Part shown: piece after piece, positions 1 through 27,695 of the stretch
Position numbering within the stretch: the first letter of the stretch is position 1
Layout: every line of letters starts with the position of its first letter
Virus record (IMG/VR): IMGVR_UViG_3300045988_163776
Location: 128,001-155,695 of that record
Strand: one strand, 5' to 3'
From: a virus
Length of the DNA: 27,695 nucleotides
Program-made: the position numbers and the translations under genes
Notes under the pieces: generated by a model
Told to the model about the DNA's origin: nothing
Databases searched by the model: none
What the model saw: the letters and a program-made list of their open reading frames with translations, nothing else

Positions 1-146
1 CAATGTTGTATTTTGCTATGAAGAAATAATTAGCAAGCTTGGTGAAGCTGGATATCGCATGGGTTGGGATTTTACTGATAAAGCCATTGATAATGGAACT
101 TGGTTTTTGTCAATCCATTGGGACTAATATAAAGGAGGGTTGCGCA

Positions 147-857
147 ATGGCAGTAGCAAAAAGCTTTAAAAATTTTGAAATGTTAAGTGAACCATTTGAG
201 AAAAATAATAAGATGTATGTTATTGTGCGAAACCCTAAAACCCAACATGAACGTACCGTAAGATGGTATACAAGTAAAGAGTATGCTAAGCTCTATCCAG
301 AAGAACAACCAATCACACAAGATTGGAAAAATTTAAAGAATTGTCTTGGTTTTAATAAAGGATATATTACAATATTTAAAAATGCAAGTTATGATGATGA
401 ATGGTGTAATATATCAAATGCGCGTTGGCATGAACGTTGGGGCTGGTATATTGCTTCTACAGAAGAAGTACCCGCAGACTGTCCTTTTGAATATGCTCCC
501 TTGTATTGGACTGATATCTCAAAAAGCGAAGGAGCGTTAAAACCAAAAGAGGAGATTGAACAAATTATTTTTTCAATATTTTATGATAATTCTCCATCTC
601 AATATTTAGGTAATATAGGAGATAGAATTGAGCTGGAAGCTGAAATTATAAGTATTGAGAAAGTAGAAACTGCATATGGGGTAAAAGCAAAATATACTCT
701 TTGTGATGAGAAAGGAAATATGCTAGAATGGTTTACTGGAGTAAGAAAAGACTGGTTTAGAGGTAATAAGAAGAATCTTCGAGGCACAGTAAAAGAATTA
801 AAAAGGAAATATGGAATTAACACAACAGTTTTAACAAGATGTTTAGAAAGGAGATGA
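147..857 (+). CDS. hypothetical early protein
   Basis: Long ORF ending TGA at 857. ATG at 147 is preceded by RBS AAAGGAGGG (about 132-140); the track start at 39 lacks an RBS. No recognisable motif. Confidence 0.6.
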   Translation: MAVAKSFKNFEMLSEPFEKNNKMYVIVRNPKTQHERTVRWYTSKEYAKLYPEEQPITQDWKNLKNCLGFNKGYITIFKNASYDDEWCNISNARWHERWGWYIASTEEVPADCPFEYAPLYWTDISKSEGALKPKEEIEQIIFSIFYDNSPSQYLGNIGDRIELEAEIISIEKVETAYGVKAKYTLCDEKGNMLEWFTGVRKDWFRGNKKNLRGTVKELKRKYGINTTVLTRCLERR

Positions 858-863
858 GGTAAT

Positions 864-1022
864 GTGATCGAAATAATTACATTTATAATTTGGATAATCA
901 TAGGCGTATCAAATTTTTTCTTTTGTCTTGCTGGCTTAGCGCCAACTTGGATAACATTTTGGAGCGCTTATGGTTGCGTAATTATTAGTTTACTCGAAAA
1001 ATATATTAATAATAAAAAATAA
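864..1022 (+). CDS. small hydrophobic (membrane) protein
   Basis: GTG start 6 nt after a GGAG/GAGG stretch. 52 aa and very hydrophobic (VIEIITFIIWIIIGVSNFFFCLAGLAPTWITFWSAYGCVIISLL...). Ends TAA at 1020-1022. Confidence 0.35.
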   Translation: MIEIITFIIWIIIGVSNFFFCLAGLAPTWITFWSAYGCVIISLLEKYINNKK

Positions 1023-1051
1023 TTGATATTTTATAAAAAATATTATATAAT
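1023..1051 (+). promoter_or_regulatory. sigma70-like promoter, conserved phage early promoter family
   Basis: TTGATA, 17 nt, TATAAT, followed by ATATATATAATAAAAGAAG. Member of a 13-copy family in this window. Confidence 0.7.
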
Positions 1052-1091
1052 ATATATATAATAAAAGAAGTTGAAAAGAGGTTGATTTAAA

Positions 1092-2735
1092 ATGTCATTG
1101 ATGAATATGATTAGTAAAGAGGAACAAGAGTTAATTTCAGCTTATAGAGAAGCTTATATAGGAAGTCATACAGAATCACTTTGTGATAATGAATATCTAT
1201 TAAGAGTATGGCAAGAAGAAAAATCTAAATTCCTTGCTAAAATTTTTAAAGATAGCCTAATTCTTAAAAAAGAAGTTGTAGTTAAGTTACCACATGAAAT
1301 GATCGCCGTAGAAATGGATGGAAAATTATGTTATTATCCTCGTAGAGATGGTTATGTGGATCCTGGAACTCCAAAAGGCTTTATAAGACAGCTAATGAAC
1401 TTAGTCGATGAATTATGTGAAAAAGATTGTATTGATTGGGCTTTAAGAAATGCCATGCGTAACATAAATGGAGATCTTTTAGCAGACAATAGATTTATTG
1501 ATAGATGGGATCCAGATCATAAAAGAAATTTTAAAGTGACTCATCCTTCAGATAAAAGAAAAAGTTTCACTATTTCTTATGGAATGAAATTAATGAAAGT
1601 ATATAATAAATTTGCTACTGCTTTTGGCATTGCAGGTTTTGATGAATATGCAGTCGTTCATTCTCAAATTTTAAATACGACTAATCTTAAAGGAACGCTA
1701 TGCTTGTCAATACATCCTTTAGATTATATGACAATGAGTGATAACAACTCAAATTGGACTTCTTGTATGTCTTGGGAAGGTGACGGCGAGTATAGACAAG
1801 GCACTGTAGAAATGATGAACTCTGATTGTATTGTTGTAGGTTACCTTGAGTCTTCAGCTCCTATGAATATATTAGGAGCAAAATGGAATAACAAAAAATA
1901 TCGTAGTTTATACTGCGTTAATGAAGATGTTATAGCCAATATAAAAGGTTACCCTTATAAAAGCTTAGAGATTGATAAAATAGTTATTGATTGGCTAAAA
2001 GAATTAGTTGAAGCCAATACAGATATCAAATATGAGAGTGATATTATAGATTTTAATAGTGACGAAAATGATTATTATTTAGATTTTCATACTCATATTA
2101 TGTATAATGACTGCTGGAATACAAAAGGCTGTAGAACATGTCATATAGGCTATGTAAGCAATTTAGCATCACATAATTGTTATGTTCATTATTCTGGACC
2201 TGATGAATGCATGTGTTGTGGAGCAGTTGGAGTTATGGAAGAGTGCAGTGAAAGTGATTTGGTTTGCGATTCCTGTGATGGCTATGAGTATTGCGATCAT
2301 TGTGGAGATAGATGCAACTTTGGTGAAACTCATCATATTGATGGATATTCTCTTTGCAGTTACTGCTATGATGAAGCTGTTGCGCAAGACTTCTTTGATG
2401 AAACAGAGCATTTAGAAAATAATATGGTACAAGCAAAAATTAATGTTGACGCTGAAAGCGGAATGTTCATTCGCTCACATTCTGTTTATAGTATTTTTAT
2501 TGATATAAAAAATATAGAAAAATTTATCTCTGTATGCCCTAAAATTTTTAAAGAAGAAAAAATGTCTTCTTATAAGATCTTTTCTGAAGAAAGTTTTTAT
2601 TATGAAGGGAAAATAATAGAGATTAACTGGAATGACCTTTCTGATTATGGTTGGAAATTTTTCTTTAAAGAAAATGATGCGATGATTGAATCAGTTAAAT
2701 TATTCTGTAAACGTTATGAAGAAGCTAAAATTTGA
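1092..2735 (+). CDS. Cys-rich zinc-ribbon protein, paralog family A (function unknown)
   Basis: 547 aa ORF with an RBS. Central motif LCLSIHPLDYMTMSDNNSNWTSC...GEYRQG...WNNKKYR is shared with the 5291-6667 product. C-terminal cluster of CxxC pairs (CMCCGAVG...CDSCDGYEYCDHCGDRC...CSYC) indicates zinc ribbons. Confidence 0.8.
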   Translation: MSLMNMISKEEQELISAYREAYIGSHTESLCDNEYLLRVWQEEKSKFLAKIFKDSLILKKEVVVKLPHEMIAVEMDGKLCYYPRRDGYVDPGTPKGFIRQLMNLVDELCEKDCIDWALRNAMRNINGDLLADNRFIDRWDPDHKRNFKVTHPSDKRKSFTISYGMKLMKVYNKFATAFGIAGFDEYAVVHSQILNTTNLKGTLCLSIHPLDYMTMSDNNSNWTSCMSWEGDGEYRQGTVEMMNSDCIVVGYLESSAPMNILGAKWNNKKYRSLYCVNEDVIANIKGYPYKSLEIDKIVIDWLKELVEANTDIKYESDIIDFNSDENDYYLDFHTHIMYNDCWNTKGCRTCHIGYVSNLASHNCYVHYSGPDECMCCGAVGVMEECSESDLVCDSCDGYEYCDHCGDRCNFGETHHIDGYSLCSYCYDEAVAQDFFDETEHLENNMVQAKINVDAESGMFIRSHSVYSIFIDIKNIEKFISVCPKIFKEEKMSSYKIFSEESFYYEGKIIEINWNDLSDYGWKFFFKENDAMIESVKLFCKRYEEAKI

Positions 2736-2760
2736 AAAAGTTAAAAAAATAATGTATAAT
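2732..2760 (+). promoter_or_regulatory. sigma70-like promoter (conserved family)
   Basis: TTGAAA, 17 nt (AAGTTAAAAAAATAATG), TATAAT. Confidence 0.65.
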
Positions 2761-2804
2761 AATTATAGAAAATAAATAATAAAGAAGAAAGGATGTTGAA
2801 AAAC

Positions 2805-3224
2805 ATGACTGAGAAGACAAAAAAGATAACAAAGAGAGACATTTATGAAGCAATTGCGCAGGCAATGGAAACTGGTGAAAGCACCATTGAGCCACAAGAA
2901 ATCATTAATTTCTGTCACAAGGAAATTGCAGCCCTTGACCGCAAAGCTGAAAAAGCAAGAGAAAATGCAGCGAAAAAACGTGAAGAGGGAGATGCTCTAC
3001 TAGAGCTTGTAAGAAATGCTCTTACAGACGAATATTCAATTATCGCTGATATTACGGCTCGTATTGAAAGTGATGAAGTCGAAGTAACAGTAGCCAAGGT
3101 TCAGTATAGACTTAATCAGCTAATCCAAATGGGTGAAGCTGAAAAGTCAGACGTTTCAGTCGGAGAAACTGGTTCAAAAAGAACTCTTAAAGGCTATCGA
3201 AAAATAGCAACTATTGAAGACTAA
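2805..3224 (+). CDS. hypothetical coiled-coil protein
   Basis: ORF 2793-3224. The ATG at 2805 has better spacing from RBS AAAGGA than the ATG at 2793. Charged, helical, K/E/A-rich. Ends TAA. Confidence 0.6.
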   Translation: MTEKTKKITKRDIYEAIAQAMETGESTIEPQEIINFCHKEIAALDRKAEKARENAAKKREEGDALLELVRNALTDEYSIIADITARIESDEVEVTVAKVQYRLNQLIQMGEAEKSDVSVGETGSKRTLKGYRKIATIED

Positions 3225-3235
3225 TTATTGTTTAA

Positions 3236-3270
3236 AAAGGAGTAGAAATTTTATCTACTCCTTTTTTTTC
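3236..3270 (+). terminator. rho-independent terminator
   Basis: GGAGTAGAAATTTTATCTACTCC hairpin followed by TTTTTTTTC. Confidence 0.8.
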
Positions 3271-3339
3271 TTTTATCTGCTCCGGCCGGATACGCACATA
3301 AACACCGCAAATCCAAAGAAAAATGGATTTAGAAAATTT

Positions 3340-3368
3340 TTGACAAAATTCTTAATTTATGGTATTAT
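3340..3368 (+). promoter_or_regulatory. sigma70 promoter
   Basis: TTGACA, 17 nt, TATTAT, directly upstream of the 3390 gene. Confidence 0.7.
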
Positions 3369-3389
3369 AAAAATGAAGGAGTGATAATA

Positions 3390-4193
3390 ATGAAATATTC
3401 ATTACCAAATAGAATATCATTACAATATTTAAAGCAAGCAGATGAAATAAAAATACAAAAATCTGATTGCGAGAAAACAATAGATTATATAGAAGATTAT
3501 CCAGAAGCAGAAATAGTATTATGTATAGAAGATCTAAAACAACAATTTTCAGGAAATGAAGAGGTCATTACGAATACATTGAAAATGTATAAAGAAGAAA
3601 GTAATAAAAAATTTAGTATAGAGCTAGAGCATTTAAATGAAGATGTTGCGTTATTAAAAAAATTGGAAATTCCTTTCTTCTGGAAATATCCAGTGACTAC
3701 TTTTGATGAATTGCAAGCTTTAAAGGAATTAGGAGTTTCACAAGTATTAATAGATGGTCCTCTCTTTTTTCAGATGAGAGAAGTAAAGAGATTTCATATT
3801 CCAATTAGAGTAATTCCAAATGTATGTTACGAGAACTATCTTCCAAGAGCAAATGGTTTGCATGGAACTTGGATGCGCCCGCAAGATCAAGATTTATATG
3901 ACCAATATGTTTCTATTTTAGAATTTAAAGAAAAAGATTTCACCAAATTAGAAGCCTTATTTGACATATATTCTAAAGATAAAACATATTTTGGAGATTT
4001 GAATACATTATTTACAAATTTTGGTTTTACTATTCCTATACTTGCGGCAGCAGTACCTCGAGATGTCATTAAGTCTAGATTAAACTGTGGTCAACGCTGT
4101 ACACAGAATCGTTGTCACTTATGTGAGCGAGGATTGTCTGTTGGTTTACAAGTGCAGACAAGTGAGTATATTAGAGTAAAAGAGCAAAATTGA
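3390..4193 (+). CDS. hypothetical protein
   Basis: ORF with RBS AAGGAG 9 nt upstream of ATG 3390 (a GTG at 3381 is also possible). C-terminal CGQRCTQNRCHLCERG Cys cluster. Ends TGA. Confidence 0.7.
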   Translation: MKYSLPNRISLQYLKQADEIKIQKSDCEKTIDYIEDYPEAEIVLCIEDLKQQFSGNEEVITNTLKMYKEESNKKFSIELEHLNEDVALLKKLEIPFFWKYPVTTFDELQALKELGVSQVLIDGPLFFQMREVKRFHIPIRVIPNVCYENYLPRANGLHGTWMRPQDQDLYDQYVSILEFKEKDFTKLEALFDIYSKDKTYFGDLNTLFTNFGFTIPILAAAVPRDVIKSRLNCGQRCTQNRCHLCERGLSVGLQVQTSEYIRVKEQN

Positions 4194-4218
4194 TTTTTTA
4201 TTAAAAATATTATATAAT
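4190..4218 (+). promoter_or_regulatory. sigma70-like promoter (conserved family)
   Basis: TTGATT, 17 nt, TATAAT. Confidence 0.65.
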
Positions 4219-4268
4219 TATTATAGAAAAAAATGAAAAAAATAATTATATAAGGGGTGTTTATAGAT

Positions 4269-5294
4269 ATGCTTACTTTTTCAGAACAGCAATTTAAAAC
4301 TTTTAAGCAAATTGCCCAGTTAAAACAATCTGGTTTGAAAAAGGTTTTAGTGTCTTTCTTAAGAAAACATTATAGCCAAAACCGAGTTTTTTACTCTGAG
4401 CATTATATTTATGCTATTGGAGATATTCCTATTGCATTAGTGGCGCATTTAGACACTGTTCATAAAAAAATTCCAAGTCAAATATTTTGGGACAGAGAAG
4501 AAGATGTGGTTTGGAGTCCCCAAGGGTTAGGGGCAGATGATAGGGCTGGAGTATATGCTATTATGCAGATTATTTCTTCTGGACTACGACCTCACATTAT
4601 TTTTACGACAGATGAAGAAATTGGTGGAATAGGAGCTATTTTATTATCTAAACGAACAAATCCTTTTGCAGATTTACGTTATATGATAGAGCTTGACCGC
4701 AGAGGTTTTACAGATTGTGTTTTTTATGATTGTAATAATAAAGATTTTGAAAAATATATAGAATCTTTTGGATTTGAGACAGATTGGGGCACCTATTCAG
4801 ATATCTGCGAATTAAGTCCAAGCTGGAAAATTGCAGGTGTAAATTTATCCATAGGATATTTTAATGAGCATTCTTTCGCAGAGTATTTAGAACCTAATAT
4901 ATTAATGAATACTATAAAAAAAGTTAAAGAGATGTTAAAAACACCTAAAGAAGATATTCCTGTGTTTAAATATATTCCTTATAAATCTTCTAAACCGGGT
5001 TTTGTTTACGACACAGATGAAAATTATAAAAAATTAGCTTTAGCTTATGGATATAATTTTTATGATGATGAGATAGGAATAATTTGTTCAGGTTGCCATG
5101 AAGCATTTTTTGAAGATGAAGTATTCCCAGTAAAAAGTGTTGATGGAACTACGAAATATTATTGTCCAGATTGTGTTACAGATAATATAGAATGGTGCAT
5201 TAGGTGTAATGAGCCTTTTGAAAAAGAAAATCCAGAAGATACTAATATATTATGCAAAGATTGTAGAAAAATTAAGGAGGCTTCTTCTAAATGA
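4269..5294 (+). CDS. M20/M28/M42-like metallopeptidase-fold protein with C-terminal zinc ribbon
   Basis: Motifs resemble zinc aminopeptidase families: ALVAHLDTVHKK, GLGADDRAGVYAIMQ, FTTDEEIGGIGA. C-terminus CSGCH...CPDC...CIRC...CKDC resembles the zinc ribbons of the flanking paralogs. ATG 4269 follows RBS AAGGGG. Confidence 0.55.
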   Translation: MLTFSEQQFKTFKQIAQLKQSGLKKVLVSFLRKHYSQNRVFYSEHYIYAIGDIPIALVAHLDTVHKKIPSQIFWDREEDVVWSPQGLGADDRAGVYAIMQIISSGLRPHIIFTTDEEIGGIGAILLSKRTNPFADLRYMIELDRRGFTDCVFYDCNNKDFEKYIESFGFETDWGTYSDICELSPSWKIAGVNLSIGYFNEHSFAEYLEPNILMNTIKKVKEMLKTPKEDIPVFKYIPYKSSKPGFVYDTDENYKKLALAYGYNFYDDEIGIICSGCHEAFFEDEVFPVKSVDGTTKYYCPDCVTDNIEWCIRCNEPFEKENPEDTNILCKDCRKIKEASSK

Positions 5295-6667
5295 GTTGTT
5301 TATTTACAATAGCAAAACAATTTGAACAGGTAATTGATTATTCTCAAGGATTTAAACCGGCACAATCAAAACAAGTTATAAAACAATGGTTTAAAGCTAA
5401 AAAACCTTTCATAAAAAAATTAGGTGGTTTTATATATGAATATCCAGAAACTATAACAACAGATTTATCAGATGCAGAAAAAAGAATGAAAATTAGTGAT
5501 TTTACTGACTGGGTAGAAAGAAAATATGGCTTATATGATTTATCTAATTTTATTACAGCAAATGAAAAAACTTTTTTTGAAAATGCAGTAGCAGAAGAAT
5601 ATAAATATAAAGGTATTATTATACCAAAAGGAATGAAATTATTAAAAGCTTTTAAATATTTTGAAGAGAATAAAGATATTTTAAACGATATTCAAAATGT
5701 GGCAAGTATGTCTATACAAGAAAATAAAATTTCTGGAAAACTATGTTTATCAGTGCATCCACTAGACTTTTTATCCAGTAGCGAGAATACTCTTAATTGG
5801 CGGTCTTGTCATGCCCTTGACGGAGAATATCGCGCGGGGAATTTAAGCTATATGCTTGATGGGAGTACAATAATTTGTTATTTAAAGACAGATGAAGAAG
5901 TAAAGCTTCCACGTTTCCCCTCAAGCGTACCTTGGAACAATAAAAAATGGCGTTGTTTATTATTCTTTTCAGAAAATAATAAAATGATGTTTGCGGGACG
6001 CCCTTATCCATTCGCTGCAAATGGACTTTTAAATAAAATAAGAGATATAGTTCAAGAATTAAAATTGATTGAAGTATTAAATCAACCTTATTGGAGAAAA
6101 CAATACCTTAGCGAATGGCGAAATGATTATGTTGATACTTTTAATTTTTCAGATGGGACACAAGTTAAATTAGAGAGTAGGTTTATTTTAGATTGTTATA
6201 GTGAACTAGTACGTCTGGAAGAAATAATAACAAATGGACAAGGAAGTTGTCATTATAACGATTTGCTATATTCTTCTTGTTATGTGCCTTATTATGTTCA
6301 AGTAGAGTCTGGAGATCATGTCCCAAAGTATAAAAACTATTTTAAAATTGGAGCTAGAACTTTATGCCTTAATTGCGGGAAGTATGAAATATCAGACCCA
6401 GATTCAATGCTATGTGAAGACTGTCTTGATTATTATGATTCAGAAGATTGCTTAGATGAAACATTCTGTTCTGAATGCGGAGCAATAGTTGAAGAGGGTG
6501 AAGGAGAGTTTGCTGCAACAGGGGAGTTTTTATGCCCTCATTGTATAGAAGAATATACCCAAAGATGCTATAAATGTAATGCACGATATTATCAAAATGA
6601 TATGTCTGTTGTTCGAGATGAAGATAATACTCATGTACATTGGATTTGTGCAAATTGTAAGGAATAG
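5291..6667 (+). CDS. Cys-rich zinc-ribbon protein, paralog family A (function unknown)
   Basis: 458 aa. ATG overlaps the previous stop (ATGA) and follows RBS AAGGAGG. Shares LCLSVHPLDFLSSSENTLNWRSCH...GEYRAGN...WNNKKWR with the 1092-2735 product, and a C-terminal CxxC-rich region. Terminates at TAG 6665-6667, with an in-frame TAA 11 codons downstream. Confidence 0.8.
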   Translation: MSCLFTIAKQFEQVIDYSQGFKPAQSKQVIKQWFKAKKPFIKKLGGFIYEYPETITTDLSDAEKRMKISDFTDWVERKYGLYDLSNFITANEKTFFENAVAEEYKYKGIIIPKGMKLLKAFKYFEENKDILNDIQNVASMSIQENKISGKLCLSVHPLDFLSSSENTLNWRSCHALDGEYRAGNLSYMLDGSTIICYLKTDEEVKLPRFPSSVPWNNKKWRCLLFFSENNKMMFAGRPYPFAANGLLNKIRDIVQELKLIEVLNQPYWRKQYLSEWRNDYVDTFNFSDGTQVKLESRFILDCYSELVRLEEIITNGQGSCHYNDLLYSSCYVPYYVQVESGDHVPKYKNYFKIGARTLCLNCGKYEISDPDSMLCEDCLDYYDSEDCLDETFCSECGAIVEEGEGEFAATGEFLCPHCIEEYTQRCYKCNARYYQNDMSVVRDEDNTHVHWICANCKE

Positions 6668-6689
6668 GAAGAAGAGGAGGAAGAATATT

Positions 6690-7001
6690 ATGGCGGCTAA
6701 AGGAACAGAAGCGAAAAATTTAGTTATTTCAAAAATTAAAGAAGCCTTTGGAGAAGATTATATTTTAACAGAAGGCAGTAAAGTCTATGTGTGGGCAGAA
6801 GATGGAGCTAATGGTAGAGTGCAAATAGCTATGACTTTAACTTGCCCAAAAGTAATGGTTGGCGAATGTGCATCAGTTGCAGTAGTTGGCAATCAGTTGG
6901 ATTTTGAAGCAGAATTGCCGCATGCACAAGTGGACTCTGCGCAAATAACTGAACAGGAAAAAAATAATATTGAAGAACTCATGAAACGTTTGAATCTATA
7001 A
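6690..7001 (+). CDS. hypothetical protein
   Basis: RBS GAGGAGG then ATG 6690. 103 aa. Ends TAA. Confidence 0.65.
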   Translation: MAAKGTEAKNLVISKIKEAFGEDYILTEGSKVYVWAEDGANGRVQIAMTLTCPKVMVGECASVAVVGNQLDFEAELPHAQVDSAQITEQEKNNIEELMKRLNL

Positions 7002-7039
7002 CACTATATTATTAAGAAATAAAATTTGTGGTCATTTTT

Positions 7040-7085
7040 GTTCTAAGAGAAAGTAATAATTTTTAAGAATATTACTTTCTCTTCT
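7040..7085 (+). terminator. long hairpin (putative terminator)
   Basis: AAGAGAAAGTAATA...TATTACTTTCTCTT, a 14-bp perfect inverted repeat downstream of the 6690 gene. Confidence 0.5.
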
Positions 7086-7100
7086 GGATAAAAATTATAT

Positions 7101-7129
7101 TTGAAAATTTAAAAAAAATATAATATAAT
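7101..7129 (+). promoter_or_regulatory. sigma70-like promoter (conserved family)
   Basis: TTGAAA, 17 nt, TATAAT, then ATATATGTAATAAAGATAAAAAAC. Confidence 0.65.
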
Positions 7130-7171
7130 ATATATGTAATAAAGATAAAAAACAAAAAAAATAAAAACTTT

Positions 7172-7200
7172 TTGATTTTTATAAAAATTTATTATATAAT
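7172..7200 (+). promoter_or_regulatory. sigma70-like promoter (conserved family)
   Basis: TTGATT, 17 nt, TATAAT, then ATATATGTAATAAAAAAG. Confidence 0.65.
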
Positions 7201-7249
7201 ATATATGTAATAAAAAAGAAAAGTTAATTTTTTAAATAAAAAATCTTAT

Positions 7250-7278
7250 TTGAAAAATTAAAAAAAATATTATATAAT
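7250..7278 (+). promoter_or_regulatory. sigma70-like promoter (conserved family) at the head of the tRNA array
   Basis: TTGAAA, AATTAAAAAAAATATTA, TATAAT. Confidence 0.7.
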
Positions 7279-7307
7279 ATATATATAATAAAGATAAAAA
7301 ATAAATA

Positions 7308-7380
7308 TCATCTTATGGTGCAAAAGGATAGCACACTGTTGTACAGCAGAGATAAAGGTTCGAATCCTTGAAAGATGATC
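7308..7380 (+). tRNA. tRNA-like gene, anticodon arm non-canonical
   Basis: Acceptor CATCTTA/AAAGATG. D-arm GTGC-AAAAGGATA-GCAC is nearly identical to the tRNA-Gln D-arm. T-arm AAGG-TTCGAAT-CCTT. The anticodon region CTGTTGTACAGCAG folds only with a 6-nt loop, so isotype is unresolved. Confidence 0.4.
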
Positions 7381-7384
7381 TATT

Positions 7385-7700
7385 TAGTAAAATGGTTTAT
7401 AATTTAAGTTTTCCGGAAAAACTTAGTACAATCATTGGATTTATATTATGAGTTCGAGTCTCATTAGCTTGCTACAGTAAAGGACGAATATAAAAACTTA
7501 AAATGTATTAGAGGTCAGCTCTGTGGTGAGAGTGAGTACTAAGATACAGGAGATTGGAAGTAAGCAATACACACCACTGAGCTTACTTTTGAGAGATATG
7601 AGATAGAACCTCCTCGTGGTTTCTCTCGGGCAATGCCTTAATAACTTTTGTTTATAGTTAATATGGTAGCAAATCTATCTTTACCCCTTTCCTTATAATA
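7385..7700 (+). ncRNA. uncharacterised structured non-coding region (several hairpins, tRNA T-arm-like fragment)
   Basis: No ORF. Hairpins AAGTTTTCCGGAAAAACTT, AAGTAAGC...GCTTACTT and GAGAG...CTCTC. Also an isolated ATGAG-TTCGAGT-CTCAT T-arm-like element without a matching acceptor stem. Confidence 0.3.
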
Positions 7701-7855
7701 CTTAAAAAAAAGACAGTATCAGCAAATGAAATGCGTTAAATTAGGGATTTAAAGTGCTTTTATAAAACTGTCTTGTAATATGGTTCTATGGTTTAAGAAA
7801 TTAAAGTACTGTTTTATCATAGTAGAGCTTAAATCTCATAGAACCACCATTATAT

Positions 7856-7928
7856 AGTGATGTAGTTCAGTTGGCAGAACACCTCTCTAATACGGAGGAA
7901 GTCATAGGTTCAAACCCTATTATCACTA
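7856..7928 (+). tRNA. tRNA with anticodon AAT by manual fold (Ile-type?)
   Basis: Good cloverleaf: acceptor AGTGATG/TATCACT, D-arm GTTC-AGTTGGCA-GAAC (same as the tRNA-Lys copy), anticodon stem CCTCT/GGAGG with loop CTAATAC, T-arm ATAGG-TTCAAAC-CCTAT. A34 is unusual for a bacterial-type tRNA. Confidence 0.55.
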
Positions 7929-8522
7929 TCTTGTGTCGTCGTCAGCGACTATAAATAACTGTGCAGGTTCCCGTGCGATAGCGGATGTGCAAGCTAATCC
8001 ACAAACATACTATCGCCTATATTCCTCTATAGCTCAGCTGGAGGAGCCAAATACATTGAATTGAGGGTATTAGTCCTCAATTCAATGTTCTAAAGGGATA
8101 GAGAATTTGACTTTTAATTAAGTTCTCTAGGTTCGAATTTTTATATCGACTTTTGCAATAAATCATTCGAGAGGAAGTGCGACTCGACATTACAGAGAAA
8201 TCTCAAACGTGATAAAAACGGCGTCTAAAGTCATGACAACAAACGCCATCTATAATGTGACGGATGGTATAAAGGTTGATTTGCTGTAAAAGTTGATATA
8301 GAGATTCTATTAGTTATTTATAAATTCTATTATGAAAAATACTAGTTCACCTTATATAAAATTTAAAGATTATAAGGCTTGAACAAAATAATTTTATATT
8401 TTATATAGCAGGCGGTAGGTGAAGTCATCTTTTCAGCCTCATAAGCTGAAGTAACCGGGAGCATTACCCGGGCCTGTTCCCATTAAACGTTCATTACTTA
8501 GAAGAAAGGGGAAGTGACAAAT

Positions 8523-9014
8523 ATGGCTAAAGAAATTGAAAGAAAATTTTTATTATCTCATCTTCCAAAAATCAAGGCGGATGAAATGTGGTATGTGGAA
8601 CAAGCATATATCTCAGTAGAGCCAGAAGTGAGAATACGAAACAAAAAACCTATGACAGGTTACTTCCCTGGGTCTTATTATAACAAATATTTAATGACAA
8701 TTAAAAGCGATGGTTCTTTAATAAGAGATGAAATTGAAACCCCTATTTATGAAAATTTTTATAATGAAACTATTGGTTTTATAAATAAAGAGCCAATTAA
8801 AAAGGAATACTTTGTTTATAATATAGATAATTTGCAATTGGAAGTATCAATAGTTGATAAAGAAACAGACTATAGTTTTATTTATGCAGAGGTTGAGTTT
8901 CAATCAGAAGAAGAAGCTAAAGCTTTTAAATTTCCTTTTCCAGAAATTCTTATTGAGGAAATTACTTATCAATCAGATTATAAAATGAAAAATTATTGGC
9001 TTAATAGCCGATAA
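8523..9014 (+). CDS. CYTH-domain (triphosphate tunnel metalloenzyme, CyaB/ThTPase-like) protein
   Basis: N-terminus MAKEIERKFLL matches the hallmark ExExK start of CYTH domains. 163 aa. RBS AAAGGGGAAG. Confidence 0.5.
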   Translation: MAKEIERKFLLSHLPKIKADEMWYVEQAYISVEPEVRIRNKKPMTGYFPGSYYNKYLMTIKSDGSLIRDEIETPIYENFYNETIGFINKEPIKKEYFVYNIDNLQLEVSIVDKETDYSFIYAEVEFQSEEEAKAFKFPFPEILIEEITYQSDYKMKNYWLNSR

Positions 9015-9035
9015 TTTTAAATCAAATATTTATAT

Positions 9036-9064
9036 TTGAAAAATTAAAAAAAATATTATATAAT
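9036..9064 (+). promoter_or_regulatory. sigma70-like promoter (conserved family)
   Basis: TTGAAA, AATTAAAAAAAATATTA, TATAAT, then ATATATGTAATAAAAAAGAAAGGAG. Confidence 0.7.
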
Positions 9065-9098
9065 ATATATGTAATAAAAAAGAAAGGAGTTATTGATT

Positions 9099-16886: not shown

Positions 16887-16973
16887 TGGGGATTGGTGTA
16901 ATTGGCAACACGCGGGACTCTAAATCCCGAGCTTCTGAGGCGAAAGTTCTGGGTTCGAACCCCAGATCCCCAG
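16887..16973 (+). tRNA. tRNA-Sup (anticodon CTA, reads UAG); type II-like with long variable arm, G73
   Basis: Acceptor TGGGGAT/ATCCCCA (perfect 7 bp). D-arm GTGT-AATTGGCA-ACAC. Anticodon stem CGGGA/TCCCG with loop CT-CTA-AA (U33, A37). Variable region of about 19 nt (AGCTTCTGAGGCGAAAGTT). T-arm CTGGG-TTCGAAC-CCCAG. No encoded CCA. Confidence 0.7.
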
Positions 16974-17036
16974 CGTCATCAAGTAGAAGCCTTTACGTGG
17001 CGATGATATTTAAACTAATTCTACAACATTAAATTA

Positions 17037-17058
17037 AGTAGAAAAAAATTTCTACTTA
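17037..17058 (+). terminator. hairpin
   Basis: AAGTAGAAA-AAAA-TTTCTACTT perfect palindrome. Confidence 0.4.
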
Positions 17059-17092
17059 ACTAATCACATTTTAATTACTCTTTTCAACAGGG

Positions 17093-17120
17093 TTAGGTTT
17101 ATCCTAACCCTTTATTTTTA
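17093..17120 (+). terminator. rho-independent terminator
   Basis: GGGTTAGG-TTTAT-CCTAACCC followed by TTTATTTTT. Closes the tRNA-array transcription unit. Confidence 0.8.
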
Positions 17121-17303
17121 TGCGGTCCGATCGCATTGCCTAATCTATTGCTCCTCGCGCACTAGTTATCCTAAGGGGTACGGGGAATAAAAAAGGCGTT
17201 TTAGAAAATTTTGAACCAAATTTATCATTGGGCAAACCCCAATAAATGATCTTATCTTACTTTTAAAAAATATTGGAATAAAAAAGAAAGGAGTATTAAT
17301 AGA

Positions 17304-17639
17304 ATGATATATGTAAATGGTAAAGTCTTTATTTGTGATACAGAAGATGACGTAAAAAATCTTCCAACAAATCGGACTCCTGGATGTGTGGCTAAAGTAG
17401 CTAGCACTTCTAATATATATAAACTAAATGCCTCTGGCAAATGGATTCTACAAACCTCTAGTGGAGGAGGAGGCTCTTCAGAAGATATCCATATTAATAA
17501 TGCTTATCTCGATGAAGATGAAAATCTTATACTTGAATTTAATACAAGTTATAAAGAACCTTTAAAGGTTAATATCGGTTCTATTAATGAACCGGAAATC
17601 TTTTTATTACAAGAAGAAATAAAGAAAAACAAAGTTTAG
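17304..17639 (+). CDS. hypothetical protein (structural module)
   Basis: RBS AAAGGAG. 111 aa. Gly/Ser stretch SSGGGGSSED. Confidence 0.6.
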   Translation: MIYVNGKVFICDTEDDVKNLPTNRTPGCVAKVASTSNIYKLNASGKWILQTSSGGGGSSEDIHINNAYLDEDENLILEFNTSYKEPLKVNIGSINEPEIFLLQEEIKKNKV

Positions 17640-17693
17640 GACGTTAGTGAAGATTTCATTAATAGTTTGTTCAGTTAAGGAGGATAAAACAAG

Positions 17694-18389
17694 ATGCCAG
17701 AAATTACAACAAAAGAATATGTTTCTAAAGAACGTTTTGCTCAATATGACACAAAAATAAAAGCATTAATTAAGGATATTGTTGCTAAAAGTGCTTATGA
17801 TGATAGCTCTATTAAGACACAAATTAATGCAAACAAAACAGCTATAGATACTTTAAATGGTGATGCTAGCCAAGTTGGCTCAGTAGCGAAACAAGTTGCT
17901 GATGCAGTAGCTTCTATTGTTGCAAATGCTCCAGAAGCATATGATACATTAGTAGAAATTTCAGATTGGATTAGCTCACATAGTAATGATGCTTCAGCCA
18001 TGAATACTAGTATTTTAGCAAATACTAACGCTATTAATGCATTAAAGACATTAGTAGGTACGCTTCCAGATGGTGCAGCAGCCAAAACGATTATTGAATA
18101 TATTGATTCTAAAGTTACTGGAGTAAAAGATTGGACTGCAGATATAAATACAGCTAAAACAGAAGCTATTTCAACAGCTGCAGGAGACGCAACTACAAAA
18201 GCAGATAAAGCATTAGCAAATGCAAAAGCATACGCAGATGGCCTTGCAACTAATTATGCAACTGCCGCACAGGGTGCAAAAGCAGATACCGCAGTTCAGC
18301 CTGCAGATTTAGGCACAGGGGCTTATATGAACTTAACAGAAGTAACAGAAGAATACATTAATAGTTTATTTACTGCATCATCAAATTAA
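17694..18389 (+). CDS. Ala/Thr-rich coiled-coil structural protein (scaffold/decoration-like)
   Basis: RBS AAGGAGG. 231 aa, low complexity, A/T/K/D-rich helical repeats. Confidence 0.6.
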   Translation: MPEITTKEYVSKERFAQYDTKIKALIKDIVAKSAYDDSSIKTQINANKTAIDTLNGDASQVGSVAKQVADAVASIVANAPEAYDTLVEISDWISSHSNDASAMNTSILANTNAINALKTLVGTLPDGAAAKTIIEYIDSKVTGVKDWTADINTAKTEAISTAAGDATTKADKALANAKAYADGLATNYATAAQGAKADTAVQPADLGTGAYMNLTEVTEEYINSLFTASSN

Positions 18390-18394
18390 TTTTT

Positions 18395-18427
18395 TTAAAG
18401 GGGTTTATAATTTAGACCCCTTTTTAT
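18395..18427 (+). terminator. rho-independent terminator
   Basis: AAAGGGGT-TTATAATTTAG-ACCCCTTTTT with a T-run. Confidence 0.8.
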
Positions 18428-18448
18428 CTTTAAGAAAGGAGGCTAAAT

Positions 18449-20881
18449 ATGGATATTGTATCTAAAGAACGTCTTAAATTATATAACGATCTTTTAAAAT
18501 AGCGAGTACCAGACAACAATAATTATGCGAAATTAAGAGAAAAGACTCTTTCTTGTTTAACGACAGATTCTTTAGAATCATATGGCACATACATAAAAGA
18601 TGTTATTTATTATAGAGATCATATCTTATATTGCATAAAAGACACAGATAGTTTATATATAAAATATCCATCCAATAGTACAGTTTCTGAATTTAGTGGC
18701 TGTTTTGGTTCTTTTGAAAACAAAAGTATATATCTATATGAAGATAGCTCTTATTATTATATTTATACTTTAGCCATAAACGCATTAAATATAACTATTA
18801 AACAAGTTAAATTTACAAAAGCAGATGGGAATATATCTTCTTCAAAACCAATTATTACCGCTTACACTGGAGCGTTAAGCAGTGGTGATACTTTATATAA
18901 TTCAGAATTTTATGTTTATAATGATTATGCTTATATTTCTATATTAAATGGCAGTACTTATTATGTAAAGAAATTGAATTTATCATCTTCTATAACAATA
19001 AGTGATTTATATAGTAGTAGTAGTCCATTTTATATAAAGCCAGACGTATTTGATCTTTCTTGCTTTTATATATTAAATGCTACATCAGTAAAAAAAATAA
19101 GTGCAGATGGCAGCTTACAATCTACTACTAATTTACCTTATACGATTTCAACGACTGGCTTTATAGATTACTTTAACAATTATGTGGTTTATACTACAAA
19201 TGGTTTAATTTTTTATATTACAAATTTAACCACAAGCCAAACTAATATGATAGTTTGTGAAGATGATGTACCTCTTTTAGACAGCTCTAATATAAGAACT
19301 TTAAAAATAAAGAAAATTACTAATAAAGGTGCATTACAATTTTATTTAGGTTTAACAGAAGGAAGACATATTAAATTTTATAGTGATACAACATCATTTG
19401 TAAGATTAGAATATTCATTTATCGATCCTTCTAATAAAGTAATATTAAAAATAGTGGCAGACCCTTATAAAAACACTGAAAATATTTTAATTACTTATGA
19501 TACATAGGCAAAATAGATTAGGGTATTAAATGAAAATATATAGGCCTCTGGAGCTGGAATTTTAGCCAGATTACAAGATACTACTAAGCAACAAATCGCA
19601 GAGTTAACAAAAGTAAAAGATACAGTTAAAACTAATTCTGCTAACATTGGCACAATGCAATATGATATTACTCACTTAACAAACACTGTAAATATAAAGA
19701 CTTCAGATCTTGAGAAAAAAATTGTTCCAACATATAAGAATCAAGGGCTATGCGGAACAGACAGTATTGATAATTATAAAACATATGGAGTATATGCTAT
19801 TTACTCATCATCTAGTACTCCATCTGGATTGCCTTTAGATAGAGCTACAAATGAAAAAATATATTTATTTATTATAAACACTCCTTCCGTTGGAGATGAT
19901 TGTATACAAACTTTATATTACACAAAATAGAAAATAACATATCGTAGATTTTATGCAGCAGGAGAAACAGTATGGAGTGATTGGTAGAAAATTATTAATA
20001 CTCCTGAAGCTCTAAAGAATCCAAATGCACTAACACTTACTGTAAATGGTACTAGTATCCCATATGATGGTTCAGCCGCAAAAAGCTCTACATGGTATGC
20101 GCCTACTGGGGCTGGGACCAAAGGACATCAATTAGTGTCTAATGGCGCAGGTGCGCCGGTATGGGAACAACCTCCATACGCAACATGCGCAAGCACTTCG
20201 ACAGTATATGCTAAAGCAATAACAATTCCTAATTTTACTCCAGTAGCTGGAAAGCATATTTTTATTAAATTTAGCAATGCTTCATATTCTCATGTAAATA
20301 CGGCTATTAATTTATAGGTGAATGGAGTGACTAATGCAGTATACCAAAATGGTAAGGCTGTTACTGGCACAACAATGTATGCTTGGTTAGCTAATGATAT
20401 TGTTGAATTTATGTTTGATGGTAGCTATTGGCATATTATATAGATTGTTAATCGTGTAGAAGAAAATAATACTGTTGCACATACTATGAACATTGATGAT
20501 AATGGTGTGGCAATAAATACTGGTGGATATCCTGACAGTGATGCTTGGACAAAAGTATTGACTATTCCAGGGGCAAGCAGTTTAGATGTTACAGTAATAT
20601 ATTAGTCAGAATCGGCTACATATGATTGGGGTTGTGTATGGGTCGGCAACTATCCAGATTTTACTGCAGCCGCAAATTATTCAACATCTTTAACCAATAA
20701 ATTAGCTGGTAAGACAAAAACAACCGCAAATTATCAAGTAAAAGGAGATACAGTCACAGTAGCTTGGAAGTCTGATGGTTCTTCGCATAGTTATTATGGT
20801 CTTTATGTAAGCATAAAGCCTAGTCCTGTTGGAGGAATTTCTTTCTCTTCTAGTTTAACATATGAGCCTATAACGACATAA
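18449..20881 (+). CDS. large tail-fiber/receptor-binding-like protein (about 810 aa) with 9 in-frame TAG sense codons
   Basis: RBS AAGGAGG then ATG 18449. One uninterrupted frame to TAA 20879-20881 except for TAG at 18500, 19505, 19514, 19541, 19928, 19985, 20315, 20441 and 20603. Track ORFs 18974-19507, 19655-19930 and 20135-20317 are all in this same frame. Ser/Thr/Asn/Tyr-rich, beta-rich composition typical of fibre proteins. Confidence 0.7.
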
Positions 20882-20937
20882 TTTGCGTTTATATAAATTT
20901 TTTGATATAATAAAATAAAAAAGAGGGAGGTTAAGAA

Positions 20938-21540
20938 ATGCCAAGTGTTGTAAATCCAACAGACAAACTAGTGCTAACAGATACAACTTTAGAATTGCTC
21001 GTAGATCAAATACGAAATGAAATTCAAAAATTGTATAGTGCTTCTAATTTTAAAAATGTAGAGTATTTAGCTTCAGCAGAAGATGGTGGAAGTAATAAAC
21101 TTATTATTACATTAAACGATGATAGCAAAAGAGAATACATTATAAAAAATGGTAATGCTGGCGCAGATGCGAAAGTTACTGCGGAAGCAAGTATACCAAC
21201 TGATGATACTGTCGGAACTCCTTCTGTGTCTGTAGATTATAGTGTAGGAGCAGACAATACAACGAATTTAATTTTTAATTTTTCACACTTAAAAGGCGCT
21301 ACTGGTGCGGCAGGTCCACAAGGGCCATAGGGAGAACGAGGTCTACAAGGTCTGCAGGGCCCTCAAGGAGAAAAGGGAAATACTGGCGCAACTGGTCCAA
21401 GAGGTGCAACAGGCCCTCAAGGTATATAGGGTATACAAGGTCCTTAGGGAGAAAAGGGCGACCCAGGACCACAGGGTCCACAAGGCCCAAGTGTAATTAG
21501 TTTAAGTGATGACTTAAATTATGAAGGAGTAACTTTATAA
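20938..21540 (+). CDS. collagen-like (Gly-X-Y repeat) tail-fibre protein with 3 in-frame TAG codons
   Basis: Strong RBS AAGAGGGAGG. After about 130 aa, the sequence GATGAAGPQGP-[TAG]-GERGLQGLQGPQGEKGNTGATGPRGATGPQGI-[TAG]-GIQGP-[TAG]-GEKGDPGPQGPQGPS follows, then ...VISLSDDLNYEGVTL and TAA at 21538-21540. The TAGs sit exactly where Gln (CAA/CAG) occurs in neighbouring repeats. Confidence 0.75.
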
Positions 21541-21693
21541 AATTGGTAATCCAGATGGCTTCAACTTTCATTATTAGTTTTCTGGAAATAGATCTTATAA
21601 AGGATAGGAGCTTAGAGAAATATGATGTATAATAATATACATTAGTTCTTAAGAGAATATAATATAAGAAAAATGAAAGAAGGTAAATAATTA

Positions 21694-22225
21694 ATGGCTA
21701 AAATAAAGAAAATAAAAGATAATAATGGCACTACTATTTACCCTCTTACCTCGGTTGATGTAGTCTTTGACAAAAATGGTAAGACTTTGACCGGGGGGGG
21801 TGCTAAGTTTTATAGCTGGTCCTGATGATGACTTAAAGAATAATCCAACTATTAATTCTATCATAGCTTAGAACCTCACTACTAGTCTCTCCCCAAGAGG
21901 AGGTAGAGATTATGTAAGTGTTTTGTGCTTAGATAATAAATATATTCGTACTTGGTCGTTTTATAAGAAATCAGCAGCCTCGCCTGCGGAAAAAGGAGAC
22001 AAATATAATGCAAGACTCTCTGGAAGTGGAATTCTTGTATTTTGCATGACGGAATAGTCACCAAATCATATTGATGACGCCTATTTTTATCCATTTGAAT
22101 TATTAGGTACTAATTAGTATTTTAAATAGATAAACGGAATATCTTTTGATACTGAGAGCATTAATGGATTTGTAGACCCAATGGGAGATTGGGATGCTTA
22201 TTGGGTATTATTCAAAAAAGTATAA
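21694..22225 (+). CDS. tail-fibre-like protein paralog 1; reading frame interrupted at a G8 homopolymer (+1 shift needed)
   Basis: RBS AAAGAAGG then ATG 21694. N-terminus MAKIKKIKDNNGTTIYPLTSVDVVFDKNGKTLTGGG. The G8 tract at 21793-21800 leaves this frame hitting TGA at 21823-21825. The +1 frame gives a coherent protein of about 135 aa (..AGPDDDLKNNPTINSIIA-Q-NLTTSLSPRGGRDYVSV...MGDWDAYWVLFKKV) ending TAA 22223-22225, with 4 further in-frame TAGs. Confidence 0.55.
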
Positions 22226-22278
22226 TTAAAGAGAATAAATTAATATAATATTTTATTCACTTAATTTATTCTCTTTAA
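22226..22278 (+). terminator. 18-bp perfect inverted repeat hairpin
   Basis: TTAAAGAGAATAAATTAA...TTAATTTATTCTCTTTAA. Confidence 0.5.
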
Positions 22279-22306
22279 TATAAAAAAATAAAAGGAGAGA
22301 ATAAAT

Positions 22307-22751
22307 TATGGCACAAATTAAAAAATTAAAGCAAGGGGAGACAACGATTTTCCCAATGACAGATGCAAGTGCTGTACAATACGCAGGTAAAACTCTCTCG
22401 GATATGACCGGGGGGGGTCTATAGTACCCAACCCGTAAAAATTGGCACTTGGATTAATGGAAAGACAATATATAGAGAAATAAAAGAAATAGATTTTGCA
22501 TAGATAGATAAAACAGCGGACCATTTTTCATCAAATCTATCAGATTTTGGTATTTCTATAACAAAGACTGGAGGTTTACTTAATTTATATATTATAAGTT
22601 TTGCTTTTCCTTTAGATTCTGCAACTAATCAAGAAATTGGGTTTGTTTATACGCCAAATGAATTTTTAAAAGGTATAAAAGATGGGAATATAACAGAGTC
22701 ACTGTTTATTGAACCAATATATGCAATTATTACTTATGTTTCTTTAGACTA
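22307..22751 (+). CDS. tail-fibre-like protein paralog 2; reading frame interrupted at a G8 homopolymer (+1 shift needed)
   Basis: RBS AAAAGGAGAG then ATG 22307. N-terminus MAQIKKLKQGETTIFPMTDASAVQYAGKTLSDMTGGG. The G8 tract at 22409-22416 leaves this frame ending at TAA 22454-22456. The +1 frame is coherent (VYSTQPVKIGTWINGKTIYREIKEIDFA-Q-IDKTADHF...EPIYAIITYVSLD) to TAA 22749-22751. Confidence 0.55.
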
Positions 22752-22790
22752 ACTAAGAAGAATATTTTATTCTTCTTAGTAATTTAATTT
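22752..22790 (+). terminator. rho-independent terminator
   Basis: CTAAGAAGAATA-TTTT-ATTCTTCTTAG followed by TAATTTAATTTTT. Confidence 0.7.
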
Positions 22791-22812
22791 TTAATAAGGA
22801 GAATAAGATATT

Positions 22813-23265
22813 ATGGCACAAATTAAAAAATTAAAAGACAATAATAATAATACAATATATCCAATGACACAAGCATCAGCAGTTTTTCTTAATAATGGAG
22901 AACAGCTTAGTGATTATTATTTAATTAAAGATATGGTTGCGTCTAATAAAGGCGTATCTGATTTATTCAATAATAGGATATATTTTAATGATGTTGGATC
23001 TCCAATAAAAGATCCAACTTTATATTTAATAAAAATAAAAGTAAATGGTCAACAACAGCTTACTTATTATGAAAATCCATTGAATGGCTATATTGCTTCT
23101 GATTTTGATAGTGACACTGGATTTTCAACTTCGCCATTAATGGTTACTAGTTTTACAGATGGGAAAATATACAAAACAACCAAAGAGTTTTCTTTTATCT
23201 ATGATAAAAGTGATAATTCTGCTGATCTAGAAACTGGGCAAAATGATTTAATAAGTAGTTTATAG
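22813..23265 (+). CDS. tail-fibre-like protein paralog 3 (intact, no G tract)
   Basis: RBS ATAAGGAG. N-terminus MAQIKKLKDNNNNTIYPMTQASAVF is homologous to the two frame-broken paralogs. 150 aa. Ends TAG at 23263-23265, followed by TGG then GAC. Confidence 0.65.
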   Translation: MAQIKKLKDNNNNTIYPMTQASAVFLNNGEQLSDYYLIKDMVASNKGVSDLFNNRIYFNDVGSPIKDPTLYLIKIKVNGQQQLTYYENPLNGYIASDFDSDTGFSTSPLMVTSFTDGKIYKTTKEFSFIYDKSDNSADLETGQNDLISSL

Positions 23266-23311
23266 TGGGACAGCATTTGAGTAAAAATAAAAAAAGGAGA
23301 GTAAGCATAAG

Positions 23312-24241
23312 ATGCAATTAAAGTATTCTCATGGCGCATTACTTTCTCCAAAAGATGATAGAGATTATTAGTTTACAGATTTGATTGCGGGAGTTCGTTT
23401 AAGCGAGCTCCCTTCTGAGTATATAAATCCTTTAGTTCATAATGTTCCTGTTGTGGATTAGGGGTAGTCAGAAACTTGCGTAGCTTGCTCATTAACGTAT
23501 TTACGCTGGCTAACCGAACGGACGCAATCAAACAATGAAAAACAATTCTCACCAAGCTATATCTACGGCAATAGAGATAGCTTTGGATACATGGGAGAAG
23601 GTATGATAGTGCGTGAAGCACTTCAAACTTTAAGAAAGCAAGGAGTTTGTTATTATGAAGATCTACCTGGTTTTTATGATGTACAGACTTCAATTAAACA
23701 ATATAGACAAAACAGAGATACGCTTGATCCTAAAGCATATCCTTTCAGAATTTCATCATTCTATGCAGTTAGTGGAATAGAAGGAATTAAGAATGCAGTT
23801 TATAATTTAGGCGGAGTAATAGTTAGTTATCCAGTTTATTATTGTCTATATTCTCCAGATAAAGAGGGAAAAATTCAATTTGATAATAGTGTGTAGAATT
23901 TCCAAAATGGTTATCACGCAATGACTATAGTAGGATGGACTTCTACACATTGGATAGTTCTTAATTCTTGGGGAAAGAACTGGGGTAAAGATGGAATCTG
24001 CTACATTCCTTTTAGTTATCCAATAGCAGAAGCTTGGGGAATAGTAGATCAAATTACGGAGGTTATATTTAAAATGGCAAAATTTATTGATACAGAAGGT
24101 CATTGGGCAGAACAGGCTATTGATAAGGCTGCTGACAAAGGTGTTGTAAGTGGCTTTGAAGATGGGCTATTCCATCCAGATGAACCAATCACAAGAGCAT
24201 AGTTATGTTCAATCCTTGATAGACTAGGATTGTTTAACTAA
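23312..24241 (+). CDS. papain-like (C1 family) cysteine peptidase with C-terminal SLH domain; 6 in-frame TAG codons including both catalytic-motif Gln
   Basis: RBS AAAAAGGAGAG then ATG 23312. VVD-[TAG]-G-[TAG]-SETCVACS reproduces the papain DQGQ..C..C active-site motif only if TAG is Gln. Downstream YHAMTIVGW (His) and VLNSWGKNWGKDGICYI (Asn-Ser-Trp-Gly, the NSWGxxWG motif) follow. The C-terminus FIDTEGHWAEQAIDKAADKGVVSGFEDGLFHPDEPITRA-Q is an SLH-domain consensus. Further TAGs at 23369, 23894 and 24200. Ends TAA 24239-24241. Confidence 0.75.
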
Positions 24242-24248
24242 TGAAAAT

Positions 24249-24287
24249 GCGGGCCGGTCGCAAGACTGGCCCATTTTCTCTTTTAAA
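24249..24287 (+). terminator. rho-independent terminator
   Basis: GGGCCGGTC-GCAAGAC-TGGCCC followed by ATTTTCTCTTTT. Confidence 0.7.
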
Positions 24288-24414
24288 CAACTTACGCACT
24301 TCGTTTGACTATTTATTTATTTTTTGATATGATAAATATATAAGAAAATAAATAAGGAATTAAGCAATACTAATATACAGAGTATTAGATAAAATAGCAA
24401 GGAGAATAATTAAA

Positions 24415-24522
24415 ATGAAATTATATATTTACAAGTGGGACAATGATACTTTTATAGGAAGCAATAAAGGCTATATGGTAAAATATGAAGAAAAGCAGAG
24501 GTTTATAGATGCTATCTCTTAA
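24415..24522 (+). CDS. small peptide (35 aa) immediately upstream of and overlapping the radical SAM gene; candidate substrate/precursor peptide
   Basis: Strong RBS AAGGAGAATAATTAAA then ATG. MKLYIYKWDNDTFIGSNKGYMVKYEEKQRFIDAIS. The TAA at 24520-24522 overlaps the start of the next gene. Confidence 0.4.
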   Translation: MKLYIYKWDNDTFIGSNKGYMVKYEEKQRFIDAIS

Positions 24523-25759
24523 AGAATATAAAGAAGAATACCATTGTCCAATAATCGCTTGCTTAAACATAACAAATCAATGTAATCTTAAATGTCGCTA
24601 TTGCTTTGTAAATCAGAATCCAGAACGCATGTCTTTTGAAACTGCTACAACAGCAGTAACTTATTTATATAAGAACCTAACTGCGCGACGGGAAAAAACT
24701 GGGAATCCGCACCTAAAAGGCACTATTAATTTTTTTGGTGGTGAGCCACTTTTGGAATGGTCTTTAATAAAACGATTAACAGAATGGATAGAAGAAAAGT
24801 ATGCTAATTGTTTCAATTTAGGCATTACAACTAATGGTACACTATTGAACAAACAAATTATAGATTTTTTATATGAACATAAAATAATACCTTTGTTATC
24901 AATGGATGGGGATAGAGAAACACAAGAATATAATAGACCTTGCAAACTTAGAGGTAGTAGTTTTGATTTGGTTAAAACGCATTTATCTTATCTGCTGGAA
25001 AAATTCCCTAATACAGTATTTCGCATGACTATATATGAGGATACTTGTGATAAATTATTTGATAATATTATATTTGCAGAACAACAAGGCTTTAAGTATT
25101 TCTATGCAACTCCAGATAGTAGACATAATTTTTCTAAAGAAAATTTAAAAAAATTAAAAATAGAATTAGAAAAATTTTATAGTTACTTCACTATTAGTCT
25201 AATAAATGGCATTAAACCAATAGAGAGTAGCTTTATAAGAGATATGTTCCTAGGAGTATTGCGTGAGCCTAGTCTTAAGGTTAATGAACTAGACCAATTA
25301 ATACCAAGAGATATAATGAGATGTGGCCTTGGTACTGTAAGCATTAGTATTAGTCCAGATGGTAGTATATATGGGTGCCAAGAACAAGTAACTAATAATA
25401 AAGAAAATAATCTTTTTTATTTAGGGGATATATATAAAGGAATCGCGGGCGACCACCATATCAAGCTTTTAAGTGAATACAGATCGCTTTCCGCAATCAC
25501 AAGTGAATCCGCAAGTTTATGCGAAGATTGTGGGTATCGTAAATTATGTTATCAAGTTCAATGTCCTTCAATGGCAAAACAAAGATTTGATAATTTTTTT
25601 ATATTGCCAGAGACAATGTGCTTCTGGAATCGAACTTTATATGATTTAACAAAACAAGTTTTATCAATATATAATGAAAATATAGAACGATATTTAACAG
25701 AAATAATTGAGGAGGAAGAGGAATATGAGTTATATTGTAGGAGGAACAACTTATCCTGA
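24509..25759 (+). CDS. radical SAM enzyme with C-terminal SPASM/twitch domain
   Basis: N-terminal CNLKCRYC (CxxxCxxC, the SAM-cluster motif). C-terminal Cys clusters MRCGLGTVSISISPDGSIYGCQEQ and CEDCGYRKLCYQVQCP are typical of SPASM-domain maturases. 416 aa. Confidence 0.75.
   Translation: MLSLKEYKEEYHCPIIACLNITNQCNLKCRYCFVNQNPERMSFETATTAVTYLYKNLTARREKTGNPHLKGTINFFGGEPLLEWSLIKRLTEWIEEKYANCFNLGITTNGTLLNKQIIDFLYEHKIIPLLSMDGDRETQEYNRPCKLRGSSFDLVKTHLSYLLEKFPNTVFRMTIYEDTCDKLFDNIIFAEQQGFKYFYATPDSRHNFSKENLKKLKIELEKFYSYFTISLINGIKPIESSFIRDMFLGVLREPSLKVNELDQLIPRDIMRCGLGTVSISISPDGSIYGCQEQVTNNKENNLFYLGDIYKGIAGDHHIKLLSEYRSLSAITSESASLCEDCGYRKLCYQVQCPSMAKQRFDNFFILPETMCFWNRTLYDLTKQVLSIYNENIERYLTEIIEEEEEYELYCRRNNLS

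Positions 25760-27695: not shown

What the first reader, a model, noticed from the sequence alone, without database searches (positions are those of the whole stretch)
6665..6698. An early gene terminates at TAG although TAG is a sense codon elsewhere; a backup TAA lies 11 codons downstream
Gene 5291-6667 is the only early gene ending in TAG. If TAG were decoded as Gln, the protein would gain QEEEEEEYYGG and stop at TAA 6696-6698, overlapping the next start (ATG 6690). This pattern of TAG as a stop in early genes and as a sense codon in late genes, with a tolerated short read-through tail, suggests that recoding begins only after the suppressor tRNA is expressed.
Basis: inference. Interest (0 to 1): 0.55.

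Follow-up and report, generated by a model that had tools for sequence, protein, structure and literature searches.

The report
Ambiguous TAG in a dispensable protein tail
In a gut phage that reads TAG as glutamine, one TAG-poor-block gene has a TAG in its variable acidic tail, so it yields a 458- or 469-residue protein depending on suppressor tRNA level; this is an ordinary case of published "dual-coded" phage genes.

Summary
The gene at 5291-6667 ends in TAG, read-through adds QEEEEEEYYGG, and the next gene starts at ATG 6690. The backup TAA is at 6698-6700, not 6696-6698.

The window is a TAG-to-Gln (code 15) phage with a tRNA-CUA at 16887-16973. In-frame TAGs are strongly partitioned: 2 in 3113 codons in the first block against 23 in 2857 in the structural block (p=5.6e-6).

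The details do not support a designed early stop plus a late suppressor:
- A stop within 10 codons is expected by chance (P about 0.44-0.62).
- The "EEEEEE" tail is the translated ribosome-binding site of the next gene.
- Homologues normally carry an acidic tail (median 10.5 residues), so the read-through form is the family-typical one.
- A second lineage independently has a TAG in the same tail.
- The TAG-poor block does contain a sense TAG (12812), and a 10-TAG homing endonuclease lies upstream of the tRNA.
- The tRNA-CUA promoter belongs to the same 12-copy promoter family that drives the TAG-free genes.

Public databases already hold both the 458-aa and 469-aa calls. This is a new member of a known kind: a "dual-coded isoform" (Pfennig et al.) within the code-switch model of Borges et al.

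The parts
5291..6667 (+). Focal gene, short reading (458 aa, stops at TAG). It belongs to a conserved phage protein family of unknown function and is a paralogue of 1092-2735. Its C-terminal part holds several CxxC zinc-ribbon motifs.
   Evidence: phrog_18912; 2135 homologues at E<=1e-5; AlphaFold2 pLDDT 90.5; no PDB fold match.
6665..6667 (+). The TAG codon. It acts as a stop without suppressor and as Gln with tRNA-CUA.
   Evidence: Conserved in L007 (97% nt identity) and L008 (87% nt identity); at 87% identity a codon survives unchanged by chance about 66% of the time.
6668..6700 (+). Read-through tail EEEEEEYYGG plus TAA 6698-6700. The long reading is 469 aa.
   Evidence: The 469-aa form is the gene call on ENA contig ERZ28573263 scaffold_68.
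6674..6680 (+). GAGGAGG ribosome-binding site of the next gene, 9 nt before ATG 6690. It is the source of the Glu run in the tail.
   Evidence: The same layout, with the ribosome-binding site inside the homologue's acidic tail, is seen in L001, L005, L009 and L012.
6690..7001 (+). Conserved 103-aa downstream partner gene (begins MAAKGTEAK...). Its start overlaps the read-through tail.
4190..4218 (+). Sigma-70-like promoter (TTGATT-17-TATAAT) ahead of the operon 4269-7001 that contains the focal gene.
12719..12937 (+). 72-aa ORF in the TAG-poor/tRNA block with a sense TAG at 12812-12814.
   Evidence: reciprocal CAA/TAG exchange with the L009 homologue.
15039..16001 (+). HNH-type homing endonuclease with 10 in-frame TAGs, located upstream of the suppressor tRNA.
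   Evidence: phrog_374, E 4e-40.
16788..16830 (+). Promoter of the tRNA-CUA (TTGAAA-17-TGnTATAAT followed by ATAATAAA). It is a member of the family TTG-N20-TATAAT-N6-RTAATAAA.
   Evidence: (9 exact copies against 0.01 expected).
16887..16973 (+). Suppressor tRNA with anticodon CUA. It has a Gln-like acceptor end (U1-A72, G73) and an unusual 15-nt insertion in the variable arm.
   Evidence: (Rfam tRNA, 57.7 bits).
16975..17024 (+). Candidate theta (minimal HDV-like) ribozyme directly 3' of the tRNA-CUA. The putative catalytic C is at 17015.
   Evidence: own motif scan; weak hit to the HDV-fold CPEB3 ribozyme, 16964-17025, E 0.32. The known tRNA-Sup association is in PMC10879173.
17089..17111 (+). 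Terminator-like hairpin that closes the tRNA-CUA transcription unit.
17304..27525 (+). TAG-rich block: 23 in-frame TAGs in 2857 codons. It encodes a collagen-like fibre, an 810-aa tail protein, a C1 peptidase with an SLH domain and a radical SAM protein, and contains no member of the promoter family.

Best explanation
The TAG at 6665 is an ambiguous ('dual-coded') codon in the dispensable, Glu-rich C-terminal tail of a conserved phage protein, in a phage that decodes TAG as glutamine.

Mechanism:
- Where host RF1 wins, translation stops and gives a 458-aa protein.
- Where the phage tRNA-CUA wins, Gln is inserted. The ribosome then runs 10 more codons through the next gene's ribosome-binding site and start codon, and stops at TAA 6698-6700, giving a 469-aa protein.
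- The 469-aa end is the family-typical layout, with the stop next to or overlapping the downstream start.
- Both products are probably functional, and their ratio follows the suppressor level.
- The TAG probably arose by a single change from a Glu or Gln codon (GAG or CAG to TAG). It persists because either reading is harmless at this position, not because it times anything.

Shown: the anatomy, TAG=Gln, the variability of the tail in the family, and independent recurrence in a second lineage. Inferred: the mixture of isoforms, neutrality, and the ancestral codon.
For: TAG=Gln:
- The TAG at 23459 aligns with the Gln of the DQG motif just before the active-site Cys in cysteine protease 3ois_A. 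From my own knowledge, this is the oxyanion-hole Gln of papain-like proteases.
- There is a reciprocal CAA/TAG exchange in ORF 12719 against L009.
- TAGs occupy the Q position of the GPQ/GIQ collagen triplets.
- In L012 a TAG aligns with Q in the orthologue of gene 3390.

Tail:
- Among 120 homologues the tail after the last CxxC has a median of 10.5 residues, an interquartile range of 8-16, and is 23% Glu. Only 4 have 2 residues or fewer, and two of those are the window's own clade.
- TAA-terminated 1-residue tails exist in L013 and L014, so the tail is dispensable.
- In L001, L005, L009 and L012 the ribosome-binding site of the next gene lies inside the tail, and the stop abuts or overlaps the next ATG.

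Independent recurrence: L010 and L012 (about 49% identity, on a 153-kb contig with its own tRNA-CUA) read ...PCID-TAG-GAG-GAG-TAT-TAA, where sister sequences have Glu at the TAG position.

Both isoforms are already in public data for identical DNA: 469 aa on ERZ28573263 and 458 aa on ERZ918906, and likewise P0014 against P0016.

The backup stop is at chance distance.

The concept is published as dual-coded genes and isoforms (Pfennig et al., 10.1101/2022.06.29.495998).
Against: - There is no expression or proteomic evidence here for either isoform.
- The TAG is retained in three relatives. That could reflect selection, but at 87% nt identity it is expected by chance about 66% of the time.
- Recurrence of a TAG in the same tail in two lineages could also be read as convergent selection for a function.
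- The efficiency of this tRNA-CUA against host RF1 is unknown.
Confidence: 0.68

Rival explanations
1. First reader's model. TAG 6665 is the true stop of an early gene translated under the standard code. The suppressor tRNA appears only later, switching the cell to TAG=Gln for late genes. The short tail with a backup TAA is an adaptation that limits damage after the switch.
For: - In-frame TAG is strongly partitioned: 2/3113 against 23/2857 codons, p=5.6e-6. A further 8 genes upstream and 3 large genes downstream are also TAG-free.
- The tRNA-CUA sits just 5' of the TAG-rich block, as reported for code-15 phages.
- This is the general model of Borges et al..
Against: - The backup stop is at chance distance.
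- The tail is the next gene's ribosome-binding site.
- The truncated form is atypical for the family.
- A sense TAG occurs in the TAG-poor block, and the 10-TAG endonuclease lies upstream of the tRNA.
- In L012 an orthologous gene of the same block has internal TAGs.
- The tRNA-CUA promoter belongs to the same 12-member family as the promoters of the TAG-free genes.
- 'Early' is not shown for any gene here. No replication or transcription genes were identified.
Confidence: 0.15
2. The TAG is simply a sense Gln codon. The gene is translated only when suppressor is present, and the one real product is the 469-aa protein. The 458-aa 'gene' is an artefact of standard-code annotation.
For: - The 13-residue acidic tail matches the family norm.
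- The stop overlapping the next start matches the relatives.
- The focal operon and the tRNA-CUA have the same type of promoter.
- Code-15 gene callers already give 469 aa.
Against: - The other 13 genes of this block avoid TAG almost completely. This suggests they must be translatable without suppression.
- Suppression is rarely complete when host RF1 is present (my own knowledge). Some 458-aa product is therefore expected.
Confidence: 0.12
3. Regulatory switch. Reading through the TAG sends ribosomes across the ribosome-binding site and ATG of gene 6690, to terminate at ATGGCGGCTAA. Suppressor level would then change the translational coupling, and so the expression, of the downstream gene.
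For: - The geometry fits: the TAG is 22 nt upstream of the ATG, and the TAA is 5 nt (6693-6697) beyond the ATG.
- A TAG just before the next gene's ribosome-binding site recurs in L010 and L012.
Against: - Relatives that lack the TAG have the same overlap.
- Both termination sites are close enough for coupling.
- There are no data on expression.
Confidence: 0.05

Closest known systems
TAG-to-Gln (genetic code 15) gut phages with a code-switch life cycle (Ivanova 2014; Yutin 2021; Borges et al., bioRxiv 10.1101/2021.08.26.457843; proteomic validation in PMC9523058)
   Same: Suppressor tRNA-CUA, low G+C, and in-frame TAGs concentrated in structural genes. There is a TAG-poor block that can be translated with the host code, and the tRNA lies at the 5' edge of the recoded block.
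   Different: A different phage lineage: no DNA match in GenBank phages, and the focal protein has only distant hits in Enterococcus phages. No release factor or aminoacyl-tRNA synthetase gene was seen in the roughly 41 kb examined.
'Dual-coded' early genes and isoforms of Mgcod (Pfennig et al., bioRxiv 10.1101/2022.06.29.495998)
   Same: A gene without internal TAG whose products under code 11 and code 15 share the start and differ only by a short C-terminal extension. The authors proposed a 'soft switch' that does not disrupt early genes.
   Different: The two stops are 33 nt apart here, just over Mgcod's default 30-nt equivalence threshold. This study adds family-wide evidence that the tail is variable and dispensable.
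Theta (minimal HDV-like) ribozymes 3' of phage suppressor tRNAs (Kienbeck et al. 2024, PMC10879173)
   Same: About 50-57 nt, and it starts within 2 nt of the tRNA 3' end. P1, P2 and P3 can all be drawn, with a C in J4/2, and no CCA is encoded for the tRNA-CUA. The genome is code 15.
   Different: Found only by my own motif scan and a sub-threshold Rfam hit. P1 has 6 rather than 7 base pairs after the tRNA-CUA, and P4 is minimal or unclear. Self-cleavage is untested.
Classical amber suppression by tRNA-Gln(CUA) (E. coli supE), and natural C-terminal read-through isoforms such as the Q-beta A1 protein (both from my own knowledge)
   Same: A stop codon is partly decoded by a suppressor tRNA, giving a short form and a C-terminally extended form from one gene.
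   Different: In Q-beta the extension is essential. Here nothing indicates that the extension has a function of its own.

Membership tests
Code-15 (TAG=Gln) recoded phage | A suppressor tRNA with anticodon CUA is encoded | tested here: met
   ARAGORN and Rfam tRNA at 57.7 bits, at 16887-16973.
Code-15 (TAG=Gln) recoded phage | In-frame TAGs in conserved genes align with Gln in homologues | tested here: met
   DQG motif Gln before the active-site Cys of the C1 peptidase, CAA/TAG exchange, TAG aligned with Q in the L012 orthologue, and GPq collagen triplets.
Code-15 (TAG=Gln) recoded phage | Coding density rises when TAG is read as sense | tested here: met
   Plus-strand ORFs of 100 aa or more cover 16,926 nt under the standard code and 21,540 nt with TAG as sense, out of 27,695 nt.
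Code-15 (TAG=Gln) recoded phage | The suppressor tRNA has Gln isotype | tested here: inconclusive
   The acceptor end (UGGGGAU...AUCCCCA plus G73) resembles the phage tRNA-Gln(UUG). However, the tRNA has a class-II-like long variable arm, and its overall identity is no higher to Gln than to Leu or Trp. Charging is not testable here.
Temporal code switch (Borges model) | TAG-free genes are expressed early, and the suppressor acts before the late genes | not testable with these tools
   Only promoter inference is available. The tRNA-CUA shares the promoter family of the TAG-free genes, and the TAG-rich block has no member of it.
Temporal code switch (Borges model) | In-frame TAGs are enriched in structural and lysis genes relative to the rest | tested here: met
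   2/3113 against 23/2857 codons, p=5.6e-6. Functions.
Dual-coded gene / isoform (Mgcod) | Same start, no internal reassigned stop, and products under the two codes differ only by a short C-terminal extension | tested here: met
   458 aa against 469 aa. Both calls exist in public records. The 33-nt difference slightly exceeds Mgcod's default of t=30.
Theta ribozyme | Cleavage site within 5 nt of a tRNA 3' end | tested here: met
   Candidates start at 16975 (tRNA ends at 16973) and at 12509 (tRNA-Pro ends at 12508/9). By my own estimate from the 7 scan loci and the 16 tRNA ends, about 0.04 such coincidences are expected by chance.
Theta ribozyme | HDV-like nested helices P1, P2 and P3 with a catalytic C in J4/2 | tested here: inconclusive
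   The helices can be drawn in both copies with different sequences, and L3 (TTYACGT) and C-TAA are conserved. The Rfam hit to the HDV-fold CPEB3 model is below threshold (15.7 bits, E 0.32). P1.1 and P4 are not resolved.
Theta ribozyme | Mg-dependent self-cleavage that is abolished by a C-to-U change | not testable with these tools
   Needs an in vitro transcription assay.

The most novel reading that the evidence does not exclude
The tail TAG is a selected sensor of suppressor level. As tRNA-CUA accumulates, ribosomes are redirected across the ribosome-binding site and start of the conserved 103-aa downstream gene, and the zinc-ribbon protein gains an acidic tail. Either effect could change downstream expression or protein activity during the code switch. 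Recurrence of a TAG at the same junction in a second lineage (L010/L012) would then be convergence rather than drift.
Probability: 0.06. Interest if true: 0.5.

Novelty: new member of a known kind. Interest (0 to 1): 0.2.

Why it matters
If the majority reading is right, its value is practical.

- Annotation pipelines give two different proteins for the same DNA. Both calls are already in public databases.
- In code-15 phages, a "TAG stop" in a TAG-poor gene should be treated as an ambiguous codon.
- The locus illustrates where TAGs can drift into genes that must work under both codes, namely dispensable tails.
- The tRNA-CUA has a promoter of the same family as the TAG-free genes and a candidate theta ribozyme. 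This makes the phage a reasonable system for testing whether the code switch is a gradual, concentration-driven one rather than a timed one.

Tried and rejected
- DNA searches found nothing: megablast of 4000-12000 against GenBank phages, and the exact 39-mer in IMG/VR and in JGI metagenomes.
- The identity of the focal protein stayed unknown. There was no Pfam hit, no significant PDB sequence hit, and no fold match. The afdb50 library was not available.
- The base after the TAG (+4 position) does not separate the focal TAG from sense TAGs or from true stops.
- Isotyping the tRNA-CUA by similarity to the phage's other tRNAs was not discriminating.
- A leader motif, ACAGCAAwwTTATT, upstream of suppressor tRNAs was not significant in the window.
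- I considered whether the TAGs close to the C-termini of late genes (17637, 23263, 24200, 26340) are former stops. I rejected this for two of them. The tail after 17637 repeats a motif found at the C-terminus of the neighbouring protein, and 24200 lies inside the SLH domain.
- No theta ribozyme was found next to tRNAs in the related loci.

Full report
**What the window is**

All substantial genes lie on the plus strand of a roughly 31% G+C sequence. It carries 16 ARAGORN tRNAs, including a tRNA with anticodon CUA at 16887-16973. Exact-protein look-ups show the window is identical to parts of two human-gut metagenome contigs. One is ENA ERZ28573263 scaffold_68 (155,711 bp) and the other is ERZ918906 k127_75698 (33,390 bp). 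No GenBank phage is close at the DNA level.

**The observation**

- The focal ORF starts at ATG 5291. This overlaps the upstream stop as ATGA and is preceded by AAGGAGG. The ORF ends at TAG 6665-6667, giving 458 aa.
- Reading TAG as sense adds QEEEEEEYYGG.
- The next in-frame stop is TAA 6698-6700.
- The next gene starts at ATG 6690. Its ribosome-binding site, GAGGAGG (6674-6680), lies inside the "tail". The Glu run is therefore the purine-rich ribosome-binding site read in the upstream frame, and the TAA is made from codons 3-4 of the next gene (GCT AAA).

**Is it more than chance?**

- A TAA or TGA within 10 codons is expected with P=0.44 from any position, and 0.53 from base composition. 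It occurs after 62% of the real gene ends in this window. The "backup stop" carries no information.
- One TAG stop among 14 genes has no statistical power.
- The partition of in-frame TAGs is significant. There are 2 in 3113 codons for genes at 93-14480 and 23 in 2857 codons for genes at 17304-27525 (Fisher p=5.6e-6). Off-frame TAG density is similar in both blocks.
- Extending along the source contigs adds 8 upstream plus-strand genes and 3 large downstream genes (502, 918 and 825 aa) with no in-frame TAG.

**TAG is decoded as Gln**

- In the C1 peptidase (23312-24241), the TAG at 23459 aligns with the Gln of the DQG motif just before the active-site Cys in cysteine protease 3ois_A. From my own knowledge, this is the oxyanion-hole Gln of papain-like proteases.
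- In the collagen-like fibre, TAGs occupy the Q position of repeated GPQ/GIQ triplets.
- In the 72-aa ORF 12719-12937, the window reads CAA-CTA-TAG where relative L009 reads TAG-TTA-CAA.
- In L012, a TAG aligns with Q in the orthologue of gene 3390-4193.
- The tRNA-CUA has a Gln-like acceptor end (U1-A72, G73). It also has a 15-nt variable-arm insertion that is shared with the tRNA-CUA of L003 and, in similar form, of L012. Similarity to the phage's other tRNAs does not settle the isotype.

**The "early block" is not TAG-free**

- The TAG at 12812 is an internal sense codon in a gene with a strong ribosome-binding site in the tRNA region.
- A homing endonuclease with 10 in-frame TAGs (15039-16001; phrog_374, E 4e-40) lies upstream of the suppressor tRNA.
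- In relative L012, the orthologue of window gene 3390-4193 (52% identity) carries two internal TAGs.
- Upstream of the window, two small minus-strand genes end in TAG. One of them is an RHH_1 protein.
- "Early" itself is an inference. None of the TAG-poor genes has a recognisable replication or transcription function.

**What homologues say about the focal C-terminus**

- The family is large: 2135 proteins at E<=1e-5, many on contigs of 120-200 kb.
- It has a paralogue in the window (1092-2735) and a conserved motif, LCLSxHPLD...W.SC...GEYR.G, followed by CxxC pairs.
- A high-confidence AlphaFold2 model (pLDDT 90.5) matches nothing in the PDB, so the function is unknown.
- After the last CxxC, 120 homologues have tails with a median of 10.5 residues, an interquartile range of 8-16, and 23% Glu. 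Only four have 2 residues or fewer, and two of those are the window's own clade.
- The 13-residue read-through tail is therefore the typical state, and the 2-residue TAG-terminated tail the unusual one. TAA-terminated 1-residue tails do exist (L013, L014), so the tail is dispensable.
- In L001, L005, L009 and L012 the next gene's ribosome-binding site lies inside the tail, and the stop abuts or overlaps the next ATG.
- The TAG is kept in L007 (97% nt identity) and L008 (87% nt identity). At that divergence a codon survives unchanged by chance about two times in three.
- L009 (57% aa identity) ends in TAA. Five IMG/VR relatives end in TAA or TGA with no TAG.

**An independent second case**

- In the clade of P0013-P0020 (about 49% identity), contigs L010 and L012 read ...CCT TGT ATA GAT TAG GAG GAG TAT TAA TAATG.
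- Sister proteins have Glu at the TAG position (IDEEEY).
- L012 is part of a 153-kb contig with its own tRNA-CUA.
- For identical DNA, databases hold both "NPCID" (P0016) and "NPCIDQEEY" (P0014).
- The same is true of the window gene, which is called as 469 aa on one contig and 458 aa on the other.

**When is the suppressor made?**

- The tRNA-CUA is its own transcription unit. It has a promoter at 16788-16830 (TTGAAA-17-TGnTATAAT), a candidate ribozyme at 16975-17024 and a terminator-like hairpin at 17089-17111.
- Its promoter fits an extended family, TTG-N20-TATAAT-N6-RTAATAAA. The window has 9 exact plus-strand copies (0.01 expected), and there are 12 copies in the roughly 41.6 kb examined.
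- These copies precede TAG-free genes and tRNA clusters. None lies inside the TAG-rich block at 17.3-27.5 kb.
- By inference only, the suppressor is transcribed together with the TAG-poor genes. This fits a gradual "soft" switch (Pfennig et al.; Kienbeck et al., "always on" alternative) better than a delayed one.

**Mechanism proposed**

The TAG is an ambiguous codon in a dispensable tail. RF1 termination gives 458 aa, and Gln insertion gives 469 aa ending at the family-typical position. The ratio of the two follows the suppressor level. The TAG most likely arose from GAG or CAG by one change and persists because both readings are harmless. Confidence is about 0.68. The rival explanations and their refuting results are listed in the Rival explanations section.

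**Comparison with what is known**

- The life-cycle model is that of Borges et al..
- The specific pattern, same start and stops a few codons apart under the two codes, is the "dual-coded gene/isoform" of Pfennig et al.. They also reported the Sup-CTA tRNA at the 5' end of the recoded block.
- The pairing of a tRNA-Sup with a ribozyme is that of Kienbeck et al..
- The locus is a new member of a known kind. Interest is low (0.2).

Noticed in passing
window 16975-17024 and 12509-12565: Two candidate theta (minimal HDV-like) ribozymes lie directly 3' of tRNA-CUA and tRNA-Pro(UGG). The P1, P2 and P3 helices differ in sequence but keep their pairing. L3 (TTYACGT) and the J4/2 C-TAA are conserved. 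In L009 the cassette after tRNA-Pro is precisely absent, although the flanks are conserved.
   Followed up: partly
window 1023, 7101, 7172, 7250, 9036, 10603, 16788, 27542, 27641; L018 3306; L019 18619: An extended sigma-70-like promoter family, TTG-N20-TATAAT-N6-RTAATAAA. The window has 9 exact copies against 0.01 expected, all on the plus strand. All precede TAG-free genes or tRNAs, and none lies in the TAG-rich block.
   Followed up: partly
window 16887-16973; L003 20648-20735; L012 15513-15601: The suppressor tRNAs of three divergent phages share an unusual insertion of about 15 nt in the variable arm (GCYTYTGARGCG...), on an otherwise Gln-like or class-I body. The isotype is not settled.
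   Followed up: partly
window 16830-16886; L012 and L003 upstream of their tRNA-CUA: A 5' leader hairpin, with a 7-9 bp stem enclosing an AT-rich loop of about 30-55 nt, precedes the suppressor tRNA in all three loci, and the stems differ in sequence. A candidate loop motif was not significant.
   Followed up: partly
window 12719-12937: A 72-aa ORF with a strong ribosome-binding site, a hydrophobic N-terminal part and a coiled-coil-like C-terminal part. It has a sense TAG at 12812, exchanged reciprocally with CAA in the L009 homologue.
   Followed up: yes
window 15039-16001: An HNH-type homing endonuclease inside the tRNA cluster has the highest TAG density in the window (10 in 320 codons). 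A second endonuclease, of the GIY-YIG/NUMOD type, at 9636-10130 has none.
   Followed up: partly
window 1092-2735 and 5291-6667: Two paralogues of a very large phage protein family (2135 hits at E<=1e-5). They have invariant His, Trp and Cys residues and several zinc ribbons. The AlphaFold2 model has pLDDT 90.5, there is no Pfam family and there is no PDB fold match. This is a well-folded family of unknown function.
   Followed up: partly
window 17120-17200: A stretch richer in G+C than its AT-rich surroundings lies between the tRNA-CUA terminator and the first TAG-rich gene. It has no ORF and no Rfam hit.
   Followed up: no
window 12566-12608 against L009 about 12620-12673: The intergenic sequence downstream of tRNA-Pro (TAATAGGTAGCTCGACAGTACCTCCAAGCTAGCATA) is about 90% conserved with a relative whose focal protein is only 57% identical.
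   Followed up: no
window 11037-11109, 13082-13156, and 7309-7378, 10296-10367, 13182-13252, 13283-13353, 14589-14673: ARAGORN reports two tRNA-like genes with 4-nt or 2-nt anticodons. Rfam finds five further low-scoring tRNA-like elements that ARAGORN misses.
   Followed up: no
window 17640-17678 and 18345-18389: Adjacent genes 17304-17678 and 17694-18389 end in a shared motif, E[DE][FY]INSLF[ST]. In the first gene the motif lies after the TAG at 17637, which shows that this TAG is a sense codon.
   Followed up: partly
L018 522-2186 (5.7 kb upstream of the window, minus strand): A divergently oriented cluster of four small genes, including an RHH_1 (Arc/CopG-like) protein. Two of the four end in TAG under the standard code.
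   Followed up: no
L019 13638-21162 (downstream of the window): Three large TAG-free genes follow the TAG-rich block: a DUF2828/DUF7788 protein, a 918-aa SLH-domain protein and an 825-aa protein with a major-vault-protein shoulder domain hit. Each group follows a promoter of the family described above.
   Followed up: no

What the first reader, a model, noticed from the sequence alone, without database searches (positions are those of the whole stretch)
16887..16973. Phage-encoded tRNA with CUA anticodon (amber suppressor) with its own consensus promoter and an unusual type-II-like architecture
The manual cloverleaf is very clean: 7-bp acceptor, 4-bp D-stem, perfect 5-bp anticodon stem and a CU-CUA-AA loop. 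It has a variable region of about 19 nt and G73, a combination that in bacteria is characteristic of tRNA-Ser rather than tRNA-Gln. The codon-context evidence nevertheless favours Gln. The gene is preceded by a copy of the conserved promoter (16788-16816) and a leader hairpin (AAAGACACAG...TGTGTCTTGT). This is the likely agent of the TAG recoding. Its identity (Gln versus Ser-type, which synthetase charges it) is an open question.
Basis: seen in the sequence. Interest (0 to 1): 0.88.

Follow-up and report, generated by a model that had tools for sequence, protein, structure and literature searches.

The report
Amber suppressor tRNA with second anticodon-like arm
A gut phage that reads the stop codon TAG as glutamine carries a suppressor tRNA whose extra arm displays a normal glutamine anticodon, a design shared by many related phages that may explain how such tRNAs get loaded with the right amino acid.

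Summary
The tRNA is real and at the stated coordinates (ARAGORN: CUA anticodon; Rfam tRNA 57.7 bits). In-frame TAGs in downstream genes align with conserved Gln, never predominantly Ser, so TAG = Gln. The body is Gln-type and carries the full published bacterial Gln acceptor/D set (U1-A72, G2-C71, G3-C70, G73, G10); it lacks the G1-C72 of tRNA-Ser.

The new point is the 19-nt extra arm. It is a small hairpin whose 7-nt loop, UU-CUG-AG, copies a tRNA-Gln anticodon loop. In an unbiased IMG/VR sample, 45 of 57 distinct long CUA tRNAs have a CUG/UUG loop. The helix covaries, and the loop lies 9 nt before the T-stem, as in real tRNA-Gln. Ser/Leu/Tyr arms show this in 5 of 202. Long opal (UCA) suppressors carry a Trp (CCA) loop on Trp-type bodies.

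Best explanation (inferred): the arm restores the anticodon identity element lost in the CUG→CUA change, so a host enzyme charges the tRNA with Gln. How the enzyme would reach that arm is unexplained. A candidate HDV-like (theta) ribozyme abuts the 3' end. Six literature searches found no description of this architecture.

The parts
16788..16816 (+). sigma-70-type promoter-like site: TTGAAA, 17 nt, TATAAT, with TG extended -10
   Evidence: 11 of 12 matches. (1 match, 0.02 expected by chance). Consensus match only; expression was not tested.
16829..16876 (+). 5' leader hairpin (10-bp stem AAAGACACAG / UUGUGUCUU) between the promoter and the tRNA
   Evidence: MFE and centroid both contain it. 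Function unknown.
16887..16973 (+). tRNA(CUA), 87 nt to the discriminator, 7/5 acceptor/T configuration, no encoded CCA
16913..16929 (+). decoding anticodon arm CGGGA-CUCUAAA-UCCCG; anticodon CUA at 16920-16922 reads UAG
   Evidence: The loop CUCUAAA is invariant in all 80 family members.
16930..16948 (+). extra (variable-position) arm: A, GC[UUCUGAG]GC, tail GAAAGUU. Pseudo-anticodon loop 16933-16939; pseudo-anticodon CUG 16935-16937
   Evidence: conserved loop Y-U-(C/U)UG-A-N, covarying stem, 9 nt to the T-stem.
16974..17024 (+). candidate minimal HDV-like (theta-type) ribozyme from G16975. P1 16975-16980/17002-17007 (G1.U wobble), P2 16983-16988/17019-17024, P3 16989-16991/16999-17001, L3 16992-16998, J4/2 CUAA 17015-17018. 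C16974 would remain on the tRNA.
   Evidence: full nested double-pseudoknot topology; 0 hits in about 1750 shuffled flanks. (Rfam CPEB3 ribozyme 15.7 bits, E=0.036, below the gathering score; partial HDV-F-prausnitzii alignment). (relative L184: HDV-F-prausnitzii 26.1 bits, E=0.005, starting 2 nt after its tRNA). Published context: PMC10879173. No clear P1.1; cleavage not tested.
17089..17121 (+). intrinsic-terminator-like hairpin plus T-run downstream of the tRNA unit
11200..11275 (+). the phage's ordinary tRNA-Gln(UUG), short variable loop; used as comparator (shares UGGGG...CCCCA-G acceptor, U8-G9, GUG D-stem)
15039..16001 (+). HNH-type homing endonuclease gene with 10 in-frame TAG (client of the suppressor)
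18449..20881 (+). 810-aa structural (tail-fibre-like) gene with 9 in-frame TAG
   Evidence: called as a single 810-aa gene in the ENA record.
20938..21540 (+). collagen-repeat protein with 3 in-frame TAG, all at the Y position of G-X-Y triplets where Q dominates (GPQ, GLQ, GIQ)
23312..24241 (+). papain-family (C1) peptidase with SLH domain, 5 in-frame TAG, one at the oxyanion-hole Gln

Best explanation
The gene encodes the amber-suppressor tRNA through which this roughly 156-kb human-gut phage reads UAG as glutamine in its recoded, mostly late genes. It is a tRNA-Gln derivative. The acceptor stem, discriminator and D-stem carry the bacterial glutamine identity set, and the arm next to the D-arm carries CUA and decodes UAG. 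In the variable-arm position it keeps a second, small hairpin whose 7-nt loop (UU-CUG-AG) reproduces a tRNA-Gln anticodon loop. Changing CUG to CUA removes G36, a major determinant for glutamine charging. I propose that the extra arm supplies that lost determinant to the host's glutamine-charging enzyme (GlnRS, or a non-discriminating GluRS followed by GatCAB). The tRNA would then be loaded efficiently and specifically with Gln while its true anticodon reads the stop codon. Most family members look like a complete cognate tRNA into which a stop-decoding hairpin was inserted between the D-arm and the original anticodon arm. In the window's copy the second arm has eroded to a 2-4-bp mini-hairpin but has kept the loop. 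The transcript probably starts at its own sigma-70-like promoter, and its 3' end is probably released by an adjoining HDV-like (theta) ribozyme and then completed with CCA. Shown here: the tRNA and its parts, TAG = Gln, the conservation, covariation and specificity of the Gln-anticodon-like loop, and the parallel Trp design. Inferred: that an aminoacyl-tRNA synthetase reads the loop, that the ribozyme cleaves, and that the promoter is used.
For: The tRNA is real. TAG = Gln: TAG aligns with the catalytic oxyanion-hole Gln of papain-family peptidases (3ois alignment; Q in 36 of 38 homologues and in both NCBI standard-code ones). HNH position 148 is Q in 88 of 120 (5 of 6 NCBI), position 220 is Q 86 / E 31, and peptidase position 297 is Q 27 of 31, against a background Q of 3-4%; Ser never dominates. 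Gln-type body: top three nearest tRNAs are all Gln (score 0.67, versus 0.42 for the best Ser). U1-A72, G2-C71, G3-C70, G73 and G10 equal the published bacterial Gln set. Extra arm: all 10 distinct long CUA tRNAs found through a protein anchor have Y-U-CUG/UUG-A-N loops. In the scan with no constraint on the arm, 45 of 57 do. Among 80 distinct Gln-type arms, the flanking U33- and A37-equivalents are U in 79/80 and A in 76/80; the UG of the pseudo-anticodon was part of the selection criterion. The helix has 21 distinct stems; all 3 tested pairs change on both sides and 89% of cells pair. The whole-structure covariation score is 0.68, against 0.18 in shuffles (0 of 500 reach it) and 0.19 or less in slid registers. 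Loop-to-T-stem distance is 9 nt in 71 of 80, the mode of real tRNA-Gln genes (34 of 48), while the 5' side varies from 2 to 11 nt. Controls: 5 of 202 Ser/Leu/Tyr arms; 0 of 48 tRNA-Gln genes have a long arm; other long-arm tRNAs have GNRA-capped arms. Parallel case: long UCA suppressors carry CU/GU-CCA-AA loops on bodies with the full bacterial Trp identity set. Anticodon versus pseudo-anticodon: 45:1 against 0:34, Fisher 8e-22. Deleting the stop arm in silico gives ARAGORN calls of tRNA-Gln in 56 of 80 and tRNA-Trp in 42 of 54. Natural experiment: L212/L494 combines CUA with a Trp body and a CCA loop, and its TAG falls on a column that is W27/Y14/F11 in homologues. Literature: anticodon mutations cost GlnRS up to 1e4-1e5-fold in kcat (PMC9976931). 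How phage suppressors are charged is stated to be open (bioRxiv 2021.08.26.457843). 28 of 29 phage tRNA-CUA insert Gln in E. coli extract (PMC12636597).
Against: No charging data exist for this tRNA or for any long-arm member. Geometry is a real problem. In an ordinary L-shape the variable arm leaves the core far from where GlnRS binds the anticodon, GlnRS is monomeric, and the stem length varies from 2 to 7 bp, so a rigid simultaneous docking is hard to picture. In the window tRNA the second arm is too short to replace the anticodon arm by alternative stacking. Related phages also carry short (about 75-nt) CUA tRNAs without the arm, so the arm is not obligatory. The sequences are related, so counts overstate the number of independent events. 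Two of the scans were biased by the motif itself; I relied on the unbiased ones for frequencies. Some subfamilies have a competing 4-bp register in the arm.
Confidence: 0.6

Rival explanations
1. Evolutionary relic. The suppressor arose by duplication of the anticodon arm of a tRNA-Gln(CUG), or by insertion of a stop-decoding hairpin into it. The second arm persists as a tolerated variable arm with a structural role at most, not as an identity element.
For: The constant 9-nt loop-to-T-stem spacing and the embedded complete cognate tRNA are what ancestry alone would give. Long variable arms are common in other tRNAs of these phages. Short CUA suppressors without the arm exist.
Against: The flanking loop positions stay near-invariant (U33-equivalent 79/80, A37-equivalent 76/80) while the stem, linkers and tRNA body diverge and the stem covaries. 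In the window lineage the stem has eroded but the loop is kept. The only third-position alternative seen is the other Gln anticodon, UUG. The same arrangement arose on Trp bodies with CCA. Non-suppressor long arms carry GNRA loops instead.
Confidence: 0.12
2. Two-faced tRNA. Either hairpin can stack under the D-arm. With the CUG arm stacked, the molecule is an ordinary tRNA-Gln for the synthetase (and can read CAG); with the CUA arm stacked, it reads UAG. Charging depends on this conformational switch, not on recognition of an arm in the variable position.
For: In 56 of 80 Gln-type and 42 of 54 Trp-type genes, removing the stop arm leaves a canonical cognate tRNA. The second arm keeps canonical spacing to the T-arm. 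Long forms (L036, L147, L199, L202, L315) have 5-6-bp stems followed by 4-5 nt. Reading CAG with Gln would be harmless.
Against: The window tRNA and its subgroup have only 2-3 nt 5' of the pseudo-loop, so they cannot form a second full anticodon arm, yet they keep the loop. The order is always stop arm 5', cognate arm 3' (0 of 48 tRNA-Gln genes have a long arm). No thermodynamic or experimental evidence for switching was obtained here.
Confidence: 0.1
3. The loop is read by something other than the charging enzyme. Candidates are a tRNA-modification enzyme, a phage factor, or a host anticodon nuclease or defence system for which it acts as a decoy; or it sequesters or regulates GlnRS.
For: Anticodon-arm mimics that bind synthetases for regulation are known (thrS operator, yeast aaRS mRNAs; PMC9976931). 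The geometry problem disappears if the arm is bound independently of charging.
Against: The arm is found only on suppressors and always matches the amino acid that the codon is reassigned to, which a decoy or regulator need not do. Ordinary phage tRNA-Gln and tRNA-Trp genes lack it.
Confidence: 0.1
4. Ser-type suppressor. The long arm plus G73 recruits SerRS, and UAG is read as serine.
For: G73, G2-C71 and a 19-nt variable region are present. SerRS ignores the anticodon (PMC9976931). One TAG aligns with Ser in a single PDB alignment.
Against: U1-A72 instead of the G1-C72 conserved in bacterial tRNA-Ser. The arm stem is only 2-4 bp. The body is closest to tRNA-Gln. Conserved TAG positions are Q, not S. 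Swapping the 1-72 and 3-70 pairs is what converts amber tRNA-Ser to Gln identity.
Confidence: 0.03

Closest known systems
Amber suppressor tRNA-Gln(CUA): E. coli supE and the tRNA-Sup(CUA) genes of TAG-to-Gln (code 15) gut phages (Lak, crAss-like, phAss-1, Garnet/Topaz and others)
   Same: CUA anticodon on a Gln-type body; encoded by a phage whose late genes carry in-frame TAG; TAG read as Gln; relies on a host enzyme for charging.
   Different: Described suppressors are treated as ordinary cloverleaves. None of the papers read mentions a long arm or an anticodon-like loop. Here the variable position holds a conserved Gln anticodon-loop copy.
Type II tRNAs (bacterial Ser, Leu, Tyr, Sec), in which a long variable arm is an identity element
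   Same: An extra helix between the anticodon arm and the T-arm; the idea that this arm contributes to recognition by the synthetase.
   Different: Those arms are recognised by shape, length and orientation, have short non-anticodon loops, and belong to anticodon-independent systems (Ser, Leu). Here the loop sequence is conserved and equals the cognate anticodon loop, and the enzymes concerned (GlnRS, TrpRS) are strongly anticodon-dependent. In the controls, 5 of 202 such arms show the motif.
Anticodon-arm mimics that bind aminoacyl-tRNA synthetases outside tRNA: E. coli thrS operator, yeast aaRS mRNAs, viral tRNA-like structures
   Same: A hairpin that copies a cognate anticodon loop in order to be recognised by the matching synthetase (PMC9976931).
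   Different: Those sit in mRNAs or viral genomes and serve regulation or genome tagging. Here the mimic is built into a functional decoding tRNA next to its real anticodon arm.
Allo-tRNAs and nematode nev-tRNAs (non-canonical V-arm tRNAs whose arm overrides the anticodon's meaning)
   Same: Identity is uncoupled from the decoding anticodon through the variable arm; some act as suppressors (PMC5389517).
   Different: Allo-tRNAs have 8/4 or 9/3 acceptor/T branches and Ser or Ala identity; nev-tRNAs use Leu-type arms. The present tRNA is 7/5, Gln-type, and its arm carries an anticodon copy.
Theta (minimal HDV-like) ribozymes adjoining phage tRNAs, especially tRNA-Sup(CUA) (Kienbeck et al. 2024, PMC10879173)
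   Same: An HDV-like fold starting within 1-2 nt of the tRNA 3' end, a tRNA without encoded CCA, and a recoded gut phage.
   Different: The window copy scores below Rfam thresholds and lacks an obvious P1.1. The paper does not discuss the architecture of the associated tRNAs.

Membership tests
tRNA (Rfam RF00005) | Cloverleaf scoring above the curated threshold; 7-bp acceptor stem, D, anticodon and T arms | tested here: met
   57.7 bits against a gathering score of 29; ARAGORN call; MFE fold is the cloverleaf.
Amber suppressor tRNA of a TAG-to-Gln recoded phage (code 15) | CUA anticodon in a 7-nt loop with U33 | tested here: met
   Loop CUCUAAA, anticodon at 16920-16922.
Amber suppressor tRNA of a TAG-to-Gln recoded phage (code 15) | Genome has genes interrupted by in-frame TAG that become full-length when TAG is read as sense | tested here: met
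   The longest ORF grows from 550 to 816 aa. Genes have 10, 9, 5, 4 and 3 in-frame TAGs from about 15 kb onward, while most earlier genes have none. The ENA record calls the same full-length genes.
Amber suppressor tRNA of a TAG-to-Gln recoded phage (code 15) | In-frame TAG aligns with Gln in homologues | tested here: met
   the oxyanion-hole Gln and four further conserved Q columns, including homologues from NCBI standard-code records.
Amber suppressor tRNA of a TAG-to-Gln recoded phage (code 15) | tRNA is expressed, charged with Gln, and inserts Gln at UAG | not testable with these tools
   Needs tRNA-seq or northern blot, an aminoacylation assay, and proteomics.
Bacterial tRNA-Gln identity set (GlnRS substrates; PMC9976931) | G73, U1-A72, G2-C71, G3-C70 | tested here: met
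   UGGGGAU...AUCCCCA-G.
Bacterial tRNA-Gln identity set (GlnRS substrates; PMC9976931) | G10 in the D-stem | tested here: met
   D-stem GUGU/ACAC, G10:C25.
Bacterial tRNA-Gln identity set (GlnRS substrates; PMC9976931) | Anticodon determinants U35, G36, A37 (and U34/C34, U38) in the anticodon loop | tested here: not met
   The true loop has U35 and A37 but A36 and A38, so G36 is lost. The extra-arm loop supplies C34-U35-G36-A37 (16935-16938). So it is not a canonical tRNA-Gln; it works like one only if the arm is read.
Bacterial tRNA-Gln identity set (GlnRS substrates; PMC9976931) | Type I architecture (4-5-nt variable loop) | tested here: not met
   19-nt variable region. None of 48 tRNA-Gln genes in related phages has a long arm.
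Bacterial tRNA-Ser (type II) | G1-C72 and G2-C71 conserved | tested here: not met
   U1-A72; rule from PMC9976931.
Bacterial tRNA-Ser (type II) | Long variable arm with a stable stem of Ser type | tested here: inconclusive
   19 nt but only a 2-4-bp stem followed by a 7-nt single-stranded tail. The length and orientation requirement of the host SerRS is unknown.
Bacterial tRNA-Ser (type II) | The decoded codon corresponds to Ser in proteins | tested here: not met
   Ser is never the dominant residue at conserved TAG columns.
Theta / HDV-like ribozyme | Nested double-pseudoknot topology (P1, P2, P3, L3, J4/2) starting with G1 and a G1.U wobble, adjacent to a tRNA 3' end | tested here: met
   0 hits in about 1750 shuffled flanks.
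Theta / HDV-like ribozyme | Catalytic C as the first nucleotide of J4/2 | tested here: met
   C17015 in CUAA before the P2 3' strand. My C-to-U control was not discriminating, because the U variant gave as many hits.
Theta / HDV-like ribozyme | P1.1 mini-helix between L3 and the nucleotides after P1; score above a curated family threshold | tested here: not met
   No Watson-Crick P1.1 is evident. Rfam CPEB3 15.7 bits (gathering 35) and HDV-F-prausnitzii 9.7 bits (gathering 44). Relative L184 reaches 26.1 bits.
Theta / HDV-like ribozyme | Self-cleavage | not testable with these tools
   Needs an in vitro transcription and cleavage assay.
Allo-tRNA (Mukai et al. 2017) | 8/4 or 9/3 acceptor/T-stem configuration | tested here: not met
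   7-bp acceptor stem and 5-bp T-stem.

The most novel reading that the evidence does not exclude
Phages that reassign stop codons use a general, previously undescribed tRNA design. A stop-decoding hairpin is inserted next to the D-arm of a normal tRNA, and the original anticodon arm is retained in the variable-arm position as a portable identity tag. The amino acid is therefore set by the second arm plus the acceptor stem, and the codon read is set by the first arm. The design occurs for UAG-to-Gln (CUG/UUG tag), UGA-to-Trp (CCA tag) and, in one lineage, apparently UAG-to-Trp. It would answer the open question of how anticodon-dependent host synthetases are made to charge suppressor tRNAs, and it would be a natural blueprint for uncoupling tRNA identity from decoding.
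Probability: 0.5. Interest if true: 0.95.

Novelty: new variant of a known kind. Interest (0 to 1): 0.88.

Why it matters
Stop-codon recoding in gut phages is well documented, but the published surveys state that it is unclear how suppressor tRNAs become good substrates for host synthetases that depend on the anticodon. A built-in copy of the cognate anticodon loop, seen independently for Gln and Trp, offers a concrete hypothesis that can be tested by mutating the arm loop and measuring charging.

If true, it adds a new kind of tRNA identity element and a new tRNA architecture with two anticodon-type arms. It would also explain why annotation pipelines see odd, long "tRNA-Sup" or "tRNA-Pyl" calls. 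And it would give synthetic biologists a natural way to reassign codons while keeping an endogenous synthetase.

For genome annotation, the arm's loop could predict the amino acid a recoded stop codon specifies. An example is the possible TAG-to-Trp lineage.

Tried and rejected
- An exact search for the window's anticodon arm in IMG/VR found nothing.
- DNA similarity to GenBank phages hit only generic tRNA-Ser genes.
- The first protein anchor (window 17694-18389) returned only low-complexity matches with no tRNAs. The AAA ATPase anchor worked.
Only 3 of 120 loci were genuine, so host inference (Bacillota) is weak.
- The scan for more CUA-plus-CCA-arm tRNAs found only L212 itself.
- Local BLAST of L494 proteins against all fetched loci gave too few homologues to test TAG-to-Trp beyond three sites.
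- The collagen-repeat columns are uninformative in alignments because they are low-complexity; S and Q are both common.
- The supplementary tRNA library of the 2025 preprint is not held, so measured activities could not be linked to architecture.
- My catalytic-C-to-U control for the ribozyme search did not discriminate.
- The idea that the arm forms a kink-turn or box C/D motif (CUGA) was dropped, because no partner GA element is present.
- 'Ser-type suppressor' was rejected on the acceptor stem and the alignments.
- 'Repeated conserved promoter' was rejected for this window.
- Six full-text literature searches and the eight most relevant papers gave no description of an anticodon-like extra arm in suppressor tRNAs. 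The library lacks most subscription journals, so prior description elsewhere cannot be excluded.
- The metagenome-contig scan and the structure-prediction tools were not used.
Full report
**1. Observation.**
- ARAGORN reports a tRNA at 16887-16974 with anticodon CUA; it prints 'tRNA-Pyl', its generic label for CUA.
- The Rfam tRNA model matches 16887-16973 at 57.7 bits against a threshold of 29.
- The minimum-free-energy fold is the cloverleaf.
- Read from the sequence: acceptor UGGGGAU/AUCCCCA, U8-G9, D-stem GUGU/ACAC with loop AAUUGGCA, G26, anticodon arm CGGGA-CUCUAAA-UCCCG (CUA at 16920-16922), a 19-nt variable region (16930-16948), T-arm CUGGG-UUCGAAC-CCCAG, discriminator G16973, no encoded CCA.
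- A strong promoter-like site (TTGAAA-17-TATAAT, with TG) lies at 16788-16816 and is expected 0.02 times by chance. It is not repeated elsewhere in the window.
- The 10-bp leader hairpin is present.

**2. Context.** The window comes from a 155.7-kb human-gut metagenome contig, has 31% G+C, and carries an array of at least 16-19 tRNA genes between 7.3 and 17 kb.
- Reading TAG as sense lengthens the longest ORF from 550 to 816 aa.
- That reading yields coherent genes with 10, 9, 5, 4 and 3 in-frame TAGs from about 15 kb onward, whereas most upstream genes have none.
- The recoded genes include an HNH endonuclease, a large structural protein, a collagen-repeat protein and a papain-family peptidase with an SLH domain.

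**3. What TAG encodes.**
- In the peptidase, one TAG sits at the oxyanion-hole Gln of the papain fold (VVD-X-G against VYD-Q-G of 3ois).
- Across database homologues that column is Q in 36 of 38, and Q in both NCBI-sourced proteins, which cannot contain in-frame TAG.
- Other conserved columns agree: peptidase 297 (Q 27 of 31), HNH 148 (Q 88 of 120; NCBI QQQDQQ), HNH 220 (Q 86, E 31), HNH 52 (Q 57, K 20). Background Q is 3-4%, and Ser never dominates.
- The three TAGs of the collagen-like protein all occupy the Y position of G-X-Y triplets where Q is the usual residue.
- TAG is therefore read as Gln. I allowed for circularity, since some database proteins come from recoded phages with TAG already printed as Q, by checking distant and NCBI-only subsets.

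**4. Gln-type, not Ser-type.**
- The published bacterial Gln identity set is G73, U1-A72, G2-C71, G3-C70, G10, U34, U35, G36, A37, U38. Bacterial tRNA-Ser conserves G1-C72 and G2-C71 (PMC9976931).
- The window tRNA has every Gln acceptor and D element and lacks G1-C72.
- With the extra arm and anticodon loop masked, its three nearest neighbours among 1,215 phage tRNAs are all tRNA-Gln (score 0.67; best Ser 0.42).
- It shares UGGGG...CCCCA-G, U8-G9 and the D-stem with the phage's own tRNA-Gln(UUG) at 11200-11275.

**5. What the extra arm is.** Related phages were fetched through the AAA ATPase at 11309-12400 (51 loci, 42-57% identity). They carry CUA tRNAs in two size classes, about 75 nt and 88-97 nt.
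- Every one of the 10 distinct long ones has, in the extra arm, a hairpin whose 7-nt loop reads Y-U-CUG-A-N, or CU-UUG-AA in one case. CUG and UUG are the two Gln anticodons.
- The window's arm is A-GC[UUCUGAG]GC-GAAAGUU.
- A motif-guided scan enlarged the family. A scan that constrained only the CUA loop and the T-loop, not the arm, gave 57 distinct long CUA tRNAs. Of these, 45 have a CUG/UUG loop closed by at least 2 bp, 1 has CCA, and 11 have neither; most of the 11 are classical G1 type II tRNAs.
- Among 80 distinct Gln-type arms the loop is Y32, U33 (79/80), C34 (73) or U34 (7), A37 (76/80); U35 and G36 were required by the selection pattern. The closing pair is C:G in 71.
- There are 21 distinct stems of 2-5 bp.
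- On a 54-sequence alignment all three tested pairs of the arm helix change on both sides (for example CG 26, GC 18, UA 4, UG 3, AU 1) and 89% of cells pair. The whole five-helix structure has a covariation score of 0.68, against 0.18 in shuffles (0 of 500 reach it) and 0.19 or less when the register is slid.
- The loop lies 9 nt upstream of the T-stem in 71 of 80, the modal spacing in the phages' real tRNA-Gln genes (34 of 48). The 5' side varies from 2 to 11 nt.
- Controls: the same test is positive in 2 of 85 Ser, 3 of 98 Leu and 0 of 19 Tyr arms. No tRNA-Gln gene has a long arm. Other long-arm tRNAs of these phages (Cys, His, Asn, Lys) cap the arm with GNRA-type loops.

**6. Generality.** I asked whether opal suppressors use the same design with the Trp anticodon.
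- A motif-guided scan and an unconstrained scan both found long (93-99 nt) tRNA(UCA) genes. Their extra arm is a 4-7-bp hairpin with loop CU/GU-CCA-AA, usually 9 nt before the T-stem.
- Their bodies (AGGGGCU...AGCCCCU-G, A9) carry the complete published bacterial Trp identity set.
- In the unconstrained set, 36 of 69 are of this type (32 distinct stems). About ten more have CCA in an 8-9-nt loop. Most of the rest look like tRNA-Sec.
- Decoding anticodon and pseudo-anticodon pair almost one-to-one: CUA gives Gln-type 45 and Trp-type 1; UCA gives Gln-only 0 and Trp-type 34. Fisher p = 8e-22, with the caveat that the sequences are related.
- Deleting the stop-decoding hairpin in silico makes ARAGORN call tRNA-Gln in 56 of 80 and tRNA-Trp in 42 of 54. 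Most members are thus a complete cognate tRNA with a stop-decoding hairpin inserted between the D-arm and the original anticodon arm.
- The window's copy is not called after deletion. Only 3 nt precede its pseudo-loop, so its second arm is an eroded mini-hairpin that has kept the loop.

**7. A natural experiment.** L212/L494, a relative with syntenic early genes, has the single exception: a CUA anticodon on a Trp-type body with a CCA pseudo-loop, next to a normal tRNA-Trp.
- In its SleB-like hydrolase a TAG falls on a column that is W 27, Y 14, F 11, S 1 in homologues.
- The five 'Q' in that column are TAG codons in three related lineages, printed as Q by gene callers.
- Two other TAGs align with Tyr (and by eye).
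- This suggests TAG is read as an aromatic residue there, as the body and pseudo-anticodon would predict. The evidence is only three sites.

**8. Mechanism.** Mutating the anticodon determinants of tRNA-Gln lowers kcat of E. coli GlnRS by up to 1e4-1e5-fold (PMC9976931), and the amber change removes G36.
- The survey of recoded phages states that how suppressors are charged is open.
- The most economical reading is that the extra arm presents the lost determinant to the glutamine-charging enzyme. The preference for C34 in the mimic fits an arm that cannot rely on U34 modification (73 CUG to 7 UUG, although the phages' own tRNA-Gln genes are mostly UUG). This last point is inference.
- This step is not shown. 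The variable arm emerges far from the anticodon-binding domain in a normal complex, GlnRS is monomeric, the stem length varies, and the window's arm cannot substitute for the anticodon arm.
- Alternatives are listed as rivals: relic of duplication or insertion, conformational switching or dual decoding, another reader of the loop, and Ser identity.
- The host is unknown. The SLH domain on the peptidase and three MAG bins (Bacillota, Bacilli, Acutalibacteraceae) hint at Bacillota. Whether it has GlnRS or uses ND-GluRS/GatCAB could not be determined.
- Position 1:72 is U-A, A-U or mismatched and never G-C-rich (unpaired in 20 of 54). That suits both GlnRS and GatCAB.

**9. The 3' end.** One nucleotide after the discriminator, G16975-C17024 satisfies the full HDV-like nested double-pseudoknot topology.
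- P1 is GUCAUC/GAUGAU with a G1.U wobble, P2 is GUAGAA/UUCUAC, P3 is GCC/GGC, L3 is 7 nt, and J4/2 is CUAA. None of about 1,750 shuffled flanks gave a hit.
- Rfam gives sub-threshold hits to HDV-like families (CPEB3 15.7 bits, E = 0.036). A relative has a better one 2 nt after its tRNA (26.1 bits, E = 0.005).
- This fits the published theta ribozymes, which adjoin 85% of tRNA-Sup genes in theta-carrying phages and usually accompany tRNAs without encoded CCA (PMC10879173).
- The window copy lacks a clear P1.1, so it remains a candidate.

**10. Novelty.** Amber-to-Gln suppressor tRNAs in gut phages, and theta ribozymes beside them, are known.
- I found no description of the extra arm as a cognate anticodon-loop copy, or of its Trp counterpart. 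I ran six full-text searches and checked the phAss-1 paper, the Borges survey, the 2025 suppressor-library preprint, the theta-ribozyme paper, the allo-tRNA paper and the 2023 identity review.
- The library lacks most subscription journals, so this absence is not proof.
- I classify the finding as a new variant of a known kind, with high interest.

Noticed in passing
IMG/VR loci L336, L339, L342, L346-L349, L355, L358, L362, L365, L381, L383, L386, L389, L399, L403, L429, L451 and others: Long (93-99 nt) opal-suppressor tRNA(UCA) genes with Trp-type bodies (A1-U72, G2-G5, A9, G73) and an extra arm that is a 4-7-bp hairpin with a tRNA-Trp anticodon loop (CU/GU-CCA-AA), usually 9 nt before the T-stem. 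This is the Trp counterpart of the window's design.
   Followed up: yes
L212 7800-7892; L494 14300-14392 and 10001-10606; L493, L495-L497: A relative of the window phage carries tRNA(CUA) with a Trp-type body and a CCA pseudo-loop. Its in-frame TAGs fall on aromatic columns (W27/Y14/F11 in a SleB-like hydrolase), suggesting a TAG-to-Trp code. Database proteins print these TAGs as Q.
   Followed up: partly
window 16975-17024: Candidate minimal HDV-like (theta) ribozyme directly after the suppressor tRNA. Clearer copies follow the suppressor tRNAs of L184, L188, L192, L206, L207 and the opal suppressor of L358.
   Followed up: partly
L014, L017, L019, L026, L027, L029, L035, L040, L043, L046, L047 (tRNA-Cys); L149 (His); L212 4455-4542 (Asn); L174 (Lys): Non-type-II isoacceptors with long variable arms capped by GNRA-type loops, for example tRNA-Cys(GCA) with U73 and arm GACCC-GUAA-GGGC. 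13 of 33 distinct tRNA-Cys genes in these phages have one.
   Followed up: no
L187 (96-nt tRNA with anticodon UAU): A tRNA-Ile(UAU) with a Gln-like UGGGGUG acceptor and a long arm whose loop contains GAU (CGAUAAA), the common Ile anticodon. This may be a third instance of a cognate-anticodon tag, for an AUA decoder. It is a single case.
   Followed up: no
window 7309-7378, 10296-10367, 11037-11109, 13082-13156, 13182-13252, 13283-13353, 14589-14673: Weak or odd tRNA-like elements in the tRNA array. ARAGORN reports a 4-nt (gatt) and a 2-nt (aa) 'anticodon', and five are Rfam-only hits at 31-41 bits. They may be degenerate or non-canonical tRNAs.
   Followed up: no
window 1086-2735 and 5291-6700: Two large paralogous proteins (550 and 470 aa) share a core motif (LCLS[IV]HPLD...NW.SC) and Cys-rich C-termini. 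Neither library that was scanned (PHROGs for the first, no library for the second) gave a match.
   Followed up: no
window 9486-10130 and 15039-16001: Two homing-endonuclease genes (GIY-YIG type and HNH type) lie within or beside the tRNA array. The HNH gene lies upstream of the suppressor yet has the highest TAG density (10 in 320 codons).
   Followed up: partly
window 24509-25759: A radical-SAM protein (Radical_SAM plus Fer4_12) is encoded among the late, recoded genes next to the SLH-peptidase.
   Followed up: no
L036/L037 17822-17993: A 75-nt ordinary CUA suppressor and a 97-nt two-arm CUA suppressor sit head-to-tail in the same phage, so both designs can coexist.
   Followed up: no

What the first reader, a model, noticed from the sequence alone, without database searches (positions are those of the whole stretch)
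21694..22751. Two paralogous tail-fibre-like genes are each split at the same codon by an identical 8-G homopolymer, with the C-terminal body in the +1 frame
In a roughly 30% GC genome, a GGGGGGGG run is very improbable. It occurs twice (21793-21800 and 22409-22416), at the homologous position after ...GKTL(T/S)..TGGG in two paralogs. In both, the zero frame stops within 10-15 codons, while the +1 frame encodes a coherent domain of about 110-135 aa that itself uses TAG as a sense codon. The third paralog (22813-23265) lacks the tract. Candidate mechanisms are a slipped-strand phase-variable on/off switch of alternative receptor-binding proteins, transcriptional slippage on the G run, or a programmed +1/-2 ribosomal frameshift at CC-GGG-GGG-GG. 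Identical frame geometry in both copies argues against random error.
Basis: seen in the sequence. Interest (0 to 1): 0.85.

Follow-up and report, generated by a model that had tools for sequence, protein, structure and literature searches.

The report
Poly-G on/off switches in phage genes
Two neighbouring genes of an uncultured human-gut phage, probably host-recognition genes, each carry a run of G's whose length differs between otherwise near-identical phage genomes. The run switches the gene in or out of frame, a slippage-driven on/off switch of a kind already known from Campylobacter phages.

Summary
Two G8 runs lie at 21793-21800 and 22410-22417, embedded in an identical 14-nt string, TGACC-G8-T. 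They are the only G or C runs of 6 or more in 27.7 kb. Each sits between a conserved ~33-aa N-terminal segment and a C-terminal body that stays open in the +1 frame. A third paralog (22813-23280) has no run.

Related public human-gut assemblies settle the mechanism. In 13 further loci read as DNA, the same tracts are G7, G8, G9, G10 or G11. Called peptides imply G5-G12. G7 and G10 give uninterrupted proteins (TLTGG(G)VLSF…, DMTGGGVYST…). Genomes 98.5-98.9% identical to the window differ in tract length. Every out-of-frame allele keeps the full downstream frame open. In-gene A/T runs of 7-8 show no frame-shifting length changes.

The tracts therefore behave as hypermutable contingency loci (slipped-strand phase variation), not a fixed programmed frameshift. 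In this window both genes are OFF.

The tail-fibre or receptor-binding role is inferred, not shown. It rests on position (collagen-like fibre upstream, probable lysin downstream) and on gene B carrying one copy of a widespread, unannotated ~111-aa phage module.

Poly-G switches in receptor-binding genes are known in Campylobacter Fletchervirus phages, so this is a new member of a known kind, here in a TAG-recoded ~155-kb gut phage.

The parts
21694..21792 (+). Gene A, conserved N-terminal segment ('anchor', 33 codons, MAKIKKIKDNNGTTIYPLTSVDVVFDKNGKTLT)
   Evidence: The same segment precedes the tract in all relatives. It is paralogous to the starts of genes B and C (D1).
21793..21800 (+). Poly-G tract A (G8 here, the OFF state)
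   Evidence: The orthologous tract is G7, G8, G9, G10 or G11 in relatives.
21800..22225 (+). Gene A C-terminal body in the +1 frame (141 codons plus TAA, four in-frame TAG). It is fused in frame to the anchor when the tract is G7 or G10.
   Evidence: In-frame full-length homologues P0004 (95% identity, 177 aa) and P0005.
21801..21825 (+). Zero-frame tail of the OFF product (…GGGAKFYSWS, then TGA), giving a 43-aa truncated peptide
   Evidence: The identical peptide, P0019, is called on 3 public contigs.
22225..22279 (+). Inverted repeat (26-nt arms, 88% complementary) directly after gene A. It looks like a hairpin that ends the cassette.
   Evidence: I2.
22308..22409 (+). Gene B N-terminal anchor (34 codons, MAQIKKLKQGETTIFPMTDASAVQYAGKTLSDMT)
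22410..22417 (+). Poly-G tract B (G8 here, the OFF state)
   Evidence: Relatives have G8, G9 or G10 in DNA. Peptides imply G6 and G11 as well.
22417..22752 (+). Gene B C-terminal body in the +1 frame (111 codons plus TAA). It is one complete copy of a ~111-aa module (YSTxxxxIGTWINGK…ITYVSLD).
   Evidence: In-frame homologues P0001 and P0002 (148 aa). The module profile matches residues 37-147 with E=6e-21.
22752..22780 (+). Perfect 13-bp hairpin followed by a T-rich stretch after gene B (terminator-like)
   Evidence: I15.
22813..23280 (+). Gene C, the third paralog. It has the same type of anchor, no tract and a single uninterrupted frame (one TAG read through).
20938..21540 (+). Context: collagen-repeat protein, tail-fibre-like, immediately upstream
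   Evidence: Pfam Collagen at 5e-10 and PHROG tail-fibre families at about 1e-19.
23312..24241 (+). Context: Peptidase_C1 plus SLH-domain protein immediately downstream (probable cell-wall lysin)

Best explanation
Each G run is a hypermutable simple-sequence repeat, a contingency locus. It sits in the glycine linker between a conserved N-terminal anchor and a variable C-terminal module, in two of three paralogous cassettes.

Slipped-strand mispairing during phage DNA replication adds or removes G's. G7 and G10 (and, by the same arithmetic, G13, which was not observed) join anchor and module into one protein, with a GG, GGG or GGGG linker: the ON state. G8, G9, G11 and G12 end translation 1-12 codons after the glycine codons encoded by the tract: the OFF state. 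In this window both switches are OFF, so only the tract-free paralog C can be made in full.

The cassettes most likely encode small, interchangeable host-recognition (distal tail) proteins. If so, a phage population is a mixture of particles with different receptor-binding repertoires (bet-hedging).

Shown: the tracts, their length polymorphism, the frame logic and the intact OFF alleles. Inferred: the slippage mechanism itself, heterogeneity within one population, and the receptor-binding role.
For: 1. Length polymorphism at both tracts, read directly in DNA from 13 related loci: A is 7, 8, 9, 10 or 11 and B is 8, 9 or 10.
2. Called peptides in public assemblies imply A at G5, G7-G12 and B at G6, G8-G11, on roughly 80 and 40 contigs respectively.
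3. In-frame alleles exist and are full-length: P0004, P0005, P0007 and P0008 (TGGGV…), P0006 and P0061 (TGGV…, G7), and P0001, P0002 and P0049 (TGGGVYST).
4. Genomes 98.9% and 98.5% identical to the window over 3.3 kb have 8/9 and 9/9 instead of 8/8. The tract therefore changes faster than point substitutions accumulate.
5. All 12 OFF alleles read in DNA keep the whole downstream frame open to the same stop as the ON alleles (104-140 codons).
6. Control: in-gene A/T runs of 7-8 show no frame-shifting length changes in relatives. For example, the A8 at 19090 is 8 in 9 of 9 relatives.
7. The tract is a pure G run in every locus although GGG is a rare Gly codon here (9%). A more distant homologue has an ordinary linker (…SEMIQEGFYSAQPV, P0003). 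Small anchor-plus-module genes in other phages are uninterrupted.
8. Two independent assemblies end exactly at a tract: IMG/VR contig L001 and Logan contig L023 from the window's own run.
9. Poly-G tracts of 7-11 in receptor-binding genes of Fletchervirus phages are an established precedent (Sørensen et al. 2021, as described in bioRxiv 10.1101/2025.10.21.683753).
Against: - No reads were available, so heterogeneity within a single phage population, and a slippage rate, are not shown. All evidence compares consensus assemblies.
- Contig counts are redundant, because the same run is assembled by several sources. Loci were found through ON or OFF peptides, so ON/OFF proportions are biased.
- OFF states dominate: about 57 of 82 contigs for A and about 36 of 41 for B. 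All six 'unbiased partner' tracts are OFF. This could also mean that the genes are usually dispensable.
- The receptor-binding role has no family or structural support. There is no Pfam, PHROG or PDB match, and the AlphaFold models reached pLDDT 46 and 53.
Confidence: 0.8

Rival explanations
1. Programmed recoding. The G8 state is the functional genotype, and the full-length protein is made by +1/-2 ribosomal frameshifting on CC-GGG-GGG-GG or by RNA-polymerase slippage on the G run.
For: Both copies in the window share the same geometry. Out-of-frame lengths (G8, G9) are the commonest in public assemblies. Long homopolymers can cause transcriptional slippage (general knowledge).
Against: The frame relation is not conserved. 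Relatives carry G7 and G10 (no shift needed), G8 and G11 (+1 needed) and G9 and G12 (-1 needed) at the same site. No conserved element downstream was needed to explain the data. The only tRNA-Gly in the window has a normal UCC anticodon; there is no quadruplet-reading CCCC tRNA. Low-level leaky rescue by slippage cannot be excluded.
Confidence: 0.07
2. Sequencing or assembly artefact. The true tract is in frame (G7 or G10) and homopolymer miscalls created G8.
For: Homopolymers are error-prone. Two assemblies break at the tracts. No reads could be examined.
Against: Three different assemblies of the same run all give G8/G8. The exact OFF peptides recur on many contigs from unrelated studies; P0020 alone is on 20. 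In-gene A/T runs of 7-8 in the same contigs show no frame-breaking length errors. No other late ORF in the window is broken.
Confidence: 0.04
3. Ordinary decay. Genes A and B are pseudogenes inactivated by a one-off frameshift at a mutation-prone site, with no switching function.
For: Most public alleles are OFF. Cassette B, and sometimes A, is absent from some genomes, so the genes are dispensable.
Against: All OFF alleles keep 104-140 codons open downstream with no second lesion. ON and OFF alleles are interleaved among near-identical genomes. The tract stays an uninterrupted G run in both paralogs despite 5-15% flank divergence and a strong bias against GGG.
Confidence: 0.06

Closest known systems
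Hypermutable poly-G tracts in receptor-binding protein genes of Campylobacter Fletchervirus phages (Sørensen et al., Cell Rep 2021;35:109214)
   Same: The tracts are homopolymeric G runs of about 7-11 inside phage genes thought to mediate host recognition. Length changes toggle the reading frame and generate mixed populations (as summarised; cited).
   Different: There is no sequence relationship; tblastn against 50,697 GenBank phage records found nothing. The phage here is an uncultured, TAG-recoded, ~155-kb human-gut phage, probably with a Firmicutes host. The tract sits at the same anchor-module junction in two tandem paralogs next to a tract-free third copy. Function and switching rate are untested. 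The primary paper was not held in the library, so the details come from citing papers.
Bacterial contingency loci (poly-G/C phase-variable surface genes of Campylobacter, Haemophilus and Neisseria)
   Same: Both have an in-ORF homopolymer, slipped-strand length change, frame-dependent ON/OFF states, an intact downstream ORF in OFF alleles, and a location in genes for surface interaction (general knowledge).
   Different: The tracts here are carried by a virus rather than a cell. The replication machinery responsible and the rates are unknown.
Phage contingency loci in T2 and T4 (Gomez, Barrick and Waters, bioRxiv 10.1101/2025.10.21.683753)
   Same: Short homopolymers in phage genes give reversible frameshifts and bet-hedging.
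   Different: Those are mostly runs of 6 or more bases in genes of many classes. In coliphages, tail-fibre genes were depleted of such repeats. Here the only two G/C runs in 27.7 kb are in the putative host-recognition cassettes.
Programmed frameshifting or transcriptional slippage in phage tail genes (for example lambda G/GT, or dnaX-type A-run slippage)
   Same: A frame change at a slippery run is needed to join two coding segments in the sequence as given.
   Different: Those sites have a fixed sequence and frame relation in all relatives and yield two products in a set ratio. Here the relation varies from genome to genome, and many alleles need no shift.

Membership tests
SSR contingency locus (slipped-strand phase variation) | Homopolymer or short repeat of mutable length (about 7 or more) inside the reading frame | tested here: met
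   G8 in both genes, starting at codon position 1 after ACC.
SSR contingency locus (slipped-strand phase variation) | Repeat number differs among closely related genomes while the flanks are conserved | tested here: met
   G7-G11 in 13 related loci. Genomes 98.5-98.9% identical to the window differ in tract length.
SSR contingency locus (slipped-strand phase variation) | Length changes switch between a full-length ORF and a truncated one, and OFF alleles are otherwise intact | tested here: met
   G7 and G10 give 140-177-aa proteins. All 12 OFF alleles keep the downstream frame open.
SSR contingency locus (slipped-strand phase variation) | Heterogeneous tract lengths within one population, and an elevated reversible mutation rate | not testable with these tools
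   No reads were available. The only indirect hints are two contigs that end exactly at a tract.
SSR contingency locus (slipped-strand phase variation) | A phenotype (host range or adsorption) that switches with the tract | not testable with these tools
   The phage is uncultured and its host is unknown.
Fletchervirus poly-G receptor-binding proteins | Sequence homology to the Fletchervirus proteins or phages | tested here: not met
   No tblastn or blastn match in GenBank phages apart from collagen repeats. The resemblance is analogy, not membership.
Programmed ribosomal frameshift or programmed transcriptional slippage site | The same slippery sequence and the same frame relation conserved in relatives | tested here: not met
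   The frame relation is 0, +1 or -1 depending on the genome.
Phage tail fibre or receptor-binding protein | Match to a described tail-fibre or RBP family, or to a solved fold | tested here: not met
   No Pfam or PHROG hit for A, B or C and no PDB sequence hit. The models are of low confidence (pLDDT 46 and 53), giving only weak Foldseek hits to tail-fibre-named proteins (best E=2e-4, TM 0.38) and none in the PDB.
Phage tail fibre or receptor-binding protein | Location in the distal-tail or host-recognition gene block, with a modular build (conserved N-terminus, variable C-terminus) | tested here: met
   The cassettes lie between a collagen-like fibre gene and a lysin-like gene. The C-terminal domain is swapped downstream of the tract. 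The gene B module occurs on 60 IMG/VR contigs. In L044 it sits between tail proteins and an amidase, and in L056 next to a tail-fibre gene.

The most novel reading that the evidence does not exclude
The anchor-polyG junction may be a portable 'switchable socket'. The same tract would act both as an on/off switch and as the 5' recombination boundary at which unrelated receptor-binding modules are exchanged. The two gene A domain types lose homology about 13 nt after the tract, and cassettes are gained or lost by recombination between anchors. A gut phage would thereby combine module shuffling with two independent stochastic switches plus a constitutive paralog. OFF-state anchor peptides might also compete for the docking site on the virion.
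Probability: 0.25. Interest if true: 0.65.

Novelty: new member of a known kind. Interest (0 to 1): 0.5.

Why it matters
Stochastic switching of host-recognition proteins by poly-G tracts has so far been documented experimentally in one group of Campylobacter phages.

This locus shows the same logic in an uncultured, stop-codon-recoded phage that recurs in human-gut metagenomes from many studies. Natural ON and OFF alleles are already visible across public samples.

It gives a concrete, testable case of phage bet-hedging in the gut. It also shows that 'broken' small genes at homopolymers in viromes can be switches rather than errors or pseudogenes. Standard gene callers and table-11 translation both hide this.

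Finally, it flags a widespread ~111-aa phage module that no database describes.

Tried and rejected
- **DNA pattern scans.** I scanned IMG/VR and JGI metagenomes for GGTAARACTYT…GACSGGGGGG. Only unrelated, mostly higher-GC (0.41-0.54) chance hits came back.
- **Searches with neighbouring proteins in IMG/VR.** These found one related contig, which ends at tract B.
- **Family searches.** Pfam and PHROGs gave nothing for A, B, C or for 10 distant module-bearing homologues.
- **GenBank phages.** blastn and tblastn matched only collagen repeats.
- **Structure.** Two AlphaFold runs on the in-frame gene B homologue, with 13- and 53-row alignments, gave pLDDT 46 and 53. Foldseek hits on this model are therefore not trusted. 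PDB sequence searches were empty.
- **Host.** A genome-contig scan with the lysin returned only generic SLH and peptidase matches from several phyla, including Paenibacillus and Clostridia; it gave no host assignment.
- **A quadruplet-decoding tRNA-Gly.** I considered this as a rescue route. The only tRNA-Gly has a normal UCC anticodon.
- **The GTG at the end of tract A as an internal start.** I considered this and rejected it. There is no spacing for a ribosome-binding site, and gene B has no equivalent.

Full report
**1. What is in the sequence**

The window is a ~31% GC phage fragment in which TAG is a sense codon. Evidence for that:
- A tRNA with anticodon CUA lies at 16887-16974.
- ORFs from about 15 kb onward carry in-frame TAGs, whereas the main (longest non-overlapping) ORFs in the first ~14 kb carry at most one, and most carry none.
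- Where TAG alternates with a sense codon among orthologues, that codon is mostly CAG or CAA, glutamine.

- Tract A is at 21793-21800.
- Both lie in the identical 14-mer TGACCGGGGGGGGT (D9).
- They are the only G or C runs of 6 or more in 27.7 kb.
- Base composition predicts 0.028 G runs of 8 or more. GGG is the rarest Gly codon (9%), and none of 15 other genes contains a GGG-GGG dicodon.

The reading frames are as follows.
- Gene A (ATG 21694) encodes 33 residues and then the tract. Its zero frame stops after 43 aa. The +1 frame is open for 141 codons, to TAA at 22223-22225.
- Gene B (ATG 22308) encodes 34 residues and then the tract. Its zero frame stops after 49 aa, or 38 aa if TAG is read as a stop. 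The +1 frame is open for 111 codons, to TAA at 22750-22752.
- Gene C (22813-23280) starts with the same kind of N-terminus (about 50% identical) but has no tract.
- A hairpin follows gene A and another follows gene B.

**2. Relatives decide the mechanism**

A search with the artificially fused gene B protein returned 148-aa proteins that are 95% and 87% identical and read …DMTGGGVYSTQPV… in a single frame. The fused gene A protein returned 177-, 175-, 144-, 141- and 140-aa proteins reading …TLTGGGV… or …TLTGGV….

I fetched the encoding contigs, which are human-gut assemblies from Logan and ENA. The genome is about 155 kb. Reading the DNA gives this table.

| Locus | Tract A | Tract B |
|---|---|---|
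| window | G8 | G8 |
| L003 | G9 | G10 (ON) |
| L004 | G8 | G10 (ON) |
| L005, L006, L010 | G10 (ON) | cassette absent |
| L007, L008 | G7 (ON) | cassette absent |
| L009 | G11 (ON; the preceding C has become G) | G9 |
| L084 | G11 (OFF) | G8 |
| L085 | G8 | G9 |
| L086 | G9 | G9 |
| L087 | cassette absent | G8 |
| L088 | not determined (1.2-kb contig) | G8 |

L085 and L086 are 98.9% and 98.5% identical to the window over 3.3 kb and still differ from it in tract length.

Every OFF allele keeps the entire downstream frame open to the same stop as the ON alleles.

A profile search with the anchor, followed by listing of cluster members, shows many more truncated peptides. Their tails identify the tract length.
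- Gene A: G5, G8 (about 27 contigs), G9 (about 25), G11 and G12.
- Gene B: G6, G8 (about 18), G9 (about 13) and G11.
- ON forms are on about 25 contigs for A and about 5-6 for B.

These counts are redundant across sources and carry ascertainment bias, so they show breadth rather than frequencies.

One allele has the tract interrupted (TLTEGGV, P0054), which may lock it ON. A more distant gene B homologue has an ordinary linker (SEMIQEGFYSAQPV, P0003).

**3. Controls**

The window is 100% identical to ENA scaffold BENG15-1_SAMEA2784491 scaffold_68, which is 155,711 bp. Three assemblies of the same run (ERR636392) agree on G8/G8.

In-gene A/T runs of 7-8 show no frame-shifting length changes among relatives. 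For example, the A8 at 19090 is 8 in nine of nine relatives. Only intergenic A runs and the two G tracts vary in length. General homopolymer noise therefore does not explain the pattern.

Two contigs end exactly at a tract: IMG/VR UViG_3300045988_155865 inside tract B, and the Logan contig of the window's own run at the last G of tract A. This is what mixed tract lengths in the reads would produce, but it is only a hint.

**4. Most likely mechanism**

The two tracts are hypermutable repeats that change length by slipped-strand mispairing at replication. They sit in a glycine linker that tolerates 2-4 Gly.
- G7 and G10 give the ON state; G13 would too by the same arithmetic, but was not observed.
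- G8 and G11 (body in the +1 frame) and G9 and G12 (body in the -1 frame) give the OFF state.

In this window both are OFF.

A fixed programmed frameshift, or slippage as the designed route, is disfavoured because the frame relation differs from genome to genome. A low level of leaky rescue cannot be excluded.

Simple decay is disfavoured for three reasons: the downstream frames are intact, the tract stays a pure G run despite codon bias, and ON and OFF alleles are interleaved among near-identical genomes.

**5. What the genes are**

A, B and C match no Pfam, PHROG or PDB family.

Residues 37-147 of gene B are one full copy of a ~111-aa module (YSTxExxIGTWIDGKPLYRK … EYTKTTD). The module occurs 1-4 times in tandem, often at the C-terminal end of longer uncharacterised proteins, and on 60 IMG/VR viral contigs. 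None of those contigs has a G or C run of 7 or more near the module, so the tract is specific to this lineage.

In other phages, small genes with an N-terminal segment plus the module are uninterrupted. In L044 such a gene lies between tail proteins and an amidase, and in L056 next to a tail-fibre gene.

In the window the cassettes lie between a collagen-repeat fibre protein and a Peptidase_C1-SLH protein.

Comparing loci shows how the cassettes move.
- The gene A C-terminal domain exists in two unrelated types. Homology is lost about 13 nt after the tract and resumes at the stop codon.
- Cassette B is lost by recombination between the B and C anchors.

All this fits interchangeable distal-tail or host-recognition modules on a common adaptor, but that role is inferred. 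The structure models were too poor to use (pLDDT 46 and 53).

**6. Comparison with what is known**

The closest precedent is the 7-11 G tracts in receptor-binding genes of Campylobacter Fletchervirus phages (Sørensen et al. 2021). I could read about that work only through citing papers.

There is no sequence relationship, so the window's genes work like that system but are not members of it.

A 2025 preprint describes contingency loci in T2 and T4 and notes that such repeats are depleted in coliphage tail-fibre genes.

The new elements here are the host environment and phage type (an uncultured, TAG-recoded, ~155-kb gut phage), the duplicated switch at the same anchor-module junction beside a constitutive paralog, and the visibility of natural ON and OFF alleles in public data.

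**7. Verdict**

- The tail-fibre label is plausible but unproven.
- This is a new member of a known kind, of moderate interest (0.5).
- The decisive missing piece is read-level tract-length distributions within single samples.

Noticed in passing
window 16887-16974 (tRNA-CUA); TAG use across 15039-27525: The genome uses TAG as a sense codon in its late genes, while the main ORFs of the first ~14 kb carry at most one in-frame TAG. The suppressor tRNA is 88 nt long with a long variable arm (class II shape). Even so, TAG alternates mainly with CAG or CAA (Gln, 12 cases) and GAA (7 cases) among orthologues.
   Followed up: partly
window 16964-17025: A weak HDV-like ribozyme match (Rfam CPEB3_ribozyme, 15.7 bits, E=0.29, below gathering) starts at the 3' end of the tRNA-CUA. 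This is the position reported for 'theta' ribozymes next to suppressor tRNAs of recoded gut phages (PMC10879173).
   Followed up: partly
window 11037-11109 and 13082-13156; also 7309-7378, 10296-10367, 13182-13252, 13283-13353, 14589-14673: ARAGORN calls two tRNA-like genes with abnormal anticodon loops (a 4-base 'gatt' and a 2-base 'aa'). Rfam finds five further weak tRNA matches that ARAGORN does not call. They may be degenerate or unusual tRNAs within the tRNA array.
   Followed up: no
gene B residues 37-147 (window 22417-22752); P0067-P0094; L025-L083: A ~111-aa module (YSTxExxIGTWIDGKPLYRK…EYTKTTD) is widespread. It occurs 1-4 times in tandem per protein and on 60 IMG/VR contigs, yet has no Pfam, PHROG or PDB counterpart. 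It is a candidate undescribed phage host-recognition domain. One homologue (P0067) begins with a prepilin-like hydrophobic N-terminus.
   Followed up: partly
L001 position 1 (IMGVR_UViG_3300045988_155865 end) and L023 end (Logan ERR636392_6156): Two independent assemblies terminate exactly in or at a poly-G tract. This suggests graph branching from mixed tract lengths, or a coverage drop at the run.
   Followed up: partly
window 21541-23320 compared with L003, L005, L010, L087: The cassette array is fluid. Gene A has two unrelated C-terminal domain types that are exchanged between the tract and the stop codon. Cassette B or A is absent in some genomes, with breakpoints in the repeated anchors.
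   Followed up: yes
window 22282-22288 and 23289-23295: The intergenic A runs just upstream of the ribosome-binding sites of genes B and of the gene after C vary from 5 to 9 among relatives. They might modulate expression, or they may simply be unconstrained.
   Followed up: no
window 23312-24241 and 24485-25759: A papain-family peptidase fused to an S-layer-homology domain (a likely lysin, pointing to a host with an S-layer) is followed by a radical-SAM/SPASM-type enzyme gene in the late region.
   Followed up: no
window 15039-16001: This is the first TAG-rich ORF (320 aa, 10 in-frame TAG). It has a repeated W-H-C-K-C-D-C-G cysteine motif, lies directly after the tRNA array, and has no assigned function.
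   Followed up: no

What the first reader, a model, noticed from the sequence alone, without database searches (positions are those of the whole stretch)
23312..24241. Papain-like C1 peptidase fused to an S-layer-homology (SLH) domain, with its catalytic-site Gln residues encoded by TAG
The Cys/His/Asn triad context (QGQSETCVAC, YHAM, NSWGKNWG) is textbook C1A. The C-terminal FxD..HWA..AID...G...GF.DG.F.P...ITRA is a single SLH repeat, which anchors proteins to the cell wall of S-layer-bearing Gram-positive bacteria. A phage-encoded, wall-targeted papain-like peptidase is unusual; phage lysins are usually CHAP, NlpC/P60 or amidases. It could act on S-layer or peptidoglycan stem peptides during entry or lysis. 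The SLH domain gives a host clue: a low-GC Firmicute with an S-layer.
Basis: partly seen in the sequence, partly recalled or inferred. Interest (0 to 1): 0.7.

Follow-up and report, generated by a model that had tools for sequence, protein, structure and literature searches.

The report
Papain-type phage lysis enzyme with SLH anchor
A phage that reads the stop codon TAG as glutamine encodes a papain-family cysteine peptidase joined to a cell-wall anchor (SLH domain); its relatives sit beside holins and known wall-degrading enzymes, so it is most likely a so far untested type of phage lysis enzyme.

Summary
ORF 23312..24241 (+) has 309 codons, five of them in-frame TAG, and ends in TAA. With TAG read as Gln it passes Pfam's own thresholds for Peptidase_C1 and SLH. 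Its predicted fold is closest to xylellain, a short bacterial C1A peptidase. Gln50, Cys56, His202 and Asn218 are conserved. TAG means Gln here: TAG columns hold CAA or CAG in close relatives and in standard-code homologues, no window gene ends in TAG, and a tRNA-CUA with a tRNA-Gln-like acceptor stem lies at 16887..16974. Only Gln50 is catalytic; Gln52 sits in a variable column.

Context points to lysis rather than entry. In nine standard-code phage loci the homologue lies next to a holin and/or an amidase, CHAP, GH25 or M23 hydrolase. Across the clade the same peptidase is fused to SLH, SPOR, Cu_amine_oxidN1 or choline-binding modules, or directly to Amidase_2, glucosaminidase or M23. That is the place CHAP holds in classical endolysins.

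I read it as an endolysin-type enzyme with a C1A catalytic domain and a single SLH anchor. The bond it cuts is unknown. Peptidoglycan peptide is favoured and S-layer protein is not excluded. I found no experimental precedent. It is a new variant of a known kind, of moderate interest.

The parts
23295..23301 (+). Shine-Dalgarno-like AGGAGAG, 10 nt before the ATG
   Evidence: read directly from the sequence
23312..24241 (+). CDS of the C1A peptidase-SLH protein: 309 aa with five TAG codons read as Gln, stop TAA
23312..24049 (+). Xylellain-type C1A peptidase domain, residues 1-246. It includes the invariant N-terminal SPxDxRDY motif (residues 12-19). Pfam's match covers residues 46-232.
23459..23461 (+). 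TAG codon 50 = oxyanion-hole Gln (papain Gln19). It is CAA in the 98%-identical relative L095 and CAA or CAG in all standard-code homologues.
23477..23479 (+). TGC, catalytic Cys56 (papain Cys25), invariant
23915..23917 (+). CAC, catalytic His202 (papain His159), invariant
23963..23965 (+). AAT, Asn218 (papain Asn175) of the NSWG motif, invariant
23369..23371 (+). TAG codon 20 (the Q of RDYQ); CAA in L003, L006 and L010
23465..23467 (+). TAG codon 52, in a variable, non-catalytic column
23894..23896 (+). TAG codon 195, in a variable loop
24089..24238 (+). Single C-terminal SLH domain, residues 260-309, with Trp265, G277-VVS-G281 and T294-R-A-Q297. It is the only SLH in the window.
24200..24202 (+). 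TAG codon 297 = the Q of the SLH TRAQ motif; CAA or CAG in relatives
24251..24282 (+). Intrinsic terminator (9-bp stem with 7 G-C pairs, then a T tract). It ends the late tail-fibre/lysin transcription unit.
16887..16974 (+). Suppressor tRNA with anticodon CUA. Its acceptor stem is like tRNA-Gln (U1:A72, G2-G5, G73). It is needed to translate this gene.

Best explanation
This is an endolysin-type lysis enzyme of a TAG-to-Gln recoded phage of roughly 125 kb, probably infecting a low-GC Bacillota host. A xylellain-type C1A cysteine peptidase serves as the catalytic module. One C-terminal SLH domain serves as the wall-binding module.

Shown here: the domains, the intact Gln/Cys/His/Asn set, TAG = Gln, the absence of a signal peptide, and the gene's place as the last gene of a late operon ended by a terminator.

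Inferred: the protein can be made only once the phage tRNA-CUA suppresses TAG, which delays its appearance to late infection. It accumulates in the cytoplasm and reaches the wall through a holin lesion. The SLH domain, probably as a homotrimer as in LysBT1, docks on the pyruvylated secondary cell-wall polymer. The peptidase then cuts peptide bonds in the wall, alongside a conventional peptidoglycan hydrolase.

I judge peptidoglycan stem or cross-bridge peptides the more likely target. A lysis role of some kind: about 0.8. The full statement including the peptidoglycan target: about 0.5.
For: Domains, fold and catalytic residues.

TAG = Gln:
- In 8 of 13 TAG columns, close or standard-code relatives carry CAA or CAG. 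This includes Gln50, which is TAG in the window and CAA in the 98%-identical L095.
- None of 24 window genes ends in TAG, and TAGs concentrate in the late genes.
- A tRNA-CUA with a Gln-like acceptor stem is present.

Lysis context in standard-code relatives:
- L006: holin_1, C1/SLH, CHAP.
- L008: holin_1, C1/SLH, Amidase_2.
- L011: holin_4_1, Amidase_2, C1/SLH.
- L093: C1/SLH, then holin_4_1 plus Amidase_2.
- L094: C1, holin_4_1.
- L097 and L099: C1, holin_4_1, GH25 (Pfam run on L097 only, L099's neighbours are close homologues by sequence).
- L106: holin_1, C1+Cu_amine_oxidN1, M23.
- Cultured phage THSA-485A: GH25 endolysin, then the C1 peptidase.

Shared anchors: the partner hydrolases in L006 and L008 carry a weak C-terminal SLH match of their own, just below Pfam's cut-off (20.3 and 18.6 bits against 20.8). 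The M23 partner in L106 has a C-terminal tail that resembles by eye the Cu_amine_oxidN1 tail of its C1 neighbour, although Pfam did not call that domain in it.

Fusions across the clade, among 78 longer members: SLH in 24, SPOR in 15, Cu_amine_oxidN1 in 13, Amidase_2 in 2, glucosaminidase+SLH in 1, M23 in 1, choline-binding in 1, PG_binding_1 in 1. BFVD also lists C1-fold phage proteins named 'Peptidoglycan binding-like' and 'N acetylmuramidase'.

A single C-terminal SLH works as a trimerising wall-binding module in the characterised endolysin LysBT1 (PMC12285257). Preferential recoding of lysis genes has been described (bioRxiv 10.1101/2021.08.26.457843).
Against: - No holin or conventional peptidoglycan hydrolase could be recognised next to the gene in the window. 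The same holds for the recoded relatives L003 and L096, where the neighbours are tail-fibre or Peptidase_G2 genes and a radical SAM gene.
- Some homologues (L092, L101, L103, L108) sit among nucleotide-metabolism genes and carry only an amphipathic tail.
- To my knowledge, no member of family C1 has been shown to cleave peptidoglycan.
- From my own knowledge, not checked here: the nearest characterised relative, xylellain, cuts ordinary L-amino-acid peptide substrates.
- Wherever the neighbourhood could be read in full, the homologue came with another hydrolase, so it may not be the enzyme that breaks the sacculus.
- Activity, trimerisation and ligand were not testable here.
Confidence: 0.55

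Rival explanations
1. It is a lysis accessory protease. The SLH domain places the peptidase on the same wall polymer that anchors S-layer and other SLH proteins. The enzyme cuts those proteins, not peptidoglycan. This would remove a proteinaceous outer layer or destroy receptors on cell debris, while the partner amidase, CHAP or GH25 enzyme breaks the sacculus.
For: - Wherever the neighbourhood could be read in full, the homologue was accompanied by a conventional peptidoglycan hydrolase.
- From my own knowledge, C1A enzymes, including xylellain, are protein and peptide endopeptidases. The best known wall-anchored bacterial C1A enzyme, Cwp84 of C. difficile, processes the S-layer precursor (mentioned in abstracts listed).
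- SLH is the most frequent fusion partner in the clade.
- From my own knowledge, the host of THSA-485A is an S-layer-bearing Thermoanaerobacterium.
Against: - The same peptidase clade is also fused to SPOR, choline-binding and PG_binding_1 modules, which target peptidoglycan or teichoic acid rather than S-layer anchors.
- It is also fused in one chain to Amidase_2, glucosaminidase or M23, as dual-activity endolysins are.
- No S-layer requirement for phage release from Gram-positive cells is known to me.
Confidence: 0.22
2. It is a virion-associated enzyme used at entry. It would be carried on the tail and would open the S-layer or wall from outside.
For: In the window and in the recoded relatives the gene is the last one of a tail-fibre or tail-spike block, with no holin beside it.
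Against: - The protein is small (309 aa) and has no tail-attachment or structural domain.
- Homologues in nine standard-code phage loci lie next to holins and/or endolysins.
- In Bacillota phages the lysis cassette normally follows the tail-fibre genes (my own knowledge).
Confidence: 0.08
3. It has another proteolytic role, such as processing a phage or host protein (for example activating the partner lysin or host autolysins). Alternatively it is a decaying pseudogene in a standard-code genome.
For: Some homologues lie outside lysis cassettes. The invariant N-terminal SPxDxRDY segment, shared with xylellain, could be regulatory.
Against: The pseudogene reading is excluded:
- The homology is full-length and uninterrupted across all five TAGs.
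- The catalytic residues are conserved.
- TAG and CAA/CAG interchange between relatives.
- A tRNA-CUA is present, and no gene in the window stops at TAG.

A pure processing role does not explain the range of wall-binding modules fused to the clade.
Confidence: 0.1

Closest known systems
LysBT1, endolysin of a Brevibacillus thermoruber prophage (PMC12285257, 2025)
   Same: It has a catalytic domain followed by one C-terminal SLH domain carrying Trp, GIIxG-type and TRAE-type motifs. The SLH binds the cell surface and mediates trimerisation. The window protein has W265, GVVSG and TRAQ.
   Different: The catalytic domain of LysBT1 is an N-acetylmuramoyl-L-alanine amidase, not a C1A peptidase. LysBT1 comes from a standard-code prophage.
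CHAP-domain endolysins (for example staphylococcal and streptococcal phage lysins; reviewed in PMC10318531)
   Same: They have the papain-like (clan CA) Cys-His fold. They occupy the same module position: N-terminal catalytic domain, optional second hydrolase domain, then a wall-binding domain. Compare P0124 (C1, glucosaminidase, SLH) and P0084/P0102 (C1, Amidase_2).
   Different: They belong to different families (C51/PF05257 against C1/PF00112). Here the papain oxyanion Gln and the Asn of the NSWG motif are present. CHAP activity on peptidoglycan is proven, whereas this clade is untested.
Xylellain of Xylella fastidiosa (PDB 3OIS), a short bacterial C1A peptidase
   Same: It is the best match by both sequence profile and fold (2e-32, and Foldseek 1.5e-16 with TMt 0.76). 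It shares the N-terminal PDxxDxRD[FY] segment.
   Different: It is a chromosomal bacterial protein with no SLH domain and no lysis context, at about 22% identity. Its biological role is unknown (PMC10380794).
Cwp84 of Clostridioides difficile
   Same: It is a C1A cysteine protease held on the Gram-positive cell wall by a non-covalent wall-binding module, and it acts on the S-layer protein.
   Different: From my own knowledge: Cwp84 is secreted with a signal peptide and a propeptide, has a lectin-like domain and three CWB2 repeats, is a host enzyme, and works in S-layer maturation rather than lysis. None of those features is present here.
Tsac_2838 'peptidase C1A papain' of Thermoanaerobacterium phage THSA-485A (NC_018264)
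   Same: It is a homologue from a cultured phage, 35% identical over residues 6-245, encoded directly after the GH25 endolysin gene.
   Different: It has no SLH domain, comes from a standard-code genome, and its function is untested.
TAG-to-Gln recoded gut phages (code 15; bioRxiv 10.1101/2021.08.26.457843; PMC9523058; PMC10607447)
   Same: In-frame TAG occurs in late structural and lysis genes, a phage-encoded tRNA-CUA is present, and early genes are almost free of TAG.
   Different: There is no DNA match to any GenBank phage. The tRNA-CUA here has an unusually long variable region.

Membership tests
Peptidase family C1 (papain), subfamily C1A, short xylellain type | Sequence match to the family model above the curated threshold | tested here: met
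   PF00112 scores 38.1 bits against a cut-off of 20.7. A profile of the family hits 3OIS at 2e-32 and cathepsin K at 8e-16.
Peptidase family C1 (papain), subfamily C1A, short xylellain type | Oxyanion-hole Gln plus catalytic Cys, His and Asn in the papain order | tested here: met
   Gln50 (encoded by TAG), Cys56, His202 and Asn218. Cys, His and Asn are invariant and Gln50 is invariant or nearly so, in alignments of 28, 33 and 78 sequences.
Peptidase family C1 (papain), subfamily C1A, short xylellain type | Papain fold | tested here: met
   The AlphaFold2 model of the 98%-identical homologue P0001 has pLDDT 86.8. Foldseek's top matches are 3OIS, papain, ficins and cathepsins, with probability 1.00.
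Peptidase family C1 (papain), subfamily C1A, short xylellain type | Thiol-dependent, E-64-sensitive peptidase activity | not testable with these tools
   This needs the recombinant protein.
SLH (S-layer homology) domain | Sequence match above the threshold, with the conserved Trp, G-[IV]-[IV]-x-G and TRAE-type motifs | tested here: met
   PF00395 scores 48.1 bits against a cut-off of 20.8. The profile hits the Sap SLH region, 6BT4 and 3PYW. W265, G277VVSG281 and T294RAQ297 are invariant or nearly so in A3. The motifs are as listed in PMC12285257.
SLH (S-layer homology) domain | Three SLH units forming the three-prong spindle, either as tandem repeats or by trimerisation of a single repeat | not testable with these tools
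   There is only one repeat in the protein and in the window. Only monomers could be predicted. LysBT1 sets a precedent for trimerisation. The relative P0068 has three repeats.
SLH (S-layer homology) domain | Binding to pyruvylated secondary cell-wall polymer | not testable with these tools
   This needs a binding assay.
Phage endolysin (canonical, holin-dependent) | Encoded in a lysis cassette next to a holin | tested here: inconclusive
   Not met in the window itself: no holin-like ORF lies within several kb, and the only two-TM small ORF is at 864..1022. Met in homologues L006, L008, L011, L093, L094, L097, L099 and L106.
Phage endolysin (canonical, holin-dependent) | Modular build of catalytic domain plus cell-wall-binding domain, with no signal peptide | tested here: met
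   The order is C1 domain, short linker, SLH. The N-terminus MQLKYSHGALLSPKDDRDY is hydrophilic. The clade swaps wall-binding modules and is fused to other hydrolase domains.
Phage endolysin (canonical, holin-dependent) | Cleaves a bond of peptidoglycan | not testable with these tools
   No C1 enzyme with this activity was found in the searchable literature.
Cwp84-like S-layer processing protease | Secreted zymogen with signal peptide, propeptide, lectin-like domain and CWB2 repeats | tested here: not met
   There is no signal peptide and no CWB2 or other extra Pfam domain, and the protein is only 309 aa. The architecture of Cwp84 is from my own knowledge.
Genetic code 15 (TAG = Gln) phage | In-frame TAG in conserved genes that aligns with Gln, TAG not used as a stop, and a suppressor tRNA-CUA | tested here: met
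   Incorporation of Gln at the protein level is not testable here.

The most novel reading that the evidence does not exclude
The enzyme does not attack peptidoglycan. It is a dedicated 'third-layer' lysis factor for S-layered Gram-positive hosts. The SLH domain would tether it to the S-layer's own anchor polymer, where it cuts S-layer or other SLH-anchored proteins to free progeny or destroy receptors on debris. This would be a functional counterpart of spanins or mycobacteriophage LysB. Its synthesis would be gated by TAG suppression at the catalytic Gln.
Probability: 0.2. Interest if true: 0.8.

Novelty: new variant of a known kind. Interest (0 to 1): 0.5.

Why it matters
Endolysin catalytic domains form a short, well-catalogued list. 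To my knowledge, a papain-family (C1A) module has not been shown to be one of them. Here a whole clade sits in lysis cassettes and carries the usual wall-binding and hydrolase fusion partners. The profile search found 825 cluster representatives at E<=1e-30, though that count includes some proteins that match through SLH repeats only.

If the clade is active on cell walls, it adds a new catalytic class for lysin engineering against S-layer-bearing Bacillota, which are poorly served by current enzybiotics. It would also give short bacterial C1A peptidases, whose biology is almost unknown, a first concrete function.

If the target is instead the S-layer, it would reveal a lysis step not described for Gram-positive hosts.

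The TAG codon at the catalytic Gln is a clean example of how recoding makes a lysis enzyme strictly dependent on the phage suppressor tRNA.

Tried and rejected
I used the 98%-identical P0001 instead.
- A scan of GTDB genomes for prophage copies, to name a host, returned almost only SLH-only matches. The best hit was a truncated copy on an 18-kb contig of a Clostridia MAG (L012), so there is no reliable host.
- Megablast of 25 kb of the window against GenBank phages found nothing.
- I looked for a holin or a second SLH protein in the window. A hydrophobicity scan and an SLH HMM over the six frames found none near the gene.
- I tested whether 26356..27525 (DCSG...H motif) is the partner hydrolase. 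Pfam, PHROGs, NCBIfam and PDB gave no hit. The AF2 model was poor (pLDDT 53) and Foldseek found nothing significant, so this is inconclusive.
- I considered TAG = Ser, Leu or Tyr because the tRNA-CUA has a long variable region. I rejected it because TAG columns are dominated by CAA/CAG and the acceptor stem is Gln-like.
- An exact search for the tRNA's anticodon arm in IMG/VR found nothing.
- Literature searches for a C1 or papain-family endolysin, or for an S-layer protease of phages, found nothing relevant.

Full report
**1. What is in the sequence**

An ATG at 23312 follows an AGGAGAG box. It opens a frame that runs to TAA at 24239..24241. Under the standard code the frame is cut five times by TAG, at codons 20, 50, 52, 195 and 297. 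With TAG read through it is a 309-codon ORF. A frame of this composition stays free of TAA and TGA for 309 codons with probability about 8e-10. A strong intrinsic terminator (24251..24272 plus a T tract) follows the stop codon. A promoter-like site at 24305..24333 precedes the next gene. The ORF is therefore the last gene of a transcription unit. The genes upstream look like tail fibres, including a collagen-repeat protein.

**2. The genetic code**

The window is 31% G+C and carries 16 to 19 tRNA genes. None of 24 curated genes ends in TAG. In-frame TAGs are almost absent from 39..14480 and frequent from 15039 onward.

I made a codon-level alignment of this gene with three recoded relatives and six standard-code homologues.
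- In 8 of 13 TAG-containing columns, other sequences have CAA or CAG.
- At codon 50 the window has TAG. The 98%-identical IMG/VR relative L095 has CAA, and every standard-code homologue has CAA or CAG.

A tRNA with anticodon CUA lies at 16887..16974. Its acceptor stem and D arm resemble the window's own tRNA-Gln(UUG): U1:A72, G2 to G5, and discriminator G. TAG therefore means Gln. This matches published descriptions of code-15 phages, in which late and lysis genes are preferentially recoded.

**3. Domains**

With TAG translated as Gln:
- Pfam Peptidase_C1 scores 38.1 bits (cut-off 20.7) over residues 46-232.
- Pfam SLH scores 48.1 bits (cut-off 20.8) over residues 260-298.
- PHROG 16701 'peptidase' matches at 1e-21.

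A profile of 33 homologues hits xylellain (PDB 3OIS) at 2e-32 over positions 3-236. It then hits cathepsins, and the B. anthracis Sap SLH region with its C-terminal part. The AlphaFold2 model has mean pLDDT 86.8. Its best PDB match is 3OIS, followed by papain, ficins and cathepsins.

Cys56, His202 and Asn218 are invariant, and Gln50 is invariant or nearly so. An N-terminal SPxDxRDY motif, shared with xylellain, is also conserved. Gln50 corresponds to papain Gln19, the oxyanion hole. Gln52 lies in a variable column and is not catalytic.

The SLH part carries Trp265, GVVSG and TRAQ. The last Q is again encoded by TAG. These are the motifs implicated in wall-polymer binding. There is no signal peptide and no second SLH anywhere in the window.

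**4. Relatives and their neighbourhoods**

Fifty-one homologues were found, all from metagenomes and none with an informative name. Among GenBank phages only Thermoanaerobacterium phage THSA-485A has a clear homologue (35% identity). That gene is annotated as a C1A peptidase and lies directly after the GH25 endolysin gene.

In standard-code metagenomic phages the homologue lies in lysis cassettes:

| Locus | Gene order |
|---|---|
| L006 | holin_1, C1/SLH, CHAP |
| L008 | holin_1, C1/SLH, Amidase_2 |
| L011 | holin_4_1, Amidase_2, C1/SLH |
| L093 | C1/SLH, then holin_4_1 plus Amidase_2 |
| L094 | C1, holin_4_1 |
| L097, L099 | C1, holin_4_1, GH25 (Pfam run on L097 only; L099's neighbours are close homologues) |
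| L106 | holin_1, C1 with Cu_amine_oxidN1, M23 |

The partner hydrolases in L006 and L008 have weak C-terminal SLH matches of their own, just below Pfam's cut-off (20.3 and 18.6 bits against 20.8). The M23 partner in L106 has a tail that resembles, by eye, the Cu_amine_oxidN1 tail of its C1 neighbour, although Pfam did not call that domain in it. If these matches are real, the peptidase and the conventional lysin of one phage tend to share the same anchor.

The recoded relatives L003 (a 153-kb contig) and L096 share the window's order: tail-spike or tail-fibre genes, C1/SLH, then a radical SAM gene. No holin is recognisable there. Other, more distant homologues carry only an amphipathic C-terminal tail and sit among nucleotide-metabolism genes.

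**5. The clade as a whole**

A profile search of 1.84 billion representatives gave 825 proteins at E<=1e-30. Some of these are multi-SLH proteins that match through the SLH part only.

Of 78 longer members, Pfam finds:
- SLH in 24, SPOR in 15 and Cu_amine_oxidN1 in 13.
- Choline-binding repeats and PG_binding_1 in one each.
- Fusions in one chain to Amidase_2 (P0084, P0102), to glucosaminidase plus SLH (P0124) and to M23 (P0188).

P0068 has three SLH repeats. BFVD likewise lists C1-fold phage proteins named 'Copper amine oxidase', 'Peptidoglycan binding-like' and 'N acetylmuramidase'. This is the module repertoire of endolysins and autolysins. The C1 domain takes the place that CHAP holds in classical two-activity lysins.

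**6. Interpretation**

The evidence supports an endolysin-type lysis enzyme with a C1A catalytic module and a single SLH wall-binding module. Its translation depends on TAG suppression.

By analogy with LysBT1, the only characterised endolysin with one C-terminal SLH (published 2025), the SLH probably trimerises and docks on the secondary cell-wall polymer.

The bond that is cut is not known.
- The SPOR, choline-binding and PG_binding_1 fusions, and the single-chain fusions with amidase, glucosaminidase and M23, favour peptidoglycan peptides.
- The constant presence of a second, conventional hydrolase, and the protein-directed specificity known for C1A enzymes (my own knowledge of xylellain and Cwp84), keep an S-layer or wall-protein target alive.
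- A role at entry is unlikely. The protein has no structural domain, and its homologues sit beside holins.

**7. Novelty**

A review of the papain family notes that xylellain-type short C1A peptidases were acquired by tailed phages, and that functions of the bacterial short forms are almost unknown (PMC10380794). I found no paper describing a C1 peptidase as a lysis enzyme or as a phage S-layer protease.

The finding is therefore a real, correctly read feature. It is best filed as a new variant of a known kind: a modular phage lysin with an untested catalytic family. TAG recoding of its catalytic Gln fits an already described pattern. Interest is moderate.

**8. Limits**

- No holin or partner lysin could be identified in the window itself.
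- The host is not identified, apart from hints of Bacillota: the holin families in relatives, the SLH domain, low G+C, and a truncated copy in a Clostridia MAG.
- Enzymatic activity, oligomeric state and ligand could not be tested.

Noticed in passing
window 16887..16974: The suppressor tRNA-CUA has a tRNA-Gln-like acceptor stem and D arm, but a 19-nt variable region where type I tRNAs have 4-5 nt. No CCA is encoded. Its anticodon arm has no exact match in IMG/VR.
   Followed up: partly
window 24509..25759 (also L003 11051..12295, L096 5424..6632): A radical SAM gene with a Cys-rich, SPASM-like C-terminus is conserved immediately downstream of the C1/SLH gene in the recoded lineage. It has its own promoter-like site (24305..24333) and contains no TAG. 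Its substrate is unknown. A 35-aa ORF (24415..24522) lies just before it.
   Followed up: partly
window 26356..27525: A 389-aa protein with two TAG codons, an invariant D-C-S-G ... H pattern reminiscent of NlpC/P60, and an N-terminal Cys cluster. It has no Pfam, PHROG, NCBIfam or PDB hit. The AF2 model is poor (pLDDT 53) and Foldseek finds nothing significant. One homologue (P0060) carries PF18013. It could be the missing wall hydrolase, but this is unproven.
   Followed up: partly
window 15039..16001: This gene has the highest TAG density in the window: 10 in-frame TAGs, which is 67% of its Gln codons. It contains repeated 'WHCKCDCG' motifs and has weak DUF2726/DUF5889 matches.
   Followed up: no
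P0162 (homologue; sequence): A LAGLIDADG-containing, intein-like insert sits exactly at the catalytic Cys of a C1 + Cu_amine_oxidN1 homologue (QGSVGS | C...ISGN | CVPHS). An intein in a lysin-type gene would be unusual.
   Followed up: no
window 1092..2735 and 5291..6700: Two paralogous early proteins (547 and 469 aa) share an 'LCLS[IV]HPLD' core and Cys-rich, zinc-ribbon-like C-termini. They have not been annotated.
   Followed up: no
window 22308..22424 versus 22813..23280: A 38-aa ORF repeats the N-terminus (MAQIKKLK...) of the downstream tail-fibre-like gene. It looks like a truncated paralogue or a remnant of module exchange.
   Followed up: no
window 864..1022: This is the only small ORF in the window with holin-like features: 52 aa, two hydrophobic segments and a charged C-terminus. 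It lies in the early region, far from the C1/SLH gene.
   Followed up: no
L006 11003..11803 and L008 6908..7882: The CHAP and Amidase_2 lysins next to the C1/SLH homologues each have one weak C-terminal SLH match, just below Pfam's cut-off. Mixed SLH trimers of two different lysins are conceivable.
   Followed up: no
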